From contig DASPIO010000028.1 of the NCBI GenBank assembly GCA_035629155.1, positions 23,762 to 87,761 of the forward strand: DNA of 64,000 nt, in the 5' to 3' direction. How positions within the stretch are numbered: position 1 is the first letter of the stretch; the number at the start of each line of letters is the position of its first letter. Below are positions 1-64,000 of this stretch, piece by piece. The DNA comes from Azospirillum sp. Lineage in GTDB: Bacteria > Pseudomonadota > Alphaproteobacteria > Azospirillales > Azospirillaceae. A program made the position numbers and the translations under genes. The notes under the pieces are model-generated. The model had not been told where the DNA came from. It saw only the letters and a list, made by a program, of their open reading frames with translations, and searched no databases.

Positions 1-304
1 GCATGGCCCCGGCGTGCTGGCCCAGGTCGGCGGCGGCGTTGCGGTGGGCCGCCGCGCCGGCGAGGACCGCATCGTGCAACACCTGGGCGCGCGACGAGGC
101 GAAGCCCATGTCCTCCCCCAGCCCTCGCGCGGCGCCGCGCTTGGCAGCAAGGGTGGTGACGTTTTCGGTTACGCCGGACAGCGAGCGGCCGGCGTCGTTG
201 GCGGTCTCCTTCAGCCGTTCCAGCGTCTCGCGCGTGCGGCCGACCTCGCCCACAAGGCCCGAGGCGTCCGCCGTCAAGAGAAGGGCTAGCTTTTGGTCCG
301 CCAC
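1..304 (-). CDS. Tape measure protein, N-terminus (partial, runs off the window)
   Basis: Not in the ORF track. Hand translation from GTG at 304 gives MADQKLALLLTADASGLVGEVGRTRETLERLKETANDAGRSLS..., open to position 1, with GGAAGG upstream. It follows the G/GT chaperone and resembles the N-terminus of the TMP at 33142-34530. Confidence 0.85.
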   Translation of the reverse strand, partial: MADQKLALLLTADASGLVGEVGRTRETLERLKETANDAGRSLSGVTENVTTLAAKRGAARGLGEDMGFASSRAQVLHDAVLAGAAAHRNAAADLGQHAGAM

Positions 305-329
305 GTTCCGCCTTCCGTCAAACCATTCG

Positions 330-725
330 TCACGTCTTCGGGCGGCGGCGCTCGTACTCCGCCTCCCACACCGCCAGCGCCGCCTCTTCCATCGCTTGCA
401 GGCTGGTCACCGTCTCCGCGTCCCAGGGAACCCCGTGGGCGTCGGCGAGCTGGCGGACCTGGAGGAGATCGAGGCCGAGCGGAACGCCCCCCATCGGCGG
501 CTTGCGCCACATGCGCCGGGCGGCGTCGAACAGGGCGAAGATCGGCCAGACGGCGGCGTGCACGACGAAGACGGGCGGCTCCGGCTCATCCTCCGGGTCG
601 GCGGCTGGCGGGTCCTGTCCTGTCAGGGCCGCCAGCTCGTCGGCGTCGGGCTTGGCCGAGAAGCGGCGGCGCGCGGTGGAGGCGTCACCGCCGGCCCACC
701 GCCGCGCCGCCGCTACGAGTTTCCC
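330..725 (-). CDS. Tail assembly chaperone GT extension (-1 frameshift product; DUF1799-like)
   Basis: The -1 frame from the slippery site reads GKLVAAARRW...WPIFALFDAARRMWRKPPMGGVPLGLDLLQV...LQAMEEAAL, the typical 'GLD' motif of T-domain chaperones. It has no good start of its own. Confidence 0.8.
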   Translation of the reverse strand, partial: GKLVAAARRWAGGDASTARRRFSAKPDADELAALTGQDPPAADPEDEPEPPVFVVHAAVWPIFALFDAARRMWRKPPMGGVPLGLDLLQVRQLADAHGVPWDAETVTSLQAMEEAALAVWEAEYERRRPKT

Positions 726-1207
726 GTCTTGCCACCGTTGACCAGCTTCCAGAACGCCTGCTCCAGACCGACGCCGATGGGGCGGAAATCGGCCATGGCC
801 TCCACCAGGTCGGACGAGAACTCCGGCAGATCCTGGAAGATGCTGCCCCAGTTGTGGTTGTCCGGCAGGCCGACGACGACGCGGCGCAGCAGCGAGAGCC
901 GCCAGCCCTTGTAATCGGCCTCCGCTTGCTCGGCCTCGCGCTTCGCCTCGGCCTTGGCCTCGTCGTCGGTGGCGTCGCGGACCTTCTTGGCGGCCGTGTT
1001 GATGCGGTCGATGTACTCCTGCAGCTCCTTCTGGAGGTCGTCCAGTTCGCTGTCCGGGACCAGCTCGAAGGTGACGAAGCAGGTCTTGGTGGTATGGCGG
1101 CCGGTGGTCGTGCGGCCGGGCTTGGCGGACTCCGGCCACTTGATCTCGACCGGCCAGTCGAAAGTGAGGCGGTCGCCCTGGACGAACTGAAGTTGCGGCT
1201 TGCTCAT
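713..1207 (-). CDS. Tail assembly chaperone G
   Basis: MSKPQLQFVQGDRLTFDWPVEIKWP...; lies between tail tube and tape measure and ends at a slippery site. Confidence 0.85.
   Translation of the reverse strand: MSKPQLQFVQGDRLTFDWPVEIKWPESAKPGRTTTGRHTTKTCFVTFELVPDSELDDLQKELQEYIDRINTAAKKVRDATDDEAKAEAKREAEQAEADYKGWRLSLLRRVVVGLPDNHNWGSIFQDLPEFSSDLVEAMADFRPIGVGLEQAFWKLVNGGKTGNS
719..725 (-). other. Programmed -1 ribosomal frameshift slippery heptamer G GGA AAC
   Basis: Minus strand reads ACG GGA AAC TCG TAG. The X XXY YYZ heptamer lies one codon before the G stop, and the -1 frame is open to 330, as in lambda G/GT. Confidence 0.85.
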
Positions 1208-1239
1208 GGTAGCGGGCTCTCGAAAAGGGGATGGGATGA

Positions 1240-2523
1240 TCAGCGGGCGGAGATGAGCCACTCGTCGTCGCCGGTCACCGGCAGCAGCGCGGCCTGGACC
1301 TCGACGAGCGTGTCTTTCTTCGACTCCACCAGCTTGGGGGCCTTCAGCTGGGCGGCGGGAGCGGAGATGCGCACCACCTCGCCGGCGTTCCTGCCGTGCT
1401 GGAACAGCAGCGCGCCCCCGGTGCGGGCTTCAGCCGTGGCCCAGATGTTCCACTCGCCCAGGCTGGGGTATTCGAACTTGATGTTGGCCGTGCTCTTGCG
1501 GTCGTTGATGCGCACCGCCGTCCGGCCGACGCGCTCGACCAGTTCGACTTGGTTGCCCGCGTCCCAGCCGAACGTCTCGACAACCAAGTCGTTGCCATGC
1601 ATCCGGAAGATCGGCGTGTTGGTTGTCGACACCTCGATCGGGTCGGGCCACACGGTGAAGTCCGGGGCCACACTCGCGGCCAGCGCCGGCGCCGTCCACA
1701 GCGAGGTGAGTTCCACCTCCAGGTACGGGAAGCCGTTGATCTCGCCCATCCCCTTGATGGCCCCACGCGTTCCGAGCATGGCGAACTTCTGCTGCTGGCC
1801 ACCGGGATCGTTCATCAGGAAGTGGATGGCGCCGGACTTGTGGTTGTTGCGGTCGGAGCTGGGAGCGTAGTCGCTGCGCGCGGCCGACAGGGTGATGGTG
1901 AAGACGTCGCCGGCGGTGAAGGGTGTGCCGATAGCGTCAATGGTGATGACCGCCCCGCCCGGCAGCGCGAAGGGACTGCCGGTGGTCATCGTGACGGCGG
2001 TTTGGTTGTAGGCCGGCAGGTACTCGGTCCCCGGCGCGGCGACGGTGAACTGCGCCACGCCGGAGCCGCCGCCGGTGGTGCAGGTGAGCGTCGCCGTGCG
2101 GTCCAGCGTCCCGGCGCAGGCGGTTGTGCGGGTGTAGGTGAAGGCGCCGTCGCCGCTCGTCTTCACGGCGGCGGCGGCGATCGTCGCGCTGGCCGTCTTC
2201 GCCACCTGGGTGCGAGCGGTGCCACAGATGCGCATCACCGTGTCCCAGCACGGCGTGCCGGAGGCGCCGGCGCCGACCAGCGGCAGTTTGCCCGACAGCT
2301 TGTTGCGCTTGGCCACGAAGATGGAGCTGTTGGCGCCCATGTAGGGCTTCAGGTACGGCAGCTCCTTCTCCTCCACCTCCATCGGAGTGAAGGTCACGTC
2401 GTACAGGCGAATGGCGGTGGCGCCGTCCAGGGTCAGTCCGGCGTCGCTGCCGTAAGTGGCCTCCAGCGCCAACAGGATCGTCTTATGATCCCAATGGACC
2501 GGATGCGAGGGGATCTGCGGCAT
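1240..2523 (-). CDS. Major tail tube protein with an inserted T/G/A-rich accessory domain
   Basis: 427 aa, between tail terminator and chaperone. Tube-like N- and C-terminal parts flank an insertion of about 110 aa ending GTPFTAGDVFTITLS. Confidence 0.75.
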   Translation of the reverse strand: MPQIPSHPVHWDHKTILLALEATYGSDAGLTLDGATAIRLYDVTFTPMEVEEKELPYLKPYMGANSSIFVAKRNKLSGKLPLVGAGASGTPCWDTVMRICGTARTQVAKTASATIAAAAVKTSGDGAFTYTRTTACAGTLDRTATLTCTTGGGSGVAQFTVAAPGTEYLPAYNQTAVTMTTGSPFALPGGAVITIDAIGTPFTAGDVFTITLSAARSDYAPSSDRNNHKSGAIHFLMNDPGGQQQKFAMLGTRGAIKGMGEINGFPYLEVELTSLWTAPALAASVAPDFTVWPDPIEVSTTNTPIFRMHGNDLVVETFGWDAGNQVELVERVGRTAVRINDRKSTANIKFEYPSLGEWNIWATAEARTGGALLFQHGRNAGEVVRISAPAAQLKAPKLVESKKDTLVEVQAALLPVTGDDEWLISAR

Positions 2524-2529
2524 GGGGCG

Positions 2530-2682
2530 TTACTCCTTGAGCTTGCCGCGACGGCGCGGGGCGGCGTCCTCGGCCTTGTCGGCGTCCTCGGCCTTCTCGG
2601 CCGGCGCCGGGGGCTTCTCGTGCTCGTCGGGCTCCGGCTCGGCGCCGTGCTCCTTGATGACGGTGTCGATGCAGGGCCGCAT
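2530..2682 (-). CDS. Small acidic phage protein (50 aa)
   Basis: MRPCIDTVIKEHGAEPEP...; start overlaps the stop of the upstream gene, and its own stop is just before the tail tube start. Confidence 0.5.
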   Translation of the reverse strand: MRPCIDTVIKEHGAEPEPDEHEKPPAPAEKAEDADKAEDAAPRRRGKLKE

Positions 2683-3161
2683 CAGGCTCCTCCTGTCGTG
2701 CGCTTGTGGAGTTTCCACTCGGTGGTGAAGGTCAGGGTGGCGGCGACGGCGCCGGTGCGGCCCTCGCCGCCCAGGCCGCGCAGGGCGTCCTCTTCGAAGA
2801 GCAGCTCGGCGTAACCTTCGGCCGGGGCCCAGCCGGTGAGGCAGTCGATGACGGCCCATTCCAGCGGCCAGCAGGCGGCGCGGGCCGCCTCGCCGGTGGC
2901 GTCCTTGGCGCTGCCCTGCACCAGGATCACGGTGACCGCCTGGGCGACCTCGATGGACACGGCGCCGACGCGGCGGACGCCGTCGCCAACCAAGGCGCCG
3001 GCAACGACGAACGCGGCCGGCAGACGGGCCGGCAACAGCTTCTTGGACACCAGCTCGGCGAACTCGACCGCGCCGGCGGTGGTGTGCTTCAGGTCCGCGA
3101 CGCTGCCGCTGATGCGGGTCTGGACGGCGGCGGCCAAGTCGATGGGGGTGAAGCCGCTCAT
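2682..3161 (-). CDS. Tail terminator / Mu gp37-like protein
   Basis: Position directly before the tail tube. 159 aa with the LPAAFVV...W.P..GY..L.F pattern typical of tail completion proteins. Confidence 0.65.
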   Translation of the reverse strand: MSGFTPIDLAAAVQTRISGSVADLKHTTAGAVEFAELVSKKLLPARLPAAFVVAGALVGDGVRRVGAVSIEVAQAVTVILVQGSAKDATGEAARAACWPLEWAVIDCLTGWAPAEGYAELLFEEDALRGLGGEGRTGAVAATLTFTTEWKLHKRTTGGA

Positions 3162-3721
3162 GCGCGTGCCACCCCGCCGGTGTTCCGGCGCAACCAGTCG
3201 CGGGTGACCTCGCGCAGTATGCTGCTGAGGCGCGGCCCCACGCCCAGGAAGGGACGCTTGGGCATCGTGACTGTGTAGGCCCCGCGGACGTGTTCAGTCG
3301 CGAAGTTGGACTTGGACTTGCGGCGGAAGCGCGGGTCGAACGTGTCGCTCTTCGCGTCGTAGTGGCGGTACAGCGTGACGGTGCCAGCCTCGTGCTTCAC
3401 CTCACCGCCGAACTGGTGGATGGCGGCATAGACGACGGGGGTGCCCACCTCAACCGCATGCGCTGAGACGCGGCGGGTGATCGACTGGCGCAGGCGCGCC
3501 GTCAATGTGAGTGTCTGGCCGCCCTTGGCCAGGGCGCGGAGCGACTTCGGCCAGGGGTTACCGTCCGGGTCCTGCTCGGTTTCGAAGCTTCGCTGGGTGG
3601 CTAGCTCCACTTGCGCGCCCAGCTCGTCCAGCAGCCCGGTCAGATCGCGGCCGGCGGCTGCGGCGTTGTCCAGCATCGCCAGGAGGGCCGCGTCCTCGAT
3701 CTTGATGGAGGCGCCGGTCAT
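3158..3721 (-). CDS. Phage virion morphogenesis protein (Mu gpG / tail completion S family)
   Basis: Motifs FETEQDPDGNPWPK, TLTLTARLRQSI, VGTPVVYAAIHQFGG and MPKRPFLG. Confidence 0.92.
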   Translation of the reverse strand: MTGASIKIEDAALLAMLDNAAAAGRDLTGLLDELGAQVELATQRSFETEQDPDGNPWPKSLRALAKGGQTLTLTARLRQSITRRVSAHAVEVGTPVVYAAIHQFGGEVKHEAGTVTLYRHYDAKSDTFDPRFRRKSKSNFATEHVRGAYTVTMPKRPFLGVGPRLSSILREVTRDWLRRNTGGVARA

Positions 3722-4149
3722 CAGAACCCCGCCATGTTGTCGCGGCCGAACAGGCGCTCGCCGGCTACGACCTCGATGGAGCCGGCCTGCGCTGCGGCCG
3801 GCTCCACCCCGGCGACGTCGAGCGCCAGGGAGCCGTCGCGGATGTCGCGCAGCATCTTCATGGCCTGCTGGTAGTCGGCGGTGACCTTGGCCGGTGCGTC
3901 GTCGATGTACAGGCCGGCGATGGAGAGCGTGCCGGCGATCTGCGCCACCACCGCCGGAACGGAGGCGAGCGGCAGGGCGTAGCGGCCCGCCAGATGGGCG
4001 TCGATCACCGCGGCGGCCGACGCGATGGCTTGGTCAAGGACGGCGTCGACGATGGTTTCCGTGTAGGGCTGCTCGCGGTCGGTCAGGTCGACCAGCTTCT
4101 TCGTGCCGTAACGGGCGACCAGCGCGGCCTTGTCGGTGTAGGCGGGCAT
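3721..4149 (-). CDS. Mu gp36-like head-tail connector (DUF1320)
   Basis: MPAYTDKAALVARYG...IDAHLAGRYALPL...YQQAMKMLRDIRDGSLAL. Confidence 0.92.
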   Translation of the reverse strand: MPAYTDKAALVARYGTKKLVDLTDREQPYTETIVDAVLDQAIASAAAVIDAHLAGRYALPLASVPAVVAQIAGTLSIAGLYIDDAPAKVTADYQQAMKMLRDIRDGSLALDVAGVEPAAAQAGSIEVVAGERLFGRDNMAGF

Positions 4150-4358
4150 CAGGCGCGGCCCTCCACGGCGGCGACCAGCGCGCGCTCCTCGGCCGTCAGG
4201 TGGGGCGAGGTCGCGCCGGTCTCGCGGATCAGCGCCGCCACCTCGCCGGCGGCGCCGACGATGCGCTCGATGCGGGTGAGGGCCGCCGCGTGCTGCCCCT
4301 TGGTGCAGCCGCGGGCGCCGATGCGCCGGATGGTTTGACGGAGCTGGTCGGTGTTCAT
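4149..4358 (-). CDS. Hypothetical phage protein (69 aa)
   Basis: ATG with an upstream RBS-like sequence; its stop overlaps the gp36 start. Confidence 0.55.
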   Translation of the reverse strand: MNTDQLRQTIRRIGARGCTKGQHAAALTRIERIVGAAGEVAALIRETGATSPHLTAEERALVAAVEGRA

Positions 4359-4477
4359 GGAACCGCTGCTGCTGGAGGTCGCAGGAGGGGGAAGGCCGCG
4401 CCCCCTCCGCGCTTCGTGGGTTCCCAGGGGAGCCGCGCGCGGTCGCCGCTCCCCGGATCATCCCCGCTGGTATCCCG

Positions 4478-4735
4478 TCAGTCGGCCGGCGCCTTCGCCG
4501 CCGGGCCTTTGGCCTTGCCGCCGGGCTTCTCCTCGCCGCCTTCGGCCGGCTGCGGGTCGACCGCCACGACCAGCAGGTTGGGCTCGGCCATGAGCTGCTC
4601 GATCTGCTCCGGGGTGAAGGTGCCAGCCGGATGGCGCTTCTGCTCAGGCGTATGGTGCACGCCGCAGCGGCGGAAGCCGCCGGCCGGGCGGGCGGCGATG
4701 ACGAGGTCCGGCTGAAACATGTTGAACTTGTCCAT
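4478..4735 (-). CDS. HI1506-like / Mu gp35-like head protein
   Basis: GFRRCGVHH...FTPEQIEQLMAEPNLLV motif, immediately after the capsid gene. Confidence 0.85.
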   Translation of the reverse strand: MDKFNMFQPDLVIAARPAGGFRRCGVHHTPEQKRHPAGTFTPEQIEQLMAEPNLLVVAVDPQPAEGGEEKPGGKAKGPAAKAPAD

Positions 4736-4749
4736 GCGCGGTCCTCCGA

Positions 4750-5643
4750 TCAGGCGAGCCAGGGAACGACGACGAGCTGGGCGGTGCCCTTCCACTCGTT
4801 GTCCTCGCCGTTGGCCTTGCGCTGGTTCTCCAGGATCTGGCGGCCCTTGCCCTCCAGCGACGGCGGCACCACCAGGTGCGTGGGGTTGACGCCCAGCGGC
4901 TCGCCATGGTCGCGCTTGAGGTTCTGCATGGCGGTGCGGGCGGCCTCGTAGTTCGCGTGCGTCAGGTCGGCCTTGGACCCGTGGGCGAGCTGCCAGAAGC
5001 CGAAGCCGACATTGGCGCGGCCATCGACGCCGTAGCGGTACTGCTTGCGATCGAACACGATCTCGCCGGTCGGAGCGTCCATGCGCACGAAATCGAAGCT
5101 GCGGCGCTTCTGGTAGACGATCGGCTTGATGGCCCGGCTGAGGTCCATCAGGAACCACGGCGTGCCGGCACCGGCCTGATAGTTGGAGACGGAGACCGTG
5201 CTGCCGTCCTCCGCGATCACCGGGTGATCGGTGTCGAAGAAGTACTGGCCGTCGTAGCAGGGCTTGGCAAAGCCGGACTTCAGCAGCGGGAACACCAGCG
5301 TGTTGGGGAAGTTCGCCGTCTGGCGCCCCATCTCGGTGAACATCGGCGCGTAGAGGCCGAACTTGTCGTCCTCGATGTTGTTGCGGTCGACGCCGATGGT
5401 GAGTTCCCAATCCTTGTTGCGGATCAGGTAGGACGCGGTTTCCAGGTTGTGGACGACGCGCGGGCCGATCCACTCCCGGAAGCCGGGGATGTCCTTCATC
5501 CAGCCGTAGTTCTCTTCCGAGGTGGTCGACGGCGTCTCCATGGCGACCATGTCCCACTGGGACTTGACGCTGCCGAAGCCGTTCTGGAAGGACGTCTGGA
5601 AGCCGGTGTACAGCGCGAGCAGGCTGGACGCGGTGATGAGCAT
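4750..5643 (-). CDS. Mu-like major capsid protein gpT (helper)
   Basis: MLITASSLLALYTGFQTSF, REWIGPRVVHNL, CYDGQYFFDTDHPV, GFGFWQLA motifs. Confidence 0.96.
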   Translation of the reverse strand: MLITASSLLALYTGFQTSFQNGFGSVKSQWDMVAMETPSTTSEENYGWMKDIPGFREWIGPRVVHNLETASYLIRNKDWELTIGVDRNNIEDDKFGLYAPMFTEMGRQTANFPNTLVFPLLKSGFAKPCYDGQYFFDTDHPVIAEDGSTVSVSNYQAGAGTPWFLMDLSRAIKPIVYQKRRSFDFVRMDAPTGEIVFDRKQYRYGVDGRANVGFGFWQLAHGSKADLTHANYEAARTAMQNLKRDHGEPLGVNPTHLVVPPSLEGKGRQILENQRKANGEDNEWKGTAQLVVVPWLA

Positions 5644-5656
5644 GCGGGCGGCTCCT

Positions 5657-6070
5657 TCAGATCTCGACCCAGACGCCCTGGGCGTCCACGTCGCGGATGA
5701 TGCCGGCCTGCGGACGCGCCCCGGTGTCGTCGGTCTTGGCGACCGTCTGGTCGTCGACCGCGTAGCAGGGCTTGCCGTAGTCGGCGATGGTGATGGCGTC
5801 GCCGGCGGCAGAGTTGGCGAAGCGGAAGACGCCACGCTCGATCACCACCTTCGACGGCAGCGTCGAGCCCGCCACGGTGGAGGCGCGGTGCTGGGCGCGG
5901 CCGAGCACGGTCAGCGTGTTGGTGGCCGAGGCCGGGACGGCGGCGCCGGCGGCGTTCTGCGCCACCATGGAGCCGGCGAAGACGGAGGTGTTGGCGGCGA
6001 GGTCACGCTCCATGTGTGTGAAGCCGCCGTTGCGGGCCAGGGTGTTGCGGTCGGTCGTGAGGGCGGCCAT
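5657..6070 (-). CDS. Putative capsid cement/decoration protein (DUF2190-like)
   Basis: Small A/G/T-rich protein between I and T, with CYAVDDQTV...GVWV motifs common at this position in Mu-like phages. Confidence 0.7.
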   Translation of the reverse strand: MAALTTDRNTLARNGGFTHMERDLAANTSVFAGSMVAQNAAGAAVPASATNTLTVLGRAQHRASTVAGSTLPSKVVIERGVFRFANSAAGDAITIADYGKPCYAVDDQTVAKTDDTGARPQAGIIRDVDAQGVWVEI

Positions 6071-6073
6071 CGG

Positions 6074-7213
6074 TTACGCCCCCGTCTTCTGCGCGGCGAG
6101 CGACTTCTTGAAGGCGTCCTCGGACAGGCCCATCGCGGCGCACACCGCCTTCTGCTCCGCCGTCAGCTCGCCTTCGGCCGCTTGGCGGGTGCCGAGGTCG
6201 GTGGAGCCGGGCGAGAGGATGACCGGCGCCGACGCGATCATGCGGTCGAGCAGGTCGGGGTTGGCCGAAGCCAGCGCCAGCAGGTCGCCGCGCTGGGCGG
6301 GGGTGAACTTGCCGGCCTTGATGGCGTCGTCGACCTTGGCCGTGTGCTTGTCGCCCACCAGCGAGTTGACCTGGGCGGCCAGCGTGGCGACCTGCTGCTC
6401 CAGCAGCGAGGCGCCACCCTTCAGGCCCTTGACGGCGGTGATGACCTGTTCGGCCGGCGTGGCCTCCGGCAGGCCGGCGGCGGCGGCGATGGCCTTGACC
6501 TGACCGGCCGCCGTCTTCAGACCCGTGATGGTGGCGGCCAGCTGGTCGATGGTGGCCGACGCCTCCAGCCCGGCCGCCGAACACAGGGCGGTGAGCTGGC
6601 CGGTGCCGGCCTTCAGGGTGGAGACGGCAGCAAGCGCCGTCGTCTGGTCGGCGGTCTCGGGCAGGCCGAGTGCCTCCAGGAGCTTTCGCAGAAGCTCGTT
6701 CATGGGCTCTCCGTGATGGGCCGCCAGAGCTGGCAGCTGGGGTAGCGCCGGCCGGTTCACGAGCGCGGCGCCGAGGATCCGTGTGACCGTGCCGTCCTTG
6801 GCGTGCAGGAAGGCGGGTGAAAGGAAGCGGTACTCCCTGGAGGCGACGGCTCGCGCACCGGCGTCGGTCCACTCGACCTTCGCCCAGATGCCGTCCGCGC
6901 GGGCTTCCAGCGCGGTCATCCATCCGGCGGCGGGAGCGCGCCCACCCTGGGGAGCGGCGAGGTCGAGCGCGTGGTCGTAGTCCATCGGGAGCATCCCGCC
7001 GGCAGCGGCGGCGAGCGACGCGCCGATGACCGCCTGGGCGTCCGGCAGGGTCCAGCCCGGCCGGCCGTCCGCCGGCTTGAAGGCGCCGGCCGGCATCAGC
7101 TGGACCCACTCCGGCGGCTTGCCGGAGGAGACGTCCAGGGCGCCGGTCAGGACGGCGCTGGCGAGCGCAACGTCGGACGCAGCGGTTCCGGTGGTGGGAA
7201 CGCGGGTGGGCAC
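6074..7213 (-). CDS. Mu-like prohead protease/scaffold gpI; probable internal in-frame scaffold (gpZ) start at 6703
   Basis: EWVQLMPAG, PMDYDHA, GIWAKVEWT, EYRFLSPAF, ALVNRPAL motifs. GGAGAG precedes the internal ATG (MNELLRKLLEALGL). Confidence 0.95.
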   Translation of the reverse strand: MPTRVPTTGTAASDVALASAVLTGALDVSSGKPPEWVQLMPAGAFKPADGRPGWTLPDAQAVIGASLAAAAGGMLPMDYDHALDLAAPQGGRAPAAGWMTALEARADGIWAKVEWTDAGARAVASREYRFLSPAFLHAKDGTVTRILGAALVNRPALPQLPALAAHHGEPMNELLRKLLEALGLPETADQTTALAAVSTLKAGTGQLTALCSAAGLEASATIDQLAATITGLKTAAGQVKAIAAAAGLPEATPAEQVITAVKGLKGGASLLEQQVATLAAQVNSLVGDKHTAKVDDAIKAGKFTPAQRGDLLALASANPDLLDRMIASAPVILSPGSTDLGTRQAAEGELTAEQKAVCAAMGLSEDAFKKSLAAQKTGA

Positions 7214-7253
7214 GGGTGGCCTCGGCTCGAAAAGGCGGGATGCGATGGAGCCG

Positions 7254-7299
7254 AGATTAGGGGGATGGGCGCGCGGAACCGACGCGGAACGGGTTCCGC
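7254..7299 (-). promoter_or_regulatory. Putative late promoter of the head operon: activator dyad GCGGAAC-GG-GTTCCGC (7284-7299) plus -10 TAATCT (7254-7259)
   Basis: The same dyad with a TAnnnT box 24-25 nt downstream occurs before the lysis operon and in the 8.5-kb element. Position matches Mu PI. Confidence 0.7.
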
Positions 7300-7415
7300 G
7301 TCTCCCCCGTCCGGGCGGTTGGTGCCAGACGGGGTATCACCCTTGCGCGCGCGATACCGATTGCGGGGCGTTTGAACGGGGTTTTGAACGCCTGCGGGTG
7401 GCGGAGGGTCCCGGA

Positions 7416-7613
7416 CTACCCGGCGGCACGGACAGGGCCACCAGCGGCGATCCTATCGCGTTCCAGTTCGGCGATGGTCGCGCGGGCCTCGTCGAGCAAC
7501 CCGGCACGCACCGGATCGTCAACCGGCAGTGCCTCCACAAAGGCGAGATGGGCACGCCAAGCGTCGATGCCGTCCCACAGGGCGGGCGGGTCGATGAAGC
7601 CGGGATGCGTCAT
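7416..7613 (-). CDS. Small protein (65 aa) translationally coupled to MuF; candidate immunity protein
   Basis: 4-bp ATGA overlap with the MuF stop; function is inferred only. Confidence 0.55.
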   Translation of the reverse strand: MTHPGFIDPPALWDGIDAWRAHLAFVEALPVDDPVRAGLLDEARATIAELERDRIAAGGPVRAAG

Positions 7614-9031
7614 GCCGTCCTCCCGATCGCCAGTCGCGCCGCGTCCATCGCGGCCTTCAGGAACGCCGCGCGATCGGCCAGCAACTGGTCGAAGGACGGC
7701 GATGCTTGGACAGTGTAGACCAGATGCCCGGCATCGGCCAGTGCCTGCACGGCGGCGTGCGCGACCACGCGGTTGGCCTCGACCGCCGGCAGCGCGCCCG
7801 TGACGACGGCGTCCAACAACGCCTGCTCGGCCGCGCGCCGGGCAGCACGGGCCATGGTGGCGAGGGATTCCGCGGGAAGCGTGCGGTCCACGCTGGCCGC
7901 GTACCGCGTGCCGTCGTGGCCGATGGCGCGGATCTCGGCGATGCCCGGATAGTGGGCCGTGGCCGACAGGTCGGCCGGGCTGAGCGACGAGCCGCCGGGG
8001 TGGTTGTGCACGACGACGAGCCGGCGGGCCGGGTCCGCCAGCTGCGCGGCGGCCTCCGTCGATGGGTTGACGGTGTTGGTCCGGCCGTCGGTGCGCGCCT
8101 CGATGACGGTGCCGGAGGTGGCGTCGACGATGACCAGGTGCTCATGGCCGGTGTCCCGGCCGCGCTCCAGCACCTGCGATTCCGCTTGCGCCACGGCACG
8201 GGCGGCGGGCGGGACGGACGGCTCTCCGCCGGGGCCGTCCACCGCGCCGCGCAGCGCCGGCGGTAGGGCGTCGCGCTTCTGCGCCAGCAGGCGCGCCGCC
8301 TGCGCGTCGCGGGCCGCCTTGCCCTTGTGGTAGGCGAAGCCGGGATCGACGCCGGCGGGCACCATGACCTCTTCGCCGGTGCGCTTGTTGGTCCAGGGGC
8401 GCGGGTCGGACGGCGGCGGGTTCTCGGTGACCGTCCAGCCCTGCCGCTCCAGGTCGCGCGCCGAGAGCTGCTGGAGCGTGCAGCGGCAGCGCCACCCGCA
8501 AGGCGGTGAACGCTCGTCCCACCAGGCATGGTCGACCGGCAGGATGGTGCCGTGCCACGCCGCGTGATCCGGCCGCGTCTTGGTGTCCTTCACCGCGACG
8601 TAGCGCAGGTACGGCCGGGCCGCCTTGACGCGCTCGATGCGTTCCCACTGCCCGGCCGCCTGCGCCATGCGGACGTTGGTGTCGAAGATGATGCGCAGCC
8701 GGCGGGGACTGCCAAGCTGCACCACCTTGGCCCGCCCATCGGCCGGATCGACCATGGGCTTGCGCCCCCACCAGCCCGCGGCCTGGAGGCGCGGCTCGAT
8801 GTCCGCAGCCCACTGCTCGTAGCTCTGCCCGTCGGCGATGGCTTTGACCAGCGAGCCGTGCACCTCGGCCAGCAGGTCGGCCTTCATCATCTTGGCCACC
8901 GTGAAGGCGTGCGCGTGCTCGGCCTGCCACATGTCCTGCCAAGCGAAGGAGACGCGATAGCCCTTGGCCTTCAAGAAGCCGATCGCCTCCTCCGGCGGCA
9001 GCGGCGTGAGCGTGGGGGTGGGATCAGCCAT
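7610..9031 (-). CDS. Mu gpF head morphogenesis protein with a C-terminal JAB/MPN-like extension
   Basis: MuF motifs (HAHAFTVAK, RRLRIIFDTN, PPCGWRCRC, GVDPGFAY), then about 190 extra aa containing E...HNHPGGSSLSPAD. Confidence 0.9.
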   Translation of the reverse strand: MADPTPTLTPLPPEEAIGFLKAKGYRVSFAWQDMWQAEHAHAFTVAKMMKADLLAEVHGSLVKAIADGQSYEQWAADIEPRLQAAGWWGRKPMVDPADGRAKVVQLGSPRRLRIIFDTNVRMAQAAGQWERIERVKAARPYLRYVAVKDTKTRPDHAAWHGTILPVDHAWWDERSPPCGWRCRCTLQQLSARDLERQGWTVTENPPPSDPRPWTNKRTGEEVMVPAGVDPGFAYHKGKAARDAQAARLLAQKRDALPPALRGAVDGPGGEPSVPPAARAVAQAESQVLERGRDTGHEHLVIVDATSGTVIEARTDGRTNTVNPSTEAAAQLADPARRLVVVHNHPGGSSLSPADLSATAHYPGIAEIRAIGHDGTRYAASVDRTLPAESLATMARAARRAAEQALLDAVVTGALPAVEANRVVAHAAVQALADAGHLVYTVQASPSFDQLLADRAAFLKAAMDAARLAIGRTA

Positions 9032-9731
9032 GGGCAGTCTCGAACAGCGCCAGCCCGTCCACCGGCTGGTGGTCGATGTAATCCTCGTCGCGCTCGAACC
9101 GGGCGCGGGTGCCAGGGCGCAGGCGGACCAGCCCTTCGGCGGTGGCACCGAGCCGGAACACGAACCAAGCATAGGCCGAGGCGGAACGCGCGCGACGGTC
9201 CAGGCGGCCTTTCAGGAGCGAGATGCGCTCGATGAAGGGGCAGTAGGTCACCGGGTGCCGGGTGAACAGCGCGTCGCGCGTGTCGGTCTCCAGCCACTGC
9301 ACGCGGCAGAACAGCGCAACGCCCATGCGCGCGACGGACAGCGCTCGCCAAGCGAAGTCTTCCGCCGCATTGAAGGGTGGATTGGTGATGACCCAGTCGA
9401 CCGGGCCCGGCGGCATCCAGTGGGCGCCCAGCGTCGTGTCGAGGAAATCGCCCACCTCGCCGAAGCCGTAGCGGAAAACGTCGCTGGCGTAGACTTGGCC
9501 GAAATATTCGGCCAGCGGCGTGGCCATGTGCCCTCCGCCGCAGGCCGGCTCCCAAACTGACAGCGGCGCCAGCGCCTCGCGCCCGCCCAGCACCAACTCG
9601 CACAAGGCGCGCGTCCCCCAGGGCGGAGTGGGGAAGTAGTCGAGCGAGTCCGGCGGCTCGACCCGGCGGGCCATGACGGCGGTAGAGCGGTTCTGCCCGG
9701 CCATCACGCGCGCCATTTCCGATGGCGCCAA
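9024..9731 (-). CDS. Phage SAM-dependent (amino-) DNA methyltransferase
   Basis: WEPACGGGHM (motif I) and VITNPPF (motif IV); DYFPTPPW N-terminus. Confidence 0.85.
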   Translation of the reverse strand: MAPSEMARVMAGQNRSTAVMARRVEPPDSLDYFPTPPWGTRALCELVLGGREALAPLSVWEPACGGGHMATPLAEYFGQVYASDVFRYGFGEVGDFLDTTLGAHWMPPGPVDWVITNPPFNAAEDFAWRALSVARMGVALFCRVQWLETDTRDALFTRHPVTYCPFIERISLLKGRLDRRARSASAYAWFVFRLGATAEGLVRLRPGTRARFERDEDYIDHQPVDGLALFETAHG

Positions 9732-9958
9732 GCGGCGCGACGGGCACGGAACGCATGAAGGACGAGTAAGAGGCCCATGAGGAACGCCTCGCGCGGCGTC
9801 ATATCGATCCGGGCCCGGTTGTCCTCGTCCGGCTTCATGACAATGTGCACGGTGCCGTAGCGGCTCGTAATGACCTTTAGCCTGGGAGAAGGCGCGACCT
9901 GTGCGACAATGGCAGCGCCGGTGGTGCTGGCCCGCAGCTTCGCCAATTGGTCAGACAT
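9704..9958 (-). CDS. Hypothetical phage protein with a hydrophobic C-terminus
   Basis: Overlaps the portal stop and the MTase start; operon-like packing. Confidence 0.5.
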   Translation of the reverse strand: MSDQLAKLRASTTGAAIVAQVAPSPRLKVITSRYGTVHIVMKPDEDNRARIDMTPREAFLMGLLLVLHAFRARRAAWRHRKWRA

Positions 9959-11564
9959 TGCCACCCCCCATCACGCCGGCCCGCGCGGCGACGCGGGCCA
10001 CGAACTGGCCGCGGGCCAGCATGTCCTGGAGCGGCGCCAGGTCGGCGGCGCCGGCGAGGTCGGCGAGGCGGCGCAGGAACTCCTCCGGTCCCGCCGCCTC
10101 GCGGGCGGCCTGGATCACCGCCTCCACCAGCGGGGCGGCCAGCGGTTCCCAGTCGCCCAGCATCTCGTCGACCAGCCGATCGACGGCGTCGCCGTCGTCG
10201 GCGCCAGGGATCTGGGCGGCGGCCAGCGCCTTGTCGGCGGGGCCCCTCGCCGGCGGGGGTGGCGCGGCGGGGCTCCCAGCGGGATCGGCCGCCGGGTCCG
10301 GCGCCGACGCCGACGGGGCGGCCAGCAGCTCGTCCCCCTCGTCCGGGTCGCTGAAGTTGTAGCGGTCGCGGACCTCCGACATGGACACCTTCATGCCCAT
10401 GGGCACCAGCGTCTTCAGCGCTTCCAGCTGCAGCTTCAAGTCCTGCTGGTCCGGCCGGCCGATGCGCAGCAGCGGGGGCTTGGCCTTCGGGATGTTGAGG
10501 GCGACGGCGGGCGCCGCGAGGTCGCGCATCAGCGTGGCGGCGAGCTGGCGGGCGTCGGCGCGCTCGATGTCCTCCTGCACCTGGCGGTGCTCCTGCGACA
10601 CGGCATGCCCGCCGGAGATGGCGTCGGTGGTCGTCGTCTGGCCCAGCACCAGCTTGCTGGTCTGGCGCTCGAAGAACTCGACCAGCCCCTTGAAGATGTC
10701 CGCGTTGGCCGAGGCGCCCTCGGCGCGGATGAACTCCAGCATCATCGACTGGGGAATGATGGCGGCGGCGTCGGCGGCGATGTTCCGCACGGCGCGCAGG
10801 AGGGCGTCCATATCCGACTTGCTGGCGCCGGGGCCGTACCGGCCGACGCGGATGGGCTGGCCGTAGGTCTCGACGAAGGAAAGCCAGTCCTTCGTGCCGA
10901 ACGATGTGAACAGCCATGCCCAGCAGGCCGGCCGGGCCAAGCCGCCACGGATGGGGATGCCGGACTTGGTGCGCGGGCGGTGCACGATGAACTTGAAGAG
11001 ATCGAGGTCCCGGCCATCCGGGTAGCCGGACTCGCGCATGCGCAAGGTGGTATGGTCGACGCGGTCGAACTGGAACCAGCTCGGCTCGCGCCAGATCAGC
11101 TTGCGCGGCATCCACTGCCGCTCGGAGGTTTCCCAGACGATCTCAGAGACGGCGTAGCCCTTGGCGAGGCCGTCCAGCAGGTCGTACAGCGCGTCCGGGA
11201 ACTCCGGATCGGCGACGATCTCGCGCACCAGGTCGGCGGCGGCCACGTCCTCCAGCTTGTCGGACGCCGCCTCGACGGTGACCTCCAGCCCGGAGACGGC
11301 CAAGCGGCGGGTGGCGAGGACGGAGCGGAAGTGGATGAACTTCTCCTCGATGTCCTCGCACAGCGCCAGATAGGCGGCGGTGTCGCCGCCCTCGGCCGCG
11401 CGCAGAATGGTGCCCAGGCGCGCCGGCGTCAGGCCGTAGGAGGGATGATCGGCCAGCACCTGCCGCACGCCGGTCACGCTTGGGCCGGCAATCTCTTCCG
11501 TCAGCACCTCGCGCCGAATGGGCTGGCCCTCGGGGCCCAGGATCGGGGATAGGACGGTCGGCAT
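9951..11564 (-). CDS. Portal protein, Mu gp29 (DUF935)
   Basis: GLARPACWAWLF, FVETYGQPIRVGRY, SKLVLGQTTTT motifs; follows the terminase. Confidence 0.95.
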   Translation of the reverse strand: MPTVLSPILGPEGQPIRREVLTEEIAGPSVTGVRQVLADHPSYGLTPARLGTILRAAEGGDTAAYLALCEDIEEKFIHFRSVLATRRLAVSGLEVTVEAASDKLEDVAAADLVREIVADPEFPDALYDLLDGLAKGYAVSEIVWETSERQWMPRKLIWREPSWFQFDRVDHTTLRMRESGYPDGRDLDLFKFIVHRPRTKSGIPIRGGLARPACWAWLFTSFGTKDWLSFVETYGQPIRVGRYGPGASKSDMDALLRAVRNIAADAAAIIPQSMMLEFIRAEGASANADIFKGLVEFFERQTSKLVLGQTTTTDAISGGHAVSQEHRQVQEDIERADARQLAATLMRDLAAPAVALNIPKAKPPLLRIGRPDQQDLKLQLEALKTLVPMGMKVSMSEVRDRYNFSDPDEGDELLAAPSASAPDPAADPAGSPAAPPPPARGPADKALAAAQIPGADDGDAVDRLVDEMLGDWEPLAAPLVEAVIQAAREAAGPEEFLRRLADLAGAADLAPLQDMLARGQFVARVAARAGVMGGGNV

Positions 11565-13174
11565 CACCAAGCTCCATTGCGAAATAGCCAGACCTGCTGG
11601 TCATCATCCCAGACGGGCTCGTCACCGGGCCTCGGTTCGTAGTCGAGCACCGGATCCCGCTGGAGCGCAGGCGTGTAGGCGTACTCCGCCGGGTCCTGGC
11701 GGCTGGCGAAGTGGCACAGGGCGGCGGCGATGCCGGCGTCGCCGTGGCGCATGTTGCCGTCCGCGCCCATGGTGCGTGCCTGGGTGCGCTTCAGCTGGGC
11801 GACGCCGTCGCGCACCTCGAACTGGCCGAAGTCGACCAGCCAGTCGGCGTCCCTGGGCAGCAGGATCGAGGCGCCCTCGAACGCCGCCTTGAACGGCGGC
11901 ATGTTCACGCGATACCACTCGGTGCTGAACTTCACCTCGATCACCGTCTGGGGCCCGAAGTGCTGGCGCATGCGTTCGGCCAAGCTGGCGCCGTTGCCGC
12001 CCGCGTCGATCGCCGCGCGCGTCAGGCGCGGCAGACGGTCGAGCACGTACTTGACGACGAACTTCTGCTCTTCGTCGGGGACCTGCCGCATCTCCAACGC
12101 GCACGCCGCGCGCAACGTCAGGTCGGACAGGAGCTGGGCCGGCATGCCGATCGAGGCATCGCGCAGGCGGGCATAATCATGGCCGTAGAAGGACTGCCGC
12201 TCGCGGTCGCAGCGATCCAGAACGGGGCGCAGGTTCTCCTCGCACCATGCCAGGGCCACCGCTTGGCGGGCGTAGTCCGGCAGGTCGACGAAGCCGGGCT
12301 CGACCTGCCAGCGCAGCACGGGGATCTCGTCCGACATGCGGGCCAGCACCAGAGGGCGCGGGAGCCATGTGCCGCCCTTGTGCTTGGGGATGACGTGCAG
12401 TTCCTCGTCGGCCGCGTCGCCGTAGCTGGCCACGATCTCCGCGCGCCACGCCGCCTCCTTCTCGGCCGTCCACTCCTCGCCCTTGACCATGCAGATACGT
12501 CGGTACAGCCCATCCGCGATGGCCTCGTCGAAGGTGACGCGCAGCACGGCATAGGGCTTCTTGCCGGCGCGGATGGACTCGATCAGCTGGTTGAACGGGT
12601 TGTCGGTGCCGTCGTGGGTGGAGATGATCGCGACCTTGCCGCCCCAGATCAGCAGCGCCATGGCCGCCTTGATCAGCTCGTCCAGATCATCGTGGAAGGC
12701 CGCCTCGTCGACGATGACGTACCCCTGCCGGCCGCGCAGGGAGCGCGGGCGGCTGGCCAACGCCAGGATCTCGAACCCGCTGGCGAAGGTGATGCGGAAC
12801 GCCTTGATGCCGTCGTCGCTGCCGTCGTCGAACAGGATCTCGTCGCTGGCCGAGCACGCCTTGTCGAACAGCCGGGACCAGGAACCGGCGGTGTCCACAA
12901 ATTCTCTGGCCATGTCGAGGTTGTAGCCGATGTACAGCACGTCCATGCCGCCGGCCTTCTTCTCGGCGGCGGCGGTGAGGACGGCGTCGGCGGCGACGGC
13001 CCAGGTGAAGCCGATGCGGCGGGACTTCTCGCACACGATGACGGTGTGCATTCCCGTCGTGGCGAGGAACTTCTGCTGATAGCCGAGCAGCAGGTCAAGG
13101 CCGTCTCCGGCGTCGCCCAGCAGCGCGGCCGGCAGGTCGGCCGGCCTGCTCTTATCGGGCCAGGGGGCGCTCAT
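11564..13174 (-). CDS. Terminase large subunit (Mu gp28-like)
   Basis: KSRRIGFTW Walker A, VIVDEAAFH Walker B, GHDYAR and IDAGGNG nuclease motifs, HGDAGIA. Confidence 0.95.
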   Translation of the reverse strand: MSAPWPDKSRPADLPAALLGDAGDGLDLLLGYQQKFLATTGMHTVIVCEKSRRIGFTWAVAADAVLTAAAEKKAGGMDVLYIGYNLDMAREFVDTAGSWSRLFDKACSASDEILFDDGSDDGIKAFRITFASGFEILALASRPRSLRGRQGYVIVDEAAFHDDLDELIKAAMALLIWGGKVAIISTHDGTDNPFNQLIESIRAGKKPYAVLRVTFDEAIADGLYRRICMVKGEEWTAEKEAAWRAEIVASYGDAADEELHVIPKHKGGTWLPRPLVLARMSDEIPVLRWQVEPGFVDLPDYARQAVALAWCEENLRPVLDRCDRERQSFYGHDYARLRDASIGMPAQLLSDLTLRAACALEMRQVPDEEQKFVVKYVLDRLPRLTRAAIDAGGNGASLAERMRQHFGPQTVIEVKFSTEWYRVNMPPFKAAFEGASILLPRDADWLVDFGQFEVRDGVAQLKRTQARTMGADGNMRHGDAGIAAALCHFASRQDPAEYAYTPALQRDPVLDYEPRPGDEPVWDDDQQVWLFRNGAW

Positions 13175-13710
13175 GCGGCGGCCTTGCGGATACCGAGGAA
13201 GTCTTCCTTGATGGCCTTGACCATGTCGGCCGACAGGCCCTTCTTCTTGCCCACCGCCTCAAGCGTGGCGAGTGCCTTCTTGTCGGCCTCGGCCTGGAGC
13301 TTCAGCACCAGGTCGGCGTCCGTCTTCCGGGCCGATGTCAGCTTCTGGATGGCGCCGGCCGCGAAATTGGCTTCCTGGGCGTCGAGTTGGACCGGCTCGC
13401 CGTCCTTGCCGGCCAGCAGGCGCATCAGCATGGCGTGACCAAGCTCGATGTTCAGCCGCGCCACCTTGCTGTCGGGTTCGTCGCCCAGCTCCCTCACCAG
13501 CGCTTCAGCGGCCTCGCGCGTCTCGCGCAGCTGCGCGCCGATCTTCTCGATCTTCTGGACGTGGCGGCCAACCGCACTGCGCGAGACGTCGACCTGCATG
13601 CCGCGCAGGTGGGCGAGGATCTCGTCGATCGTCGCGCCGTCCTGCCGCAACTGGCCGATGGCCTCGCGGATTTCCTTGGGCAGACGGTCGATGCTGGAGC
13701 GGGCGGCCAT
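13171..13710 (-). CDS. Terminase small subunit (Mu gp27, DUF3486)
   Basis: RSSIDRLPKEIR...VSRSAVGRH HTH-type N-terminus, directly upstream of TerL. Confidence 0.9.
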   Translation of the reverse strand: MAARSSIDRLPKEIREAIGQLRQDGATIDEILAHLRGMQVDVSRSAVGRHVQKIEKIGAQLRETREAAEALVRELGDEPDSKVARLNIELGHAMLMRLLAGKDGEPVQLDAQEANFAAGAIQKLTSARKTDADLVLKLQAEADKKALATLEAVGKKKGLSADMVKAIKEDFLGIRKAAA

Positions 13711-13714
13711 GGCG

Positions 13715-14011
13715 TCAGCCCAGGCTGGGCAGCTTGACGCCCGGCAACGGAGCGCCCAGGCGCTTGAGGTGGTTGTCGCCGGCGGCGCGCAGCTCGGCGA
13801 CCAGGACGGTTCCCACCTGCTCGGTGGCCACGGCCTGGAGCGTGCCGAGGTATCCAAGCTGCTGCACGACCTGTTCGCGCGTCACGTGGTGGCCCAGCCG
13901 GTTGGCCAGATCCTGGAGGATGGAGGCGTTGGCCCTCGCCCCCGGCGCCTCGGCAAGGAGGCGCAGGAGCACCAGGCGCAGATCCTCGATCAGATGATCC
14001 TGGAAGCTCAT
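13715..14011 (-). CDS. Mu gp26-like winged-helix protein
   Basis: RLVLLRLLAEAPG.RAN.SIL...PGVKLPS motif in its conserved position. Confidence 0.85.
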   Translation of the reverse strand: MSFQDHLIEDLRLVLLRLLAEAPGARANASILQDLANRLGHHVTREQVVQQLGYLGTLQAVATEQVGTVLVAELRAAGDNHLKRLGAPLPGVKLPSLG

Positions 14012-14313
14012 GCCTTGGCCTTCGTGTTGAGGAGGTAGTCCTCGATCCGCCGGACGCTGGCGCTGATGCCGGCGAGCAGCTGCTGCTGCGCGTCGACCTT
14101 GCCCTCCAGCTGGGCGACGTCGTCGCGCAGGACGGCGAAGTCCTTGTGCGTCGGCAGGTGGCGCAGCTCCTGCTCGATCAGCGCGACGCGCGTGGCCAGC
14201 TTGTCGAAGTCGGCGCGCGGCACGAAGGCGGCGCGCATCGACCACAGGAGCCAGCCGAGGAACAGGTTGATGAGCAGGACGATGGCCCAGCCCCATTTGA
14301 CCAGCTCGTCCAT
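14008..14313 (-). CDS. Mu gp25-like membrane-anchored coiled-coil protein (DUF2730)
   Basis: N-terminal TM segment, EQELRHLPT motif, coiled coil. Confidence 0.85.
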   Translation of the reverse strand: MDELVKWGWAIVLLINLFLGWLLWSMRAAFVPRADFDKLATRVALIEQELRHLPTHKDFAVLRDDVAQLEGKVDAQQQLLAGISASVRRIEDYLLNTKAKA

Positions 14314-14358
14314 CAGCGCATCTCCCGGCCGGCGGTCAGTCGTAACGGCGTGTCCACG

Positions 14359-14964
14359 TCACACCCCCTGGGCGGGGGCGGTCGCGTCCAGAACTGCGGA
14401 CTCCGCCGGCGGCATGACGTTCTTGTCCACCAGCATCAGCAGGCGGGCCTCGACCATGTTGTGCAGGCTGATGTCGTCGATACCGAAATGCTTCAGCGCG
14501 CCGGGCACGCGATCCAGGGCGTATTGCGCGGCCAGCGCCACGGTGGTGTTGTGCAGGTCGATCGGCTCGGCCTGCTTCGCGACGAAGGCTTCGGCCTTGG
14601 CGGTGCCGTAGCTGATGGCACGGTCCAGCGCCTTTTCCAGGTAGTCGCGGGTGTGCGCATCGACCTCCAGGCCGGTGCGGCGTTCGATGGAGCGGACCAG
14701 CGCCCGCGCCAGGATGCCGACGATCGCCGTGATGGCGGTGCCCACCGTGCCGACGACGGTGACCAGGAGGGGCGAGAGATCAACGGTGGTGCCGTCGCCG
14801 GCCAGGGCGGTGAAGGGCATCAGGACGAAGCCCACGGCGAAGGCCGCCGCCATGGCCGCGCGATCGTCGCGGGTGAAGCAGAGGTGGATGACGACGGCGA
14901 CGAAGCCGATCATGGCCACCGTCAGGGCGGCGATCAGCAGGAAGGGCGCGGCGGAGACGGGCAC
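14359..14964 (-). CDS. Putative holin / lysis membrane protein
   Basis: Three hydrophobic segments; directly downstream of the endolysin. Confidence 0.6.
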   Translation of the reverse strand: MPVSAAPFLLIAALTVAMIGFVAVVIHLCFTRDDRAAMAAAFAVGFVLMPFTALAGDGTTVDLSPLLVTVVGTVGTAITAIVGILARALVRSIERRTGLEVDAHTRDYLEKALDRAISYGTAKAEAFVAKQAEPIDLHNTTVALAAQYALDRVPGALKHFGIDDISLHNMVEARLLMLVDKNVMPPAESAVLDATAPAQGV

Positions 14965-14979
14965 GGGGAACCTCCAGGA

Positions 14980-15567
14980 TCAGGTGGGCTGGGCGTAGGC
15001 GCGGTTGAGCCAGCCCTTCTCGAACGTGCCGAGGGGCGGACGGGCGAGGACGAGGCCGCGGTAGAAGCCGGCCGCCTCGCTCTTCAGCGCGGCGATCAGC
15101 GACCGCGCGTCGGCGGCGTTGACGGCAGAGATGGACTTGGGACCCAGGACGCCGTCGTCGGAGACGGGGAACCAGCAGGCACGCACCGCGCGCTGGAGGC
15201 AGCGGTGGGCGGGGCCGGGGCCCATGTTGACCGCGAGGTCGAAGGTCTTGATGGCGATGGCCGGGTCGATGATGCGCGCGTAGCCGTGGCGGTCCCACCA
15301 GCGCGAGCGGTAGAGCTGGGCGGCGCGCTCACGCGGCATCGTGCGGATATCGTCGGCATCGACGTCGCCGTCGCCGTCCACGTCGCCATCGGCCAAGCCG
15401 TCGTGGTCGAGGTCGAGCAGCCCTTCGGCGCGCAGGAAGCGCAGGCTGATGCCGAAGTTGGTGATGCCGCCGGGATCGGCGGGATCGTTGGACAGGCCGC
15501 CCTCGTGCTTCAACACGAAGACGAGCGCGCGCTCGAACAGGTCGTCGGCGGGGGACAAAGGCGGCAC
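14980..15567 (-). CDS. Endolysin, glycoside hydrolase family 108 with PG_binding_3 domain
   Basis: HEGGLSNDPADPGGITNFGI catalytic motif; DGVLGPKS; FEKGWLNRA. Confidence 0.93.
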   Translation of the reverse strand: MPPLSPADDLFERALVFVLKHEGGLSNDPADPGGITNFGISLRFLRAEGLLDLDHDGLADGDVDGDGDVDADDIRTMPRERAAQLYRSRWWDRHGYARIIDPAIAIKTFDLAVNMGPGPAHRCLQRAVRACWFPVSDDGVLGPKSISAVNAADARSLIAALKSEAAGFYRGLVLARPPLGTFEKGWLNRAYAQPT

Positions 15568-15621
15568 TCCCGTGGGTGGTGGGATGCCGCGAGTTTCGCG
15601 CGCATGCGTCTTCAGGCGGGC

Positions 15622-15700
15622 ACGGAACTGGTTCCGCCCCCGCGTCGCGGGTCAGGGTAGTCCGTAATGGGGAGGATGCGACCGCCGGAACCGGTTCCGC
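15622..15700 (-). promoter_or_regulatory. Putative lysis late promoter: dyads CCGGAAC-CG-GTTCCGC (15685-15700) and ACGGAAC-TG-GTTCCGC (15622-15637), -10 TACCCT (15654-15659)
   Basis: Same dyad and spacing as the promoter before gpI; position matches Mu Plys. Confidence 0.65.
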
Positions 15701-15701
15701 G

Positions 15702-16076
15702 TCAGTCGAACAGGCTGGGTGCCTTGGGGTCGACGGCGCGGACCTCAGCATTGACCTTGCGGACGTGCCGCTCGGTGCAGCCGAGTTCCATGGCAATCTG
15801 ACGCGTTGTGCCAGTGGCGCGCAAGATGTGTTGCTTCAGGGCTTTGGTGGACTTGGCGTTCGGCACGTCCACCTGTTCGCCAGGGTAGATGGCGGCGAGC
15901 ACCTGCGCCGCCTCAAGCCCGATCAATTCCACCAGCGGCTGGCCGAGGCGCGGGTTGGCCGGAACCTTCCGCTTTGTGCCGCCCCACGCCTGCACGAGCT
16001 TCCACGCCGCGTCGACGTGGCCGGCGCGGGCGAGGTCGCCCAGGATGCCGGGCAAGTGGACGCGCTCCTCCGTCAT
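15702..16076 (-). CDS. Mor/C-family late transcription activator (helper)
   Basis: LIGLEAAQVLAAIYPGEQVDVP plus C-terminal HTH (TRQIAMELGCTERHVRKV); lies between gemA and lysis as in Mu. Confidence 0.88.
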   Translation of the reverse strand: MTEERVHLPGILGDLARAGHVDAAWKLVQAWGGTKRKVPANPRLGQPLVELIGLEAAQVLAAIYPGEQVDVPNAKSTKALKQHILRATGTTRQIAMELGCTERHVRKVNAEVRAVDPKAPSLFD

Positions 16077-16549
16077 CCTTTGGCCTCGGCCTTCTGGGCG
16101 CGGGCGTGCATGGCCTTCAGCGCCTCGATCACCTTGGCCGCCTGGGCGATCGGCAGGCGGCCCATCTGCTGACCGGTCACCTTCGCGATGAAGGCGTCCA
16201 TGGCCGGAACGCCCCGGCTCTTGACGGTACCGGCCTGGTGCAGGTCGATCCACAGCGCGCGGATCTTCCCGAGCTGCGGCGTATCGGCGTAGCGCGACGT
16301 CGGCCGGCCGGCGGCCTTGCCCTTCGGTTGGCCGGCGCCGAGGGCGCGGAAGCCGTCGAGCAGCGCCCGGCGCTCCGCCGTGGTCAGTTCGGCGGAGCTG
16401 TCCGTCCGCCCGTTCGAAGCCTGAAGGACGCGCGCCCGGTAGCAATCATCGGCGAGCGCCAGTTCCTTCTTCATGGCGTGGATGGCCGCCAGCTCCCTCT
16501 TGCGCTGCTGGTCACGATCCGCGCCGGATGGTTTGACGGGAGTTCGCAT
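16073..16549 (-). CDS. gemA: GemA / Mu gp16 (DUF1018)
   Basis: LAAIHAMKKELAL.DD.YR...GR.DSSAELT, QLGKIRALW motifs. Confidence 0.92.
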   Translation of the reverse strand: MRTPVKPSGADRDQQRKRELAAIHAMKKELALADDCYRARVLQASNGRTDSSAELTTAERRALLDGFRALGAGQPKGKAAGRPTSRYADTPQLGKIRALWIDLHQAGTVKSRGVPAMDAFIAKVTGQQMGRLPIAQAAKVIEALKAMHARAQKAEAKG

Positions 16550-16674
16550 TTCAATACCCTCGTTTGGTGGCGTACCGCAGTTGCGGTGCAGCGCGGATAG
16601 GCCGGCGCTCCTACGGAGCCTTGGCGCTATCTCGCGGGTGCGGTAGTGGCGGCCCGAAGGCCGCCACCGCACGA

Positions 16675-17337
16675 TCAGCCGGCCGGCGTGAAGTCGAGGA
16701 AGTATTCCTTGCCCTGCTCGAACGCGCCCCAAGCATCGGGGTTGCTGATGTACATGTGAAGCTGGCCGCCCGGCGTTGCCGCCGACCACTTCGCATTCTC
16801 GCTGTTGGGGTCGGCGGAGTACACCGGGGCGAAATAAACTTCTTCGGCGACCTTGGTCCCGGCGGTATCGTTTCGCTCGGCGAGGTTGTTGCAGCAGAAC
16901 TTGGCTCGGATGTTCATAGTGTGCTCTCCATGTGGTGCCGGGAAACCGCCCGGCGCGGGTTCGGTTGATCGCGAAGAAGGCTCGCCGTGCCCGACCGGGC
17001 AGAGCGGTATGTCCAGCAGATTGCCGTCCCATCCGCACTCCGGGCAGGGATGCGCCGCCGACACCGGCCGGGCCTGGAACTGCTGCACCAACTCATTCAG
17101 CCGCGCGACGGCAGCGGCTGGATCCATGCGGCGCCATGGCCGGTCTTCCAGCACCGCCACCAATTCGGTGGGCGACAAGCCGCCACGCTCGGCGAGGCGG
17201 CGAAGCGACTGGCCGTGATTGCGCTGCGCCTGGGCTTCGTGCGGTTGGACGAGAGACAACGGGACCGTCTTCGGCTGGCCGGGCAGCGGCTTGTTGCCAA
17301 GTCCTGTCAGGACGGGAAAGGTGCTGGTGGTGCTCAT
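16675..17337 (-). CDS. Hypothetical phage ORF; the C-terminal 80 aa (start 16917) is a conserved small phage protein
   Basis: Internal GGAGAG-ATG gives MNIRAKF...ATPGGQLHMYISNPDAWGAFEQGKEYFLDFTPAG. The N-terminal half (HEAQAQRNHGQSLRRLAERGGLS) looks like a second module. Confidence 0.65.
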   Translation of the reverse strand: MSTTSTFPVLTGLGNKPLPGQPKTVPLSLVQPHEAQAQRNHGQSLRRLAERGGLSPTELVAVLEDRPWRRMDPAAAVARLNELVQQFQARPVSAAHPCPECGWDGNLLDIPLCPVGHGEPSSRSTEPAPGGFPAPHGEHTMNIRAKFCCNNLAERNDTAGTKVAEEVYFAPVYSADPNSENAKWSAATPGGQLHMYISNPDAWGAFEQGKEYFLDFTPAG

Positions 17338-17403
17338 GACGGCCTCTCTTTGGGATTGGGGACCACAGTCCCATTGCTGCGCTGCACGCGTTTTGACGCG
17401 CGT

Positions 17404-18144
17404 TCAAACGGTGGGTTTGCCGGGCTTGCGGCCACCCATGCGGAGCTTGAAAAGACGCTCGGAACCAGCGTGCAAGAGTTGGCAGAAGTCGGGATCTTCG
17501 GTGGCGCACAGGCCCTTTTCGGCCAGATGGATGATGGCGCGGCCCAGATCGGGAATGCCGGGAAGGCTGTCCTGCTCAACCTGGAAGCCCCGCATCCCGC
17601 TGTGGGAGTGCTCGTCCATCCACTCCAGGACGCAGAGTTCCTGTGCTTCCGTCAGGCGGAAGACGGTCCGCTTGGTCGCCCTGGCTCCCGCCTTGCCGCC
17701 CCGTCGCTTCGGCTTGGCGGCCTGCCAGTCAGCCAGGCGCGTACCTTGGCGGCGGAGCTGCACCAGCCCCTCCCAAGTGGATAGCTCTGCGTGCAGCCGC
17801 TCGTAGTCCTTTGTGAAGCGGTCACGAACTTCGGCAGTGACGGGGGCCAGCCCGAAGGTGAGGAACACCTCATGGACCAGCACCAGCGCCAGTGCGTCCT
17901 TGCTGTAGCGCTTCGTCAGCTCCTGGGCGGTGGCCTGCAACACCGCGTGTCCGCCGGTGCGGGTGGCGTCGTTGCTGGTGGCGTCGAACAGGGCGAGGTG
18001 GGCGTTCATGCCTCCCTTCACTTCTTCGCCCAGCGCCAGCAAGCGGTTGAGCCAGTAATCGGCAATGCCGTGGTCGACAACGTTGCGCACGCCGTCCGGC
18101 GTTCGCGCCAAGTCGAGGATGGAGGTAGCGGTGCGGCGCTTCAT
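17404..18144 (-). CDS. Hypothetical phage early protein
   Basis: 246-aa ORF overlapping the upstream stop (ATGA); no recognised family. Confidence 0.55.
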   Translation of the reverse strand: MKRRTATSILDLARTPDGVRNVVDHGIADYWLNRLLALGEEVKGGMNAHLALFDATSNDATRTGGHAVLQATAQELTKRYSKDALALVLVHEVFLTFGLAPVTAEVRDRFTKDYERLHAELSTWEGLVQLRRQGTRLADWQAAKPKRRGGKAGARATKRTVFRLTEAQELCVLEWMDEHSHSGMRGFQVEQDSLPGIPDLGRAIIHLAEKGLCATEDPDFCQLLHAGSERLFKLRMGGRKPGKPTV

Positions 18145-18584
18145 CGGAGGGGTTCCTGTGCAGGCTGCCAGCGGACGAGCACCCCGGCGAACTCCGTCAC
18201 GCCGGGGTGGTTGTCGCGCCAGAAGGCGGCCATGTCGTCGAAGTCGTGGAAGCCATCCCAGCGGGCGAAGATGTCCAGCTCGGTCGCATCGGCCATTTCG
18301 ATCCAAGTGGGGGCGGTGGCGCTGTACAGGATCAGGCGGGCCGCTTGTGATGGCGACGGCAGCAACAGCCGGACGCGCTGCACGGCCGTGCAGGTGGGCG
18401 AGCCGATCCGGCGGCAGTGCTTGGTCCGCATGGCCGCGTAGAGCTGGATGACCTCGCCCGGCCGGGCATGGCGCTTGCGCGGGGCGCGGATGGTTTGGCG
18501 CTTCATCCCCGGCACCAGCGGCCCCGGCTCCAGGCCGGCGACAACGGGGTCGATGAAACGCTTCTGAAACGAGTAGGCGACCAT
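18141..18584 (-). CDS. ASCH/PUA-like domain protein
   Basis: YSFQKRF...KRQTIR...PGEVIQLY...FARWDGF pattern. Confidence 0.75.
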   Translation of the reverse strand: MVAYSFQKRFIDPVVAGLEPGPLVPGMKRQTIRAPRKRHARPGEVIQLYAAMRTKHCRRIGSPTCTAVQRVRLLLPSPSQAARLILYSATAPTWIEMADATELDIFARWDGFHDFDDMAAFWRDNHPGVTEFAGVLVRWQPAQEPLR

Positions 18585-18591
18585 GGAGACC

Positions 18592-18885
18592 TCACTGCGG
18601 AGCGACCGCGCTTTCCAGCGCGTCGTTGACGGTGGCGACGATGTCGATGTTCGACTCCCCCGCGGCGCGGGCGGCGGCGATCGCCGCCTCGACCATCACC
18701 AGCGGGTTGGTCGGCGTCGGCGCCGGGGTCGGCACGGGCGGGGCGGCGTTGGTTGCCATCAGCTCGCCGCTCGCTTCGCACAGCATGGCGCGCAGCCGGC
18801 GCCGGCCGCGCTCGCCGATGGGGCGCCGCAGCTCCACCGCGGCGTGGGCCAGGCGCAACGCAAGTTCGAGGTGCGGCGTCGTCAT
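18592..18885 (-). CDS. Hypothetical phage protein
   Basis: Operon packing in the early region. Confidence 0.5.
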   Translation of the reverse strand: MTTPHLELALRLAHAAVELRRPIGERGRRRLRAMLCEASGELMATNAAPPVPTPAPTPTNPLVMVEAAIAAARAAGESNIDIVATVNDALESAVAPQ

Positions 18886-19610
18886 GCGGCAGCCCTTGAC
18901 AACGGCGGACGGTTCATGAGCTGCAGCGTGCGGTTCGCCATGCTCACCAGCTCGTCGGCGGTCCGGATCCGGCCGTCGACCTTGAAGAGGGCGGGTCCGG
19001 CGGAGAGCACTTCGTAATCGCGGCTCATCAGCAGCCGGCGGGCCTGGTCAACGACCGAGTGGTCGAAGCCGGGCGGCGTGATGGCCATGCCGCCTCCGCG
19101 CGAGCGTGGATGCGGCGACCAGTCGGTCGTGCATCCGGCGTTGACGATCGAGATGCGCCGCTGCGGCCCCTTCCGGGCGATCCGGATCAAGCCGTGCTCG
19201 GCCAGCACTTGCACCGCCCGACAGACGCTCGACTGGCCGAGCGCGAGGATGCCGGCCATGGCGCTGTTGGCGGGGCACCGCAGACCGGCCTGTGCCGCCG
19301 CCGTCAGCAGTTCCAGCACCCGGCCCTCTATCGGATCGAGGGTGTATGGCGCAGGCGCGGCCGAAGGTTCGGCCGCTTCCGGCTCGGCCTGGGGAATGAT
19401 GGTGACGGGAGCGGCGGTAGCGACCTTGGCGGGCGGCGAATCCGCCTGGACCGGCGGCTCTTCCGGCGCGGCGGGCGCGGGCTGCACCGCCGGGCCCAGC
19501 ACGCGGGCGACGCGCTGCCACGACAGGCAGAGGCGGACGCAGATCTCCTCGGGCGGCAGCGACCGTGCCGCGAGCTGGCGGATGCGGGCGTCGATCTGGC
19601 GGTCGCTCAC
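18882..19610 (-). CDS. Phage winged-HTH (LexA-DBD-like) protein
   Basis: CPANSAMAGILALGQSSVCRAVQVLAEHGLIRI winged-HTH pattern. Confidence 0.6.
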   Translation of the reverse strand: MSDRQIDARIRQLAARSLPPEEICVRLCLSWQRVARVLGPAVQPAPAAPEEPPVQADSPPAKVATAAPVTIIPQAEPEAAEPSAAPAPYTLDPIEGRVLELLTAAAQAGLRCPANSAMAGILALGQSSVCRAVQVLAEHGLIRIARKGPQRRISIVNAGCTTDWSPHPRSRGGGMAITPPGFDHSVVDQARRLLMSRDYEVLSAGPALFKVDGRIRTADELVSMANRTLQLMNRPPLSRAAA

Positions 19611-19858
19611 GATGCGTCCTCCTGGGGCTGGACGGCGCCGCGCAAGATGGCGGCGATGCTGGGAAGGCCGGGGGCGAGCGGGCGCTCAAGGCGGGGCACG
19701 GACAGGCCGCGCGCCGCATTCAGCGTCCGCACGCGGCCGGCGTCGATGAGGAAGGCGACCTCCGCCTCCTGGTGGCCGGGCAGGCCGGCCACCAGGATGA
19801 CGAGAATGCCGGAACCGCCGATCGGCTCGACGGTGAGGGTCGGCGCGGCGGCGGTCAT
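19607..19858 (-). CDS. Hypothetical phage protein
   Basis: 4-bp overlaps with both neighbours. Confidence 0.5.
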   Translation of the reverse strand: MTAAAPTLTVEPIGGSGILVILVAGLPGHQEAEVAFLIDAGRVRTLNAARGLSVPRLERPLAPGLPSIAAILRGAVQPQEDAS

Positions 19859-20196
19859 GCGTTGCCCACCGTGCGGCGGGTGACCATGCTCGTCCGGCCA
19901 CCGGCCATGCCCTTGGGCAGCGGCGTGCCGTTCTCGACCGCGAGGCGCGTCGACGCCACCAGTTGCTGGGCCTTCGCCAGCATCGCCTCGATGTTGTCGA
20001 ACGCCATGGAGCGGTTGGCCGCCGCCGTGGTGGCCGCGCCCACAAAGGCCGCCAGGATGGCGCCCAGGGCGTCGGCGCTGCCGACCTTCGTCTCGGCCTC
20101 GCCCAGGGCGTTCACGAAGAAGGTGATGGCCGGACCGAGGTCCAGCTCGCGCGACATTTCGGCGTAGCGCTTGAGTATTCCGAAGTCTTCGGCCAT
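19855..20196 (-). CDS. Hypothetical phage protein
   Basis: MAEDFGILKRY...; start overlaps the upstream stop. Confidence 0.55.
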   Translation of the reverse strand: MAEDFGILKRYAEMSRELDLGPAITFFVNALGEAETKVGSADALGAILAAFVGAATTAAANRSMAFDNIEAMLAKAQQLVASTRLAVENGTPLPKGMAGGRTSMVTRRTVGNA

Positions 20197-20474
20197 CACG
20201 CGATCTCCATCTGCTGGCGGGGGACGAGGGCGAGGATGGCGGCGGCGAGGTCCGCGACCGTCACGTCGGCGTATTGGGCACTGCCGTTGGTGAGCAGCAG
20301 GGCGGCGCGAACGCCGAAGGCGTCCTCGATGTCGGTGAGCAGCTGCGCGAACTCGATCGCCTTGCCGCCCAGGTCGCCGCGCAGGGTGGCGGTGGAGACG
20401 ACGCGCGCCTCCTCGACCTGGAAGGCGTCGGCGATCAGCGGGCGCAGGCCGTGCAGGATCTCGCCCAGGGTCAT
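20196..20474 (-). CDS. Acyl-carrier-protein-like protein lacking the phosphopantetheine Ser
   Basis: IADAFQVEEARVVSTATLRGDLGGKAIEFAQLLTDIEDAFGV...TVADL matches the ACP pattern, but DSL is replaced by KAI. Confidence 0.65.
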   Translation of the reverse strand: MTLGEILHGLRPLIADAFQVEEARVVSTATLRGDLGGKAIEFAQLLTDIEDAFGVRAALLLTNGSAQYADVTVADLAAAILALVPRQQMEIA

Positions 20475-20956
20475 GCGGCGGACCTTTCCTGGCTGGGGGT
20501 GGCGTGGTGCCGGGCAAGCCATTCGGCGTGCAGGGCGGCGTTGGTGGCTGGCTCGCCCTTCCAGTGGAGCCAGACGCCGGGCCGCCAGAGGCCGGGGTGG
20601 TCGATGTCCAGCCGGCCGGCGCCGTCCAGCGCGTAGTCGGCGTCGATCGGCACGTCGGCCGCGTCCGTCTCCACGTAGGGCCAGCCGAGCCGGGCGGCGG
20701 GAACCGGGGTTCCCGGCGGGATCCGCCGGGCGACCCGTTCGGCCAGCGAGAACGCGCTGTCATCCCGGAAGACGATCAGGTCGACGTCCCACACGGCGTG
20801 CAGCGCGTCCTCCAGCGCGTCGAGGTCCGCCTTCTCCAACTCCAGGGCATGCAAGGTGGCGGTGACCGGGATGGACCGGCCGCCGAACTGGCGGTGCAGG
20901 CGCTGGGCGACGGCGCGGCGGATATGCGCTTCGATGATGGGCAAGAGGTCAGCCAT
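20471..20956 (-). CDS. Hypothetical phage protein; N-terminus weakly ACP-like
   Basis: TATLHALELEKADLDALEDALHAVWDVDL pattern; overlaps neighbours. Confidence 0.5.
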   Translation of the reverse strand: MADLLPIIEAHIRRAVAQRLHRQFGGRSIPVTATLHALELEKADLDALEDALHAVWDVDLIVFRDDSAFSLAERVARRIPPGTPVPAARLGWPYVETDAADVPIDADYALDGAGRLDIDHPGLWRPGVWLHWKGEPATNAALHAEWLARHHATPSQERSAA

Positions 20957-21296
20957 GGGCCGCCTCCTCGGGATGGGCGGTGGGCGCATGCCGCCGGTCC
21001 CACGCCTGTGCGGCGGCGACGGCGAGCGCGGCGATGTTGATCAGGCGGTGGCGGAAATCGGGCTGGGCGTTGGCGGTGCAGTCGACGAGCCGATCGACCT
21101 GGGCGTAGAGGAAGCTGTACCAGTCCGCCGGGATGTGGGCGTCGTCGTGGGAGGTGCCCCCCCACTGGAGGTCCTGGCGCCAGCGTTCGCTGCCGACCTC
21201 CGACAGGACGTCGGCCAGCGCGTCGCCGTGCGGCCCGTCGTAGGCGTCCGGGTAGTGGACCAGCTCGGCGATCACCGGGAGAGCGGAGACGTCCAT
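20949..21296 (-). CDS. All-alpha NTP pyrophosphohydrolase (MazG-superfamily)-like protein
   Basis: ERWRQDLQWGG..HDD.H...W...RHRLINIAALAVAA pattern. Confidence 0.6.
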   Translation of the reverse strand: MDVSALPVIAELVHYPDAYDGPHGDALADVLSEVGSERWRQDLQWGGTSHDDAHIPADWYSFLYAQVDRLVDCTANAQPDFRHRLINIAALAVAAAQAWDRRHAPTAHPEEAAHG

Positions 21297-21299
21297 CGC

Positions 21300-21563
21300 T
21301 CAGCCCTCCATCCCGAGGGCGACCTTGTACAGGTCGAGCAGCGACTCCTGCTCCTGCCGGTCGCTCTGGTCCATCTTCCGCAGCTTGATGATCTGCCGGA
21401 TGATCTTGACGTCGAAGCCCTGGCCCTTGGCCTCGGCCATGATGTCCCGGATGTCGTCGGCGAGGCCCTTCTTCTCCTCCTCCAGGCGCTCCACGCGCTC
21501 GATGATGCTGCGGAGCTGGGCGCCGGCGATGCCCTGGACGTCGTTGACGGTGGTGTCAGCCAT
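21300..21563 (-). CDS. GapR-like nucleoid-associated protein (DUF2312)
   Basis: QLRSIIERVERLEEEKKGLADDIRDIMAEAKGQGFDVKIIRQIIKLRK...LLDLYKVALGM, close to the alphaproteobacterial DUF2312 consensus. Confidence 0.93.
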   Translation of the reverse strand: MADTTVNDVQGIAGAQLRSIIERVERLEEEKKGLADDIRDIMAEAKGQGFDVKIIRQIIKLRKMDQSDRQEQESLLDLYKVALGMEG

Positions 21564-21571
21564 CTCGTACC

Positions 21572-22192
21572 TCACAGCTTCGCGAGGTCGAGGGAGATGG
21601 CCCGTTCCTGGCCCTCCGGGGTGTCGCGCTCGTAGAAGCGGACGTAGCTCTTGGAGCCGGTGGAGACGATGCCGTCGGCGATGGCCTTCATGGCCCGGTG
21701 CCAGCGTTCGTCGTCGATGGCGATGCGGCGCAACGCCAGGACGGCGCCGGTGCTGACGTTGCCCTCCTTGTCCGTCTTGAAGGCGCTTTGAACGAGAAGC
21801 TTCAGCTCCGGGCGGGCCTCGGCCGACCAGTCGGCGACGCACTCGCCCACCAGCTTCTCGGCGACCTGGAGGCGCTCGTCGAAGGCCAGACGGTCGGCGA
21901 CTTGCACCCGGACTTCGCGGAGGCCGTCGAAGCTGCGCAGGGTCAGGTTGCCCTTCTTGCCGCCCATGGCGGTGTCGTACTCGGCCGCCGACAGCTCCAC
22001 GAAGGCGGCGATCTCCGCCATGGTATCGGCCTTGAACGTCGCCATGGTCTCGCGCAGGCCCTTGGCGCGCTGGATGGCGCGGTTGACCAGGTCGGTGCGC
22101 AGCTTGTCGATGGGTTTGACCAAGCTGGAGGGCCAGCGGGCGCCCTTGGCGTCCGTCCAATCCTGCTCGGCCGTTTGGGTGTCGGTTTCCAT
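21572..22192 (-). CDS. DUF3164 family Mu-like early protein
   Basis: GGKKGNLTLRSFDG, FDERLQVA, AF.TDKEG.VSTG.VL.LRR, W..AM.AIAD motifs. Confidence 0.9.
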   Translation of the reverse strand: METDTQTAEQDWTDAKGARWPSSLVKPIDKLRTDLVNRAIQRAKGLRETMATFKADTMAEIAAFVELSAAEYDTAMGGKKGNLTLRSFDGLREVRVQVADRLAFDERLQVAEKLVGECVADWSAEARPELKLLVQSAFKTDKEGNVSTGAVLALRRIAIDDERWHRAMKAIADGIVSTGSKSYVRFYERDTPEGQERAISLDLAKL

Positions 22193-22218
22193 GGGGTGCT
22201 TACCTCCTGGGGGATGGA

Positions 22219-22566
22219 TTACGGGGCGCGTCTGGACGCCAGCGACAGGACGGCGCCGGCGAGCATGGACAGTTGCAGGGTGACCGGGATGCGCGGCTGC
22301 GCGCCGCCGACGATCTGGCCGGCGAGGCTGATGGCGTCGGACAGCGACACCGGCGGCGTGACGATGCACAGGCCAAGCGCGGTGTCGGGCAGCACCTTCA
22401 GCCGGTGGCGATGGCCGGTGTCGTCGATCAGGGTCAGGACGATGCCGTCGCTGGCGTTGACCAGCGTCTGCACCTCGCCGCGCAGGCTCAGGCCGTCGCC
22501 CAGCGGCACCTCGACGCGCGAGCCGGGGCGGATCTCCGGGCGGACGGCTGCGGCGGGAACGCTCAT
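22219..22566 (-). CDS. Hypothetical phage protein
   Basis: MSVPAAAVRPEIRPGSRVEV...; operon packing. Confidence 0.55.
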   Translation of the reverse strand: MSVPAAAVRPEIRPGSRVEVPLGDGLSLRGEVQTLVNASDGIVLTLIDDTGHRHRLKVLPDTALGLCIVTPPVSLSDAISLAGQIVGGAQPRIPVTLQLSMLAGAVLSLASRRAP

Positions 22567-23075
22567 GCCGCGTCTCCCCCGTCGCCGTCCTGGCGCGGCC
22601 ACCAGCCCAGCCGATCGAGCAGGCGGGAGACGCGCCCCTTGGCGTCCTGCCGGCGCATCTCCTTCCGACGCGCGTGGTAGGCGGCGAAGTCGGACACGCC
22701 GGGCGGCAGTGCCCGCGGCACCTGGGGCACCTGGGGCTCCGCCGGGAAGCGGATGGCCATGGCGGCCTGCATGTGCTCCACCTGCGCCACCTCGCCGGCG
22801 ATGCGGACCAGATCCTCGGCCAGGATCATCAGCTCGCTCACGTACAGGGGGCGGTAGGGGTCGGCGTCGGCGCGGCTGCGCAGCATGCGGGCCTTGGCTT
22901 CGATCCGGACGGCATAGGTCAGGTCGGCGGCTTCGGCCTGGGCGGCGACGGTGTCCAGCCGGTCGGCCAGGGTGCGCGTCTGGTCGGGCGCCTGCTGCGC
23001 GGGGCGGACGGTCAGGCCGTTGATCAGCTGCGCCACCACCGTGATGGCGTCGGCGATGGGGGTTGCGATGTTCAC
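22563..23075 (-). CDS. Hypothetical phage protein
   Basis: GTG start overlapping the upstream stop; helical composition. Confidence 0.55.
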   Translation of the reverse strand: MNIATPIADAITVVAQLINGLTVRPAQQAPDQTRTLADRLDTVAAQAEAADLTYAVRIEAKARMLRSRADADPYRPLYVSELMILAEDLVRIAGEVAQVEHMQAAMAIRFPAEPQVPQVPRALPPGVSDFAAYHARRKEMRRQDAKGRVSRLLDRLGWWPRQDGDGGDAA

Positions 23076-23443
23076 GGGGCACCTCGTTCGGCGGGAGGGG
23101 CGGTGCGGTGGGGACAGGACGGGCAGGACGAGCGCAGCAGGCGGGCCAGCGGCGCGTGGGGGCGGAACGGTTGATCCTGTTCGGCGCGGCAGCGGTTGGC
23201 GTCGATCTCGCCCAGCACCGGGCAGGACAGCGGCGCGCCGAGGGTCTGGATGACGGCGGCCTCGATCTTGGCGGTGCCGGCGGCGTAGCTGGCCGACAGC
23301 ACCGCCGACACGGCGGGCTTGCCGTAGCCGATCCGGGCGGCGGCCTGGGCCAGCGACGTGGCGTCGGCCTCGGCGGCGAGGCGCAGGACCCAGGGCGGCG
23401 GATCGCCCCAGGCGGCGGCGGCCTTGGCGACGAAGGGCGTCAT
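23072..23443 (-). CDS. Mu-like early HTH protein with C-terminal Cys cluster
   Basis: SLAQAAARIGYGKPAVSAVL HTH followed by CPVLGEI...C...CPSCP. Confidence 0.8.
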   Translation of the reverse strand: MTPFVAKAAAAWGDPPPWVLRLAAEADATSLAQAAARIGYGKPAVSAVLSASYAAGTAKIEAAVIQTLGAPLSCPVLGEIDANRCRAEQDQPFRPHAPLARLLRSSCPSCPHRTAPPAERGAP

Positions 23444-24036
23444 GCGGCCTCCATCGCGGCGGCAACCGCGTCGCTCGGGCGCCAGACCACGTCCCACAGG
23501 TTGGGGTCGTACAGGGCCCCGTCGCGCAGCGGCATCGGCGGTTCCGGCCCGGTGTTCTTGCCCCGCGCGATGCGGTAGCGGTAGAGGCGGGCGCCGGGGT
23601 CGGCCGCTTCCAGATAGCCGGCGCGCGCCAGGGCGGCGATGTAGGTCTTGGTCGTGTTGATGTTGACTCGCGCCAGGCCGGCCAGCTCCTCCGACGTGAA
23701 GCCTCCGCGCAACGGGCGCATGGCCGACCACAGCCGTTCGGTGGTCGTCGGGTGTGGATCGAGCTTGCCGCCACGGAAGCGAGGGGCGCGGCGGCCGAGA
23801 TCACGCGCCAGCGTGTACACCGACGGCAGCAGTTTTCCCCGATGGCGTGGCCGCTCGGATGTGATGATGCCGTTGCCCATCAACAGCTTGAGGAACGCCT
23901 TGACCTGCCGCTCCGGCACGGCGGCGCCGGCGCGCAGCTCGTCGAAGCCGAAGGTGCGCAGCCGCCGCGCCTCGCGCCACAGCAGGGCGTGATCGACGAA
24001 GCGCATCCGCCGTTGACGCTCGTCGGGGCGGATCAT
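23440..24036 (-). CDS. Mu-like early tandem winged-HTH protein
   Basis: Two wHTH repeats (LW...RRLRTF / LWSAMRPLRGGFTSEELA); conserved position after MuB. Confidence 0.75.
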   Translation of the reverse strand: MIRPDERQRRMRFVDHALLWREARRLRTFGFDELRAGAAVPERQVKAFLKLLMGNGIITSERPRHRGKLLPSVYTLARDLGRRAPRFRGGKLDPHPTTTERLWSAMRPLRGGFTSEELAGLARVNINTTKTYIAALARAGYLEAADPGARLYRYRIARGKNTGPEPPMPLRDGALYDPNLWDVVWRPSDAVAAAMEAA

Positions 24037-24800
24037 GCGAAGCGCCTCACCGCAGGAGCCGCGCCGGTGTTGATCCGCTGGCCGGCGTAGTCGGCCAGCG
24101 ACACGCTGCGCAGCCCCTCGCCCTTGGCGAAGGTGGCGACGTTGACCAGGTTCATCGATACGCGGCGCGTCGACCCGTAGGTCTGGCCGATGAGATGTTC
24201 CAGCAGATCGTCGGCGACGGTGATGTCCGGGCAGTACAGCTTGGCCAGCTCGCGCGCGTCGTCGCCGTCGCAGGGCTGGGCGGCGACGAAGTCGAACACG
24301 CGGCTGTGGAAGCGCTCGTACCGCTGGAGCTTCTGCGGCAGCCCCTCCTCGCCGATCAGGATGATGGAGGCGGTGCCGGGCGCGGCCATGTCGTGGAAGG
24401 CGCGGACCTTGTCGATCATCTCCTTCTTGGCCAGGAAGTCGCCCTCGTCGATGACCAGGGGGCGGCGCGAGGTCTCCAGTTCCTCGGCGATCTTCTCCGC
24501 CATCTCGTTGTTCGTGGCGTGCGTGGGGAGCGCCAGACCCATGGCGTCGACGATGGCGCGCAGCATGGCGCGCGGGGTCCAGTAGTCGTTGGCCTCGACG
24601 TAGTAGGCCATGTGCTCGCTGGCGGCGATCCAGGCGGCGGCGCGGCTCTTGCCGTCGCCGCTGCGGCCATGGAAGACACCGAAGCCGGAGACGTCGGAGG
24701 AGCGCGTCTTGAGCCCGATGACCAGCTCTTCCAGCAGGGTCAGGTTGCGCAGCGGGGCCCAACGGCTGGCGGTCTTGCGGGGGGCGGCCGATTTCTGCAT
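24033..24800 (-). CDS. MuB-type AAA+ transposition ATPase
   Basis: Walker A GRSGDGKS, Walker B LVIDEGD, ILIGEE...RFHSRV; directly after the transposase. Confidence 0.93.
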   Translation of the reverse strand: MQKSAAPRKTASRWAPLRNLTLLEELVIGLKTRSSDVSGFGVFHGRSGDGKSRAAAWIAASEHMAYYVEANDYWTPRAMLRAIVDAMGLALPTHATNNEMAEKIAEELETSRRPLVIDEGDFLAKKEMIDKVRAFHDMAAPGTASIILIGEEGLPQKLQRYERFHSRVFDFVAAQPCDGDDARELAKLYCPDITVADDLLEHLIGQTYGSTRRVSMNLVNVATFAKGEGLRSVSLADYAGQRINTGAAPAVRRFA

Positions 24801-24879
24801 GGTGGGGGTCCTTCGATCAGTGCTGTTTTCCGTGCGGTCCGCGGCGTCCCATCTGGCCATGGGCGCCGCTGGCCGGATC

Positions 24880-27054
24880 TCATTCGACGGGACGGGCGAA
24901 GCGGGCCTTGCGCTCCTGGTCGCGGCGGCGGGCCTGGTACCAGGCCGACGTGCGGTTCGACGCCAGCCAGTCCAGATCGTCCTCCGACACCTCCTCGCCG
25001 GCCTCGATGCGCGCCTCGATCGCCTGGGCGCGGCGCCACCAGCGGTCCTCCGGCTTCTCGGCGGCCTGGGCCGGGGCGGCGAGGCGGCGGGCGACGTCGG
25101 CCTGCCGGACCGTGTCCGCCTCGGTGCGCGGCGCCGCGACGGCGGGCTTCGACGCGGTGATCGCGCGCTGGGCGGCCTCCAGGCCGGCGGAGGGCGGCGG
25201 CAGGGACGAGCGCGGCAGCGCGGAAACCGTGGCCGCGGGCCTGCCGATCAGCGCGTCGGCGAGCTGGTGCGGCTTGAACCCCTTGCCGGCGGCGCGGATG
25301 GCCGCCTTCTGATCGGCGATCAACTGCTGTTGCAGCGCCTTGGCCTGGGCCGACAGCTCGGCCCGCGACAGGCCGGCGCGTTCCGGGTTCTGGGCGATGC
25401 AGAGGAATTGGAACGGATCGGGGCGGTACACGAAGACCCGGTCCATCCGCTCCGGATCCAGTCGGACCTCCAGGCGGTCGCCGGTGCCGACGTAGGGGAT
25501 CAGCTCCGGCGCCCAGAAGTCGGCGTTCTCGACCCGGATTCCCTTTTTGCCCACGGTGCGGGTGCCGTCGCCGTCCGCGCAGGGCATCAGCAGCAGGTCG
25601 AGTTGGCGTTCGTCGACGACGCGCCACTCGGATCCTGCGTGCTCCTCCGCCACGGCGGCCGGGGTGCGGTCGCCCAGGCCGGCGTGCGGGCTGGTGTGAT
25701 AGCGGTTCTCGACCCACGCATCGGCCAGCATCTGCAGCTCGGCCGCCGGCAAGGCCGCCTCGAACACCTCTTCGTCCTTCTGGCCCAGGCGGGCGGCGAA
25801 GGTCTGGCGCGAGCGGATCTCCTGACGCTTGGCCACGTTGTGGCCGGTGTAGCCGGGCAGCAGCGGCATCAGCCCGTGCTGAACCGTGCCGATCGCGCGC
25901 TCGACGTGCGGCTTCTGCTCGGGCGAGTACGGTGTGCAGACGGGGTGCCGTATGGCGTCGCCAACCAGCGCGAAGAAGCGTTGCGTCTCGCGGGCCAGGA
26001 AGTCGGAGCCGTTGTCCGTCTTGATCGCCTCGGGCATGCCCCAGGCGAGGATGGCCCGGCGGATCAGCAGCAGCACGGCCGAGGCGCGCGGCACCTTGGT
26101 GACCAGGATCAGCATGCGGCGCGTGAAGACGTCGACCACGACGTAAATCGTGTGCCGCCCATCGGTCAGCATCAGGTCGGTCGGGCTGGCGTCGATCTCC
26201 CACAGCTCGTTGGGCTTGGTGATCGCCTCCGAATAGGAGCCGACGGCAACGAGGCTGCGGTTCTTCCAGGCGTCGGGGTTGGTCAGCCGCAAGTGGAGCT
26301 GCTTGTACTCCTCGCGCCATTGGTTGAGGCGGCGGCGGATCCAGCCGGCGGTGGGCATCTTCGCCTGACCGCCGCGCAGCAGCTCGAACCCCTCGCCGAA
26401 GCGCTTGACCAGGGCCGCCCGGTAGGCGTCGGCGTTCCAGTCGGGCTTGGCCAGCGCCACGGCGACCAGATAGCCCATGATGTCCTCGCGCGCCTGATCC
26501 AGCGACCCGGCACCCTTGCGGTTGCCGTAGGCGCCGGCCAGCCGGGCGGCCTCGCCGGACTCCACGGCCTCGACCCAGCGGCGAAGGGACGATGGGGACA
26601 CCGTGGGCTTGGCGGCACGGGCCCAATCCGGCACGTCCACCTCGCGGGCGTTGTAGAAGCCGGTGAACTTGTGCACCAGCCGGTCGCGGGACAGGCCGCC
26701 GGCCTGCCGCTCGAAGGCGAGGAAGGCGTTGGCGATGGTGGCCTTGGCGTCCAGCCGGGCCTTGCCGGCCTTGGTCAGCACCACCGGGGCGGCGGCGGTG
26801 CCTTTCAGCGTGGCCGCGAGCTTGGGCGGCGCCGGCGGGGTGGCCTGCTCGGCGGCGCGGCGGCCCAGTTCGATGCGGGCTTCCGGCGGAAGGGCTGTGA
26901 CGTGGTACTCGGTGCCGCCGCCGCGGCCCTGGCGGGGGCGAGCGGGCGACCAGCGTTCCTGCTGGGCCCGCATGTTGATGCCGCGCTTGGTGGACGGCAG
27001 GCCGGGGAGCGCGAAAAAGGCCAGTTCAGAAGCCGTGTACCAGCTTTCATCCAT
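24880..27054 (-). CDS. MuA-type DDE transposase
   Basis: N-terminal Mu DNA-binding domain (WYTASELA..ALPGLPST.RG), DDE motifs WEIDAS / KTDNGSDF / KPHVER, Mu C-terminal domain. Confidence 0.97.
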   Translation of the reverse strand: MDESWYTASELAFFALPGLPSTKRGINMRAQQERWSPARPRQGRGGGTEYHVTALPPEARIELGRRAAEQATPPAPPKLAATLKGTAAAPVVLTKAGKARLDAKATIANAFLAFERQAGGLSRDRLVHKFTGFYNAREVDVPDWARAAKPTVSPSSLRRWVEAVESGEAARLAGAYGNRKGAGSLDQAREDIMGYLVAVALAKPDWNADAYRAALVKRFGEGFELLRGGQAKMPTAGWIRRRLNQWREEYKQLHLRLTNPDAWKNRSLVAVGSYSEAITKPNELWEIDASPTDLMLTDGRHTIYVVVDVFTRRMLILVTKVPRASAVLLLIRRAILAWGMPEAIKTDNGSDFLARETQRFFALVGDAIRHPVCTPYSPEQKPHVERAIGTVQHGLMPLLPGYTGHNVAKRQEIRSRQTFAARLGQKDEEVFEAALPAAELQMLADAWVENRYHTSPHAGLGDRTPAAVAEEHAGSEWRVVDERQLDLLLMPCADGDGTRTVGKKGIRVENADFWAPELIPYVGTGDRLEVRLDPERMDRVFVYRPDPFQFLCIAQNPERAGLSRAELSAQAKALQQQLIADQKAAIRAAGKGFKPHQLADALIGRPAATVSALPRSSLPPPSAGLEAAQRAITASKPAVAAPRTEADTVRQADVARRLAAPAQAAEKPEDRWWRRAQAIEARIEAGEEVSEDDLDWLASNRTSAWYQARRRDQERKARFARPVE

Positions 27055-27541
27055 GATCGGCCTCCCGGATGCGGGCCTTCAGCTGGCTCCGGGCGGCCAT
27101 GTAGCGGGCGACCATCCCATCGCCGGCGTCGAGCATGCGGGCGGCTTCCCTGGCGTCGACGCGGCCGTCATTGCCCATGGCGGCGGCGAACTCCGCGAAA
27201 AGCCGACCTACCTGCTCACCAACGGCGGCCAGATCCTGGGGCAGGTTGCCAGCGTCGGCGTCGGTGAGGGGGCGGAACAGCAGGTAGCCCTGCTCGGCGG
27301 CCAGGAACTCGGTCACCACCATGCAGCCGGAGGCCGCCTGTAGGGCCCGCACGTCCGGGACCTTGAAATGCGCATTGCGGTTCGCGGAGTCCGGATCCGT
27401 GATGCGCTGGATCGTGGATTGCGACAGGCCAGTTAGTTCGGCCGCGCGATCCTGGCCCCGGCACCTCTCGACCAGTTCGGCGTAGGACGCTTTGAGGGTG
27501 CCGGGTTGCCGGGGCTTATACGCGCCTGGGTATTGGGCCAT
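27047..27541 (-). CDS. Phage regulatory protein (CII-like)
   Basis: Sits between ner and A; V..LQAASG..VVTEFLA...GY pattern of CII-like regulators. Confidence 0.65.
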   Translation of the reverse strand: MAQYPGAYKPRQPGTLKASYAELVERCRGQDRAAELTGLSQSTIQRITDPDSANRNAHFKVPDVRALQAASGCMVVTEFLAAEQGYLLFRPLTDADAGNLPQDLAAVGEQVGRLFAEFAAAMGNDGRVDAREAARMLDAGDGMVARYMAARSQLKARIREADHG

Positions 27542-27802
27542 GGTTTTACCCGTTGTGCGAGTAGCGGTTGCGATGCGACGGTCAAGGCGCGAGGAAATGG
27601 AGGATTAAATGCGGCTTGATCGAGCAAACTTCGGGCGGGAGGCGGTCAAGCACCTACTGGTGGGACTCGCCGCGCTGGGCGCGGCGATGTCCTCCGGAGG
27701 ATCGGCGCGGGTGGCGCTGGTTGATGAGGCGGGCCGCCGGTTCGGCTATGCCGCGGCAGTGTGGAAGGTGCGGGGTCTGTACCCGGCGCGGGACGGCGAG
27801 GG

Positions 27803-28090
27803 TCATGCCGCAGCTCTTTCCTCGGCGCCGCCGCGGGTGCGGCAAAGCCGGACACCGTCTGGCCGGTAACGCTCCGGAAACAGGTCGTGCACGGCGACTT
27901 CCAGCCGGTCGGCCAGCGCCCGCTCGATCCTTTCTGACGGTAGGAACAGGGCCTGCGACACGGCCTGGGCGCACACTTCCAGCTCGGCCGCGATCTGGCG
28001 CAGGCTGGAGCCCTTCCGCTTCAGGGAGGCGACCACCCAATCTCTGCGGTCCTGTGGGTCCGAGGGTACTCCGGATCTACGCATCGTCAT
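27803..28090 (-). CDS. ner: Ner-like early regulator
   Basis: WVVASLKRKGSSLRQIA...ERIERALADRL......LFPERY, the Ner/Nlp HTH pattern; divergent from the repressor. Confidence 0.9.
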   Translation of the reverse strand: MTMRRSGVPSDPQDRRDWVVASLKRKGSSLRQIAAELEVCAQAVSQALFLPSERIERALADRLEVAVHDLFPERYRPDGVRLCRTRGGAEERAAA

Positions 28091-28226
28091 CCCTACGACT
28101 ATCGATATGTCTACCGTCGTATCACGAGCATGCTTCGCATGCAACGAGCATTTTCGATGTGGGAATCCTTCCCGGTTCGGCCCACGCTTGAAGGGCGCGC
28201 GCATGTGCAAAGGCGACGGGATAACA

Positions 28227-28787
28227 ATGACTTACGACAACCGGGAAGGGCCGGACGAAGTGGGAAGGGCTCTTCCCACTTACGAGGCGGAACTGGGAAC
28301 ACGGATTTCCCTCGTCATCGACCTGTACGATCTTAAGGCCGACGCGGCACGGGTCGCGGATGTTACGCCCGAGATGTTGAACCGGTACGTGCGCGGACAG
28401 CACAAAATACCCTTCACCAACGCCGCTCGGCTGGCTTCAGCCAAAGGTGTCAGTCTTGACTGGCTGTGGAGCGGAGAAGGACCAATGCTTCTGCGTGATC
28501 GCGTGCACGACTCGCCGCCAGCGGCGGTCGAGTCATTCGACCTTGCGTTGATGGGCAATCTCGTGTCCGGCCTGATGGCATTCCTGCAAAGGGAGAGCCT
28601 GGATCTAGATCCGGAATACATTGGTCGGGCGGTGACCCTGCTTTACATGCTGATGGAGCGCGAGCGCCGCGACACCACCCCGGAGGATCGGCCGGATCTG
28701 TGGGTGGAGGGGCACCCCGTGGACATCGCAAACGATAAAATCCTGGCGGAAACCGTACGCCTCGCACTCGGGCGGTTGCGTAGGTAG
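28227..28787 (+). CDS. Prophage repressor (XRE HTH; no S24 peptidase domain)
   Basis: AARVADVTPEMLNRYVRG...LASAKGVSLDWLWSGEGPM; divergent from ner at the left end, as for Mu c. Confidence 0.85.
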   Translation: MTYDNREGPDEVGRALPTYEAELGTRISLVIDLYDLKADAARVADVTPEMLNRYVRGQHKIPFTNAARLASAKGVSLDWLWSGEGPMLLRDRVHDSPPAAVESFDLALMGNLVSGLMAFLQRESLDLDPEYIGRAVTLLYMLMERERRDTTPEDRPDLWVEGHPVDIANDKILAETVRLALGRLRR

Positions 28788-29277
28788 GACTATCAGGTGT
28801 AGCTTCATGGCTCGCCGCAACCCTGAGTACGTGAGTATGCAGGCCGCGGTGGGGGCCAGGGCTACCAACCCCGGTCGCCCAGGGTGCGCACACACCCCGG
28901 AACGAGAGAACGCAACGACACGCGCTAGTCGCGTCTCGCCCCCCAGCCGCCACGCGGCAAGGGGAAGTGTAAGGCCGGGAGTGTGCATGAAAAGCTTAGA
29001 TGTCGAAGCGTGCTTCCCTTCAAAAACCGTGATCCTCGCCGAATTTGAGGCGATACTCATCCACGCTCGCCCACGGCGTGTGGTCGCATGCCCCTTGTGG
29101 AATGGAGAGTTGAGAGCGTGTCAAAAAGACGATATTTCAACTCGGCCAGAACAGAGGGGCAGCCTTGCTCCTCATCATGATCAATGTGGTCGGTGAGCGC
29201 TGAATTTTCCGTGCGTGTGTAGACGATTGTAGACGGTAAAGCGACAACGCAAAGAGACACATCGGAGGAACGCAGCA

Positions 29278-29514
29278 ATGAAGCCGGAAGACCGTCCGAC
29301 ATCCATGGTTTCTTTTCCGCTAACAATAGTTGGCGTGCTATTTCTTGCCGGAGGCGGGATGATGCTAACCGGCACTCCGCCGAACTTCATCGGCTCGATC
29401 GGCGCGGTGGGGATCGGGCTAGCCCTGATCGGCTTGGCCGGCATCAACACGCGCTTGGCCGAGGTGATCCACGAGTTGCGCCTCATCCGCGCCGCCGCAG
29501 AGAGGGTGCCATGA
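29278..29514 (+). CDS. Small two-TM membrane protein (left-end moron)
   Basis: Two hydrophobic segments; coupled to the next gene. Confidence 0.6.
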   Translation: MKPEDRPTSMVSFPLTIVGVLFLAGGGMMLTGTPPNFIGSIGAVGIGLALIGLAGINTRLAEVIHELRLIRAAAERVP

Positions 29515-30035
29515 AAGCCGGTCACCTCGCCCTGTCTGCTTTCTTCCTTCTCGGATCAGCCGGGCCTTGCGCGGCCGATTGGCAGTTCACCCGATGGGGA
29601 ATGACGGTCGAGGAAGCTGTTCGTGCAGCTGGGGCCGCAGGGGTGAATGTGGATGCGGGCGGCACTGTGCCTTCCGGCGACGGCAAGCTTACGAAGCTCC
29701 CCATTCCATACTACAAGGTGGGCAGTATATTTTTTGATATATCTCTGGTGTTCGAGTCGCCGGATAATAGGCTTGTCATGGTGCTGATGACGGTGAGTCA
29801 GCGCGGCGATTTTGACAGGCAGAAGCTCGACGCCCTGCGTATGGATTTGCTTCAGGCGTTCGGCTCTCCTTTTGCTGTGAATCAGCAAGACGGGTTTGAC
29901 CTCGCGATGTGGCGCGACGTGACCCGCAACAACCGGATATTCGCGAAAATCCGCGTCGATCCGCCGGGCAGAACGGGCGGCCTGCGCGACACCTCCATCA
30001 TGTACACGCCGCTCGTTCCCGTCAGCGCCTTCTGA
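29511..30035 (+). CDS. Exported protein (left-end moron)
   Basis: Signal-peptide-like N-terminus followed by WQFTRWGMTVEE. Confidence 0.7.
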   Translation: MKAGHLALSAFFLLGSAGPCAADWQFTRWGMTVEEAVRAAGAAGVNVDAGGTVPSGDGKLTKLPIPYYKVGSIFFDISLVFESPDNRLVMVLMTVSQRGDFDRQKLDALRMDLLQAFGSPFAVNQQDGFDLAMWRDVTRNNRIFAKIRVDPPGRTGGLRDTSIMYTPLVPVSAF

Positions 30036-30044
30036 CCGGCCACC

Positions 30045-30217
30045 GTCAAACCATCCGTCCGTCAGCGTACAATGCGGCGATGTCCGTATGGTTTGACAGA
30101 ACGGAGTGGACGCGTCTCGAAAACCTAGGCATCACAACGCCTGCACGTCCCACTCGATCCCCCAAAATCCCACCGTATCCCGGCCCCCTATCCCGTCAAA
30201 CCATTGGTCTCTCTACA
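30045..30217 (-). repeat. Helper left end (attL): three transposase-binding motifs (30045-30054, 30088-30097, 30195-30204) and terminal CA
   Basis: GTCAAACCAT / ATGGTTTGAC / GTCAAACCAT; read inward, the end is TGTAGAGAGACCAATGGTTTGAC. Confidence 0.9.
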
Positions 30218-30955
30218 CCGGTGCGTCGATCGCCTCGGGCGTCAGGCGGAAGGTGCCGAAATGCATGGCTACGCTGGTGCGGGCACCCAGGTCCTCGTGC
30301 GCCGCCACCGCCTCCTCCGGGTTCATGTGCTGCGGCGCCATGAACCAGCGCGGCTCGTAGGCGCCGATGGGCAGCAGCGCCACGTCGATGCGCGGGAAGC
30401 GGGCGCCGATCTCCTTGAAATGCGGGCCGTAGCCGGTGTCGCCCGCGAAGTACAGCGTGCCGGCATCCGTCTCCACCACGAAGCCGCCCCACAGCGTCGT
30501 GTTGCGCCGGAAGGGCGCGCGCGCCGACCAGTGCTGCGCCGGCACGAAGGTGACGCGGCAGCCGGCCGGTCCCCGCGTGCTCTGCCACCAGTCCAGTTCC
30601 TCGACGTGCGCGAAGCCGTCGCCGTTCAGCAGCGGCCCGTTGCCCAGCCCCACCACCGCCCGCGGCCCGAAGCGCCGGGCCAGCGCCGCCAGCGACGGCC
30701 GGTCCAGGTGGTCGAAGTGCCCGTGGCTGACCAGCACGAGGTTCGGGTCCGGCAGCCGTTCCAGCGGCACGCCCGGCGGGCGGGCCCGCTTCGGCCCCAG
30801 CCGGCCGAACGGACCGGCCCGTTCGGAGAACACCGGGTCGGTGAGCAGGCGAAGGCCCGCCGCCTGCACCAGGAAGGTGGCGTGGCCGACATGGGTGACC
30901 GCCAGCGCGCCCGGTGCCGGGGGTGCCGGGACCGGCTGCGGCGGGTCCTCGACGC
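30218..30955 (-). pseudogene. Middle fragment of a host MBL-fold metallo-hydrolase (NAPE-PLD/RomA-like), cut by both elements
   Basis: VTHVGHATFLVQ, LLTDPVFSERA, SHGHFDHLD, FAGDTGY, LPIGAYEP, MHFGTF motifs. The reading frame is broken at 30217 (helper end) and at 30956 (satellite end). Confidence 0.95.
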
Positions 30956-31000
30956 TGTAGCGCGCCGAATGGTTTGAATTGGCGCGCTGGATGGTTTGAC
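30956..31000 (+). repeat. Satellite right-type end: terminal TG and two tandem ATGGTTTGA sites (30969, 30991) 22 bp apart
   Basis: Read directly from the sequence; the 22-bp period matches Mu R1/R2 spacing. Confidence 0.88.
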
Positions 31001-31053
31001 AGCGCTGACACCCCGTTTCAGGCTTACCGGGAATTGAAGAAGCCTTGGCGCTT

Positions 31054-31467
31054 CTAGGCTAGCGCCGGCAGTGTCGCATCGTCGCCCAGGTGCGCAATTT
31101 GAACATTCCTTCCCGGCGGCTTCCCCCCTGGAGGCTCGATGATAACAACGCCGTCTTTCGTATGATAATGGATAATCAGGACTGTGCGCGCACATCTGGC
31201 GGGATTGGAAAGACGGGACAGGGCTTGCCGATTGTACTTTTTCAAAAAGCGAAAGCATTCACGCATATAGATCCTGTATTCTTCCTGAATATCTTTGCGG
31301 AGCTGTTCCAATGCCGTTGGGCATGGCGGGTTGCCGCACAGATCGCTTTCCCACTTGGCAAATACATTATTCAAACGCGATGAAAGGTCGGCCGCCACTT
31401 CCCCTGACAGCAGGCGCGCGGTTACCTTCTGTGGGCGCTCCCCTGTGCCGTCATACGCGTGCTGCAT
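31054..31467 (-). CDS. Satellite cargo, hypothetical protein (137 aa)
   Basis: AGGAG upstream of TTG ATG; lower GC. The ORF track labels it '+', but the listed translation (MQHAYDG...) reads on the minus strand. Confidence 0.6.
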   Translation of the reverse strand: MQHAYDGTGERPQKVTARLLSGEVAADLSSRLNNVFAKWESDLCGNPPCPTALEQLRKDIQEEYRIYMRECFRFLKKYNRQALSRLSNPARCARTVLIIHYHTKDGVVIIEPPGGKPPGRNVQIAHLGDDATLPALA

Positions 31468-31518
31468 CAACGTCCACTCCTGATTGGTTCGTTATGCCCT
31501 CCCGCTCGACAAGAGGGC

Positions 31519-31546
31519 CGCTCGGCCGGATCTGGCCGGCCGAGCG
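31519..31546. repeat. Perfect 11-bp inverted repeat just downstream of the satellite chaperone stop
   Basis: CGCTCGGCCGG-ATCTGG-CCGGCCGAGCG; no U-tract, so a terminator role is uncertain. Confidence 0.6.
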
Positions 31547-31554
31547 CGCCGGAA

Positions 31555-32079
31555 TCACTTCGGCTGCTCGCCGTTGACGAGCTGCCAATAGGCGTCCTCC
31601 ATCGCCTTGCCGATCACGCGATAGCCGGCCATGGCTTCCACGAGGTCGGGCGAGAAGTCCGGCAGCGTCGAGAAGAAGGCATTCCAGCCGTGGTTGTCGG
31701 GCAGCCCCACCACCACCTTCCGCAGCAGCTCCGTGCGAAAGCCCTTGTGCTGGCTTTCCAGCTTCTCGACTTTGGCGTTGAGTTCCTTCAGATCCTTTTT
31801 CGCCTTGGCGGCGTTGCCGTCCGACGCTTCCAGGGCGAGTTTCGCGGCCTCCTGCTTGGCCTCCGCGATCTCGCTGACGCGCTGGCCCAGCTCGGCGATG
31901 AGCTGATCGTGCTCGCTGTCCGGCAGCAGCATGAACGACAGATAACAGGTCTTTTTGACCTGTTTCCCACCCACCCAGCCGCCGCTGGCACGCTTGGCCG
32001 TTTCCGGCCAGTTGAACATGACCGGCCACACAAACGTCATTTCGGTGGGGGCTGCAAGAGTAATCTTAACCTGTTCCAT
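31555..32079 (-). CDS. Satellite tail assembly chaperone G (paralogue of 713-1207), no frameshift site
   Basis: Shared motifs TF.WPV...WPE.AK, KTC...F.L.PDSE.D.L, LLR.VVVGLPDNH.W, LP.FS.DLVEAMA, W.LVNG. Ends GAG CAG CCG AAG TGA. Confidence 0.9.
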   Translation of the reverse strand: MEQVKITLAAPTEMTFVWPVMFNWPETAKRASGGWVGGKQVKKTCYLSFMLLPDSEHDQLIAELGQRVSEIAEAKQEAAKLALEASDGNAAKAKKDLKELNAKVEKLESQHKGFRTELLRKVVVGLPDNHGWNAFFSTLPDFSPDLVEAMAGYRVIGKAMEDAYWQLVNGEQPK

Positions 32080-32102
32080 TTCCGCTCTCACTCGTTCTTT
32101 AG

Positions 32103-32540
32103 TTAATCCATCAACGAATTGAAGTATTCTGCAATGTCTCTCCATTCGCCTGTCAAAGACTGCTTTGCTGATGCGATCAGGTCATTGATGTACACCTCAA
32201 CTTCGAACCTGACATTCTTTCTTTTGTTTTGGTACAGCGCGCTCAGTCGGCGCCTCTGCCAGCGCTTTGTTAACATGGACCCGAGAAGGCGTTCGGTGTC
32301 GTCAATGTGCGCCACCAGTATTCTCTCAATGCTTGCTCGCAGATCGGAAAACAGAGGATGTCTGGCATCAAAATGTTCTGATGATCCAACCAGTTCAGAA
32401 AACGCATTGCGATTGCTGATATCCCAGCGTTCCAGCACGCTGCGGATTGCGTCAGCTCCGTTTGTCGGCATAGCGGGGCGCATTATCCGAAACTCGACGC
32501 TGTTGCGGTTCTGGATCGGTATTCGGCCGCGTGCGGGCAC
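32103..32540 (-). CDS. Satellite cargo, hypothetical protein (start uncertain)
   Basis: AT-richer ORF between the Ntn-like gene and the chaperone; no recognised family. Confidence 0.55.
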   Translation of the reverse strand: MPARGRIPIQNRNSVEFRIMRPAMPTNGADAIRSVLERWDISNRNAFSELVGSSEHFDARHPLFSDLRASIERILVAHIDDTERLLGSMLTKRWQRRRLSALYQNKRKNVRFEVEVYINDLIASAKQSLTGEWRDIAEYFNSLMD

Positions 32541-33145
32541 CCAAAGCGGTCGTAATACTCGCTATAATCAGGGTAAAATCCTGCTATTTTTTGATCGGCG
32601 CCATGCTCATTTACTTCGGTAAGATGCATGACGCCACCAATGCACATTGGTTGACTAAATTTCTCCTGTACCTTGTGCTGCCCAAGCGCCATCTTTACCA
32701 TCATGGCCTCATCGGCATGCGCGGGAAGGCGCACACCCGGCGCCATTCTGGGCGCAAGATGAATGCCCGGCTCCATCGTGGTCGCCTGGACAGGCACACC
32801 ACCGGCGCGAAGCTTGTACCTCGTGCTCTGCGGCGCCTGCTTGTTGGCGGACCAGCACATCAACGTGATTTCACCACCGGACGCTTCGAAGAATTCATCA
32901 CCGATACGCTCGGGGACGCCGCGAATAACGATATCCACATGCTCTATGCTTTCGACGCGCGCCAGTACAGGCCCAAGGACTTGAAGAAGCGCATGTGTTC
33001 CGCGCATGGAGAATGCAAATCGGCCGCTCTCAGAGACGAAACACTTTCGTTCGCAAAGGCCAACCGGCATGTTGCCCCGGTATATCATCGTGTCCGTCAG
33101 GCACAAAATGCGGTCGCTTCCCACGAATACGTTGCTGACGCTCAT
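32483..33145 (-). CDS. Proteasome-beta/HslV-like Ntn-hydrolase-fold protein
   Basis: After Met removal: Ser1, Asp17, Lys33, Gly48 and C-terminal IGGVMHLTEVNEHG, matching beta-subunit catalytic spacing. ATGA overlap with the TMP stop. Confidence 0.65.
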   Translation of the reverse strand: MSVSNVFVGSDRILCLTDTMIYRGNMPVGLCERKCFVSESGRFAFSMRGTHALLQVLGPVLARVESIEHVDIVIRGVPERIGDEFFEASGGEITLMCWSANKQAPQSTRYKLRAGGVPVQATTMEPGIHLAPRMAPGVRLPAHADEAMMVKMALGQHKVQEKFSQPMCIGGVMHLTEVNEHGADQKIAGFYPDYSEYYDRFGCPHAAEYRSRTATASSFG

Positions 33146-34530
33146 TTAATTGCCTCTTCGAACGCGGAGACGACTTCGGGGCAGGTCAAGAATTCGTCCG
33201 AGAACTCACACTCGGCCATAACCTTCTCAAGCTCGTTGGACAGATCCTTCAGATTGTCCGTCTGGGTCACGACACCGCCACTGCCGTTGGCGGGCGGGGC
33301 GTTGTCCTGCTTCGTCAGGTCGTTGAGTTCGCGTTGCAGCTCGATCCGGCGCTTGACCAGCGCCTCATGCATGGCGGGAACGCCGCTCGTTTTCTCGGGA
33401 AGGCGCCCGTACTCCCGGTCTATCCGCTCGATCTCCGCCCGCAACAGCGACGCCCTGTCCGACTCGATGCCGGCGCGAAGCGCCTTGGCCGCGTCACTGA
33501 CCTTGCCCGCAACCAGCTTGGCAATGTCGCTCCGGGCGAGGCGGTCAACGTAGGCGTCCCAGGCCACGCCAGCGTCATGCAGCGCGGCGCCCCACTCGCT
33601 GCGCATGGTCTGGGCCGCGCCACCGTACCGCTGGCGCAACGCCTCGATGGCGACGTTCAGCGCGCCGGCCTTGTTGCCGTGGTCAGCCAGCATGCGCACC
33701 TGGCGCTCTTGCTCGACCGACAGGAAGTTCAATTCCGCATCGAGTCGCTTGACGCCCTCGCCCCCCTTGCCGAGAGCGTCCCCCATCTTGGCGGCGGCGG
33801 CCGGGATCGTGTAGCCCAGCACCGCCGCAACATCCGGCGCGAGTTCCAGGATGCTGCGGAACAGCTCCGGGTCACGGAGGTCGGGGTTGCGCACCAGCTC
33901 CAAGGTGGACTGGTATGCTTCGCTGCGGGACGCCCCTGCATGGATCGCGACGTTCGCCATGTCGCGGAGCTGGCCGGCCGTGATGCCGGCCTCATTGCCC
34001 ATCGCCTTCAGGATGGACGCGAGTTCCCGCCCCTCGGCACCGATGCTCGCCATGCGCGCGGCGACGATGCCGATCGGCGCGGCGATCACGGCGGCGGCGG
34101 CGCCGATGCCCAGGATGCGGCCCGTGATGCCGGGGAACGCTTGGAGCAACTGCCCGCCCTGTTGCATCAGGACGGTGAACGGGCTGGCGCCGGACGACAG
34201 CGATGCCGCAACGTCGCTGGCCGTGTAGCTCAGCGCCTGGATCTGCTGCGTGCTGAACCTCGTCTTGGTCGCCAAGTTGTCGTTGGCGCTGGCCGCACCG
34301 CCGAACGCCGCACCGGCCCTGTCGGCGGCGCCGGCCGCAGCGCCCAGCGATTGCTTCGCCTCGTCCGCCAGTGTGTCCAGGCGGCCAAGCGCCTGTGAAA
34401 GTTGCTGGCCAGCTTCCCGGCCAGTATCACCAAGCTTGGACACCTCGCCCGTTGCCTTGCGAAGCTCCACTACGAAGTCTTCGGCTTCCGCAGTCAGCTT
34501 GAGGACGACGTGTTCTGCAACCTTGGTCAT
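33142..34530 (-). CDS. Satellite short tape measure protein (462 aa)
   Basis: QQIQALSYTASDVAASLSSGASPFTVLMQQGGQLLQAF lambda-family TMP motif; N-terminus similar to the helper TMP start at 304. Confidence 0.88.
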   Translation of the reverse strand: MTKVAEHVVLKLTAEAEDFVVELRKATGEVSKLGDTGREAGQQLSQALGRLDTLADEAKQSLGAAAGAADRAGAAFGGAASANDNLATKTRFSTQQIQALSYTASDVAASLSSGASPFTVLMQQGGQLLQAFPGITGRILGIGAAAAVIAAPIGIVAARMASIGAEGRELASILKAMGNEAGITAGQLRDMANVAIHAGASRSEAYQSTLELVRNPDLRDPELFRSILELAPDVAAVLGYTIPAAAAKMGDALGKGGEGVKRLDAELNFLSVEQERQVRMLADHGNKAGALNVAIEALRQRYGGAAQTMRSEWGAALHDAGVAWDAYVDRLARSDIAKLVAGKVSDAAKALRAGIESDRASLLRAEIERIDREYGRLPEKTSGVPAMHEALVKRRIELQRELNDLTKQDNAPPANGSGGVVTQTDNLKDLSNELEKVMAECEFSDEFLTCPEVVSAFEEAIK

Positions 34531-34647
34531 GACGATACTCGCTCGCGATTGGGCCGGCGCTGGACTGCTAGACCAGCCCAGCGCCGGCCGCACTCCGATG
34601 CGGTAAGGAGAGCCGGCCCCCGCACCGGATGCCGCTGGGATGCCCGG

Positions 34648-35568
34648 TTACAGGTACGGGGACACCACCAGTTCGGCGGTGCCGGCCCACTCGTTGGGCG
34701 CCGCGACCGTCTGTTCGTTCGGCGCCGTGCCCACCGTGACCAGCTTCATGTTGTTCTTGATGAGACGCAGCCCGTCGCCTTCCAACTCGTCCGGCACCAC
34801 GAGGATGTTGGGGGTAAGGCCCAGCTTCTTGCCGTTCTCGCCCCGGATGCTCTTGATCGCCACGCGGGCCGCCTCGTAGTTGTCGTGCGTCAGCGGCGCC
34901 TTGCTCGCATAGGCGAGCTGCCAGAGCCCGAAGCCGGCGTTGGCGCGCGCGCGGACGCCGTAGAAATACTCGTCTTTCCAGAAGACGTTGTCGTCCGTGG
35001 CGGCGTCCTGCCTCTGGAACTCGTACGGCAGCCGCTCCTGAAACACGAGGGGTTTGACCGGCTGGCCGGCGTCCATCAGGAACCACGCCGGCCCGGCCCC
35101 ATCCTGATAGTTGCTGTAGGACGTAGGCTGACAGTCGATATCCACGACATGATCAGTGGAGAAGAACGGCTTGCCGTCGTAGCACAGCTCGGTAAACCCG
35201 GCTGCCAGAAGCTCGTACACCAACTGGTCGGGGTGCTTCGCCGCGTCGGCGCCCATCTTCTCGTACAGCGGGCCGAAGACGCCGTACTGGTCATCTTCGA
35301 TGGCCGTACGGGGAACGCCAATGGTCACCTCAAACGTGCGGTTCTTGATGGTGTAGCCCGCGACTTCAAGGTTATGGATGATACGCGAGCCGATCCATTC
35401 CCGAAGCTGCGGAAGTTCCTTCAACCAACCATAAGCTTCTTCGCCCGTCGCGCTGTTTGTCTTCATGGCGATTTTCAGGTACGTGCTTTCGACGCCCTTG
35501 AAGCCCTTGTTGAAGGAGGTCTTGAACCCGGCGAACATGCCGGCGAGGTTGGGGGCGGTGATGAGCAT
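34648..35568 (-). CDS. Satellite Mu-like major capsid protein gpT (306 aa)
   Basis: MLITA...F.GF.TSF, REWIG.R..HNLE, CYDG..FF.TDH, GFG.WQLA..SKA.LT..NYEAAR; divergent paralogue of 4750-5643. Confidence 0.95.
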   Translation of the reverse strand: MLITAPNLAGMFAGFKTSFNKGFKGVESTYLKIAMKTNSATGEEAYGWLKELPQLREWIGSRIIHNLEVAGYTIKNRTFEVTIGVPRTAIEDDQYGVFGPLYEKMGADAAKHPDQLVYELLAAGFTELCYDGKPFFSTDHVVDIDCQPTSYSNYQDGAGPAWFLMDAGQPVKPLVFQERLPYEFQRQDAATDDNVFWKDEYFYGVRARANAGFGLWQLAYASKAPLTHDNYEAARVAIKSIRGENGKKLGLTPNILVVPDELEGDGLRLIKNNMKLVTVGTAPNEQTVAAPNEWAGTAELVVSPYL

Positions 35569-35577
35569 GGCTGTCCC

Positions 35578-36543
35578 TTACAGGTTCTTGGCGTATTCGG
35601 CCGGATCGTGTCCGAGGGCCGCGCAGATGGCCTTCTGTTCGGCGGTAAGGCGCCCATCGGCGCCCGAGTTCGGATCGGGCGGCCGGCCCCCCGGCACCAC
35701 CTCACGGGCGAGGTTGCCGAACACGGGCGGAGCGCTGGCGGCGAACTGGTCGAAGCTGGCCGGGTTGGATCGGCAGAGGACGAGCCCCCACTCCCGCTGG
35801 GCCGGTGTCATCTTGCCGGCGCGGATCGCGGCGTCGACCTTGGCCGTCGCCTGCTCCTCCGAAAGGTTGGTGCGCATGCTGGCGAGCTGCGTCGCGGCTT
35901 CATCATAGAGATGGCGCGGCACGTAGAGGGACGGGTCGGGCACGGCGGCGGCCGTCGCCTTCTCGCTGGCGTCCTTGACCAGCTTCGTGACGGCCTCGAT
36001 CACGGCCGCTTCGTCGCTGGTGTCGGGCAGGTTCAACAGCGCGCACAAGCGCTTGATGGTTTCGGGCGACATGGGCGCTCCCATACTGGCAAGGGCCTTG
36101 AGTTCGAAGGCCGGGTTGTTGACCAGGGCGGCCCGAAGAATGCAGGTGACCGCGCCTTCCTTGGTGTGCCGGAAGACGGGGGACACGTAGCGGTACTCCC
36201 TGGCCGCGATCTTGGCAGCGGCGCGCTGCGTCCACTCCACGCGGCCCCAGATGCCATCAGGGCGGGCCTCAAAGGCCGCGATCCAGCCTGCGGCGGGCGC
36301 CTGTCCACCGTGCGGGGCGGCGAGGTCAACGGCGTGGTCGTAGTCGATCACCGGCTTGACCGGACCGGCCATCGTCAGGGACGCGGCGATCACCTGTTGC
36401 GCGGCGGCCATGCCGGGAAGGGACCAGGGGCCGCGACCGTCGCGGCCCTTGATGGTGCCGTAGGGCAGAAGCTGCACCCAATCCGGCGGTGCGGCGGGGA
36501 GTTCGGAAGAGAAGGAGGCGAGAGCGATCAGGGGATCAGTCAT
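35578..36543 (-). CDS. Satellite prohead protease/scaffold gpI; internal scaffold start at 36072
   Basis: DWVQLLPYG, PVIDYDHA, GIWGRVEWT, EYRYVSPVF, ALVNNPA. GGGAG precedes the internal ATG (MSPETIKRLCALLNL). Confidence 0.93.
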   Translation of the reverse strand: MTDPLIALASFSSELPAAPPDWVQLLPYGTIKGRDGRGPWSLPGMAAAQQVIAASLTMAGPVKPVIDYDHAVDLAAPHGGQAPAAGWIAAFEARPDGIWGRVEWTQRAAAKIAAREYRYVSPVFRHTKEGAVTCILRAALVNNPAFELKALASMGAPMSPETIKRLCALLNLPDTSDEAAVIEAVTKLVKDASEKATAAAVPDPSLYVPRHLYDEAATQLASMRTNLSEEQATAKVDAAIRAGKMTPAQREWGLVLCRSNPASFDQFAASAPPVFGNLAREVVPGGRPPDPNSGADGRLTAEQKAICAALGHDPAEYAKNL

Positions 36544-36910
36544 TGCTAATATCCCCATAGATCTCGCGGCGCACTTTCCTTACGTGGCGTTCAGTACATC
36601 CCACGGCCTGTGCGACGACACGCGTTTTCGCGCCTTCCATCGCCAATATCAGTTCCTTCTTGGAACCAGCCGGCGGCGGCAACACCGGGATGTCAATCTG
36701 TTCTCCAGGATACATATTTCCTATTATTTTGGCGTGCTCCAGTCCGACAATCTTTGCGATCTTGGATCGTTCCGAAGGGCTCGCGGCAAATTTCCTCTTA
36801 GTGCCGCCCCAAGAAAGGCCAAGTTTTATTGCCGTTTCGTATGATGTCGCCCGCGCAATACCCGCCAAGAAGGGAGGAAGCCTCTTGATCCTGTCATCAG
36901 TGATCGCCAT
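36536..36910 (-). CDS. Satellite Mor/C-family activator (paralogue of 15702-16076)
   Basis: WGGTKRK, YPGEQIDIP and GCTERHVRKV shared with the helper activator. Start placed at ATG 36910 by alignment; the track's GTG at 36952 overlaps the predicted -10 box. Confidence 0.88.
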   Translation of the reverse strand: MAITDDRIKRLPPFLAGIARATSYETAIKLGLSWGGTKRKFAASPSERSKIAKIVGLEHAKIIGNMYPGEQIDIPVLPPPAGSKKELILAMEGAKTRVVAQAVGCTERHVRKVRREIYGDISND

Positions 36911-36948
36911 AGCCTTGACGTAGCCCCCCGGCATCGGAATTGGTTCCG

Positions 36949-36995
36949 ACACTAGGGGGACGGAGAAGCGTCTATCGACGCGGAACTAGTTCCCC
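36949..36995 (-). promoter_or_regulatory. Satellite late promoter: dyad GCGGAAC-TA-GTTCCCC (36980-36995) plus -10 TAGTGT (36949-36954)
   Basis: Same dyad and 25-nt spacing as the helper late promoters. Confidence 0.7.
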
Positions 36996-37067
36996 TTTGT
37001 CGGGGGAGCTGAGAGATATCCAGCTTTGATGAAGAGGAGCGGCCGATACGCCCGGCCGATTGCCGCC

Positions 37068-37092
37068 CGTTTGAACGGGGCTTTGAACGCCT
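37068..37092. repeat. Tandem TTTGAACG repeat shared with helper 7369-7393
   Basis: CGTTTGAACGGGGCTTTGAACGCCT vs CGTTTGAACGGGGTTTTGAACGCCT, 24/25 identical. Confidence 0.85.
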
Positions 37093-37251
37093 CTGGGGCG
37101 TAGGGCGCACCCACGCTACCGGAAAACGCCAGAACGCACCAGCGGGCTTCCTGTGGGCTTCCAGGGCGGGGCACCCGGCAGCCACCTCCAATGCGAAACG
37201 CCCCGCCGGTAGACCCGGCGGGGCGTTGGTGTCGGCAGCGCGGCGAGGCGT

Positions 37252-37584
37252 CTACGCCTCGCGGGCGTGCCCGCCAGCGCCAACCGCGCGCTCCATGATC
37301 GTATCGACCTTCTCCGTGACTAGCTCCAGCATGGCGATCCACTGGCCCCGCTCGGTGGTGCCCATGATCATCGCTTCAATGGCGCGCAGTCCGGCCTTCA
37401 CCTGCATCAGGTCGTCGCCCAGGCTGTGTTCTGCCTCGCCAGCGACGTAGCCGGCCATGCCCCTCCTACGCGCCTTCCCCATGATGGACGTGAGTTCTTC
37501 GATCACCGCTTCTCTGACCGCGCTCCCCCGCTCCGCGCTGTTCTTGAGGAAGATCACGTTGTTTCCGGTGTTGTCGTGGGCCAT
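37252..37584 (-). CDS. Satellite early hypothetical protein (110 aa)
   Basis: AGGAGG upstream of ATG; helical ORF downstream of the Bro-like gene. Confidence 0.6.
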   Translation of the reverse strand: MAHDNTGNNVIFLKNSAERGSAVREAVIEELTSIMGKARRRGMAGYVAGEAEHSLGDDLMQVKAGLRAIEAMIMGTTERGQWIAMLELVTEKVDTIMERAVGAGGHAREA

Positions 37585-37691
37585 ATTCGAAGAGCCTCCT
37601 ATGGGTTCGCCCGGTGGCACGGTGGCGGGGCACGGTTTTCCAGGCCAAGCGCCCCGCCACCACCCGTCGCGGGCGGTGGGGTGGTAGGGAA

Positions 37692-38216
37692 TCACGATCC
37701 GGCGATGTCGAGGATGCGACGCGCCTTCTCGATGGTGACCGTCAGTTCCATGCGCACGAGGTTGGTTGTGGGGATGCCAGCCCCCGCCTCGCCCATGTCC
37801 AGGCCCGGCGGGATCGGCGGGGCCTCACCCTCCGGCCCGAAGGTCGTGTAGAGCCACCGCAGCACCCCAACGGCGTGGGCGGAGCGACTACGGGCCACCA
37901 TCACCTTCGCGGCAGGGATGGAAAGAAGGCGGGTTGCGGCGCCTCTCCCGTCGTCGATCTGGCGCAGTAGGACGGCGCCCGGCTCTCGCAGTTCCGGGAA
38001 GGTTGACGCGGCATGGTCCACCGACTGCCTTGCCCAACTGGCGCCGGCCGCCCGCATCAGGTCGTTGCCGAGGACGTAGGTTGTGCCGTCCACCGAGAAG
38101 ACGCGGACGGGGGCCGCACCACAGTAGAGGGTGCAGACAGGCGGCAGGCGGGCGTTGTCGGCTGGCACCTCGGGCCGTCCTTCGGCGGGGGCCGCTGGTG
38201 TGCGGGGATCGTCCAT
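37692..38216 (-). CDS. Bro-N / antirepressor-like protein
   Basis: VRVFSVDGTTYVLGNDLMRAAG...LLSIPAAKVMVARSRS.HAVGVLRWL pattern. Confidence 0.7.
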   Translation of the reverse strand: MDDPRTPAAPAEGRPEVPADNARLPPVCTLYCGAAPVRVFSVDGTTYVLGNDLMRAAGASWARQSVDHAASTFPELREPGAVLLRQIDDGRGAATRLLSIPAAKVMVARSRSAHAVGVLRWLYTTFGPEGEAPPIPPGLDMGEAGAGIPTTNLVRMELTVTIEKARRILDIAGS

Positions 38217-38244
38217 CTACTGCTCCAAACTGCGGTTGCGTTGG

Positions 38245-38315
38245 CCCCATGCATGGGGTAATTTGCCCCAGATTGGGCGCCGTTGCAATGGCAAAATGCG
38301 CCAACGTTGGGGTAA
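38245..38315. promoter_or_regulatory. Three operator-like dyads between divergent regulators
   Basis: CCCCATGCATGGGG (38245-38258, perfect), CCCCAGATTGGGCG (38266-38279), CGCCAACGTTGGGG (38299-38312). Confidence 0.65.
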
Positions 38316-38323
38316 ATCGCACC

Positions 38324-38560
38324 ATGATTACGGGTGACCAAATCCGGGCCGGCCGGGAACTGCTCAACTGGTCTGCCCGCGTCTTGTCTGAGCGGGCAGG
38401 CGTGGGGCCGAACACGGTGCAGCGCATGGAAAGCGCCGGAGCGGCGGTGCCATCAGGTCTTGCCGCCAACCTGGACAAGGTGCAGAAGGCATTAGAGGCG
38501 GGTGGGATTGAGTTCCGGGACGGCGGGTGGGTGCGTAGGTCACCGCAGAACGGCGCGTAA
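38324..38560 (+). CDS. XRE-family HTH regulator (satellite repressor candidate)
   Basis: MITGDQIRAGRELLNWSARVLSERAGVGPNTVQRME...LEAGGIEF, a common alphaproteobacterial XRE pattern. Confidence 0.88.
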   Translation: MITGDQIRAGRELLNWSARVLSERAGVGPNTVQRMESAGAAVPSGLAANLDKVQKALEAGGIEFRDGGWVRRSPQNGA

Positions 38561-38645
38561 GACGTGCTACCGATCACCAATGCGAGGGTGTCAACGCCAA
38601 AGTGATGCACCTTAACCACCGGCATCACTGTGGTAAGGTGCGCAC

Positions 38646-38843
38646 ATGGCTGTGAACCCGGATACCACCGTACGCAAGGTCGTCTCGCTTCCCAAAGAGT
38701 TGTGGGAAGAGGTGAGCGACTATCGCTTTGATAACAGATTGGGCACGGAAGCGGACGCGCTTCGGCGTCTGATCCAACTTGGATTGGATGCCGCCAAGGC
38801 CAGTCCCCGCGATCCTGGCCGCGCACCGTCGCGGAAGCGCTAG
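38646..38843 (+). CDS. Ribbon-helix-helix (CopG/Arc-like) protein
   Basis: RKVVSLPKELWEEVSDYRF...TEADALRRLIQLGL. Confidence 0.8.
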   Translation: MAVNPDTTVRKVVSLPKELWEEVSDYRFDNRLGTEADALRRLIQLGLDAAKASPRDPGRAPSRKR

Positions 38844-39291
38844 TCGCTCCCCAAAGCAAGCGAGGCGGGACCGCGCCAGCGGCCCCGCCTCGTAGTGTCT
38901 GGCACCCATGCGGAGGGTTGGGAGACTGGCGTCAACGGACGCCACGCCCCACCACGTTGCCACACCAGCGCCCGCCCGATGCCTCGGAACGAGTTCCGCT
39001 TGGTGGGAGCCGGCGGCAGGCTCCATCTACAACCGGCGCGCGATCCCGAGACGGCGGGCCGGAACCGGAACCCCTTCCCACTTCCGGACGGATCTTTCAT
39101 CGCGCGATGGTTGTGACGGAAACGCAAGCCACTGCAATAACAAGCTTTTTTGAACTGTAGCCTTCCCAGTTTGACTGGAAACGCTAGCTTCCACTTCCGT
39201 CCCACTTCCGTAGCCGAACCGGGACCCGGCCTACGCGCCACATCCCTTGCAAATCTTGGCTTTAGCTGCGTTTTAGTGCCGCCTCCGTTCA

Positions 39292-39462
39292 GTCAATCCA
39301 TACGTCTCCCGGACACTTTCGCGCGTTGCGCCGCATGGTTTGGCGGAAAATTCCGGTTGTGCCCCTAACCCTATGATCCAATGCGCCGTTCATCCCATCT
39401 GATCCCCGAAAATCCCACGGTATCCCGGCCCCCTATCCTGTCAAACCATTGGTCTCTCCACA
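39292..39462 (-). repeat. Satellite left-type end: three transposase-type sites (39292, 39335, 39440) and terminal CA
   Basis: GTCAATCCAT / ATGGTTTGGC / GTCAAACCAT in the same orientations as the helper, spacings 43 and 105 bp vs 43 and 107 bp. Last 62 bp are 58/62 identical to 30156-30217. Confidence 0.92.
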
Positions 39463-39612
39463 GACGCGCTCCGGCCAAGGCGCCCAGCCGCGGTGCGACC
39501 AGAAACGCAGCAGGTCGCCCGGGCCCTTGTCGGTCGACTGGAAATGCGGCGGGTTGAAGAACCGCCGTCCGTCGCAATGGTCGGAAACCGGGAAGCGCGC
39601 GATGCGGGCCAT
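39463..39612 (-). pseudogene. N-terminal fragment of the interrupted MBL-fold hydrolase
   Basis: MARIARFPVSDHCDGRRFFNP...DLLRFW...WPERV, the usual N-terminus of this family; joins in frame to 30950. Confidence 0.92.
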
Positions 39613-39648
39613 AGCGTTCCTACCGAGGCGTTCCTGCCGAAAAACGGA

Positions 39649-39681
39649 AAAAGCCCCTCGCCACGGGGGAGAGGGGCTTTT
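39649..39681 (-). terminator. Intrinsic terminator after clpP
   Basis: AAAAGCCCCTC...GAGGGGCTTTT inverted repeat with A/T tracts on both sides. Confidence 0.7.
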
Positions 39682-39705
39682 CACCGTGTCCCGTGCCGGG
39701 CCGGA

Positions 39706-40329
39706 TCAGGCGAGCTGGTCCATGCCCTCGATGATGTGGGTGACGATGCCGTATTCCTTGGCCTCGTCCGCCATCATCCAGTAGTTCCGGTCGGTGTCCT
39801 TCGACACCCGTTCCACCGACTGGCCGGTCTCGCGGGCGATGATCTTGTTCAGGCGCTCGCGCATCCGGATGATCTCCTTCGCCTCGATGGCGATGTCGGT
39901 CGCCCGGCCACCGGTGCCGCCCAGCGGCTGGTGGATCAGGAAGCGGGTGTTCGGCAGGCAGAAGCGGTTTTCCTTCTTCGCCGCCAGGAAGATGTGGCAG
40001 CCCGCCGAGGCCACCCAGCCGGTGCCCAGCATCTTCACGGGCGCCTTCACGAAGCGGATCATGTCGTGGATCGTGTCGCCGGCCTCCACATGGCCGCCCG
40101 GCGAGTTGACCACCACGGTGATCGGGTCGTCGCTCTCGTGCGCGAGCGCCAGCAACTGGGCGGTGACGACCTGCGCCAGCTTCATGTCGATCTGGCCGAA
40201 GATCAGGACCGTGCGCGCCTTGAACAGGGCCTGCTGGACCGCGGCGAAGGGAGGCTGACCGTTTTCCTTCTTCTCGTCCGGCTCTTTGGGTTCTTCGTCG
40301 TCGAACCGGGTGTATCCGGCGTGCGCCAT
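39706..40329 (-). CDS. clpP: ATP-dependent Clp protease proteolytic subunit
   Basis: INSPGG-like VNSPGG, GWVASAG (catalytic Ser), RFLIHQP (His), DTDRNYWM. Confidence 0.95.
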   Translation of the reverse strand: MAHAGYTRFDDEEPKEPDEKKENGQPPFAAVQQALFKARTVLIFGQIDMKLAQVVTAQLLALAHESDDPITVVVNSPGGHVEAGDTIHDMIRFVKAPVKMLGTGWVASAGCHIFLAAKKENRFCLPNTRFLIHQPLGGTGGRATDIAIEAKEIIRMRERLNKIIARETGQSVERVSKDTDRNYWMMADEAKEYGIVTHIIEGMDQLA

Positions 40330-40536
40330 CGGTGTGGGTCTCCCTGGTAACGGCATCGTGCGGCGAAGCACACGTCGTACCTCCACATAGCCCGTAACCG
40401 GCCGAGGTTCAACGCCCCGCGCGTTCAGAATCGCGTCCAATCCGACATAGGCCGGCGCGCCGCGATGCCGCCGCGTTGACAAAGCGCACCGCCCCGGCGG
40501 CTAATGCCAACGCCATGGGCAGAGAGAGGCCGTCGC

Positions 40537-41373
40537 ATGCAGGGGGTTTCGGTCATCATTCCCGCCTACCGGGCGCAGCCCACCATCGGCCGCGCCGTGC
40601 ACAGCCTGCTGGCGCAGACGCACGCCGCGTGGGAAGCGGTGATCGTCAGCGACGACGGCGCCGACTACGCCGCCGTGCTGGCAGCGGAGGGCATCCGCGA
40701 CCCGCGCCTGCGCTTCGTCTCCACCGGCCGCGTCGGCGGCGGCGCGCCCGCCGCGCGCAACGCCGGCCTGCGGGCCTCCACCCTGCCCCTGATCGCCCCC
40801 CTCGACGCCGACGACCGGTACGAGCCGGACCGCCTCGCCACCCTGGCCCCGCTCGCCAGCGCGCACGGGGCGGCGGCCGACAACGTGGCGGTGGTGCGCG
40901 ACGAGGACGGCGCCCCCCTCTCCACCCTCTTCGCGCCCGAATCCGCCCCCGCCGCGCTGGACGCCGACGGCTTCCTCGCCACCTCCGTGCCGATGTTCTT
41001 CGTGGTCCGCCGCGATCTCACGCCCGGCTGGGCGGAGGACGTGACCTTCTGCGACGATGTGGTCTTCAACGTGCAGGTGCTCGACCGCGTGCCACGCCTG
41101 CCGCTGGCTGCCCGGCCGCTCTACGAATACCGCCAGCGCGAGGGCTCCATCACCTTCGCCGCCGACGCCGGCGAACGGGCGGAGCGCTGCTATCGCCACG
41201 TTCTGGCCCGGCTGGAGGGCGACGGGCTGGGCATCGCCGACCGGGCGCTGCGCGCCCGCTTCGCCGCCGCGATCTCCACCAAGCGGGCGCTGAACGCCGC
41301 CTACGAGGACGCCTTCCGCGCCGGCCGCGTCGCCAATTTCCAGGAGTTCATCGCGACGGAAGGTGCGCCGTAG
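40537..41373 (+). CDS. Glycosyltransferase family 2
   Basis: VSVIIPAY, ARNAGL, PLDADD motifs. Confidence 0.9.
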   Translation: MQGVSVIIPAYRAQPTIGRAVHSLLAQTHAAWEAVIVSDDGADYAAVLAAEGIRDPRLRFVSTGRVGGGAPAARNAGLRASTLPLIAPLDADDRYEPDRLATLAPLASAHGAAADNVAVVRDEDGAPLSTLFAPESAPAALDADGFLATSVPMFFVVRRDLTPGWAEDVTFCDDVVFNVQVLDRVPRLPLAARPLYEYRQREGSITFAADAGERAERCYRHVLARLEGDGLGIADRALRARFAAAISTKRALNAAYEDAFRAGRVANFQEFIATEGAP

Positions 41374-41405
41374 GTTGGGTTGAGGCCAAAGCCGAAAACC
41401 CAACG
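41370..41405 (+). repeat. REP-like extragenic palindrome (single unit)
   Basis: GTAGGTTGGGTTGAGGCCAAAGCCGAAAACCCAACG, nearly identical to the units at 47124-47210; lies between convergent genes. Confidence 0.8.
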
Positions 41406-41416
41406 TCACGCACGCC

Positions 41417-42205
41417 TCACCCGTATTCCCGCGGCGCATAGCCCGCGCCCACATAGCTCAGGTGCGACGCCAGCGTCCCGCCCGGCTGCCACGCGTGCAG
41501 GGCCACCGCCGGCGGCTCTGGCGTCCAGCGGAACGGCGCGTCGGGGGCCAGGGTCAGCGCGAACTGGTGCGCCGTCGACGGGGCCGAGGAGGCCACCGTG
41601 CCGGCCCAGCGCGTGGTGATCGGCCGGTGCACGTGCCCGCACACCACGGCCAGCACGTTGCCGTGCCCCGCCAGCAGTTCCGCCAGCCCATCCGCCCCGC
41701 GGCAGCCGATGCGGTCCAGCCCGGCCATGCCGCTGGTGAAGGGGTGGTGGTGCATGGCGATCAGCGTCGGCCGCTCCGGCGCCTCGGCCAGCCGTGCCGC
41801 CAGCCAGTCCAGACGCTCGGCGCACAGCTCGCCGTGCACCGCGCCCGGCACCTGCGTGTCCAGCAGGATCACGCGCACGGCCCCCTCCTCCACCGTGTGG
41901 TGCAGGAACTCGCCCGCGCGCGGCAGCGCGGGGAACAGGGCGCGCAGCGACTCGCGGTCGTCGTGGTTGCCGGGGATGACGCGCAGCGGCATCTCCAGCG
42001 GCGCCAGCAGTTCCATCAGCATCTCGTACTCGCCCGGCTTCGGCCCGTTGACGAGGTCACCGGTGGCGAGCACGAGGTCCGGCCGCGGGTCGAGCGCGTT
42101 CAGGTGCGCCACCGCGGCGGTGAGGTGTGCGTTGGTGTCCACCGTGCCGAAGACGCGCGTGCCGCGGGCGGTGACGTGCAGGTCGGTGATCTGGGCGATC
42201 AGCAT
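41417..42205 (-). CDS. Calcineurin-like metallophosphoesterase (CpdA/Icc-type cAMP phosphodiesterase)
   Basis: QITDLH, TGDL, PGNHD, MHHHP, CGHVH motifs. Confidence 0.9.
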   Translation of the reverse strand: MLIAQITDLHVTARGTRVFGTVDTNAHLTAAVAHLNALDPRPDLVLATGDLVNGPKPGEYEMLMELLAPLEMPLRVIPGNHDDRESLRALFPALPRAGEFLHHTVEEGAVRVILLDTQVPGAVHGELCAERLDWLAARLAEAPERPTLIAMHHHPFTSGMAGLDRIGCRGADGLAELLAGHGNVLAVVCGHVHRPITTRWAGTVASSAPSTAHQFALTLAPDAPFRWTPEPPAVALHAWQPGGTLASHLSYVGAGYAPREYG

Positions 42206-42325
42206 ATGAAGGACACCGTCGAAAGGGTTCCGCACCCAGCATCCGGCGAAAGCGGCCGCCCCGGCAAGCCTTCGTTTACCAATATGACGCTAGGGTGACG
42301 CATCGATTGCGAACGCGTTGCAGCG

Positions 42326-42694
42326 ATGACCGACGCCCGCCCCTTCTCCGCTGAAAAATACTGGCTCAAGCGCGCCCGCGTGCCCCTGCACGCTGTGGAC
42401 GCCGACGGCTTGGCCGCCGATGCCGACGGCACGGCGCTGGCCGACGTGCGAATCGAGGACGGCCGCATCCGCGCCGTGCTGCCGGCCGGCGAGGCGCCGT
42501 GCTGCGCCCGCGGCGTCGACCTTGCCGGCGGCGCCGTGCGCCCGTTGGCGGCGAACCGGCTGGCTCCCGGCGAGCCCGCCGACCTCGTGGTCGACTGCGG
42601 GCCGGGCGGGCGCGTCGTGCTGCGCGGCGGCGCCCCGGACGACCGCGGGTGCAGCCTGGGCATTGCCTGCGTCTGCACGCCGCCCGGCGGCTGA
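42326..42694 (+). CDS. Amidohydrolase (cytosine-deaminase-like) beta-sandwich fragment without catalytic barrel
   Basis: N-terminal ADVRIEDGRIRAV...DLAGGAV joined directly to C-terminal LAPGEPADLVV...VVLRGG; no HxH motif. Confidence 0.6.
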   Translation: MTDARPFSAEKYWLKRARVPLHAVDADGLAADADGTALADVRIEDGRIRAVLPAGEAPCCARGVDLAGGAVRPLAANRLAPGEPADLVVDCGPGGRVVLRGGAPDDRGCSLGIACVCTPPGG

Positions 42695-42818
42695 CGGCGC
42701 CATCGGCGGCAATGTTTCTTCGCACCTGCCGCAATATACGTACGCAAGCGTCTCGACAAGCTCACTGGACTGAACGATATAGTTCAGCCTCCGTGCTTCC
42801 GCCCAGAGACGCCGAACC

Positions 42819-43976
42819 ATGCGCCACACGCTCCGCTTCGTCGCCATCCTGATCCTGCTGGTCCTGGCCGGCGGCGCCTACTGGTACTTCGTCGTCCAGG
42901 GGGGCACCCTCAATGGCCTGAAAGCCGGTCTCTCGATCGGTGGCGCCAAACCGGCCGCCGCCCCCGCCGGGCCGCCCGGCGGCATGCCGCCGATGCCGGT
43001 GGAGGCGGTGCCGGTCCGCGTCGGCGCGATCGCCCGCACGGTCACGTCGGTGGGTTCGCTGCTGTCCAACGAATCGGTGGTGATCCGGCCGGAGGTCGCC
43101 GGCCGCATCGCCGAGATCGCCTTCCAGGAGGGGCAGAGCGTCAGGAAGGGCACGGTGCTGGTCCGCCTGGACGACTCGGTGGCGCGCGCCACCCTGGCTC
43201 AGGCGCAAGCCAGCATCGCCTTCGACCGCGCCGATCTCGCCCGCGCGGAGGAGCTGTTGAGCCGCAACGTCGGCACCGCCCGCACCCGCGACCAGGCGCA
43301 CGCCAAGCTGCTGGCCGATCAGGCCGCCGTGCAACTGGCGCAGGCGCAGCTTGAGAAGCTTACGATCACCGCGCCGTTCGACGGCGTTCTAGGCCTGCGC
43401 AAGGTCTCGGTCGGCGACGTCGTGCAGCCGGGCAAGGACATCGTGAACCTGGAAGAGGTCGATACGCTGAAGCTCGACTTCCGGGTGCCGGAGGCCTACC
43501 TGCCGGCGGTCAAGGTCGGGCAGACGCTGGCCCTGTCCGTGGACGCCTTCGGCGGGCGCACGTTCGCGGGCGAGGTCTACGCCATCGACCCGCTGATCGA
43601 CGTGAACGGCCGCGCGCTGGCCGTGCGCGCCCGCGTGCCCAACCCCGACCACGCGCTGCGCCCCGGCCTGTTCGCGCGGGTGACGCTGACGCTGACGGTG
43701 CAGAACGACGCCATCATCGTGCCGGAACAGTCGATCGTCGCCTTCGGCAACGACCAGTTCGTCTTTAAGGTCGTCGACGGCAAGGCCAAGCAGTCCAAGG
43801 TGCGCCTGGGCGAGCGCCGCAACGCCGAGGTGGAGATCGTCGACGGGCTGAAGCCCGGCGACGTGGTGGTCACCGCCGGCCAATTGAAGATCCGCGACGG
43901 CGCCCCGGTGATGGTGATCGACCTCAGCAAGCCGCCCGGCCCGCAGGCGGGCGGCGCCAAGCCGGCCGGGGGCTGA
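42819..43976 (+). CDS. RND efflux periplasmic adaptor (MFP)
   Basis: TM anchor, IRPEVAGRI, ITAPFDG, LRPGLFARV motifs. Confidence 0.95.
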   Translation: MRHTLRFVAILILLVLAGGAYWYFVVQGGTLNGLKAGLSIGGAKPAAAPAGPPGGMPPMPVEAVPVRVGAIARTVTSVGSLLSNESVVIRPEVAGRIAEIAFQEGQSVRKGTVLVRLDDSVARATLAQAQASIAFDRADLARAEELLSRNVGTARTRDQAHAKLLADQAAVQLAQAQLEKLTITAPFDGVLGLRKVSVGDVVQPGKDIVNLEEVDTLKLDFRVPEAYLPAVKVGQTLALSVDAFGGRTFAGEVYAIDPLIDVNGRALAVRARVPNPDHALRPGLFARVTLTLTVQNDAIIVPEQSIVAFGNDQFVFKVVDGKAKQSKVRLGERRNAEVEIVDGLKPGDVVVTAGQLKIRDGAPVMVIDLSKPPGPQAGGAKPAGG

Positions 43977-43980
43977 CGCC

Positions 43981-46900
43981 ATGGTCCTCTCCGACATCTC
44001 CATCCGCCGTCCCGTCCTGGCGACGGTGATGAGCTTGGCCCTCATGCTGATCGGCGTGGTCTCCTACCAGCGCCTGTCGGTGCGCGAGTACCCCAAGATC
44101 GACGAGCCGGTGGTCACCGTCGAGACCACCTACAAGGGGGCCTCGGCCGAGATCATCGAAAGCCAGGTGACGCAGCCGCTGGAGGATTCGCTGGCCGGCA
44201 TCGAGGGCATCGACGTGATGTCCTCCATCAGCCGCCAGGAGAAGAGCCAGATCACCGTGCGCTTCCGCCTGGACCGCAACGTCGACGTGGCGGCCAGCGA
44301 CGTGCGCGACCGGGTGGGCCGCGTGCGCGCCATGCTGCCGGGCGAGATCGACGAGCCGGTCATCGCCAAGGTCGAGGCCGACGCCCAGCCGATCATCTAC
44401 CTCGCCTTCTCCTCCGACGAGCGGCATTCGCCGCTGGATGTCACCGACTTCGCCGACCGCTACGTCAAGGACCGGCTGCAGAACCTGCCCGGCGTGGCGC
44501 AGGTGCGCATCTTCGGCGAGCGGCGCTTCTCCATGCGCATCTGGCTCGACCCGCAGCGCATGGCCGCCTACAGGATCACGCCGCAGGACGTGGAAGGGGC
44601 GCTGCGCAAGCAGAACGTCGAGATCCCCGCCGGCCGCGTGGAGAGCAAGGCGCGCGAGTTCACCGTGGTGTCGGAGACCGACCTGCGCACGCCCGCGCAG
44701 TTCGAGAACCTGATCCTGCGTGACGTCGACGGCTATCTGGTGCGCCTGAAGGACGTCGGCCGCGCCGAGCTGGGCCCCCTGGACGAACGCGTCTCCGCCC
44801 GCTTCAACGGCCGCCCCGCCGTCGCCATCGGCGTGGTCAAGCAGTCCACCGCCAACCCGCTGGACGTGTCGAAGGCCGTGCAGGGCGCCTTCCCGGCCAT
44901 CCGCGCCGCCCTGCCCGACGGCATGGCGGTGGACGTCGGCTACGACAGCTCGGTCTTCATCGCCAAGTCCATCGACGCGGTGTTCAGCACCATCTTCGAG
45001 GCCATCGTCCTGGTGGTGCTGGTCATCTTCTTCTTCCTGCGCTCGTTCCGCGCCACGCTGGTGCCGCTGGTGACCATCCCGGTGTCGCTGGTCGGCGGCT
45101 TCGCGCTGATGTACCTGTTCGGCTTCTCCATCAACACGCTGACGCTGCTCTCCATGGTGCTGGCCATCGGCCTCGTCGTGGACGACGCCATCGTCATGCT
45201 GGAGAACATCTTCCGCCACGTCGAGGAAGGGATGCCCCCCTTCCAGGCGGCGCTGAAGGGCTCGAAGGAGATCGGCTTCGCGGTGGTCGCCATGACCATC
45301 ACGCTGGCCGCGGTGTACGCGCCCATCGGCTTCATGACCGGCCGCACCGGGCGCCTGTTCACCGAATTCGCGCTGACGCTGGCGGGTGCTGTGATCGTGT
45401 CCGGCTTCGTGGCGCTGACGCTGTCGCCGATGATGTGCTCCAAGTTGCTGCGGCACGAGACCAAGCACAACTGGTTCTACAACGTCATCGAGCGCTTCCT
45501 GGAGGGGATGACCAACGGCTACCGCTGGCTGCTGCGCCTGTCGCTGAAGGCGCGGCCGCTGGTTCTGCTGATCGGCGTGCTGGTCGCCGGGGCGAGCTGG
45601 ACGCTGTTCACCAGCCTGCGCTCCGAACTGGCCCCCATCGAGGACCGCGGCACCATTGTCGGCATCGCCATCGCGCCCGAGGGCTCGACGCTCGACTACA
45701 CGCAGCGCTACGCGACCATGATGGAGGGGATTTTCCGGCAGGTCCCGGTGGTCGAGAAGTTCTTCGTGGTGGTCGGCTTCCCCGTGGTGAACCAGGGCAT
45801 AGGCTTCGTGCGCCTCACCGACTGGGACGAGCGCGACGTGAAGCAGCAGACCATCGTCGGCCAGCTCTTCCCGAAGATGTTCGGCATCCCCGGCATCCTC
45901 GCCTTCGTCACCAACCCGCCGTCGCTGGGCCAGAGCCCCATCGACAAGCCGGTCAACTTCGTCATCCAGACCTCGCTGCCGCATTCCGAGCTGCAGAAGC
46001 TGGTCGACGCCATGATGGCCGAGGCGCGCAAGAACCCCGGCATCACCAACCTCGACACCGACCTGAAGCTGAACAAGCCGGAGCTGCGCATCTCCATCGA
46101 CCGCGACAAGGCGGCCGACCTGGGCATCGACGTGGACGCGGTGGGCCGCACGCTGGAAACCTTCCTGGGCGGCCGGCAGGTCACCCGCTTCAAGAAGGAA
46201 GGCAAGCAGTACGACGTGATGGTGCAGGTCGCCGGCGTCGACCGCCGCAACCCGGACGACATCGCCTCCATCTACGTGCGCGGCGCCCCCAGCGCCGCGG
46301 CGCTGGCCGCCGGGCAGACCATGGGGCCGATGGTGTCGCTCGCCAATCTCGTGAAGATCGAGGAGCGGGTGGCGCCCAAGGAGCTGAACCACTTCAACAA
46401 GCTGCGCTCGGCCACCATCACCGCCACGCTGGCGCCGGGCTACGCGCTGGGCGAGGCGCTGGCTTACCTGCAGGACGCCGCCAACCGCGTGCTGCCCGCC
46501 GCCGCGCAGACCGACTACGCCGGCCAGAGCCGCGAGTTCCGCGAATCGGCGACCGGGCTGTACTTCGTCTTCGTGCTGGCGCTGGCCTTCATCTATCTGG
46601 TGCTGGCGGCACAGTTCGAGAGCTTCATCGACCCGTTCGTCATCATGCTGACGGTGCCGTTGTCGATGACGGGAGCGCTCGCCGCCCTGCTCTACACCGG
46701 CGCCACCATGAACGTGTACAGCCAGATCGGCCTCGTCACGCTGGTGGGCCTGATCACCAAGCACGGCATCCTGATCGTGGAGTTCGCCAACCAGCTCCAG
46801 CGCAAGGGCGTCGACATCCGCAAGGCGGTGGAGGACGCGGCGGTCTTGCGCCTGCGCCCGATCCTGATGACGACGGGCGCCATGGTGCTGGGCGCCGTGC

Positions 46901-47103
46901 CGCTCGCCATGGCGCACGGTGCGGGTGCGGAGAGCCGGCAGGCAATCGGCGCGGTGATCGTCGGCGGCATGATGCTGGGCACGCTCTTGACGCTGTTCGT
47001 GGTGCCGACCGTTTACAGCTACATCGCGAAGAAGGCCCCTTTCCCCGCCGAGTCCGACGCGCACGATCACGTCCCGCACAGCGCCGCGCATCCGGCGGAG
47101 TGA
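43981..47103 (+). CDS. RND efflux permease (AcrB/HAE1 family)
   Basis: 1040 aa; IRRPVLATV, GLVVDDAIVMLEN, KHGILIVEFA, LRLRPILMT. Confidence 0.97.
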   Translation: MVLSDISIRRPVLATVMSLALMLIGVVSYQRLSVREYPKIDEPVVTVETTYKGASAEIIESQVTQPLEDSLAGIEGIDVMSSISRQEKSQITVRFRLDRNVDVAASDVRDRVGRVRAMLPGEIDEPVIAKVEADAQPIIYLAFSSDERHSPLDVTDFADRYVKDRLQNLPGVAQVRIFGERRFSMRIWLDPQRMAAYRITPQDVEGALRKQNVEIPAGRVESKAREFTVVSETDLRTPAQFENLILRDVDGYLVRLKDVGRAELGPLDERVSARFNGRPAVAIGVVKQSTANPLDVSKAVQGAFPAIRAALPDGMAVDVGYDSSVFIAKSIDAVFSTIFEAIVLVVLVIFFFLRSFRATLVPLVTIPVSLVGGFALMYLFGFSINTLTLLSMVLAIGLVVDDAIVMLENIFRHVEEGMPPFQAALKGSKEIGFAVVAMTITLAAVYAPIGFMTGRTGRLFTEFALTLAGAVIVSGFVALTLSPMMCSKLLRHETKHNWFYNVIERFLEGMTNGYRWLLRLSLKARPLVLLIGVLVAGASWTLFTSLRSELAPIEDRGTIVGIAIAPEGSTLDYTQRYATMMEGIFRQVPVVEKFFVVVGFPVVNQGIGFVRLTDWDERDVKQQTIVGQLFPKMFGIPGILAFVTNPPSLGQSPIDKPVNFVIQTSLPHSELQKLVDAMMAEARKNPGITNLDTDLKLNKPELRISIDRDKAADLGIDVDAVGRTLETFLGGRQVTRFKKEGKQYDVMVQVAGVDRRNPDDIASIYVRGAPSAAALAAGQTMGPMVSLANLVKIEERVAPKELNHFNKLRSATITATLAPGYALGEALAYLQDAANRVLPAAAQTDYAGQSREFRESATGLYFVFVLALAFIYLVLAAQFESFIDPFVIMLTVPLSMTGALAALLYTGATMNVYSQIGLVTLVGLITKHGILIVEFANQLQRKGVDIRKAVEDAAVLRLRPILMTTGAMVLGAVPLAMAHGAGAESRQAIGAVIVGGMMLGTLLTLFVVPTVYSYIAKKAPFPAESDAHDHVPHSAAHPAE

Positions 47104-47123
47104 AGAACAAAGGGGATCGGAGT

Positions 47124-47210
47124 GTAGGTTGGGTTGAGGCAAAGCCGAAAACCCAACGCGGCCGGCATCGCGAAGGCGTTGGGTTTTCGCTGGCGCTCAA
47201 CCCAACCTAC
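47124..47210. repeat. REP doublet (REPIN/BIME-like inverted pair)
   Basis: GTAGGTTGGGTTGAG...AAAACCCAACGC ... GCGTTGGGTTTT...CTCAACCCAACCTAC between convergent genes. Confidence 0.85.
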
Positions 47211-47221
47211 GACTTGCTTGC

Positions 47222-47629
47222 CTACCCCGCCGCCACATACGGCTTGTACTGCATGTCGGTGAACTGGATGTGTTCGATGAGCCAGTCCTTCAGCAGCAGG
47301 ATCAGGTCGATGCGCAGCATCGTCTCGTTGCCGTCGTCGAAGTCGCGGCACAGCTTCTCCACCTCGTCCACGAAGAACCGGTGGGCCGCCCTGTGCGCCT
47401 CCAGCTCGGGGTAGGCGTTGCGCTCCAGATACTCTTCCTCGCGGGCGAAGTGCACGTCGGTGTAGTCGCGCAGGTCGGCCAGCAGCGCGCTCAGCGCCTC
47501 ACGGTTGCGCTTCGCCACGCCGTATTCCAGCAGGCCGTTGAACATGTCCAACAGGCGCCTGTGGTCCTCGTCCAGGACGTCGACGCCCACGCTCATCTTG
47601 TCATCCCAGGCGACGAGTTCCATGGTCAT
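47222..47629 (-). CDS. Bacteriohemerythrin
   Basis: W...MSVGVDVLDEDH, HFAREE, HRAAH, WLIEHI...D iron-ligand pattern. Confidence 0.93.
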   Translation of the reverse strand: MTMELVAWDDKMSVGVDVLDEDHRRLLDMFNGLLEYGVAKRNREALSALLADLRDYTDVHFAREEEYLERNAYPELEAHRAAHRFFVDEVEKLCRDFDDGNETMLRIDLILLLKDWLIEHIQFTDMQYKPYVAAG

Positions 47630-47818
47630 GGTGCTCCCCACGGGCGCTTCTTCGGATGCAGTGTTTGCCGGGCGAACAGTAAAAACCTTCCCTCCCGCGC
47701 GGGCAAGGCGGCGCTGAGCGGCAAATTCCCGCAGGGTAGCCGCGCATCGTTACCAGAACGCTTCCGGTCGGGGGGCGGAATTCGATAAAATTGCGAAAAC
47801 CTGAGGTGGGACCCGGAT

Positions 47819-48589
47819 ATGGCGCTGCTCGACGAGATCTCTGCCAAGAAGCGCGCGCTGGACGCGGCGCGGCCCCTGCCGCCGGAAGTGGTGCACGGCC
47901 TCGCCGACTGGTTCGAGCTGGAGCTGACCGTCGCCTGCAACGCCGTCGAGAACGGCGAGTTGACACGCGACGAGATCGTCCGGGTGCTCGACAAGGGGCC
48001 GGTGCTGCGCAACCGCCCGCCCGTCGCCCAGCGGCTGGTCGCCAACCACGTGAACGCGCTGCACCTGATGGCGCGGTTGTCGTTCCAGCCGAACGGCGTG
48101 GTCACCGAACGCACCATGGCCGCCTTCCACAACGTGCTCTACCAGGGCATCGACCACACGGCCGGCAAGTACCGCGAGGGGCCGCTCAAGGAAGGGGTGG
48201 CGGCCGGCTCGCCCGATCCGGCCAAGGTGCGCGTGTCCATGTCGGCGCTCAGCGGCTGGCTGCGCCGCACCGAGCCGGGCGTGGAAACGGCGCTGGAGAC
48301 GCACCACCGCTTCATGTCCGTCCGCCCCTTCTACGAGGGCAACGCGGCGGTGGCGCTGCTCACCACCAACCTGATCCTGAACCGCGCCGGCTACCCGCCC
48401 ATCGTTGTCCGCACCGACGACCGCGATCTCTATTTCGACCTGGTGGAGCGCGCCCGCACGGTGGGCGACCGCGGCCCCTACCGCGACCTGATGCTGCGTT
48501 TCCTCGACGAAAGCCTGGACGTCTGCCTCGTGGCGTCGGCCCGGGCCATGGCCGGCCATGCGGACGCCGACGCGGGCACAGACGCCTGA
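47819..48589 (+). CDS. Fic-domain protein with degenerate catalytic loop
   Basis: SNAVEN-like CNAVENGELT; loop VRPFYEGNAAVALL in place of HPFxDGNGRxxR. Confidence 0.85.
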   Translation: MALLDEISAKKRALDAARPLPPEVVHGLADWFELELTVACNAVENGELTRDEIVRVLDKGPVLRNRPPVAQRLVANHVNALHLMARLSFQPNGVVTERTMAAFHNVLYQGIDHTAGKYREGPLKEGVAAGSPDPAKVRVSMSALSGWLRRTEPGVETALETHHRFMSVRPFYEGNAAVALLTTNLILNRAGYPPIVVRTDDRDLYFDLVERARTVGDRGPYRDLMLRFLDESLDVCLVASARAMAGHADADAGTDA

Positions 48590-48590
48590 C

Positions 48591-49562
48591 CTACAGCCAC
48601 CCCGTGCGCCGGAAGCGCACGTAGAGCGTCACGCACACCGCGACGATCAACGCCAGAACCAGGGGGTAGCCGAAGGCCCACTTCAACTCCGGCATGTGTT
48701 CGAAGTTCATGCCGTAGATGCCGGCGACGGCCGTCGGCACGGCCAGGATGGCGGCCCAGGCGGCCAGCTTGCGCGTCACGTCGTTCTGCCGCGCCGAGGC
48801 CAGCATCATGCTGGCCTCGAAGGCGAAGGACAGCTCCTCGCGCAGCGCGTTTATCGCCTCGTTCACGCGGATCACGTGGTCCTGCACGTCGCGGAAGTAC
48901 GGCAGGATCTCCGGGTCGATCATCGGCAGGTCGAAGCGCTCCAGCCGCGAGCACACGTCCAGGAGCGGCGAGGCGGTGCGGCGCAGCTCCTCCAGGTCGT
49001 GGCGCAGGTCGTGGATGCGCTGCACGTCGCGCTGCTCGGGCGGGCGCATCAGCAGCTCCTGCGCCAGATCCTCGGTGCAGGTCTCCAGCGAATCCAGCAC
49101 CGGGAAATAGCAGTCCACGACGAAGTCCATGATGGCGTAGAGCACGAAGTCCACGCCGTGGCGCAGCATCTTGGGCGAGCTTTCGGCGCGCGCCCGGACC
49201 GGCGAATAGGTCGAGGACGCGCCGTGCCGCACCGACACCACATAGTCCTTGCCGGCGAACACGTGCGTCTCGCCGAAGGCGATGCGGTCGCCGTCCAGCC
49301 GCGCGGTGCGCAGGACGAGGAAGACGCTGTCGCCGTACACCTCGATCTTCGGGCGCTGGTGGGCGTGCAGCGCGTCCTCGACGGCCAGTTCGTGCAGGCC
49401 GAACTGCCGCTGGACTTGGCGCAGCAGCGCCTCGTCCGGCTCGTGCAGGCCGATCCACACGAAATGCCCGTCGCGCCCGGCCCAGGCGCCCGCCTCCTCG
49501 ACCGGCACGTCGGCGACGTGCCGTCCGTCGACGTAGGCCCGCGAGGCGATGACGTTTCCCAT
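48591..49562 (-). CDS. corA: Magnesium/cobalt transporter CorA
   Basis: HELAVED...HQRPK, YGMNFEHMPEL signature, two C-terminal TMs. Confidence 0.95.
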   Translation of the reverse strand: MGNVIASRAYVDGRHVADVPVEEAGAWAGRDGHFVWIGLHEPDEALLRQVQRQFGLHELAVEDALHAHQRPKIEVYGDSVFLVLRTARLDGDRIAFGETHVFAGKDYVVSVRHGASSTYSPVRARAESSPKMLRHGVDFVLYAIMDFVVDCYFPVLDSLETCTEDLAQELLMRPPEQRDVQRIHDLRHDLEELRRTASPLLDVCSRLERFDLPMIDPEILPYFRDVQDHVIRVNEAINALREELSFAFEASMMLASARQNDVTRKLAAWAAILAVPTAVAGIYGMNFEHMPELKWAFGYPLVLALIVAVCVTLYVRFRRTGWL

Positions 49563-49677
49563 CCGCCGGATCTCCCGTGTTCGTCCGGTGGCGGACTGTA
49601 GCGACGCGGCGGGCGCAGCGGAAGCCTGCGCACGGCCGCGCCGTTGCGCTAGGATCGTCCTCGAACGGAGACAGGAC

Positions 49678-50142
49678 ATGGCGATGCGGTACAAGCGCGC
49701 TCTGATCGCCGCGGGCGTGGCGCTGGCGGCGGCGACCGCCGTCGTGGCGGTGGTGCGGCCGTTCGGCCCGCCGGCCCCCGATCCGGGCGACGCCGCGCTG
49801 GTGTCCCTGGGGCGCGAGGTCTACGCCGCGCACTGCGCCAGTTGCCACGGCGCCACGCTGGAAGGGCAGCCGAACTGGCGCGAGCGCAAGCCGGACGGGT
49901 TGCTGCCCGCTCCGCCGCACGACGCATCCGGCCACACGTGGCACCATGGGGACGCGCAGTTGCTGGCCATGGTGCGCGACGGCCTCGCCCCCTTCGCCCC
50001 GCCCGGCTACCGCAGCGACATGCCCGCCTTCAAGGACGTCTTGAGCGAACGCGAGATCGCCGCCGTGCTCGCCTACATCAAGAGCACGTGGCCGGCCGAC
50101 GTGCGCGAGCGGCAGGCCCGCACCACCGCCCAGCAGCGTTAG
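49678..50142 (+). CDS. Monoheme c-type cytochrome
   Basis: CASCHG heme motif, PAPPHDASGHTWHH, MPAF. Confidence 0.92.
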   Translation: MAMRYKRALIAAGVALAAATAVVAVVRPFGPPAPDPGDAALVSLGREVYAAHCASCHGATLEGQPNWRERKPDGLLPAPPHDASGHTWHHGDAQLLAMVRDGLAPFAPPGYRSDMPAFKDVLSEREIAAVLAYIKSTWPADVRERQARTTAQQR

Positions 50143-50219
50143 GGATCATCCCGCGCCCGCCCCTGTTGAAGGATGGCGCGCCGGAGGCGCCGGCCGCAGC
50201 AAGAGGGGAAAGGACGACC

Positions 50220-50495
50220 ATGCAACCAACACTCCTGGCCGCGGCGGCGCTCGCCGCGTTGCTGGCGGGCGGCTGCTCGCAGACCGACCGCTACAGCGGC
50301 AGCGCCGGCTATTCGGGGCCTTCCGGGAACGCCTCTTCGGGCGTGTCGGCGGCCGACGATTCCAGCCGCAGCGGCGTGGAAAGCAGTGGCGGCGGCGTGT
50401 CCATCGAGCCGACGCCCATGTACCGCCGAGGCATGGAGCCCGGCACGCTGTCCGGTTCGGGCCGCGGCGCTCCGCTGGGCGAACCCGGCACCTGA
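50220..50495 (+). CDS. Small lipoprotein
   Basis: LLAGGC lipobox after a hydrophobic leader; S/G-rich tail. Confidence 0.65.
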   Translation: MQPTLLAAAALAALLAGGCSQTDRYSGSAGYSGPSGNASSGVSAADDSSRSGVESSGGGVSIEPTPMYRRGMEPGTLSGSGRGAPLGEPGT

Positions 50496-50581
50496 CGGGG
50501 CGCCGAAAAAATTCGGCTCCGTCCCTGGGCGTAGGCGGCGGAGCCGAGACAAGAGGCCAATATCCCCTGTGTGCAGACGGT

Positions 50582-50812
50582 TCAACGCGCGGAGCGGGCC
50601 TGTGGTTCCCGCCCCGCCGCCCCATTTCCCGACCGCCCCAACTCCCGGCCGCGGTGATAGGCGTCCTGCTCGGCCGCCGCGATAGCCTCGGCCAGCAGGC
50701 GTTCGAAGTCCCGCTCGGCGACGATCGAATACAGGTCGATGCGGAAGCTGTCCTGCAGCGCCCGGCGCAGGGCCTGCGCGCGCTCCATCGGCGTCATGGT
50801 GGTCGGCGTCAT
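50582..50812 (-). CDS. Small hypothetical protein
   Basis: Helical 76-aa ORF with GGAGAGGG-like upstream sequence. Confidence 0.5.
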   Translation of the reverse strand: MTPTTMTPMERAQALRRALQDSFRIDLYSIVAERDFERLLAEAIAAAEQDAYHRGRELGRSGNGAAGREPQARSAR

Positions 50813-51057
50813 GGCGGCACCCCTCTCCCGCGTCGTTGCGTGCCGCCGTCAGGTGAGCCTCGGCCGGCCCCGCCGCAATCGCCCATCCGGCGTGGCCTTT
50901 GCCGCCGGGCGGGAAACCCTGCCCTATACAGAGGGAGTACGCCCCCGCGGCGCGGCGGGGCGCGGCGGGGCGCCGTCATGCGCGGTGGTACAGGGGTGGT
51001 TTCCGGCCCCTCCCGCAGCCCCCAGATGTGTCCTATGCACGATTGTGGAGGGCGCAC

Positions 51058-51642
51058 ATGTTCGACTCCGGCGACATCGGCCGCATCACGCCCGACGAGC
51101 AGGCCGACGCCCTGCGCACGCTGATCGCGGTGTTCGCCACCTCGGTCGTGCGGCCCGGCCAGAAGCCGCCACGCAACGCCGTCAGCGCCGAGATCGTCGA
51201 CATCATCGACGAGGTTCCCCCCGATCAGGCGGAGGCGGTCGCCCAGTTATTCACCATGATGGCCATGCGCCTGCGCCGCAAGACGCGGCCGCGCAGCACC
51301 ATCTTCCGCCAGGCGGTGGAAACGGCGCTGCTGGCGCGCGCCTACCATGGGGCCGCCACGCCGGAGAGCGAGGTGTCCTACGTCGCCGCCGACCGCCCCG
51401 CCCTGGTCGACATCGACGCCGCCTGCGGCGAACTGCTGGCCCGCATCGAGCCGGTGCCGGAGGACGACCGCCGCGCCTGGCTGACCGCCGACGTCATCGC
51501 CGCCGCCCTTGTGCACGCCGAGAGCGAGCAGCGCCTGGGCGGCCCCGACCGCGACGTCGGCGACATGGCGGTGGCCGAGTTCCTGCTGCGCGCCGCCGCC
51601 CAGTACCTCGCCGCGACCGGCGAACGGCGGCGGGGGGCGTGA
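51058..51642 (+). CDS. Hypothetical protein
   Basis: GGAGG upstream of ATG; codon usage like host genes. Confidence 0.65.
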   Translation: MFDSGDIGRITPDEQADALRTLIAVFATSVVRPGQKPPRNAVSAEIVDIIDEVPPDQAEAVAQLFTMMAMRLRRKTRPRSTIFRQAVETALLARAYHGAATPESEVSYVAADRPALVDIDAACGELLARIEPVPEDDRRAWLTADVIAAALVHAESEQRLGGPDRDVGDMAVAEFLLRAAAQYLAATGERRRGA

Positions 51643-51854
51643 GGGAACCCAGGCCCGTCGCACCGGCTGCTCCCCCCGCTCCACCCGGTTCCGGCCGCCC
51701 GTCTTCAGGCGGCCGGCGGCGCTCGGCCGAACGCGCATCGGTGGCCAATCGATGTGCGACGGCCAATCCATGTGCGACGGAAAGCATCATGGACGCCCTG
51801 TACCGTTTCGGTGGACGCTTCCCGAACAGCACGCGCGCCAGAAAGGGAAGCGCC

Positions 51855-55421
<3,567 letters not shown>

Positions 55422-55436
55422 GGGGAGCGCCACGCC

Positions 55437-56438
55437 ATGGATCTTTCCACCGACTACCTCGGCCTGCGCCTCAAGCACCCGCTGATGCCCGGCGCCTCGC
55501 CGCTCGTGGATGACCTCGACGTGGTGCGCCGGCTGGAGGACGCCGGCGCGTCCGCCATCGTCATGCACTCCCTGTTCGAGGAGCAGATCACCCACGAGCA
55601 GATGGGCATGCTGGAAACGCGCGAGGCCGCCGCCTTCATCTCCCCCGAGGCGCGCGGCTTCTTCCCCGCGCTCGACGGCTACGCGCTGGGGCCGGAGGCG
55701 TACCTGGAGCAGGTCCACCGCATCAAGGCGGCCGTGGCGGTGCCGGTGATCGCCTCGCTGAACGGCGTCACCGCGTCGGGCTGGACGCGCCATGCCCGCC
55801 TCATCGAGCAGGCCGGGGCCGACGCGCTGGAACTCAACGTCTACAGCCTCGCCACCGACCCCGAGCTGGACGGCGCCGAGGTGGAGGAGCGCGCGGTCGA
55901 GGTGGTGCGGATGGTGCGCCGCGTGGTGGGCATCCCGGTTGCGGTGAAGCTGTCGCCGTTCTACTCCTCGCTCGCCAACCTCGCGCACTGGCTGGACCGC
56001 GAGGGGGTGGACGGGCTGGTGCTGTTCAACCGCTTCTACCAGCCGGACATCGACGTGGAGGCGCTGGAAGCCGCGCCGCGCCTGGAACTCTCCACGCCCT
56101 CGGAGCTGCGGTTGCGGCTGCGCTGGCTGGCCAACCTGTCCGGCCGCATCCGCCCGTCGCTGGCGGCCAGCGGCGGCGTGCACAGCGCCACCGACGCGCT
56201 GAAGGCGGTGATGGCCGGCGCGCACGCCGTGCAGGTGGTCTCCGCCCTGCTCCAGCACGGGCCGGAGCGCCTGGGCGTGCTGGTCAAGGACCTGGAACGC
56301 TGGCTGGAGGAGCACGAGTACGACAGCCTGGCGCAGGCGCAGGGCAGCATGAACCTCCTGCGTTGCCCCGACCCCAGCGCCTTCGAGCGCGGCAACTACC
56401 AGAAGATCCTGCAAAGCTGGAAGCGCGTGGGCTGGTGA
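55437..56438 (+). CDS. Dihydroorotate dehydrogenase-like flavoprotein (nifJ-associated)
   Basis: DLSTDYLGLRLKHPL, PVIASLNG, PVAVKLSP, LAASGGVH. Confidence 0.9.
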   Translation: MDLSTDYLGLRLKHPLMPGASPLVDDLDVVRRLEDAGASAIVMHSLFEEQITHEQMGMLETREAAAFISPEARGFFPALDGYALGPEAYLEQVHRIKAAVAVPVIASLNGVTASGWTRHARLIEQAGADALELNVYSLATDPELDGAEVEERAVEVVRMVRRVVGIPVAVKLSPFYSSLANLAHWLDREGVDGLVLFNRFYQPDIDVEALEAAPRLELSTPSELRLRLRWLANLSGRIRPSLAASGGVHSATDALKAVMAGAHAVQVVSALLQHGPERLGVLVKDLERWLEEHEYDSLAQAQGSMNLLRCPDPSAFERGNYQKILQSWKRVGW

Positions 56439-56569
56439 GCAAAAAGCCCCTCCCCCGCCGGAGGGGGGCGAGGGGCTACGCCCCAAATTAACCCCCCATT
56501 AGGAATGCGTCGCCACGCTCATTCGTGGGAAATTATCCCACACGCAACGCCAGCGCGGGAGGACGCACC

Positions 56570-58381
56570 GTGGCCTTCACCTACACCGTGGTCGACACCG
56601 GCCAGACCAGCTTCTACGGCAACACCAACACCATTACCCGTCCCTCCACGGGTGCCGACTTCCATGGCCAGGACGCCACCTACAGCGGCAACCAGCCCTC
56701 CTACCGCAACAACAGCGACGGCACGGTCAGCGACCTCAACACCGGCCTGACCTGGGCGCAGGCGCCGACGACGTCCAAGCTGACGTGGAGCGCCGCCGTG
56801 TCGAACGGCGAGTCCCTGGTGCTGGGCGGCCACGACGACTGGCGACTGCCCTCCATCAAGGAGCTGTACTCGCTGATCAAATTCAGCGGCAGCACCGGCA
56901 CCAGCGCCGCCACCTCCACCCCCTACATCGACAACAGCGTCTTCGGCTTCCAGTACGAGAGCACCAGCACCGGCTCCCGCTTCATCGACTGCCAGTACTG
57001 GTCCGCCACCCCGTACCTGGGCACCACCATGCAGGGCGACCCGACGGCGTTCGGCGTGAACTTCGCCGACGGGCGCATCAAGGGTTACCCGGTCACCGTG
57101 AACGGCAAGGAGCATACGCTCTACGCCCTTTACGTGCGCGGCAACACCAGCTACGGCGTCAACGACTTCCGCGACAACGGCGACGGCACCGTGACCGACC
57201 TTGCCACCGGGCTGATGTGGGCCAAGGCCGACAGCGGCACCGGTATGGAGTGGAAGCAGGCCCTGTCCTACGCCGAGGGCGCCACCACCGGCGGCTATTC
57301 CGACTGGCGCCTGCCCAACGCCAAGGAGCTGGAGAGCATCGTCGACTACTCCCGCTCCCCCGCCGCCAGCGACCCCGCCCAGCTCGGCCCCGCGATCGAC
57401 CCGGTGTTCTCCATCACCAACATCGGCAGCGCCGCCTCTCCCGATTATCCCTACTACTGGAGCGGCACGACGCACGTGGAGGGCGGCACCGGCGACTACG
57501 CCGTCTACCAGACGGTCGGCAAGGCCTGGGGCTTCATGAACTTCGGCAGCGGCACCCAGCTCACCGACGTGCACGGCGCCGGCTCCCAGCGCAGCGACCC
57601 GAAGACCGGCGACGCGTCGGACTACCCCACCGGCCACGGCCCGCAGGGCGACGTCATCCGCGTCGACAATTACGTCCGCGTGGTGCGCGACGCAGGATCC
57701 TCGGCCACGGCGGGTCAAAGCGTGCCCGGCACCGACGCGGCGCAAACGCTCACCGCCGGCACCGGCAACGACACCGTGTCGGCCGGCGGCGGGGCCGACG
57801 TGGTGTCCGGTCTGGCCGGGCGCGACGTGCTGTACGGCGAGGCCGGCGCCGACACGCTGTGGGGCGGCGACAACGCCGACGTGCTGTACGGCGGCGCCGA
57901 CGCGGACGCGCTGTACGGCAACCTGGGCCTCGACACGCTGTACGGCGGCGAGGCCGGCGACGTCCTGTTCGGCGGCCAGGGCAACGACCTGCTGTATGGC
58001 GAGGCCGGTGCCGACGCCCTCTACGGCAACCTCGCCGCCGACGTGCTGTATGGTGGCGCCGAGGCGGATTCGCTGTTCGGCGGCCAGGGCAACGACGCGC
58101 TCTACGGCGGGGACGACGCCGACGTGCTGTGGGGCAACCTGGGGTCCGACACCATGACCGGCGGCGGCGGCGCCGACCGCTTCGGCGTGGGCAGCGGCGC
58201 CGACACCGTCACCGACTTCAGCTACAGCGAAGGCGACCGCATCGTCCGCTCCTCCGGCATGACTTGGACCGCCAGTGACGGCAGCGGCGGCGCCGTGGTC
58301 TCATTGTCCAACGGCGCCCAGGTGACGCTGACGGGCGTCAAGGCCAGCGCCGTCACCGCCGACTGGTTCGTCACGGGATAG
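56570..58381 (+). CDS. Tandem DUF1566 (Lcl-like) protein with C-terminal RTX Ca-binding repeats
   Basis: Two [16 protein letters not shown] / WRLPxxKEL modules plus many GGxGxDxLxG nonapeptides. Confidence 0.88.
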
Positions 58382-58430
58382 GACGGGAACACGCCTTGCC
58401 CTTTCCCGCCGCCTGCGCCAAGCTCAACCC

Positions 58431-59948
58431 ATGCTGACCCTGCGCCGCCTGGCGATCGACACCTTCCGCGAGAACGTCGCGTTCCTCAACCGCCGCTGCA
58501 CCGTCTACCGTGTGGAGGACTTCCTCGGGCTCGGCCGGGTGGAGGTCACGGGCGGCGGCAAGGCGATGCTCGCCGTCCTCAACCTCGTCGAGGACCCGGC
58601 CATCCTCGGTCCCGACGAGATCGGCCTGTCCACCGCCGCCTTCCGCCACCTGGGCCTGCCCGAGGGCGCCAGGGTGCAGGTGGAGCACCCCACCCCGCCG
58701 CGCAGCTTCGACCTCGTCCGCGCCAAGGCCAGCGGCGCCACGCTGTCGCACGGCGATCTGGCGGCGGTGATCCGCGACGTGGCGGCGCAGCGCTATTCGA
58801 AGATCGAGATCGCCGCCTTCCTCATCGCTTGCGCCGCCTTCATGACCACGGACGAGGTGCTGGGCCTGACCCGCGCCATGATCGACGTGGGCAGCCGGCT
58901 GACGTGGGACGTCGGCCCCATCGCTGACAAGCACTGCATCGGCGGCGTGCCGGGCAACCGCACCTCCATGATCGTCGTGCCCATCGTCGCCGCGCACGGC
59001 CTGCCGATCCCCAAGACCTCGTCGCGCGCCATCACCTCGCCCGCCGGCACGGCCGACACCATGGAGGTGCTGGCCAACGTCGACGTCGGCGTCGAGCACA
59101 TGCAGGAGCTGGTGCGCACCGTGAAGGGCTGTCTCGTCTGGGGCGGCCACGTCAATCTGTCGCCGGCCGACGACGTGCTGATCTCCGTCGAGCGGCCGCT
59201 GGCGGTGGACACGCGCGAACAGCTCGTCGCCTCCATCCTGTCGAAGAAGGCGGCGGCCGGTTCCACCAACCTGCTGGTCGACATCCCTGTCGGCCCCACC
59301 GCCAAGGTGCGCACGCAGGGCGAGGCGGTGCGCCTGCGCAAGCTGTTCGAATACGTGGGCGACCAGCTCGGCCTGACGCTGGACGTGGCGATCACCGACG
59401 GCTCCCAGCCGGTGGGATTCGGCATCGGCCCGGTGCTGGAGGCGCGCGACGTCATGGCCGTGCTGCGCGGCGACCCCGCCGCCCCGGCCGACCTGCGCGA
59501 GAACGCCCTGCATCTCGCCGGCCGCATCCTGGAGTTCGACCCGGCGGTGCGCGGCGGCAGCGGCTATCGCCGCGCACGCGAGCTGTTGGAGGGGGGCGAG
59601 GCGCTGCGAACCATGGAACACATCATGGAACACCAGGGGCCGCCGCCGGCCCGGGCGACGCTCGGCACCCTGGTGCACGAGGTGGTGGCGCCCAAGGACG
59701 GCATGGTGGAGGCCATCGACTGCTACCGCATCGCGCGCATCGCCCGGCTGGCCGGCGCGCCGGTGGACAAGGGGGCGGGCATCGACCTGCTGCACAAGGT
59801 GGGGGCGCGCGTGCGCAAAGGCGAACCGCTGTACCGCATCCACGCCAACACCCGCCCCGACTTCGCCTTCGCCCGCACGATGGCGGAGGAGGACCCCGGC
59901 ATCCACGTGAATGGCATCCTTGTGAACGGCCTGGGAGGTGCCGCATGA
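58431..59948 (+). CDS. Thymidine/AMP phosphorylase family protein
   Basis: [28 protein letters not shown] motifs, plus the N-terminal domain seen in AMP phosphorylases. Confidence 0.93.
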
Positions 59949-60832
59949 CCCGCTACACCGGCGTCTACGCCTTCCCGGAATCGGCGGACGCGGCGGAGCG
60001 GCTGGCCGACCGCCTGGGCCTGCCCTGTTTCACCGCCGAGTTGCACCGCTTCCCCGACGGCGAGAGCCTCGTGCGCTGCCCGGAGCGGGTGGAGCGCGCC
60101 ATCCTCTACCGCTCGCTCGACAACCCGAACGACAAGCTGATCGAGATCGTGCTGGCCGCCTCCGTCCTGCGGCGCGAGGGCGCCAAGGAGCTGTGCCTCG
60201 TGGCGCCGTACATGGCCTACATGCGCCAGGACGCGGTGTTCCGCCCCGGCGAGCCGGTCAGCCAGAAGGTGATCGGCGCGTGGCTGGCCCAGCACTTCGA
60301 CCGCATCGTCTGCGTCGAGCCGCACCTGCACCGCACCGGCCAGTTGGACGAGGTGTTTCCCGGACGCGCCGCCGACGCGCTGTCCGCCGCCCCGGTCCTG
60401 GCCGAACGGCTGGGCGCCTGGGGTGTCACCCCCGACACGGTTCTGGTCGGCCCCGACGAGGAGTCCGCCCCCTTGATCGAGGCGACGGCCGCCGGCCTCG
60501 GCCTGTCCTGGACGGTGGCCGGCAAGGAACGGCGCGGCGACCGCGACGTGACCGTGACCCTGCCCGAAACGGCCGACCTCGCCGGCCGCCCGGTGGTGAT
60601 CCTGGACGACGTGGTGAGTTCCGGCGAGACGATCCTGTCCTCCGCGCGGGCGGTTGTGGCGCGCGGCGGTGGCCCCATGCGCGTCATCGGCGTGCACGCC
60701 CTGCACGCGGGCGACGTGGCCACGCGCTTCGCCGCCGCCGGGATCGAAGCGTTCGAATCCTGCGACGGCGTCCCGCACGCCTCCAACGCCATCCCGCTCG
60801 CCCCGCTTCTGGCGGAAGCGCTGAAGCGATGA
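59945..60832 (+). CDS. Ribose-phosphate pyrophosphokinase family protein
   Basis: [28 protein letters not shown]. Confidence 0.92.
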
Positions 60833-60855
60833 CACCCACACCTCCCGAGGCTCCG

Positions 60856-62433
60856 ATGACGCACACCCTGACCTTCCACGGAGCCGCCGGGACGGTGACC
60901 GGGTCCTGTTTCAGGCTGCACACGCCGGGCGGCGACGTGCTGGTCGACTGCGGGCTGTTCCAGGGCACCAAGACCATCAAGGAGCTGAACTACCGCCCCT
61001 TCCCCTTCGACCCGAAGGCGATCCGGGCGGTGCTGCTCACCCACGCGCACATCGACCATTCCGGTCTGGTGCCGAAGCTGACGCGCCTGGGCTTCAAGGG
61101 GCGCGTGCATGCCACCGACGCCACCACCGACCTGCTGGGCTGCATGCTGCCCGACAGCGGCTACATCCAGGAGACCGAGGTCGAGCGCCTGAACCGCCGC
61201 AACCGCCAGCGCGGCCGGCCGCCGGTGCAGCCGATCTACACGCAGGACGACGCCCGGCAGGCGCTGGAACACCTGCGCGGCCACGACTACGGCGACTGGT
61301 TCGATGTGGTGGCCGGCGTGCGCGCCCGGTTCTGGCCGGCCGGGCACATCCTGGGCTCCGCCTCGCTGGAGGTCGAACTGGAGGCGAAGGGCGGGCCGAT
61401 GCGCCTCGTCTTCTCCGGCGACGTCGGGCCGGGCGGCAAGGTCTTCCACCAGGACGCCGACGCCCCCGTCACCCCCGACTGGCTGGTGATGGAGACCACC
61501 TACGGCGACCGCGAGCGCGCGGAGGCGACCACCGAACAGCGCCAGGCCCTGCTGCGCGACGAGGTGGCGGCGGCGCTGTCGGCCGGCGGCACGCTGCTGA
61601 TCCCCGTCTTCGCCGTGGAGCGCACGCAGGAACTGCTCTACGACCTCGGCCGGCTGTTCGACACCGGGCGGCTGCCGCCCGCCGAGGTGTTCCTCGACTC
61701 CCCCCTGGCCGACGCGGTGACCGAGGTGTTCCGCCGCCATAAGGACGAACTGGGACCGGAACTGCACGGCCGCGACCCGTTCGAGCGGCCCAACGTCCAC
61801 CGCGTCCAGTCGGTGCAGGAGAGCATGCGGCTGAACAGCCTCGCGCGCGGCGGCATCATCATGGCCGCCAGCGGCATGTGCGACGCCGGCCGCATCCGCC
61901 ACCACCTGAAGAGCCATCTGTGGCGGCCGGAAGCCACCGTGCTGCTGGTGGGCTATCAGGCGCCGGGCACGCTGGGCCGCATCCTCCAGCAGGGTGCGGA
62001 GCGGGTGCGCATCCATGGCGAGGAGATCCAGGTCCGCGCGCGTATCCGCACGCTGGACGTCTACTCCGGCCACGCCGACCGCAGTGGGCTGCTCGATTGG
62101 CTGGACGAGCGCCAGGGCGTGAAGCGCGGCCTGTTCCTGGTGCACGGCGAGGGCGGGGCGCGCGAGTCGATCCGCCAGGCGCTGGTCGCCAGGGGCTGGG
62201 ACGCCGCGCGCATCCACCTGCCGGACTTGGACGAGACGGTGGACATCGCCGGCGCGACAGGGGCCGCGGTACGGGAGGCGGAGCCGCGCCTCGCCCCGGC
62301 GGCACTGGGGCCGGACTGGCACAACACCTACGCCGAAACGCTGCTGGACCTGGGCGAGGCGCTGCGCAACGCCCCCGACGACCGGACCCGCGAACGCCTG
62401 CTGGAGCGCGTGCGGGCAGCGCTCGCCCCATGA
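60856..62433 (+). CDS. MBL/beta-CASP RNA-processing-type nuclease
   Basis: GAAGTVTGSC, LTHAHIDHSG, ETTYGDR, AASGMCDAGRI, YSGHAD. Confidence 0.93.
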   Translation: MTHTLTFHGAAGTVTGSCFRLHTPGGDVLVDCGLFQGTKTIKELNYRPFPFDPKAIRAVLLTHAHIDHSGLVPKLTRLGFKGRVHATDATTDLLGCMLPDSGYIQETEVERLNRRNRQRGRPPVQPIYTQDDARQALEHLRGHDYGDWFDVVAGVRARFWPAGHILGSASLEVELEAKGGPMRLVFSGDVGPGGKVFHQDADAPVTPDWLVMETTYGDRERAEATTEQRQALLRDEVAAALSAGGTLLIPVFAVERTQELLYDLGRLFDTGRLPPAEVFLDSPLADAVTEVFRRHKDELGPELHGRDPFERPNVHRVQSVQESMRLNSLARGGIIMAASGMCDAGRIRHHLKSHLWRPEATVLLVGYQAPGTLGRILQQGAERVRIHGEEIQVRARIRTLDVYSGHADRSGLLDWLDERQGVKRGLFLVHGEGGARESIRQALVARGWDAARIHLPDLDETVDIAGATGAAVREAEPRLAPAALGPDWHNTYAETLLDLGEALRNAPDDRTRERLLERVRAALAP

Positions 62434-62543
62434 TTCCTGCGACCGATTGGCGAGCGCGGAGAAACGCTTTGCAATTCCTTAACCGAACGTTGGAGAGTAT
62501 TGCACCAATGTAACGGTGCTATCCGGTAACGGGAGGACGCCCC

Positions 62544-63077
62544 ATGGCAAAGCAGGCGACGGTGGCGAACCCGCGCGTGGCGAACGTCGTCAAACAGATG
62601 GCCCGCAAGCTGCAGGACGACATCGCCGCGCTGGCGCGTCGCCGCGACGCCGGGCCACCCAAGACGTTCCCGCAGTTCCGCGAAATCCGGAACATGAACA
62701 TGGACATCCAGGGCCTGTTCTTCTCGATCGAGGAGCGCATCGCCGAGGCCGGGGAGCTGCTGCCGCCCAACTTCCCCCAATGGCTGGTGCGCCAGAAGCT
62801 GAACACGCTGGCGATCTTCACCGACATCAGCCACGCCTTCATCGGCAACCCGCCGCTGGCGCTGACTTCCTCGCTGGGCGCCTTCGACGTACTGTTGTCG
62901 GAGCAGAAGGCGTTCAAGGAGGTGCTGGAGTACTTCGACATGATGCTCTTCGAGGCGGGCATCGACGACAAGACCGCCGACGAGCTGGACGCCACCCGCA
63001 CCAAGATCGAGGAGGTGCTGGTGATGATCGAAAACCTGCTCGACAAGAGCCCGAAGGTGCTCCAGGAATTCGACTGA
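62544..63077 (+). CDS. Hypothetical protein
   Basis: GGGAGG RBS; host-like codon usage. Confidence 0.7.
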   Translation: MAKQATVANPRVANVVKQMARKLQDDIAALARRRDAGPPKTFPQFREIRNMNMDIQGLFFSIEERIAEAGELLPPNFPQWLVRQKLNTLAIFTDISHAFIGNPPLALTSSLGAFDVLLSEQKAFKEVLEYFDMMLFEAGIDDKTADELDATRTKIEEVLVMIENLLDKSPKVLQEFD

Positions 63078-63112
63078 CCCGGATTCCCCATCACCCTCGA
63101 CGAGTGACGACG

Positions 63113-63511
63113 ATGCCCTCCCCCGCCGATCCGAAGGACGCGTTGCGCGCGCTGCTGGAGACGTACCTGCGTTGCCCGGTACAGCCGGTGTTGACCGACC
63201 TGGAGCAGGGACTGCGCGCCTATCAGACCGAGTGGATCCACGCCCGCGCCGGTGCCGATGCGCCGCCTGCCGCGGCGCCGGGCAAGGCCGGCCTGCCCAA
63301 GGCGAAGTTCAAGGTGGACGGCGCCGACCGCGCGGTGCTGGAGCGCATGGCCGACGGCTGGGTGCCGACCGCCGCCGAGGTGCCGCGCTGGGCGTGGTTC
63401 GAGGACCGCGAGCTGGTGACGCTGGAGCCCAACCCGGCCGGCTCCGGCCCCGACATCCTGCGCCTGCTGCCCGAGGGCTGGCGCAGCATCGGCCGCACCC
63501 CGCCGGGGTAA
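63113..63511 (+). CDS. Hypothetical protein
   Basis: MPSPADPKDALR...; host-like codon usage. Confidence 0.6.
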   Translation: MPSPADPKDALRALLETYLRCPVQPVLTDLEQGLRAYQTEWIHARAGADAPPAAAPGKAGLPKAKFKVDGADRAVLERMADGWVPTAAEVPRWAWFEDRELVTLEPNPAGSGPDILRLLPEGWRSIGRTPPG

Positions 63512-63616
63512 GACGGCCGCTGCGGGCGAGTTGGCTCATGGTTGCGGGGCACGCACCGGAATGCGCGCTTGAATGTTATGCGTTACGCAACATATAACAG
63601 CCTCCGGAGGCTGGGT

Positions 63617-63940
63617 TTGGCGATACGGAACTACGCGGACAAACGCACCGCCTCCTTCGTGTCGGGGGAGCGCGTGCGCGCATTTGAAAGCATCGCACGT
63701 CAGGCGGCGAAGGGGATTGCCAAGCTTCAGAGCGTGACGCGCTTGATCGAACTGCGCAACCCGCCATCGAACCGGTTCGAAGCGCTGGAAGGTGACCGCC
63801 AGGGACAGTACAGCATCCGGATCAACGACCAATGGCGAATCTGCTTCCGTTGAGCCTTCACCGAATCCGCTCCCGAAAGCACCGACGATTTGTTGATCCC
63901 CGGGGAACCCTGGGACGTCGAAATCACCGATTACCATTAG
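63617..63940 (+). pseudogene. higB: HigB (RelE-like) toxin with an internal TGA at 63851-63853
   Basis: GGAGG-TTG start; PPSNRFEALEGDRQGQYSIRINDQWRICFR*; the same frame continues to GEPWDVEITDYH-TAG, the conserved HigB C-terminus. Confidence 0.88.
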
Positions 63941-63950
63941 GAGCCCAGCC

Positions 63951-64000
63951 GTGCCCCACACCGCGACCGACAACCTGCCGGCCATCCATCCTGGTGAGAT
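63951..64000 (+). CDS. higA: HigA antitoxin, N-terminus (partial)
   Basis: AGGAG, then GTG...LPAIHPGE; HPGE is the HigA/VapI signature, directly after higB. Confidence 0.85.
   Translation, partial: MPHTATDNLPAIHPGE

What the first reader, a model, noticed from the sequence alone, without database searches (positions are those of the whole stretch)
32483..33145. Proteasome-beta/HslV-like Ntn protease coupled to the satellite tape measure gene
Seen: after Met removal the sequence has S1, D17 (LCLTD), K33 (CERK) and G48, plus a late IGGVMHLTEVNEHG. Known: beta-subunits use T1/D17/K33/G47 and end with a GG-x-(I/V)-x-(V)-x-x-I-x-x-x-G strand, and S1 variants exist (e.g. connectase). The 4-bp ATGA overlap suggests co-translation with TMP. 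Inferred: a role in maturing the short TMP, degrading a helper protein, or defence. The helper has no such gene in the window.
Basis: partly seen in the sequence, partly recalled or inferred. Interest (0 to 1): 0.72.

Follow-up and report, generated by a model that had tools for sequence, protein, structure and literature searches.

The report
Proteasome-like protease in a phage satellite
A small parasite of a Mu-like prophage carries a previously unnamed relative of the proteasome/HslV proteases, fused by overlapping stop and start codons to its own short tail tape-measure gene, which points to a protease-based way of hijacking a helper phage's tail assembly.

Summary
Window 32483-33145 (minus strand) encodes a 220-aa protein whose only possible N-terminus is Met-Ser. 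Its start overlaps the stop of a 483-aa TMP_2 tape-measure gene (ATGA), with a Shine-Dalgarno 7 nt upstream.

A high-confidence AlphaFold model (pLDDT 95) matches only 20S proteasome beta subunits in its top 50 PDB hits. Across 132 homologues that are at most 50% identical, position 2 is Ser/Thr in 131. Asp18 and Gly49 are invariant and Lys34 is present in 131.

No Pfam, NCBIfam, PHROG or PADLOC model names the family, and none of 50,697 phage genomes holds a copy.

In 12 of 12 close-family loci the gene follows a short tape-measure gene: a 4-bp ATGA overlap in 11, a 13-nt overlap in L013. The tape-measure genes belong to several families. A ~130-aa helical protein follows in all ten loci where sequence continues. 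The host elements look like satellites.

The window element is an 8,507-bp non-autonomous mini-Mu (30956-39462) with TG..CA ends and a 5-bp target duplication. One end is 90% identical to the end of the adjacent Mu-like prophage.

The function is inferred: a Ser1 peptidase working with the satellite tape measure in tail piracy. It is a new variant of a known kind, and interest is high.

The parts
32483..33145 (-). Ntn (Ser1) proteasome-beta/HslV-like hydrolase, 220 aa; the finding itself.
   Evidence: ORF. Fold. Catalytic residues conserved in 132 homologues. In register with proteasome beta1i. No named family in Pfam, PHROGs, NCBIfam or PADLOC.
33142..33157 (-). Translational-coupling junction: Shine-Dalgarno AGAGG (33157-33153), in-frame TAA (33148-33146), and the ATGA start/stop overlap (33145-33142).
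   Evidence: Sequence read. The same GGAGG-N7-ATGAGC junction occurs in 11 other close-family loci.
33142..34593 (-). Short satellite tape-measure protein, 483 aa (TMP_2).
   Evidence: PF06791 at E = 3.8e-24 and phrog_24 at E = 3.5e-20. It matches only the middle part of real phage TMPs of about 1,280 aa.
32103..32483 (-). d1: 126-aa helical protein with an Arg/Lys-rich centre. Its ATG overlaps the Ntn stop (TAATG). It is the third member of the conserved cassette.
   Evidence: A protein of about 125-145 aa sits at this position in 10 of 10 close-family loci that extend far enough, mostly with an ATGA overlap. No hit to any library or to PDB.
31555..32145 (-). d2: ORF of up to 196 aa (start uncertain), function unknown. 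52% identical to the gene at the matching position in L006.
   Evidence: Only weak coiled-coil hits.
31054..31470 (-). d3: 138-aa ORF, function unknown; the last gene before the left end of the element.
34648..35568 (-). Satellite major head protein (Mu gpT family), 50% identical to the helper's.
   Evidence: PF10124 at E = 4.9e-113. Compared with the helper copy.
35578..36558 (-). Satellite head protease/scaffold (Mu gpI family), 41% identical to the helper's and 53 aa shorter (326 vs 379 aa); the alignment gaps fall in the C-terminal (scaffold) half.
   Evidence: PF10123 at E = 2.7e-71. Compared with the helper copy.
36536..36952 (-). Mor-like late transcription activator.
   Evidence: phrog_836 at E = 2.2e-12, with weak HTH_23 and Mor hits.
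30956..39462 (.). The whole satellite: an 8,507-bp non-autonomous Mu-type transposable element with 5'-TG..CA-3' termini and no transposase.
   Evidence: A 5-bp duplication GACGC lies at 30951-30955 and 39463-39467. Removing the element plus one copy restores a continuous ORF of about 295 aa for an MBL-fold hydrolase. Terminal repeats.
39393..39462 (+). Satellite end that copies the helper's repressor-side end (70 nt, 90% identical to 30148-30217). Likely transposase-binding and pac region.
   Evidence: The terminal 23-mer occurs only at these two places in the window, against 0 expected.
1..30217 (-). Helper candidate: a Mu-like prophage cut by the left window edge. It holds MuA (24880-27054), MuB, TerS/TerL, portal, gpF, gpI (6074-7213), gpT (4750-5835), an adaptor, a Ner-like gene and a c-like repressor. 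Its tail genes are not in the window.

Best explanation
The gene encodes an active N-terminal-nucleophile peptidase of the proteasome-beta/HslV superfamily. It belongs to a so-far unnamed family that is restricted to phage-satellite-like elements.

Proposed mechanism:
- Host methionine aminopeptidase removes Met1. Ser1 then acts as nucleophile together with Asp17, Lys33 and the Gly48 oxyanion hole, as in HslV, which also lacks a propeptide.
- The enzyme is made in a fixed ratio with the satellite's own short tape-measure protein (TMP) and a ~130-aa helical protein. All three come from one translationally coupled cassette.
- It works in tail piracy. While the satellite (a transposase-less mini-Mu) builds its own small heads from its gpI and gpT copies, the cassette makes the helper's tail machinery assemble around the satellite TMP.
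- My committed reading is that the peptidase does this by cutting a helper tail-assembly protein, most likely the helper's TMP or its chaperone. This removes the competitor and also interferes with the helper.

Shown here: the fold, the conserved catalytic residues, the free Met-Ser N-terminus, the conserved TMP-Ntn-d1 cassette, the satellite nature of the element, and its link to the neighbouring Mu-like prophage.

Inferred: catalytic activity, involvement in tail assembly, and above all the identity of the substrate.
For: Fold and residues:
- Two independent models (pLDDT 78 and 95) give only 20S beta subunits as their top 50 PDB hits.
- S/T2 is 131/132, D18 132/132, K34 131/132 and G49 132/132.
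- Nearly all homologues align from their own residue 1.
- A stop codon sits directly upstream of the ATG.
- The family profile aligns with proteasome beta1i in register along the whole length.

Link to the TMP:
- In the window and 11 other distinct close-family loci, the gene directly follows a TMP gene. Eleven have an ATGA overlap and L013 has a 13-nt overlap; most have a GGAGG about 7 nt upstream.
- The TMPs belong to different families (TMP_2, TMP_3 and other PHROG TMPs), are short (449-904 aa), and match only parts of long phage TMPs.
- The Ntn protein is the best-conserved protein across these loci.
- In L024 the order is TMP, Ntn, d1, a Dit-like gene, then a tail-terminator-like gene.

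Satellite-specific:
- The backbones are integrase + AlpA + primase islands, capsid-only modules, and mini-Mu elements.
- tblastn finds no copy in 50,697 phage genomes. This argues for a function tied to piracy rather than to ordinary TMP maturation.

Window element and helper:
- The element is a Mu-type insertion with a target-site duplication and helper-like ends, and it has no transposase.
- Its gpT and gpI are 50% and 41% identical to those of the adjacent Mu-like prophage.

Precedent:
- Tail-assembly inhibition is a common satellite strategy (PMC11364771).
Against: - There is no biochemical or genetic evidence for activity or for any substrate.
- The proteasome's Asp166 and Ser169 are not conserved; the aligned positions are Pro/Met/Ile.
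- No unfoldase partner is encoded in the element.
- The helper's TMP is outside the window, so no complementarity could be examined.
- Distant family members follow ORFs that are only weakly TMP-like, or not at all: 68 aa in L016, 420 aa in L025/L026, 915 aa in L018.
- Strict 1:1 translational coupling fits a stoichiometric partner of the satellite's own TMP at least as well as it fits an enzyme aimed at a helper protein.
- The shared C-terminal tail of the TMPs is partly confounded by the embedded ribosome-binding site.
Confidence: 0.4

Rival explanations
1. Maturation in cis. The peptidase clips the satellite's own tape-measure protein, as lambda gpH and T5 pb2 are clipped during tail morphogenesis. 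Alternatively it removes or handles the TMP's C-terminal tail, so that the short TMP fits the helper's tail tip and tube.
For: - Coupling to the cognate TMP is obligatory and apparently 1:1 in 12 of 12 close loci.
- TMPs of unrelated families share an extreme C-terminal tail, (F/I)P.(D/E)...hydrophobic-hydrophobic-x-EA-hydrophobic-x. A model trained on TMP_3-type tails finds TMP_2-type tails as its top non-training hits among 2,480 ORFs, at E = 2.3e-4 and 0.013.
- That tail is absent from a related genuine phage TMP.
- Since the helpers differ, the conserved partner of that tail should be the conserved Ntn or d1 protein.
- TMP cleavage during assembly, and docking of the last 20-35 residues in the hub, are established (PMC10038345).
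- From textbook knowledge, HslU C-terminal tails dock into and activate HslV.
Against: - Ordinary phage TMPs are processed without any adjacent Ntn gene, and there is none in 50,697 phage genomes. So why would only satellites need one?
- The Glu-Ala of the tail is encoded by the Shine-Dalgarno of the Ntn gene, so part of the motif is an RNA constraint.
- The window's own tail is a weak variant of the motif.
- Some distant members lack a recognisable TMP upstream.
Confidence: 0.25
2. A stand-alone defence or interference protease. It degrades some helper or competitor phage protein, or a host protein, unrelated to tape measures. It sits next to the TMP gene only because both belong to the late operon.
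For: - Satellites commonly carry defence genes in hot spots (PMC11364771).
- Distant family members occur without a clear TMP.
- In the window and in L006, the Ntn-d1 pair has much lower GC3 (0.50-0.62) than its neighbours (0.72-0.89), as expected for a swapped-in cassette.
Against: - Twelve of 12 close loci keep the overlapping-codon junction with a TMP gene, although the TMP families and element backbones differ.
- There is no PADLOC hit.
- Even the distant L026 upstream ORF has weak TMP or minor-tail hits.
Confidence: 0.1
3. A non-catalytic structural adaptor. An Ntn-fold ring caps or nucleates the C-terminal end of the satellite TMP, acting as a substitute hub or initiator, and has lost or never uses peptidase activity.
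For: - The gene sits between the TMP gene and a Dit-like gene in L024.
- It is coupled stoichiometrically to the TMP.
- Proteasome Asp166 and Ser169 are not conserved.
Against: - Inactive proteasome-family subunits lose Thr1, Asp17 or Lys33. Here S/T1, D17, K33 and G48 are 99-100% conserved over homologues that are at most 50% identical, and the N-terminus is kept exactly at Met-Ser/Thr.
Confidence: 0.07
4. A tail-borne amidase for entry. The hydrolase replaces the muralytic or peptidase domain that long TMPs often carry at their C-terminus. It rides in the tail tip and cuts cell-wall peptides during infection.
For: - The satellite TMPs are truncated relative to phage TMPs and lack the C-terminal part.
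- T5 pb2 carries a peptidase domain that is cleaved off and stays in the tip (PMC10038345).
Against: - No proteasome-type Ntn hydrolase is known to cut peptidoglycan (my own knowledge).
- The protein has no signal or cell-wall-binding features.
- The top structural matches are all protein-degrading beta subunits.
Confidence: 0.05

Closest known systems
HslV (ClpQ), the bacterial proteasome-like peptidase
   Same: Same Ntn alpha-beta-beta-alpha fold class. The nucleophile is exposed by Met removal alone, with no propeptide. The Asp17 / Lys33 / Gly oxyanion set is present. It is a compact, single-domain subunit of about 200 aa.
   Different: The nucleophile is Ser in 72% of the family, and in the window protein, rather than Thr. 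No HslU-type ATPase gene lies nearby. The gene is embedded in a phage-satellite tail cassette. No member reaches the Pfam Proteasome model. The oligomeric state is unknown.
20S proteasome beta subunits (best sequence hit: beta1i / PSMB9)
   Same: These are the best structural matches (TM 0.51-0.65, all top 50) and the only significant profile-to-PDB hit. The alignment is in register from Asp17 to the C-terminal SGG-V-I-H-L-V-T-I-T strand.
   Different: Identity is 7-15%. There is no propeptide. Asp166 and Ser169 are not conserved. There is one extra residue between Lys33 and the oxyanion Gly. No alpha-type partner is encoded.
Novel proteasome homologs of Fuchs, Alva & Lupas 2021 (PPH, RPC, DPH, AAH, CPH; PMC8665760)
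   Same: That survey showed that divergent proteasome-like proteins with a Thr1/Ser1-Asp17-Lys33-Gly47 set and no propeptide exist in proteobacteria and phages. This family is of that kind and may even be one of their clusters. DPH, a small proteobacteria-only cluster, is the obvious candidate.
   Different: PPH and RPC lack helix H2, and PPH is about 140 aa. Here H1 and H2 are present and the protein is 220 aa. AAH is reported in many phage genomes, whereas this family has no tblastn hit in 50,697 of them. The paper does not mention tape-measure or satellite linkage.
PLE satellites of Vibrio phage ICP1: own TMP, chimeric tails, and Rta (PMC12987554)
   Same: A satellite encodes its own, shorter TMP plus a few tail-initiation genes and builds tails from helper parts. 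A satellite factor disables the helper TMP.
   Different: Rta is an 80-aa protein with no recognisable fold, is not linked to the tmp gene, and is unique to PLE11. Here a 220-aa Ntn hydrolase is universally and translationally coupled to the tmp gene. The helper here is Mu-like, not ICP1.
Connectase (archaeal proteasome-like protein ligase)
   Same: It is a proteasome-family member that works without an unfoldase on one specific protein partner.
   Different: According to PMC8665760, connectase lacks helices H1 and H2 and has a two-helix insertion between S3 and S4. The model here has H1 and H2 and no such insertion.

Membership tests
Proteasome-like Ntn hydrolase superfamily (proteasome beta / HslV) | Alpha-beta-beta-alpha sandwich with the proteasome-beta order of strands and helices. 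| tested here: met
   AF2 models reach pLDDT 78 (4 sequences) and 95.4 (132 sequences). Foldseek against PDB gives 664 and 899 hits at E <= 1e-3, and the top 50 are all 20S beta subunits with TM 0.45-0.65.
Proteasome-like Ntn hydrolase superfamily (proteasome beta / HslV) | Thr or Ser as residue 1 of the mature chain. | tested here: met
   The protein starts Met-Ser, with a TAA directly upstream in frame. S/T follows Met in 131 of 132 homologues. Actual removal of Met was not tested.
Proteasome-like Ntn hydrolase superfamily (proteasome beta / HslV) | Asp17, Lys33 and the Gly47 oxyanion hole. | tested here: met
   D18 is 132/132, K34 is 131/132 and G49 is 132/132. They align to D17, K33 and G47 of beta1i, with a one-residue offset for the Gly.
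Proteasome-like Ntn hydrolase superfamily (proteasome beta / HslV) | Ser129, Asp166 and Ser169, the supporting residues of 20S beta subunits. | tested here: not met
   Asp166 and Ser169 align to non-conserved Pro/Met/Ile positions. Only the following Gly-Gly is conserved, and the Ser129 region does not align reliably. Fuchs et al. do not list these residues as defining for the wider family.
Proteasome-like Ntn hydrolase superfamily (proteasome beta / HslV) | Peptidase activity and ring assembly. | not testable with these tools
   No multimer prediction and no assay are available here.
Pfam PF00227 Proteasome (sequence family) | Score above the gathering threshold. | tested here: not met
   None of the 132 members hits PF00227, even at E <= 1.
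HslV proper | Operon or partnership with the HslU AAA+ unfoldase. | tested here: not met
   No AAA+ gene lies in the 8.5-kb element or in the related loci. The only ATPases nearby are MuB-like.
Connectase | Loss of H1 and H2, plus a two-helix insertion between S3 and S4. | tested here: not met
   Helices 51-62 and 67-86 are present, and there is no insertion between strands 3 and 4.
PPH / RPC / AAH / DPH clusters of Fuchs et al. 2021 | Cluster membership by sequence. | not testable with these tools
   The representative accessions (for example WP_074989469.1 for DPH) could not be fetched. Indirect evidence: the family does not fit PPH or RPC (H2 is present, 220 aa) and is unlike AAH (no phage-genome hits). 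DPH is not excluded.
Phage satellite (helper-dependent mobile element) | A small element that lacks essential phage functions but carries sequences recognised by helper machinery. | tested here: met
   The element is 8,507 bp and has no transposase, terminase, portal or tail tube genes. Its ends copy the neighbouring Mu-like prophage's end, with a 5-bp duplication and a restorable target gene.
Phage satellite (helper-dependent mobile element) | Mobilisation and packaging that depend on the helper. | not testable with these tools
   There is only a hint: the element shows 3-4x higher unitig depth than its flanks in one DNA run. This is ambiguous.
Tail tape-measure protein (upstream partner gene) | Membership of a TMP sequence family. 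| tested here: met
   PF06791 at 86 bits against a cut-off of 30.2, and five PHROG TMP families at E < 1e-8. A length-determining role in tails was not tested.

The most novel reading that the evidence does not exclude
This Ntn peptidase family is the missing 'selective incorporation' factor of TMP-encoding satellites. It would be a proteasome-like protease, docked to the satellite tape measure, that eliminates the helper's tape measure or chaperone so that only satellite-type tails form. That would be the first proteolytic mechanism of tail piracy. It is carried here by the first natural transposase-less mini-Mu satellite of a transposable phage.
Probability: 0.3. Interest if true: 0.9.

Novelty: new variant of a known kind. 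Interest (0 to 1): 0.8.

Why it matters
Satellites that carry their own tape-measure genes have only just been recognised (PLE in 2026, EPIPs in 2025). How a satellite tape measure wins over the helper's is explicitly described as unknown (PMC12987554).

This finding puts a well-defined and easily testable enzyme at exactly that point. Its nucleophile is a single residue, and it is conserved across at least four kinds of satellite backbone.

It also gives the proteasome/HslV superfamily a virus-parasite branch with a concrete candidate substrate class. Most of the 'astonishing wealth' of proteasome homologues have no such lead.

The cassette (a short TMP, then a Met-Ser/Thr Ntn gene, then a ~130-aa helical protein, all with overlapping codons) could serve as a marker for finding satellites in Alphaproteobacteria and in marine and soil metagenomes, where current satellite finders have few models.

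Finally, the host element shows that transposable (Mu-like) phages have natural non-autonomous satellites.

Tried and rejected
Library and sequence searches that found nothing for the Ntn protein:
- Pfam, PHROGs, NCBIfam and PADLOC scans.
- Single-sequence phmmer against PDB gave only noise (Nup37, E = 1.6).
- tblastn against 50,697 phage genomes gave no match.

Locus searches that fell short:
- The search for related loci with the larger alignments failed for lack of a conserved 7-10-residue stretch. The 4-sequence alignment gave only 3 genome loci and 1 metagenome locus, so locus statistics rest on about 17 contexts.

Ideas considered and weakened or dropped:
- The TMP and d1 C-termini might share one docking motif. 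HMM cross-searches give only weak support: the best d1 hit is at E = 0.7-0.9, and the reverse search gives E = 2.7. The Glu-Ala core is encoded by the Shine-Dalgarno of the next gene. I therefore keep this only as a lead.
- The 220-aa protein might be a distal tail protein, the usual gene after a TMP. The fold and the catalytic residues rule this out, and L024 has a separate Dit-like gene further downstream.
- d1 was searched as a profile against PDB, with no meaningful hit.
- I tried to decide whether the family equals one of the Fuchs et al. clusters. The accessions could not be retrieved, and NCBI calls the members 'hypothetical protein'.

Sequencing-run evidence that is too weak to use:
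- RNA-run contigs cover the gene only at depth of about 2, and DNA carry-over is possible, so this is not counted as proof of expression.
- The 3-4x DNA depth of the element in run X1 could not be interpreted unambiguously.
Full report
**1. The observation**

The ORF lies at window 32483..33145 on the minus strand and encodes 220 aa. On that strand the junction reads ...TTCGAAGAGGCAATTAAATGAGC:
- The ATG (33145-33143) shares ATGA with the TGA stop (33144-33142) of a 483-aa upstream ORF.
- AGAGG lies 7 nt upstream of the ATG.
- The in-frame triplet just before the ATG is TAA.

Met-Ser is therefore the only possible N-terminus. The upstream ORF is a tape-measure protein: PF06791 TMP_2 at E = 3.8e-24 and phrog_24 at E = 3.5e-20.

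**2. What the protein is**

No Pfam, PHROG, NCBIfam or PADLOC model hits it. Only three close homologues exist among 5.8 billion clustered proteins.

A profile search of 1.84 billion representatives found 185 clusters. Almost all of them align from their own residue 1.

In 132 full-length members that are at most 50% identical to each other, the conserved columns are:

| Column | Conservation |
|---|---|
| M1 | 100% |
| S/T2 | 131/132 (95 Ser, 36 Thr) |
| N5 | 91% |
| D18 | 100% |
| K34 | 99% |
| R48 | 95% |
| G49 | 100% |
| P132 | 99% |
| Q156 | 94% |
| G170-G171 | ~100% |

AlphaFold2 gave pLDDT 78 and pTM 0.80 with four sequences, and pLDDT 95.4 and pTM 0.91 with 132 sequences. Both models have the strand and helix order of proteasome beta subunits.

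Foldseek against PDB returned 664 and 899 hits at E <= 1e-3. The top 50 were all 20S beta subunits, with TM 0.45-0.65. In the viral library the best hits were uncharacterised phage proteins, a 'proteasome beta type-2' and an HslV.

The family's sequence profile alone reaches proteasome beta1i at E = 1.3e-3, in register along the whole chain: D18 to D17, K34 to K33, RG to SG46-47, and ciGGvmhlttvt to SSGGVIHLVTIT.

None of the 132 members reaches the Pfam Proteasome model, and NCBI calls the members 'hypothetical protein'. The supporting residues Asp166 and Ser169 of 20S subunits are not conserved.

My reading is that this is a divergent and almost certainly catalytic member of the proteasome-like Ntn superfamily. 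It is HslV-like in having no propeptide, and its nucleophile is Ser or Thr.

**3. The conserved cassette**

Every close-family locus I could recover has the gene directly after a tape-measure gene. These are the window, L001 (the same element as L002 and L020), L006, L008 (same as L009), L011, L012, L013, L014, L021, L022, L023 and L024.

Eleven of them have the junction ATGAG(C/T), usually with GGAGG about 7 nt upstream. L013 has a GTG start with a 13-nt overlap.

The tape measures belong to different families: TMP_2, TMP_3 and other PHROG TMP families. They are 449-904 aa long and match only parts of phage TMPs of 900-1,500 aa. The window's TMP matches Rhodobacter and lambda-like phage TMPs only over residues ~110-466.

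A ~126-145-aa helical protein with an Arg/Lys-rich centre (d1) follows in all ten loci where sequence continues. Its start usually overlaps the Ntn stop, again as ATGA.

The Ntn protein is the best-conserved protein across these loci. In L024 a Dit-like gene and a tail-terminator-like gene follow d1.

More distant family members:
- They follow a 420-aa weakly TMP-like ORF (L025, L026), an 854-aa ORF (L015), a 915-aa ORF (L018) or a 68-aa ORF (L016).
- L016 has two Ntn paralogues in tandem.

**4. A shared tail on the tape measures, with a caveat**

The extreme C-termini of the TMPs look alike across families. Examples are ...TIPDEFADAFGAMIMEALQ...MVPDEVADEFNHMVAEVLE and ...CEFSDEFLTCPEVVSAFEEAIK in the window.

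An HMM trained only on TMP_3-type tails ranks two TMP_2-type tails first among 2,480 ORFs, at E = 2.3e-4 and 0.013. The window-type tails are a weaker variant of the motif. A related genuine phage TMP ends quite differently.

The Glu-Ala of the motif is encoded by the GGAGG that serves as ribosome-binding site for the Ntn gene. Part of the conservation is therefore an RNA constraint. The resemblance to the d1 C-terminus is not statistically solid. I treat the tail as a lead for a docking site, not as evidence.

**5. The context is a satellite**

The related loci are small islands of several kinds:

| Locus | Content |
|---|---|
| L014 | integrase, AlpA, Prim-Pol/D5 primase |
| L001 | integrase, HTH_17 |
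| L008, L024 | terminase, portal, protease-capsid fusion, cement protein |
| L018 | S78 protease, HK97 capsid |
| L023 | mini-Mu with its own transposase, MuB-like gene and GemA, then gpT, TMP, Ntn, d1 |

No copy of the Ntn gene exists in 50,697 sequenced phage genomes.

In the window, positions 1-30217 hold a Mu-like prophage with MuA, MuB, terminases, portal, gpF, gpI, gpT, a Ner-like gene and a c-like repressor. Its tail genes lie beyond the left edge of the window.

The element carrying the finding spans 30956-39462 (8,507 bp):
- It begins with TG and ends with CA.
- It is flanked by a perfect 5-bp duplication, GACGC.
- Removing it plus one copy of the duplication restores a continuous MBL-fold hydrolase gene.
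- Its right-hand 70 nt are 90% identical to the prophage's repressor-side end. The terminal 23-mer occurs only at those two places in the window.
- TCAAACCAT repeats sit at both of its ends and at the prophage end.
- It has no transposase.
- It carries its own Mor-like activator.
- Its gpI is 41% identical to the helper's and 53 aa shorter, with the alignment gaps in the C-terminal (scaffold) half. Its gpT is 50% identical to the helper's.
- It also carries the TMP-Ntn-d1 cassette and two further small ORFs.

This is a non-autonomous mini-Mu, that is, a satellite of the neighbouring transposable prophage.

One DNA run shows the element plus about 250 nt on each side at 3-4 times the depth of the flanks. 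Two metatranscriptomes hold low-depth contigs across it, including the Ntn gene. Neither result is conclusive.

**6. How it most likely works**

Established knowledge:
- Proteasome-type enzymes use the free alpha-amino group and side chain of residue 1 together with Asp17 and Lys33 (restated in PMC8665760).
- HslV exposes its Thr by Met removal.
- TMPs of lambda and T5 are cleaved during tail assembly, and their last 20-35 residues plug the hub (PMC10038345).
- PLE satellites insert their own TMP into otherwise helper-built tails by an unknown mechanism, and PLE11's Rta disables the helper TMP (PMC12987554).
- Tail-assembly inhibition is widespread in satellites (PMC11364771).

From these I infer that the enzyme is an active Ser1 peptidase, produced stoichiometrically with the satellite TMP and d1, that acts in tail piracy. 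The family is absent from ordinary phages and universal next to satellite TMPs. I therefore favour a piracy-specific job: cutting the helper's TMP or its chaperone so that the satellite TMP is the one used (confidence 0.4). The next most likely role is maturation of the satellite's own TMP (0.25). A TMP-unrelated defence protease (0.1), a non-catalytic cap (0.07) and a tail-borne amidase (0.05) are less likely.

My confidence that the protein has the proteasome-like Ntn fold and an intact catalytic set is about 0.9. My confidence that it functions with the tape measure is about 0.7.

**7. Comparison with what is known, and novelty**

The fold and chemistry are those of a known superfamily. Divergent phage-linked members (PPH, AAH) and small proteobacterial clusters (RPC, DPH) were catalogued in 2021. 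This family does not fit PPH or RPC (H2 is present, 220 aa) and is unlike AAH. It may coincide with DPH, which I could not test.

Three things appear new in the literature I could search:
- the obligatory, translationally coupled pairing with satellite tape-measure genes;
- the three-gene cassette;
- its presence on a natural transposase-less mini-Mu.

I rate it a new variant of a known kind, with interest 0.8.

Noticed in passing
window 30956-39462 (duplications at 30951-30955 and 39463-39467): The element carrying the finding is a natural, transposase-less mini-Mu. It has TG..CA termini and a perfect 5-bp GACGC target duplication, and its removal restores an MBL-fold hydrolase gene. I found no paper describing natural satellites of transposable phages.
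   Followed up: yes
window 30148-30217 versus 39393-39462; also 30043, 30193, 39290, 39438, 30960-31000: The satellite's right end is 90% identical over 70 nt to the repressor-side end of the adjacent Mu-like prophage. TCAAACCAT repeats occur at both satellite ends and at the prophage end. They are probably shared transposase-binding and pac sites.
   Followed up: partly
window 1-30217: A Mu-like prophage with MuA, MuB, TerS/L, portal, gpF, gpI, gpT, an adaptor, a Ner-like gene and a c-like repressor. It is cut by the left window edge, so its tail genes and TMP cannot be compared with the satellite's.
   Followed up: partly
window 30727-39726 in DNA run X1: A single 9,000-nt unitig, made of the satellite plus 229 and 264 nt of flanking host gene, has depth 469 against about 162 and about 120 outside. 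A joint 30694->31074 is also present. This could be a strain mixture, local amplification or in-situ headful packaging; it is unresolved.
   Followed up: partly
L023 2617-11115: A related element of about 8.5 kb is an autonomous mini-Mu. It holds a CI-like repressor, a 695-aa Mu-type transposase, a MuB-like ATPase, GemA, gpT, a 449-aa TMP_2, the Ntn gene and an uncalled d1 with an ATGA overlap. Host genes follow directly.
   Followed up: partly
L016 3811-4443 and 4855-5697: Two paralogues of the Ntn family (210 and 280 aa) sit in tandem, separated by a 133-aa gene, in an integrase/AlpA/VapE island with no TMP. The 280-aa copy hits phrog_13702, which is annotated 'terminase large subunit'. That PHROG may be mis-named.
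   Followed up: no
window 33153-33157 and the same junction in 11 other loci: The Shine-Dalgarno of the Ntn gene (GGAGG or AGAGG) lies inside the last codons of the TMP gene and encodes the Glu-Ala of the TMP's conserved C-terminal tail. RNA-level and protein-level constraints are therefore entangled.
   Followed up: yes
window 32103-33145; L006 5961-7032: The Ntn and d1 genes have much lower GC3 (0.50-0.62) than the TMP and capsid genes beside them (0.72-0.89) in the window and in L006, but not in the other loci. This suggests a recent cassette swap in this lineage. The region is the GC minimum of the whole window (53%).
   Followed up: partly
window 35578-36558 versus 6074-7213: The satellite's gpI protease/scaffold is 53 aa shorter than the helper's (326 vs 379 aa), with the alignment gaps in the C-terminal (scaffold) half. 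This is what one would expect if the satellite builds smaller heads for its 8.5-kb genome.
   Followed up: partly
window 31900-39466 in RNA runs X2 and X3: Two soil metatranscriptomes hold 100%-identical low-depth contigs over much of the element. They include 32525-32675, 32745-32895 and the TMP/Ntn junction at 33124-33258. This could be transcription or DNA carry-over.
   Followed up: partly

Follow-up and report, generated by a model that had tools for sequence, protein, structure and literature searches.

The question raised by the locus

The stretch of Azospirillum sp. DNA analyzed here, 64,000 nucleotides long and called the window in the following, codes a short tape measure protein (sTMP) within an element that has no recognizable tube, tail terminator, tip or fiber gene. 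The question is what such an element does with a tape measure protein (TMP). The answer put forward is that sTMP is probably the tool by which a satellite rebuilds or sabotages the tail of its helper phage. This reading, drawn from sequence comparisons, is proposed because the gene is conserved, lies in a capsid-bearing but tail-less element whose left end is shared with the helper, and is always coupled through an ATGA overlap to the gene of p220, a proteasome-like protein. The features of the locus are listed in Table 1.

Table 1. Features of the island, of the adjacent helper prophage and of the interrupted host gene (positions in the window).
Feature	Position	Strand	Description
Helper prophage	1..30217	-	Mu-like siphovirus prophage; complete-looking; TMP runs off the window
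Helper G/GT chaperone gene	713..1207	-	directly upstream of the helper TMP
Helper left end	30018..30217	-	terminates as ..TCTCTACA at 30217, within the 3' end of the host gene split by the island
Host MBL-fold hydrolase gene, 3' part	30213..30950	-	split by the island; last codons supplied by the helper end
Target-site duplication, left copy	30951..30955	.	GACGC, 5 bp; flanks the island
Whole island	30956..39462	-	8,507-bp Mu-type insertion; ends 5'-TGTAG...CCACA-3'
Island right end	30956..31010	+	two AATGGTTTGA-type repeats, 14 and 36 from the tip
AT-richer ORF	31054..31470	-	138 aa; last gene before the island right end
Tail assembly chaperone homologue	31555..32079	-	174 aa, "G-only" form; 44% identity to the helper G/GT gene
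Small ORF	32103..32540	-	145 aa (126 aa in public contigs); sequence not conserved in other elements
p220	32483..33145	-	220 aa; start overlaps the sTMP stop (ATGA); predicted proteasome-beta/HslV-like Ntn-hydrolase fold
sTMP	33142..34530	-	462 aa; TMP_2 domain, hydrophobic segment, acidic C-terminal motif
Stem-loop	34552..34589	-	GC-rich, 16 bp; lies in the spacer (117 nt) that separates the capsid gene from the sTMP gene; not followed by a U-tract
Major capsid protein	34648..35568	-	Mu gpT type, 306 aa; 50% identity to the helper's
Prohead protease/scaffold	35578..36558	-	Mu gene-I type, 326 aa; 41% identity to the helper's, without about 55 residues of the middle linker of the helper protein
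Mor/C-like late transcriptional activator	36536..36952	-	phrog_836; 40% identity to the helper homologue at 15741-16103
Two early-region ORFs	37252..38216	-	147/110 aa and 174 aa; both also conserved in L092, the closest relative
HTH_3 regulator	38324..38560	+	small, Cro/CI-type (L001 gene 1401-1637); reads towards the island left end, like Mu c
Island left end	39263..39462	-	regulator-proximal; 38/40 and 63/70 identical to the helper left end
Target-site duplication, right copy	39463..39467	.	GACGC, 5 bp; flanks the island
Host MBL-fold hydrolase gene, 5' part	39468..39612	-	(MARIARFPVSDHCDGRRFFNP...); in related strains directly continuous with the 3' part

The short tape measure gene

The sTMP reading frame opens with an ATG, at which its homologues also begin, rather than at the GTG at 34593 that would give the longest alternative product (483 aa). 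Residues 94–279 match the Pfam family TMP_2 (PF06791), which is related to lambda gpH, with an E-value of 4.5e-24 and 85.7 bits (cut-off 30.2), and the protein is matched by PHROG 24 and by eight further tape measure PHROGs, nine tail families in total. The GC3 of the gene, 0.83, is the usual value for real genes in the window. These similarities identify sTMP as a true tape measure protein of the TMP_2 family and not a chance ORF, in agreement with the initial annotation, which had described a 462-aa TMP with a lambda-family motif. It had also been right about an acidic, non-repetitive carboxyl terminus (..MAECEFSDEFLTCPEVVSAFEEAIK) and about coupling to the next gene, which is the gene of p220. 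The acidic end carries the conserved motif CEF..(x)..F.EAxK, and a membrane-like hydrophobic segment spans residues ~138–160. The proposed resemblance of the amino terminus to the start of the helper TMP, which begins with a GTG at 304 (-) and then leaves the window, is plausible but thin (32% over 50 residues, pairwise E 8e-4).

The position of the gene is unusual. In the canonical order a TMP gene comes after those of the tube and of the G/GT chaperone and before those of the tail tip, a setting that sTMP does not have in the island: its gene comes directly after the capsid gene and the chaperone homologue is found downstream, not upstream.

The island as a Mu-type insertion

The termini of the island are of the TG..CA type and are flanked by a 5-bp duplication, as is characteristic of Mu-type elements, and the empty site with a single copy of GACGC is found in contigs of runs X4 and X5 from related strains. 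The island was inserted by Mu-type transposition into the host hydrolase gene. Its left end and that of the helper, which are 90% identical (the helper right end lies outside the window and the comparison covers left ends), carry ..AATGGTTTGA.. repeats in the same layout, at 14, ~120 and ~163 from the tip. The 14-mer of this type occurs 8 times against 0.1 expected and is a putative transposase-binding site; a pac site may also lie within the island left end.

No match to the transposase MuA or to MuB is found in the island, whose Pfam matches are to head, TMP and HTH families and whose largest unassigned ORF has 220 aa. Pfam and PHROG searches likewise returned no integrase, terminase, portal, connector, tube, terminator, tip, fiber or lysis gene. 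A 70-nt direct repeat (30148–30217 and 39393–39462) was considered as attL/attR of an integrase-type island and rejected: there is no integrase, tRNA or Rfam match, the empty-site contigs place the island ends at 30956 and 39462, and the left copy is the helper's own left end.

The helper prophage

The helper lies 739 bp from the island. It codes a repressor, a Ner-like protein, MuA, MuB and Mor. There are also genes for an endolysin, gp27, TerL, a Mu portal, MuF, protease, gpT, gp36 and a morphogenesis protein, and for the tail terminator, a 427-aa major tail protein, the G/GT chaperone and the TMP. The premise of the initial annotation, a satellite beside its helper, is strongly supported. 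The element spans 8.5 kb, lacks virion and replication functions that a phage cannot do without (transposase, terminase, portal, tail structural proteins), has Mu ends, target duplication and empty site, and stands next to a complete-looking helper whose left end it matches; its designation as a satellite-type element is well supported by these sequence features. In run X1 the contig depth is 469 for the island, 141–162 for the helper and about 95–170 for the host, a ~3x excess of the island at contig level in a single DNA library, which may hint indirectly at helper-dependent induction, packaging and transfer. Metatranscriptome contigs were rejected as evidence of expression, helper and island alike being at depth 1–9, indistinguishable from DNA carry-over.

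Exact-protein look-ups for three helper late genes preceded by good ribosome-binding sites gave no match, nor did a homology search with the 101-residue amino-terminal fragment of the helper TMP. The major tail protein found no relative in IMG/VR, and for the MuB gene nothing but a 9.2-kb contig came back. Run X1 has a 24.9-kb contig that extends 5 kb beyond the window on the helper side.

The chaperone homologue and the capsid–sTMP spacer

The claim that the element has no other tail structural genes stands for the tube, terminator, tip and fiber genes but has to be amended for a homologue of the G/GT tail assembly chaperone. The helper gene of this function is a canonical G/GT chaperone gene, with the slippery heptamer GGGAAAC ahead of its stop and an overlapping frame at -1. 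The island gene, assigned as a chaperone by its homology to this helper gene (E 2e-43), has neither the slippery site nor the -1 extension; in lambda it is the frameshift "T" extension that recruits the tube protein. A fold search with the model of the island protein (pLDDT 63) gave nothing below E 0.4. The homologue is also kept in elements L092 and L005. Three features had escaped the initial annotation: this homologue, the proteasome-like gene in its invariable coupling, and the Mu-type nature of the island.

The stem-loop in the spacer between the capsid and sTMP genes may attenuate or stabilize the transcript and thereby set the capsid:TMP ratio.

The coupled proteasome-like protein p220

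The stop codon of the TMP gene and the start codon of the p220 gene overlap as ATGA in 7/7 loci, which are all those read at base level. In one of the seven the TMP belongs to another family (TMP_3), ends in a similar acidic motif and is still coupled in this manner. The AlphaFold2 model of p220 (pLDDT 78, pTM 0.80) has 664 PDB matches at E<=1e-3 in Foldseek, the best being 20S beta subunits (E 5e-8, TM 0.55–0.62), and HslV- and proteasome-like phage proteins of BFVD also match it. The conserved positions are Ser/Thr2 (residue 1 if Met is removed), Asp18, Lys34, Arg48-Gly49 and Gly170-Gly171. Among the 102 family members, almost all of which align from residue 1, 76 have Ser and 24 have Thr at position 2; Asp18 and Gly49 are invariant (102/102), while Lys34 is found in 101 and Arg48 in 99 of them. 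From fold and catalytic set p220 is predicted to be a proteasome/HslV-type N-terminal nucleophile peptidase.

Sequence searches do not reveal this relationship: none of the 102 members matches any Pfam family, Pfam Proteasome included, and p220 has no NCBIfam match and no PDB sequence match below E 0.6. The possibility that p220 is the usual partner of related full-length TMPs was rejected, since tblastn found it in none of 80 loci carrying them, and its identity as a tail-tip protein (Dit/gpL-like) was rejected on fold. A comparison of sTMP, p220 and seven neighboring ORFs with the PADLOC defense models gave no meaningful match.

Relatives of sTMP and recurrence of the cassette

Nine cluster representatives, the one of the window included, have intact frames and 36–100% identity to sTMP. 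The eight others are 36–60% identical to it and five of them measure 448–464 aa (six with the window's own); TMP lengths within the same element architecture range from 448 to 767 aa. The amino terminus and the carboxyl terminus CEF..F.EAxK are common to all nine. The initial annotation had named a random truncation varying among homologues as grounds for giving up its reading; instead, length, amino terminus, carboxyl-terminal motif and coupling are conserved across lineages and mobility backbones. By these alignments, random truncation does not account for the short form.

The comparison with full-length proteins used the 1,117–1,160-aa TMPs of Hyphomicrobiales prophages as proxies for the full TMP of the helper. 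Residues 15–404 of sTMP are collinear with residues 103–477 of the 1,117-aa TMPs, and sTMP corresponds to the amino-terminal ~40% of prophage TMPs of ~1,120 aa followed by an unrelated tail of its own. It lacks the carboxyl-terminal ~640 residues (~60%) of its full-length relatives and does not have their architecture. The carboxyl-terminal part of ordinary siphovirus TMPs engages the tail tip.

The gene order capsid, short TMP, p220 recurs on five kinds of backbone, none of which has tube or tip genes. The island and its closest relative, L092, which is syntenic with it throughout, are of a transposase-less Mu type. L003/4 have their own DDE transposase and MuB and no prohead protease gene, L097 has a Mu-type HTH regulator, and L005/6 have a tyrosine integrase. 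L093/94 are cf-PICI-like and code TerL, a lambda-type portal, a protease-capsid fusion and a cement protein, as well as the short TMP, p220 and an integrase. L087/88 have an integrase and the TMP-p220 pair, with no capsid gene recognized. In all elements except L087/88 the pair directly follows a capsid or decoration gene, with no connector, terminator or tube genes in between.

A satellite that would re-measure helper tails

The reading that we favor, at slightly less than even odds (about 0.45), is that sTMP is the tape measure gene of a small non-autonomous Mu-type satellite, a natural "mini-Mu", which makes short chimeric tails. The tail cassette of the island consists of three genes, coding a half-length TMP, the translationally coupled p220 and a G-only chaperone. 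The helper MuA/MuB and packaging machinery would act on the helper-like ends of the island, whose Mor homologue would couple its late genes to helper induction. Island capsid and scaffold would then form heads, probably smaller, fitting about 9 kb. Coated by the island chaperone, sTMP would replace the helper TMP as the core on which the helper tube protein polymerizes, leading to a chimeric tail shortened from roughly 170 nm to roughly 70 nm. Finally, p220 would act on the conserved carboxyl-terminal peptide of sTMP, by processing or by anchoring. Lambda gpH is cut to gpH*, and a similar cut of sTMP by p220 is one option; anchoring is the other, because sTMP lacks the carboxyl-terminal 60% that normally binds the tip. 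Several features speak against this construction model, namely that sTMP lacks the ~640 tip-engaging residues and the island has no tip genes, that the island chaperone lacks the "T" extension, and that the fold of p220 is that of a protease and not of a tail-tip protein.

A bolder reading, which we consider unlikely, is that sTMP and p220 form a new machine in which a peptidase of the proteasome type assembles into a ring and holds the tape measure by its carboxyl-terminal peptide. Docking of this peptide on p220 would resemble that of HslU tails on HslV. Such a ring might stand in for the missing tip-binding part and seed polymerization of the helper tube, or else might be carried into helper tail cores and cut the helper TMP. 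The cassette would then belong to a class of capsid-encoding satellites, both Mu-type and integrase-type, that re-measure the tails of their helpers, its member in the window being a true non-autonomous mini-Mu mobilized and packaged via ends copied from the helper.

The locus points to a new type of satellite, a natural one of Mu-like phages that would use the transposition ends of its helper. The portable cassette on Mu-type, integrase-type and cf-PICI-like backbones would place an orphan branch of the proteasome superfamily in a functional setting, and a TMP of less than half the normal length without its tip-binding end would test the ruler model for the minimal needs of starting and ending tube polymerization. 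Given a host that can be cultured, experiments on the system look feasible: a single helper and a single island of 8.5 kb are involved, and tail length, transfer of the island and helper titer offer clear read-outs.

Alternative explanations

It is somewhat unlikely that the cassette serves interference instead. sTMP would be a decoy whose amino-terminal 400 residues co-assemble with the helper TMP and chaperone while its carboxyl-terminal peptide brings in p220; helper tail cores would be capped, mis-measured or degraded, lowering the helper yield and protecting the lysogen population as Tab, Tai and Rta do. What sTMP keeps, the part homologous to normal TMPs without the tip-binding carboxyl terminus, would suit a decoy, as would the invariable coupling to a protein with a predicted intact proteasome-type catalytic set and a chaperone without the tube-recruiting extension. 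The TMP is moreover a known target of defense, also in Mu-like Pseudomonas phages: Tab of JBD26 acts on the TMP carboxyl terminus among Mu-like siphoviruses (PMC10884400) and Rta, from PLE11, targets the TMP of its helper (PMC12987554). These proteins resemble the proposed decoy in that their target is the TMP of another phage, a competitor or a helper, but Tab, Tai and Rta are small proteins unrelated to TMPs, and none of the island proteins compared with the PADLOC defense models resembles any of them. A satellite with its own capsid genes requires tails to spread, and destroying them would therefore be self-defeating unless the effect were partial. The range of TMP lengths within one architecture (448–767 aa) also fits a variable ruler better than a decoy.

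That the pair works outside the tail is decidedly improbable. The TMP-like protein and p220 would in this case be a capsid-associated or injected pair that helps DNA through the inner membrane, or the two would process another virion or host protein. The location of the pair right behind the capsid or decoration gene (L087/88 excepted), not separated from it by connector, terminator or tube genes, the membrane-like segment of the TMP and the retention of p220 in L003/4, which have no prohead protease gene, are in line with such a role. The homology of sTMP is, however, specifically to tail tape measure families, and the island, L092 and L005 keep a homologue of the helper G/GT chaperone. Elements with the Mu protease also keep p220, which is therefore no replacement for that protease. 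Very improbable, finally, is a decaying Mu-like prophage in which sTMP is a deletion product without present function. The majority of phage functions are absent from the island, its proteins are 40–50% identical to those of the helper, as expected for an old relative, and the chaperone gene comes after the TMP gene and not before it. Nevertheless every reading frame of the island is intact, as are its ends and target duplication; the short architecture, carboxyl-terminal motif and ATGA coupling recur at 36–60% identity in at least eight representatives and on unrelated backbones; L092 has kept the gene order from end to end; and in run X1 the island stands at about three times the flanking depth (contig level, one library). 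The short chimeric tail remains the preferred reading.

Comparison with known systems

Satellite P4 and its helper P2 activate each other's late genes through homologous activators (Delta/Ogr). Island and helper similarly have one homologous late activator each, the two Mor-like proteins being 40% identical, and cross-activation between them is proposed from this likeness. P4 carries no capsid or tail gene, whereas the island has both kinds. Laboratory mini-Mu and defective Mu-like prophages share with the island the Mu ends and, as proposed for the island, a transposition and packaging supplied in trans by a complete Mu. The island differs from them in being natural, in having its own conserved gene set (activator, head genes, tail cassette) and in having relatives in other genomes, some of which (L003/4) possess their own DDE transposase and MuB. 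No description of a natural satellite of transposable (Mu-like) phages using the transposition ends of its helper was found in the literature searched.

Satellite-encoded tape measures were first shown by experiment in 2025–26, in one Vibrio system, and the island would extend the idea. PLE11 of Vibrio cholerae swaps in its own TMP, chaperone and hub, which results in shorter chimeric tails (Nature 2026, PMC12987554), and provides by analogy an experimental precedent for the role proposed for sTMP. Judged by gene content alone, both are satellites without tube, sheath or fiber genes that carry their own TMP and tail assembly chaperone, with a third partner gene adjoining the TMP; in PLE11, known from particles with shorter tails, the TMP is shorter than that of the helper, as is probably the case for the island, known from its genes. 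They differ in that PLEs exploit a lytic myovirus, integrate by a recombinase and build with the capsid protein of their helper, while the island is of Mu type with its own capsid gene. The PLE TMP is just 95 residues shorter than that of its helper, compared with less than half the normal length in the island, and the third partner is a baseplate hub in PLEs and the proteasome-like p220 in the island, which encodes no hub or tip protein.

The cf-PICIs are also small elements with their own capsid module that depend on helper tails; putative tmp genes have been noted in them (PMC12987554), and L093/94, which resemble them, carry the TMP-p220 cassette. The island differs in having no integrase, terminase or portal and in moving as a Mu-type transposon. 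No description of a p220 partner for cf-PICIs was found in the literature searched. EPIP satellites of Mycolicibacterium encode a capsid protein and a TMP, and their tail length differs from that of the helper (bioRxiv Dec 2025, PMC12822802). Unlike the island they have an actinobacterial host and a serine integrase, no protease partner is reported for them, and their tails are longer and variable whereas those of the island are predicted to be shorter.

The phage-associated proteasome homologues PPH, RPC, DPH and AAH were described without informative genomic context (Fuchs et al. 2021, PMC8665760). p220, compared with these groups by their description, has the same predicted fold as they, HslV and the proteasome beta subunits have (Foldseek TM 0.5–0.6), the Ser/Thr1-Asp17-Lys33-Gly47 spacing (a numbering that assumes removal of Met1), no propeptide and an association with phages. 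It is set apart from them by the lack of Pfam Proteasome matches (0/102) and by its context, its partner always being a TMP. The p220 branch of the proteasome superfamily counts about 185 cluster representatives, and a scan of JGI metagenomes for p220 loci added one further locus, of the L087 type.

The short tape measure protein

Random truncation, varying from one homologue to the next, is not borne out for the short tape measure protein (short TMP) of the island. A search of 5.8 billion proteins gave nine cluster representatives, among them that of the window itself, and all nine have in common the amino terminus M..LKLTADA.., the core YTASDVAAS...MQQGGQ and the carboxyl terminus motif CEFP......E...IF.EAMK. 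Six of them have 448–464 residues (36–100% identity to the query), one has 565 with an amino-terminal extension and two have 766–767 with an insertion in the carboxyl-terminal coiled-coil region. The nearest relatives in species-representative genomes are ordinary TMPs of 1,117–1,160 aa from Hyphomicrobiales prophages (29–33% identity). Residues 15–404 of the short TMP are collinear with residues 103–477 of such a protein and the alignment has no match past this block, so the short TMP corresponds to the amino-terminal ~40% of a normal TMP followed by a tail of its own of ~55 residues. In lambda the tape measure ratio is 0.15 nm per residue, a value that would predict a tail of about 70 nm for the short TMP versus about 170 nm for a normal one.

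The 462-aa tape measure ORF proposed in the initial annotation is confirmed by a match of residues 94–279 to Pfam TMP_2 (E 4.5e-24, 85.7 bits; cut-off 30.2 bits) and by nine tape-measure PHROGs. An alternative in-frame GTG start at 34593 gives 483 aa. The gene has a GC3 of 0.83, comparable to real genes in the window sequence, whose GC is 65–72%. The acidic, non-repetitive carboxyl terminus and the coupling to the next gene, also proposed, are both seen, the stop codon overlapping the start of p220 (AAATGAGCG). The supposed likeness to the start of the helper TMP (GTG at 304, in a gene that runs off the window) is present but weak, with 32% identity over 50 residues and a pairwise E of 8e-4. 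The absence of other tail genes holds for tube and tip, but not for the chaperone, of which the island codes a homologue.

Coordinates of the features discussed, in window positions
Feature	Position	Strand	Remarks
Helper TMP start	304		GTG
Helper chaperone, -1 frame ORF	330–720	-	stop 26 nt ahead of TMP start
Helper chaperone	713–1207	-	between genes of 427-aa major tail protein and TMP
Slippery heptamer GGGAAAC	716–722	-	just ahead of chaperone gene stop
Helper-internal 14-mer	318–331	+
Helper-internal 14-mer	4325–4338	-
Helper-internal 14-mer	16523–16536	-
MBL-fold hydrolase, 3' part	30213–30950		parted from 5' part by island
Last island gene	31054–31470	-	138 aa
Island chaperone homologue	31555–32079	-
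p220	32483–33145	-	directly after short TMP gene
Short TMP	34530–33142	-	ATG to stop, 462 aa
MBL-fold hydrolase, 5' part	39468–39612		parted from 3' part by island
ClpP homologue	39706–40482	-	flanks island

p220 and its coupling to the TMP

The product of the gene that follows, p220 (~220 aa), has no match in Pfam, PHROG, NCBIfam or PADLOC. Its AlphaFold2 model (pLDDT 78, pTM 0.80) matches beta subunits of the 20S proteasome (Foldseek E 5e-8 to 1e-6, TM 0.5–0.6) and also phage HslV- and proteasome-like proteins. An exhaustive HMMER search across 1.84 billion representatives recovered 185 relatives with E<=1e-3, of which 103 reach E<=1e-10; almost all have 205–235 aa and align from residue 1. 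In an alignment of 102 relatives, none of which matches a Pfam family, position 2 is Ser (76/102) or Thr (24/102), Asp18 and Gly49 are found in all members, Lys34 in 101 and Arg48 in 99, and Gly170-Gly171 is nearly invariant. Assuming that Met1 is removed, the conserved residues would correspond to Ser/Thr1-Asp17-Lys33-Gly47, the constellation of proteasome-type N-terminal-nucleophile peptidases as set out in PMC8665760; that survey of proteasome homologues reported none of its new groups to have informative gene context.

The link between TMP and p220 is strict. The two genes overlap as ATGA in seven of seven loci read at base level. Among them is L087, where the TMP (761 aa) is of another family, TMP_3, yet has a comparable acidic motif at its end (..DFRDADMVPDEVADEFNHMVAEVLE). 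No p220 homologue lies within 10 kb of full-length TMP relatives in any of 80 loci.

Related elements

Several different backbones carry the gene order capsid, short TMP, p220. In L092 the stretch between the early ORFs and the chaperone, both included, is syntenic with the window; L098 codes Mu protease, gpT, a 767-aa TMP and p220, and L097 a Mu-type HTH regulator and a protease-capsid fusion. L003/4, an element of ~9 kb, lies between host genes, is bounded by terminal inverted repeats and codes its own DDE transposase, MuB and GemA. In L003 these repeats (3720–3766 and 12761–12798) are built of repeated ..TTCTGCACTG.. units; the element lies between MFS and enoyl-CoA hydratase genes and has a capsid gene and no prohead protease gene. 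L005/6 codes a tyrosine integrase, a Mor-like activator, a protease-capsid fusion, a 565-aa TMP and a distant chaperone homologue. The IMG/VR contigs L093/94 (13.6 and 16.8 kb), with TerL, a lambda-type portal, a protease-capsid fusion, a cement protein, a 562-aa TMP, p220 and an integrase, look like capsid-forming PICIs. L087/88 codes an integrase, HTH_17, a 447-aa protein and the TMP_3-family TMP, and no capsid gene was recognised there. Tube or tip genes are found in none of these loci. Such recurrence agrees with a portable satellite cassette rather than with a prophage in decay.

The island and its helper

The same island is present in two public contigs (L001 and L002) at 99.99–100% identity. 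On the minus strand, in the direction from 39462 to 30956, it begins with two small outward-pointing regulators (one HTH_3), followed by two unknown ORFs, a Mor/C-like late activator, Mu gene-I protease/scaffold, Mu gpT capsid protein, a GC-rich stem-loop, short TMP, p220, a small ORF, the chaperone homologue and a 138-aa ORF. It carries no transposase, integrase, terminase, portal, connector, tube, tip or lysis gene. The last gene has a markedly higher AT content than the genes around it, lacks homologues in the related elements and looks like an accessory (moron-type) gene. The flanking ClpP homologue extends amino-terminally beyond its Clp protease domain by ~80 residues and has at least one diverged paralogue in sequencing run X1.

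Since contigs of related strains in runs X4 and X5 (~90–95% identity) join 30950 directly to 39467/39470, the stretch between is an insertion in the MBL-fold hydrolase gene. Its junctions read ...GTCCTC GACGC followed by TGTAGCGCGCC at one end and CTCTCCACA followed by GACGC GCTCCGG... at the other; the empty-site contigs have 7 and 4 unaligned bases, consistent with their holding the 5-bp sequence once. A 5-bp duplication flanking TG..CA ends is the hallmark of Mu-type transposition.

The helper (window 1–30217) is a prophage of a Mu-like siphovirus, oriented as the island is. It codes a repressor, Ner-like protein, MuA (724 aa), MuB, Mor, GH108 endolysin, gp27, TerL, Mu portal, MuF, protease, gpT, gp36, a morphogenesis protein, the tail terminator, major tail protein, G/GT chaperone and TMP. 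The arrangement of the helper chaperone gene is the classical G/GT programmed frameshift, here in a Mu-like siphovirus. The island homologue (44% identity, E 2e-43) has neither slippery site nor extension.

Island proteins are 40–50% identical to their helper counterparts, and the island is therefore not a recent copy of the helper. Despite this divergence the left ends, read inward, are identical at 38/40 and 63/70 positions, from which we infer that the helper transposase, and probably its packaging machinery, acts on the island. The pac site of Mu is in its left end. Repeats of the AATGGTTTGA type are found at 14, ~120 and ~163 in both left ends, and two in the island right end; the end-repeat 14-mer has 8 copies in the window versus 0.1 expected. 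Inside the helper lie three further copies of this 14-mer (TCAAACCATNNGTC), the first at the start of the TMP gene and the others upstream of the gp36-like and the Mor-like gene, respectively. They may be internal sites for the transposase or a regulator, or chance occurrences. The helper left end (..TCTCTACA at 30217) lies inside the last codons of the hydrolase gene, so that two Mu-type elements occupy one gene 739 bp apart. Mu target immunity is expected to disfavour insertion so near ends bound by the same transposase.

Role of the short TMP

The reading that we favour, with a probability of roughly 0.45, is that the short TMP and its chaperone replace the helper TMP to give shorter chimeric tails. 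The helper would mobilise and package the island, whose Mor homologue would tie its late genes to helper induction. The island scaffold is about 55 residues shorter than that of the helper and, with the island capsid protein, would build heads for about 9 kb. The carboxyl-terminal peptide of the short TMP may be processed or anchored by p220. The strongest outside support comes from PLE11, whose own TMP, chaperone and hub enter shorter chimeric tails while the helper TMP is excluded; tmp genes are also predicted in other satellites, cf-PICIs included (PMC12987554), and EPIP satellites encode a TMP, with altered tail lengths (PMC12822802). The main difficulty for chimeric tails is that the part by which a TMP normally engages the tail tip is missing from the short one.

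The leading alternative is interference, in which a decoy TMP would bring the peptidase to helper tail cores. Defences that target TMPs are known, also among Mu-like phages (Tab, PMC10884400), and we regard this explanation as unlikely though worth weighing. A role outside the tail is improbable, and a functionless remnant more so, the recurrence of capsid, short TMP and p220 on varied backbones being unlike a decaying prophage. Satellite-encoded TMPs are a known kind since 2025–26. New relative to the published literature searched are a naturally occurring Mu-type satellite that has no transposase and has ends like those of its helper, a TMP at 40% of normal length with a dedicated carboxyl-terminal motif, and the invariable coupling of this TMP to a family of proteasome-like peptidases.

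Abundance in soil libraries

In X1 (soil DNA) the island forms one 9,000-nt contig (30727–39726) of depth 469, compared with 141–162 for helper contigs and about 95–170 for host contigs; it is thus about threefold over-represented, as measured by contig-level depth in one library. This contig stops 229 and 264 nt beyond the island ends, at variant bubbles, and no alternative junctions at these ends are seen in X1. The pattern would fit extra island copies with the same short flanks or with very heterogeneous ones, as Mu-style packaging might give. Helper and island are covered alike in two soil metatranscriptomes (depth 1–9). The host chromosome (42000–62000) is split in X1 into hundreds of short contigs from strain variants and the helper (24.9 kb) and island (9.0 kb) contigs are each uniform, which suggests that identical copies of both are common to several co-existing host strains. 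Two stretches, 41368–41407 and 47124–47213, reach very high X1 depth (bins of ~1,950x and ~4,550x versus ~140x); many different sequences continue from them and they are probably a dispersed short (REP-like) host repeat.

What the first reader, a model, noticed from the sequence alone, without database searches (positions are those of the whole stretch)
34648..36543. Alternative capsid module with a shorter scaffold and no cement gene: possible small-head switch
Seen: the predicted internal scaffold is 164 aa (start 36072) vs 209 aa in the helper (start 6703). I is followed 9 nt later by T, skipping the DUF2190-like gene of the helper. The satellite capsid has a C-terminal insertion (KLVTVGTAPNEQTVAAP). 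Known: satellites often shrink capsids (P4 Sid, PICI Cpm/Ccm, cf-PICI own capsids), and headful packaging ties DNA length to head size. Inferred: a small head would fit the 8.5-kb element plus flanks and exclude the helper genome (more than 30 kb).
Basis: inference. Interest (0 to 1): 0.8.

Follow-up and report, generated by a model that had tools for sequence, protein, structure and literature searches.

The report
Capsid module of Mu-like phage satellite
These two genes (head protease/scaffold and major capsid protein) belong to an 8.5-kb transposon-like parasite of the Mu-like prophage next to it, one member of a large and apparently undescribed family of mini-Mu elements that carry their own capsid gene; whether they build a smaller head is plausible but not shown.

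Summary
The sequence observations hold: I (35578-36558), T 9 nt downstream (34648-35568), internal scaffold start at 36072 (164 aa, against 209 aa in the helper), no cement gene, and an 11-aa C-terminal insertion in T.

The genes lie in an 8,507-bp Mu-type element (30956-39462) with TG…CA termini and a 5-bp target duplication. It has no transposase, portal, terminase or tail genes. Its left end is 90% identical over 70 nt to the left end of the adjacent Mu-like prophage, and it shares that prophage's promoter-like block upstream of I. Its proteins are only 40-50% identical to the prophage's.

At least 34 of the 80 closest T loci in reference genomes are compact MuA/GemA-linked elements lacking portal and MuF. 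Seven with clear terminal repeats, plus this one, measure 8.1-9.4 kb.

In one soil metagenome the satellite contig has about three times the helper's depth.

The cues cited for a small head are not diagnostic. Mu and JBD30 (T=7) also have I directly followed by T. Scaffold lengths overlap those of full phages. Some family members lack I. The insertion, a predicted β-hairpin, occurs only in T genes outside full phages and never alongside a cement gene.

Satellite status is well supported. I put the small-head reading at about 0.4.

The parts
30956..39462 (-). Whole satellite element, 8,507 bp, Mu-type transposable element without transposase genes
   Evidence: Read on the - strand, termini are 5'-TGTGGAGAGACCAATGGTTTGAC … GTCAAACCATTCGGCGCGCTACA-3'. 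The element interrupts an MBL-fold hydrolase ORF (…WPERV | EDPPQPV…). In run X2 one contig starts exactly at 30956 and another leaves 39462 into a different flank.
39463..39467 (-). 5-bp target-site duplication (GCGTC on the - strand), left copy
   Evidence: The same pentamer sits at 30951-30955.
30951..30955 (-). 5-bp target-site duplication, right copy
39393..39462 (-). Satellite left end: transposase-binding-type sites; by inference also the pac region
   Evidence: 90% identical over 70 nt to the helper left end 30148-30217 (D1; alignment A6). Site CCAATGGTTTGAC at 39440-39452. A second site lies 148 bp further in, against 150 bp in the helper (D5).
30956..31005 (+). Satellite right end with two adjacent ATGGTTTGA sites
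38324..38560 (+). Small HTH_3 regulator, divergent from the main operon (repressor-like)
   Evidence: Pfam HTH_3, E 7.5e-6.
37692..38216 (-). 174-aa early protein of unknown function, occupying the place of MuA/MuB in relatives
   Evidence: 57% identical homologue in L004. No Pfam or PHROG hit.
37252..37695 (-). Homologue of the 91-aa protein encoded between MuB and GemA in transposase-bearing relatives
   Evidence: blastp clustering.
36953..37160 (-). Non-coding block shared with the helper region upstream of its gene I (late-promoter-like); core GCGTTCAAAGCCCCGTTCAAACG at 37068-37090
   Evidence: The helper copy is at 7369-7391. These are the only two matches in the window; 0 are expected by chance.
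36536..36952 (-). Mor/C-type late transcription activator
   Evidence: phrog_836, E 2.2e-12. 40% identical to helper ORF 15741-16103.
35578..36558 (-). Gene I: head maturation protease, with nested scaffold (Z-like) from the internal ATG at 36072 (164 aa)
   Evidence: Asp72, His75 and Ser126 are invariant in the alignment.
34648..35568 (-). Gene T: major capsid protein with HK97 fold
   Evidence: PF10124. AlphaFold model pLDDT 82. Foldseek TM 0.80 to the JBD30 procapsid MCP and 0.74 to the Mu capsid.
34696..34749 (-). Codons 274-291 of T: predicted β-hairpin containing the 11-aa insertion
   Evidence: Strands 274-279 and 286-291 in the model. Segment-length comparison across 82 T proteins.
33142..34593 (-). 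Short tape-measure-like protein (483 aa)
   Evidence: PF06791 TMP_2, E 3.8e-24; phrog_24. Conserved after T in L004, L006/L007, L053 and L075.
32483..33145 (-). 220-aa protein conserved alongside the TMP-like gene; function unknown
31555..32145 (-). 196-aa homologue (44% identity) of the helper 182-aa protein at 713-1261; tail-assembly-chaperone-like by position only
   Evidence: No family hit.
30148..30217 (-). Left end of the helper Mu-like prophage (comparison partner)
   Evidence: The prophage terminus supplies the TAG that ends the truncated MBL ORF.
4750..7213 (-). Helper head module: I (6074-7213, 379 aa), gpD-like cement protein (5657-6070), T (4750-5640, 296 aa)

Best explanation
Region 34648-36558 is the head module (protease with nested scaffold, then major capsid protein) of an 8,507-bp non-autonomous Mu-like transposable element. 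This element is a phage satellite of the Mu-like siphophage prophage whose left end lies 738 bp away.

Shown:
- The element entered an MBL-fold hydrolase gene by Mu-type transposition (TG…CA termini, 5-bp duplication).
- It has no MuA/MuB, portal, terminase, MuF or tail-tube genes.
- Its left end copies the helper's left end, and it carries the helper's promoter-like block upstream of I plus its own Mor/C-type activator.
- It belongs to a large family of compact Mu-like elements (8.1-9.4 kb where ends are clear). All the family loci were found through their T gene, so T is present by construction; I was detected in most of them.

Inferred mechanism:
1. When the helper is induced, helper MuA/MuB copy the satellite by replicative transposition.
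2. Late activators (helper C-like and/or the satellite's own) switch on satellite I-T.
3. Satellite capsid protein and scaffold assemble on the helper portal.
4. The helper terminase recognises the helper-like left end and packages a headful, and helper tails are attached.

I think it moderately likely (about 0.4) that the satellite capsid protein builds a smaller shell. A T=4-like shell would hold roughly one third of the helper headful (about 13 kb). That fits the element plus flanks and excludes the helper genome. If so, the capsid protein itself, with its clade-specific β-hairpin, is the more likely determinant, not the scaffold length. The hairpin may equally be a built-in substitute for the missing gpD-like cement protein.
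For: Termini, duplication and split host ORF.

Shared with the helper:
- Left ends 90% identical over 70 nt, with the same 148/150-bp site spacing.
- About 210 nt of conserved non-coding sequence upstream of I in both elements; its 23-nt core occurs only at those two places.
- Proteins only 40-50% identical to the helper's, so the non-coding similarity is selective.

Family:
- All eight insertion-bearing T relatives checked by hand, this window's among them, sit in compact elements without portal or terminase, flanked by different host genes.
- L003 and L006 have their own MuA/MuB and terminal inverted sites, giving 8.1 and 9.05 kb.
- Of the 80 best T loci in GTDB species genomes, 23 are full phages, 34 are MuA/GemA-linked compact elements, 6 are probably so and 8 have neither marker set.
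- Further spans of 8.1-9.4 kb come from clear terminal repeats.

Capsid protein: the T model has an HK97 fold with a confident extra β-hairpin. The expanded segment occurs in 0 of 23 full-phage T proteins and 25 of 57 others.

Activity:
- In run X1 the satellite contig has depth 469, the helper 162 and the host flanks 117-198, with no assembly branch at the satellite ends.
- Run X2 shows a contig starting exactly at the right terminus and a different left flank.

Co-residence of satellite-type and full-phage-type T genes also occurs in the isolate Tistlia consotensis USBA 355 (L032/L033 and L049/L050).
Against: - No particle, DNA-length or proteome data exist, so packaging, use of the helper portal and head size are all inference.
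- Satellite and helper T/I are only 41-49% identical, so compatibility with the helper portal is unproven.
- Without MuA, the satellite can integrate in a new cell only if a helper supplies the transposase.
- Two Mu-type insertions 738 bp apart sit awkwardly with Mu target immunity.
- Depth values are assembler means from contigs, not read profiles. They could reflect the element being present in several strains.
- The helper's right end is outside the window, so matching of right ends was not checked.
- Against a small head specifically: the cited cues also occur in T=7 phages or overlap their range. Some family members lack I.
Confidence: 0.7

Rival explanations
1. It is a satellite with its own capsid genes, but the heads are normal size (T=7). 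The capsid gene is kept for another reason: to divert or poison helper head assembly, to provide capsids that do not need the helper's cement protein, or to avoid host defences that sense the helper's capsid protein. The packaged DNA is then the element plus about 30 kb of host DNA, as with laboratory mini-Mu.
For: - Satellite T is closest in fold to the T=7 capsid proteins of JBD30 and Mu.
- Direct I-T adjacency and a T of about 305 aa are the Mu and JBD30 arrangement.
- Scaffold length overlaps that of full phages.
- The hairpin tracks absence of the cement gene, not element size.
- Laboratory mini-Mu elements are packaged in full heads (established knowledge, not tested here).
Against: - Elements with clear ends measure only 8.1-9.4 kb across hosts and across 50-72% T identity, which suggests a size ceiling.
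- A mini-Mu needs no capsid gene to be packaged in helper heads, so long-term retention of T calls for a capsid-specific benefit.
- All well-studied satellites that alter or encode capsids make small ones.
Confidence: 0.3
2. It is a decaying remnant of a second Mu-like prophage that lost most of its genes by deletion. The I and T genes are leftovers without function.
For: The element lacks transposase, portal, terminase and most tail genes. Its GC content (53-68%) is below the host's (about 70%).
Against: - Both termini and the target duplication are intact.
- All listed ORFs are intact.
- The same compact architecture recurs in dozens of genomes at 50-72% protein identity, at different chromosomal sites.
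- The ends and promoter block match the resident helper while the proteins do not.
- Depth is about three times that of the helper, and a second insertion context is seen in another sample.
Confidence: 0.04
3. It is an element kept by the host for its own benefit: an anti-phage island whose capsid and scaffold proteins sabotage assembly of incoming Mu-like phages, or a capsid-derived compartment. It would not be a parasite that spreads in particles.
For: - Satellites commonly double as defence islands.
- The element has no packaging genes of its own.
- Satellite genes are represented in two soil metatranscriptome assemblies.
Against: - Mu-type ends that copy the helper's left end make sense for mobilisation, not for defence alone.
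- The element is at variable chromosomal sites with target duplications.
- No PADLOC search was run, so defence genes were not looked for.
Confidence: 0.06

Closest known systems
Capsid-forming PICIs (cf-PICI)
   Same: A small chromosomal satellite that encodes its own HK97-fold major capsid protein and protease/scaffold, and takes the remaining virion parts from a helper phage.
   Different: cf-PICIs integrate with a tyrosine integrase, replicate with their own primase/replication module, and also encode portal, head-tail connectors, small terminase and HNH. None of these is present here. This element moves and replicates by Mu-type transposition and must also borrow portal and terminase.
P4 (Sid) and SaPI (CpmA/CpmB) capsid-size redirection
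   Same: A satellite of about 9-15 kb set against a helper of more than 30 kb. Late-gene cross-activation logic: P4 delta and P2 Ogr, compared with the Mor/C-type activator and shared promoter block here.
   Different: P4 and SaPIs reshape the helper's own capsid protein with small accessory proteins. Here the satellite supplies a different capsid protein. No Sid, Psu or Cpm homologue was seen among the Pfam/PHROG hits.
Laboratory mini-Mu / Mud elements
   Same: Mu ends without (or with) A/B, transposed in trans by a helper Mu and packaged from the left-end pac site by headful. The window element is a natural counterpart in its ends and its dependence.
   Different: Engineered mini-Mu elements carry no head genes and are packaged in full-size helper heads. 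The natural family retains T and usually I, often with a TMP-like gene.
[quoted passage not shown]
   Same: Homologous I, T and Mor/C genes, and the same end structure. That paper noted that many Mu-like regions in bacterial genomes retain the head genes.
   Different: Those are 35-42-kb complete phages. The compact capsid-bearing elements were not singled out or interpreted as satellites in the papers I could search.

Membership tests
Mu-like transposable elements | 5'-TG…CA-3' termini with several transposase-binding repeats at each end | tested here: met
   ATGGTTTGA(C) sites: three at the left end and two adjacent at the right end.
Mu-like transposable elements | 5-bp target-site duplication | tested here: met
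   GCGTC on both sides; the MBL ORF is restored across the insertion.
Mu-like transposable elements | Own DDE transposase MuA and ATPase MuB | tested here: not met
   Neither lies between 30956 and 39462. Relatives L003, L006, L013, L014 and L016 have both. The window element is therefore a non-autonomous member.
Phage satellite (general definition) | Lacks the genes for a complete virion and for packaging | tested here: met
   No portal, terminase, MuF or tube homologue.
Phage satellite (general definition) | A specific helper phage whose functions it uses | tested here: inconclusive
   The co-resident Mu-like prophage shares the left end and the late-promoter-like block. Actual use of helper functions was not testable.
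Phage satellite (general definition) | Is packaged into particles and transferred | not testable with these tools
   Indirect evidence only: about threefold excess contig depth, and a second insertion context in another sample.
cf-PICI | Integrase, replication module, own portal, small terminase, HNH and connector genes alongside capsid genes | tested here: not met
   None was found by Pfam or PHROG scans of the twelve element ORFs examined.
P4-like satellites | Integrase, primase (alpha), Sid/Psu/Delta | tested here: not met
   No such hits.
Mu gpT major capsid family (PF10124) | Full-length match and HK97 fold | tested here: met
   E 4.9e-113. TM 0.80 to JBD30 and 0.74 to Mu.
Mu gpI protease/scaffold family (PF10123) | Full-length match, conserved Asp/His/Ser positions, nested scaffold start | tested here: met
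   E 2.7e-71. Invariant D72, H75 and S126. ATG with a Shine-Dalgarno sequence at the position of the Mu Z start. Catalysis itself was not tested.
Capsid-size-redirecting satellites | Produces heads of lower T number than the helper | not testable with these tools
Circumstantial only: element sizes 8.1-9.4 kb and a clade-specific hairpin.

The most novel reading that the evidence does not exclude
A widespread, undescribed class of phage satellites in Alphaproteobacteria (with some loci in Beta- and Gammaproteobacteria). They are transposable mini-Mu elements that replicate with a Mu transposase (their own or the helper's). They carry a variant major capsid protein whose extra β-hairpin replaces the helper's cement protein and re-programs the shell to a small T number, so that only the 8-9-kb element fits. 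Many also bring a short tape-measure protein, so they would re-size the tail as well as the head.
Probability: 0.3. Interest if true: 0.92.

Novelty: new variant of a known kind. Interest (0 to 1): 0.8.

Why it matters
Known satellite families (P4-like, PICI, cf-PICI, PLE, PICMI) integrate by site-specific recombination, and none is known to exploit transposable phages. A satellite that uses Mu-type transposition and borrows the helper's transposase, end sequences and probably pac site, while bringing its own capsid protein, would be a new way of parasitising a phage.

It would also add many elements to the catalogue of mobile DNA. At least 34 of the 80 closest capsid-gene loci in reference genomes are of this compact type.

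It gives a clean experimental system for how an HK97-fold protein sets shell size, and how it does without a cement protein: one capsid gene, one hairpin, one helper. Because Mu-type headful packaging always carries flanking host DNA, such elements could also be efficient transducers.

Tried and rejected
1. Integrase-type island bounded by the 70-nt direct repeat (30148-30217 and 39393-39462): rejected. One copy is the helper's own left end. The true satellite boundaries are the TG…CA termini with the 5-bp duplication.
2. Reaching the rest of the helper (right end, tape measure) by looking up helper proteins: one protein was not on record and the other returned only a 984-bp contig. The right ends could not be compared.
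3. Searching the window for the terminal motif of the transposase-bearing relatives (GGGAATTATYCTGCACTG): no match. Ends differ between the family members where they were identified (window, L003, L006).
4. Pfam and PHROG scans of the 138-, 145-, 147-, 174-, 196- and 220-aa satellite proteins, including at E up to 5: nothing usable.
5. Sequence search of the helper 137-aa protein against the PDB: nothing. Only the fold search was informative.
6. Rfam scan of the whole window: no match, so the conserved block upstream of I is not a known RNA.
7. Automatic terminal-repeat detection in 23 compact loci: mostly noise. Only those with long, clear repeats were used.
8. IMG/VR scan: dominated by 32-44-kb full phages, with few compact elements. 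Not analysed further.
9. Seven literature searches for Mu-like or transposable satellites: no description found. The library lacks most subscription journals.
Full report
**What is at the coordinates.** On the - strand, 35578-36558 encodes a 326-aa protein (321 aa from the start at 36543 used in the public gene call). It matches Mu-like prophage protein I over its full length (PF10123, E 2.7e-71; phrog_328 head maturation protease). After the stop and nine bases (TAA GGGACAGCC ATG), 34648-35568 encodes a 306-aa Mu gpT-type major capsid protein (PF10124, E 4.9e-113).

An in-frame ATG at 36072, preceded by GGGAG, would give a 164-aa C-terminal product. The corresponding ATG in the left-hand prophage's gene I (6703, preceded by GGAGAG) gives 209 aa. 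Both align with the annotated start of the Mu scaffold protein Z, which is 183 aa in SfMu.

In the prophage, I (6074-7213) and T (4750-5640) are separated by a 137-aa gene (5657-6070). That protein has no Pfam hit of its own. Its homologues, however, are labelled DUF2190 or lambda head decoration protein D. Its AlphaFold model (pLDDT 92) best matches capsid cement proteins of HFTV1, Pam3, T1, YSD1, TW1 and lambda gpD (probabilities up to 1.0, E-values only about 1e-2).

Satellite T has 11 extra residues near its C-terminus relative to prophage T. The two modules are 41% (I) and 49% (T) identical.

**What the genes belong to.** Read on the - strand, an MBL-fold hydrolase ORF starts near 39612 and runs to …GAGCGCGTC. 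It is then interrupted by TGTGGAGAGACCAATGGTTTGAC…. It resumes after …GTCAAACCATTCGGCGCGCTACA GCGTC GAGGACCCG…, in frame (…WPERV|EDPPQPV…). The inserted DNA is 30956-39462, 8,507 bp. It has 5'-TG…CA-3' termini, a 5-bp duplication (GCGTC) and repeated ATGGTTTGA(C) sites at both ends. This is the signature of Mu-type transposition.

The element contains:
- a small HTH regulator and a 65-aa gene on the + strand;
- on the - strand, a 174-aa protein and a homologue of a 91-aa early protein;
- a Mor/C-type late activator (phrog_836), then I and T;
- a 483-aa tape-measure-like protein (TMP_2);
- four further ORFs, one of them 44% identical to a prophage protein at 713-1261.

It has no transposase, MuB, portal, terminase, MuF or tube gene.

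**The neighbour is a complete-looking Mu-like siphophage.** Its genes on the - strand include MuA (24880-27054), MuB, small and large terminase, portal, MuF, I, cement, T, adaptor, neck and terminator. Its left end is at 30217, where the sequence TGTAGAGAGACCAATGGTTTGACGGGATAGGGGG… begins. That is 738 bp from the satellite's right end, in the same MBL gene and in the same orientation. The window starts inside this prophage, so its right end was not seen.

**Links between the two elements.**
- The first 70 nt of the satellite's left end are 90% identical to the prophage's left end. An inner site lies 148 bp further in, against 150 bp in the prophage (D1 and D5; alignment A6).
- Upstream of the satellite's Mor-I-T genes there is a block of about 210 nt that aligns with the region upstream of the prophage's gene I. 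Its 23-nt core, GCGTTCAAA(G/A)CCCCGTTCAAACG, occurs at just these two places in 64 kb; none is expected by chance.
- The proteins of the two elements are only 40-50% identical, so these non-coding similarities are selective.

They are what one expects if the small element must be recognised by the prophage's transposase, by inference also its terminase at the pac site, and by its late activator. The satellite's activator is 40% identical to a prophage ORF at 15741-16103.

**The element is one of a family.** The closest capsid proteins in the 5.8-billion-protein collection are 55-72% identical to it. Seven of them, all carrying the C-terminal insertion, were looked up, so with this window eight contexts were examined. 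Every one is a compact element flanked by unrelated host genes.
- Most read: c repressor, MuA (about 700 aa), MuB, 91-aa gene, GemA, small activator-like gene, I, T, with or without a TMP-like gene. These are L003 in Roseomonas genomospecies 6, L006/L007, L013, L014 and L016.
- L004 resembles the window element, with no A/B seen.
- L012, in Tistlia consotensis, carries only a MuA N-terminal DNA-binding domain protein.
- L003 and L006 have their own terminal inverted sites (GGGAATTATYCTGCACTG), giving sizes of about 8.1 and 9.05 kb.

A scan of one genome per species (GTDB) with the capsid alignment returned 80 loci. I classified them with marker proteins:

| Class | Loci |
|---|---|
| Full phages (portal, MuF, I, cement, T in order) | 23 |
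| MuA/GemA a few kb upstream of T, no portal or MuF within 10 kb | 34 |
| Probably the same, on short contigs | 6 |
| Neither marker set | 8 |
| Too short to judge | 9 |

The tail markers came from the helper only, so absence of tail hits is weak evidence. Compactness is better supported by the loci with clear terminal repeats: L020 8.1, L024 8.8, L053 8.7, L072 8.1 and L075 9.4 kb. In several Rhodobacterales loci the order is T, (cement), I. One earlier paper remarked that Mu-like regions in bacterial genomes tend to retain the head genes (PMC5488378). I found no paper that describes these compact elements or treats them as satellites.

**Signs of activity.** In soil metagenome run X1, whose 9,000-nt contig is identical to window 30727-39726, the assembler depths are:
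- satellite contig: 469;
- prophage contig (23000-30655): 162;
- short host contigs on either side: 117-198.

There is no assembly branch at the satellite termini. That is what many different low-depth junctions would give (replicative transposition or packaged copies). It is also compatible with other explanations, and contig depth is a coarse measure.

In run X2, a metatranscriptome assembly that may contain DNA, one contig begins exactly at 30956. Another runs out of the left terminus into sequence unlike the window. This independently confirms the termini and shows at least one other insertion context.

**Testing the small-head idea.** The three cues do not discriminate.
- Direct I-T adjacency with no intervening gene is the arrangement in SfMu/Mu and in JBD30. 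Both have T=7 heads of 415 capsid subunits (PMC11915804, PMC11445458). JBD30's optional decoration protein is encoded after T and is of a different, Soc-like type.
- I measured the part of I after a conserved asparagine. It is 174-185 aa in seven satellite-family proteins. In full phages it is 184 (B23, 35 kb), 200 (P1), 205 (RC1), 210 (SfMu), 217 (JBD30) and 226 (the helper). The difference lies in the number of copies of a roughly 30-aa repeat. The family sits at the short end, but the ranges overlap.
- L007 has T and no I at all. Five more compact loci gave no I hit. The satellite scaffold therefore cannot be the general determinant.
- Some compact elements carry the cement gene (L058, L069, L071).

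The C-terminal insertion is more interesting. In the AlphaFold model of satellite T (pLDDT 82, pTM 0.81; TM 0.80 to the JBD30 procapsid protein and 0.74 to Mu) it forms a confident β-hairpin. Its strands (274-279 and 286-291) lie between the last helix and the last strand.

Across 82 T proteins, the corresponding segment is 11-12 residues in all 23 full-phage proteins, the helper, RC1 and P1. It is expanded to 15-31 residues in 25 of the 57 others. Among the compact (MuA/GemA-linked) elements it is never expanded where the cement gene is present.

This pattern suits a built-in replacement for the cement protein at least as well as a size switch.

What still speaks for a small head:
- the 8.1-9.4-kb sizes of the elements with clear ends;
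- the fact that a mini-Mu needs no capsid gene to ride in helper heads;
- the precedent of P4, SaPIs and cf-PICIs.

By the P2/P4 and 80α/SaPI1 ratios (about 0.35; established knowledge), a T=4 head would hold about 13 kb. That is enough for the element with both ends and too little for the helper.

**Verdict.** The finding is real and the satellite framing is right. The element is best described as a natural, non-autonomous mini-Mu that carries its own head module and exploits the adjacent Mu-like phage. It is a member of a large family that appears not to have been described. The small-head switch remains a reasonable hypothesis (about 0.4). The cues offered for it are weak, and if it is true the capsid protein is the more likely determinant than the scaffold length.

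Noticed in passing
window 33142-34593 and 31555-32145; also L004 4576-5964, L007 6335-7684, L053 11074-13380, L075 11003-14215, L012 11113-12109: Many family members carry a tape-measure-like gene (449-1070 aa, TMP_2 or TMP_3) directly after T. The window element and L012 also carry a chaperone-like gene. A satellite bringing its own short tape measure could change tail length; I know of no precedent.
   Followed up: partly
window 30217 and 30956: The helper's left end and the satellite's right end lie 738 bp apart, in the same host gene and the same orientation. Mu target immunity would be expected to discourage a second insertion so close to ends bound by the same transposase.
   Followed up: no
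run X1 on window 23000-42900: Contig depths are 469 for the satellite, 162 for the helper and 117-198 for host flanks, with no branch at the satellite ends. The helper is also slightly above the lowest host contigs.
   Followed up: partly
L003 11039-11461, L014 8523-9014, L004 7769-8083: Relatives carry a second, truncated gene similar to the c repressor in their late region. In L004 it is 34% identical to part of this window's helper repressor (28107-28787). These are candidates for dominant-negative anti-repressors that could induce a helper.
   Followed up: no
L012 7523-8101 and L075 7665-8237: Two compact elements have a stand-alone protein of about 190 aa carrying only the MuA N-terminal DNA-binding domain (HTH_Tnp_Mu_1), in place of a full transposase.
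   Followed up: no
L023, L024, L052, L060, L066, L069, L071, L072, L095, L099: In these compact elements, mostly from Rhodobacterales, the head genes are in the order T, (cement), I, the reverse of the usual I, (cement), T.
   Followed up: no
window 317-329, 4327-4339, 16525-16537: Three further copies of the end-site motif (C[GC][AG]ATGGTTTGAC, 1-2 mismatches) lie inside the helper prophage, away from its ends.
   Followed up: no
window 29278-29514 and L004 8538-8831: A small membrane-protein gene just inside the helper's left end has a 45%-identical homologue at the far end of satellite relative L004. This suggests a shared accessory module moving between helper-type and satellite-type elements.
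   Followed up: no
L032, L033, L049, L050 (Tistlia consotensis USBA 355): This isolate genome holds two copies of a satellite-type locus and two contigs with a full-phage-type T plus cement gene. It is a possible culturable helper-satellite pair.
   Followed up: partly
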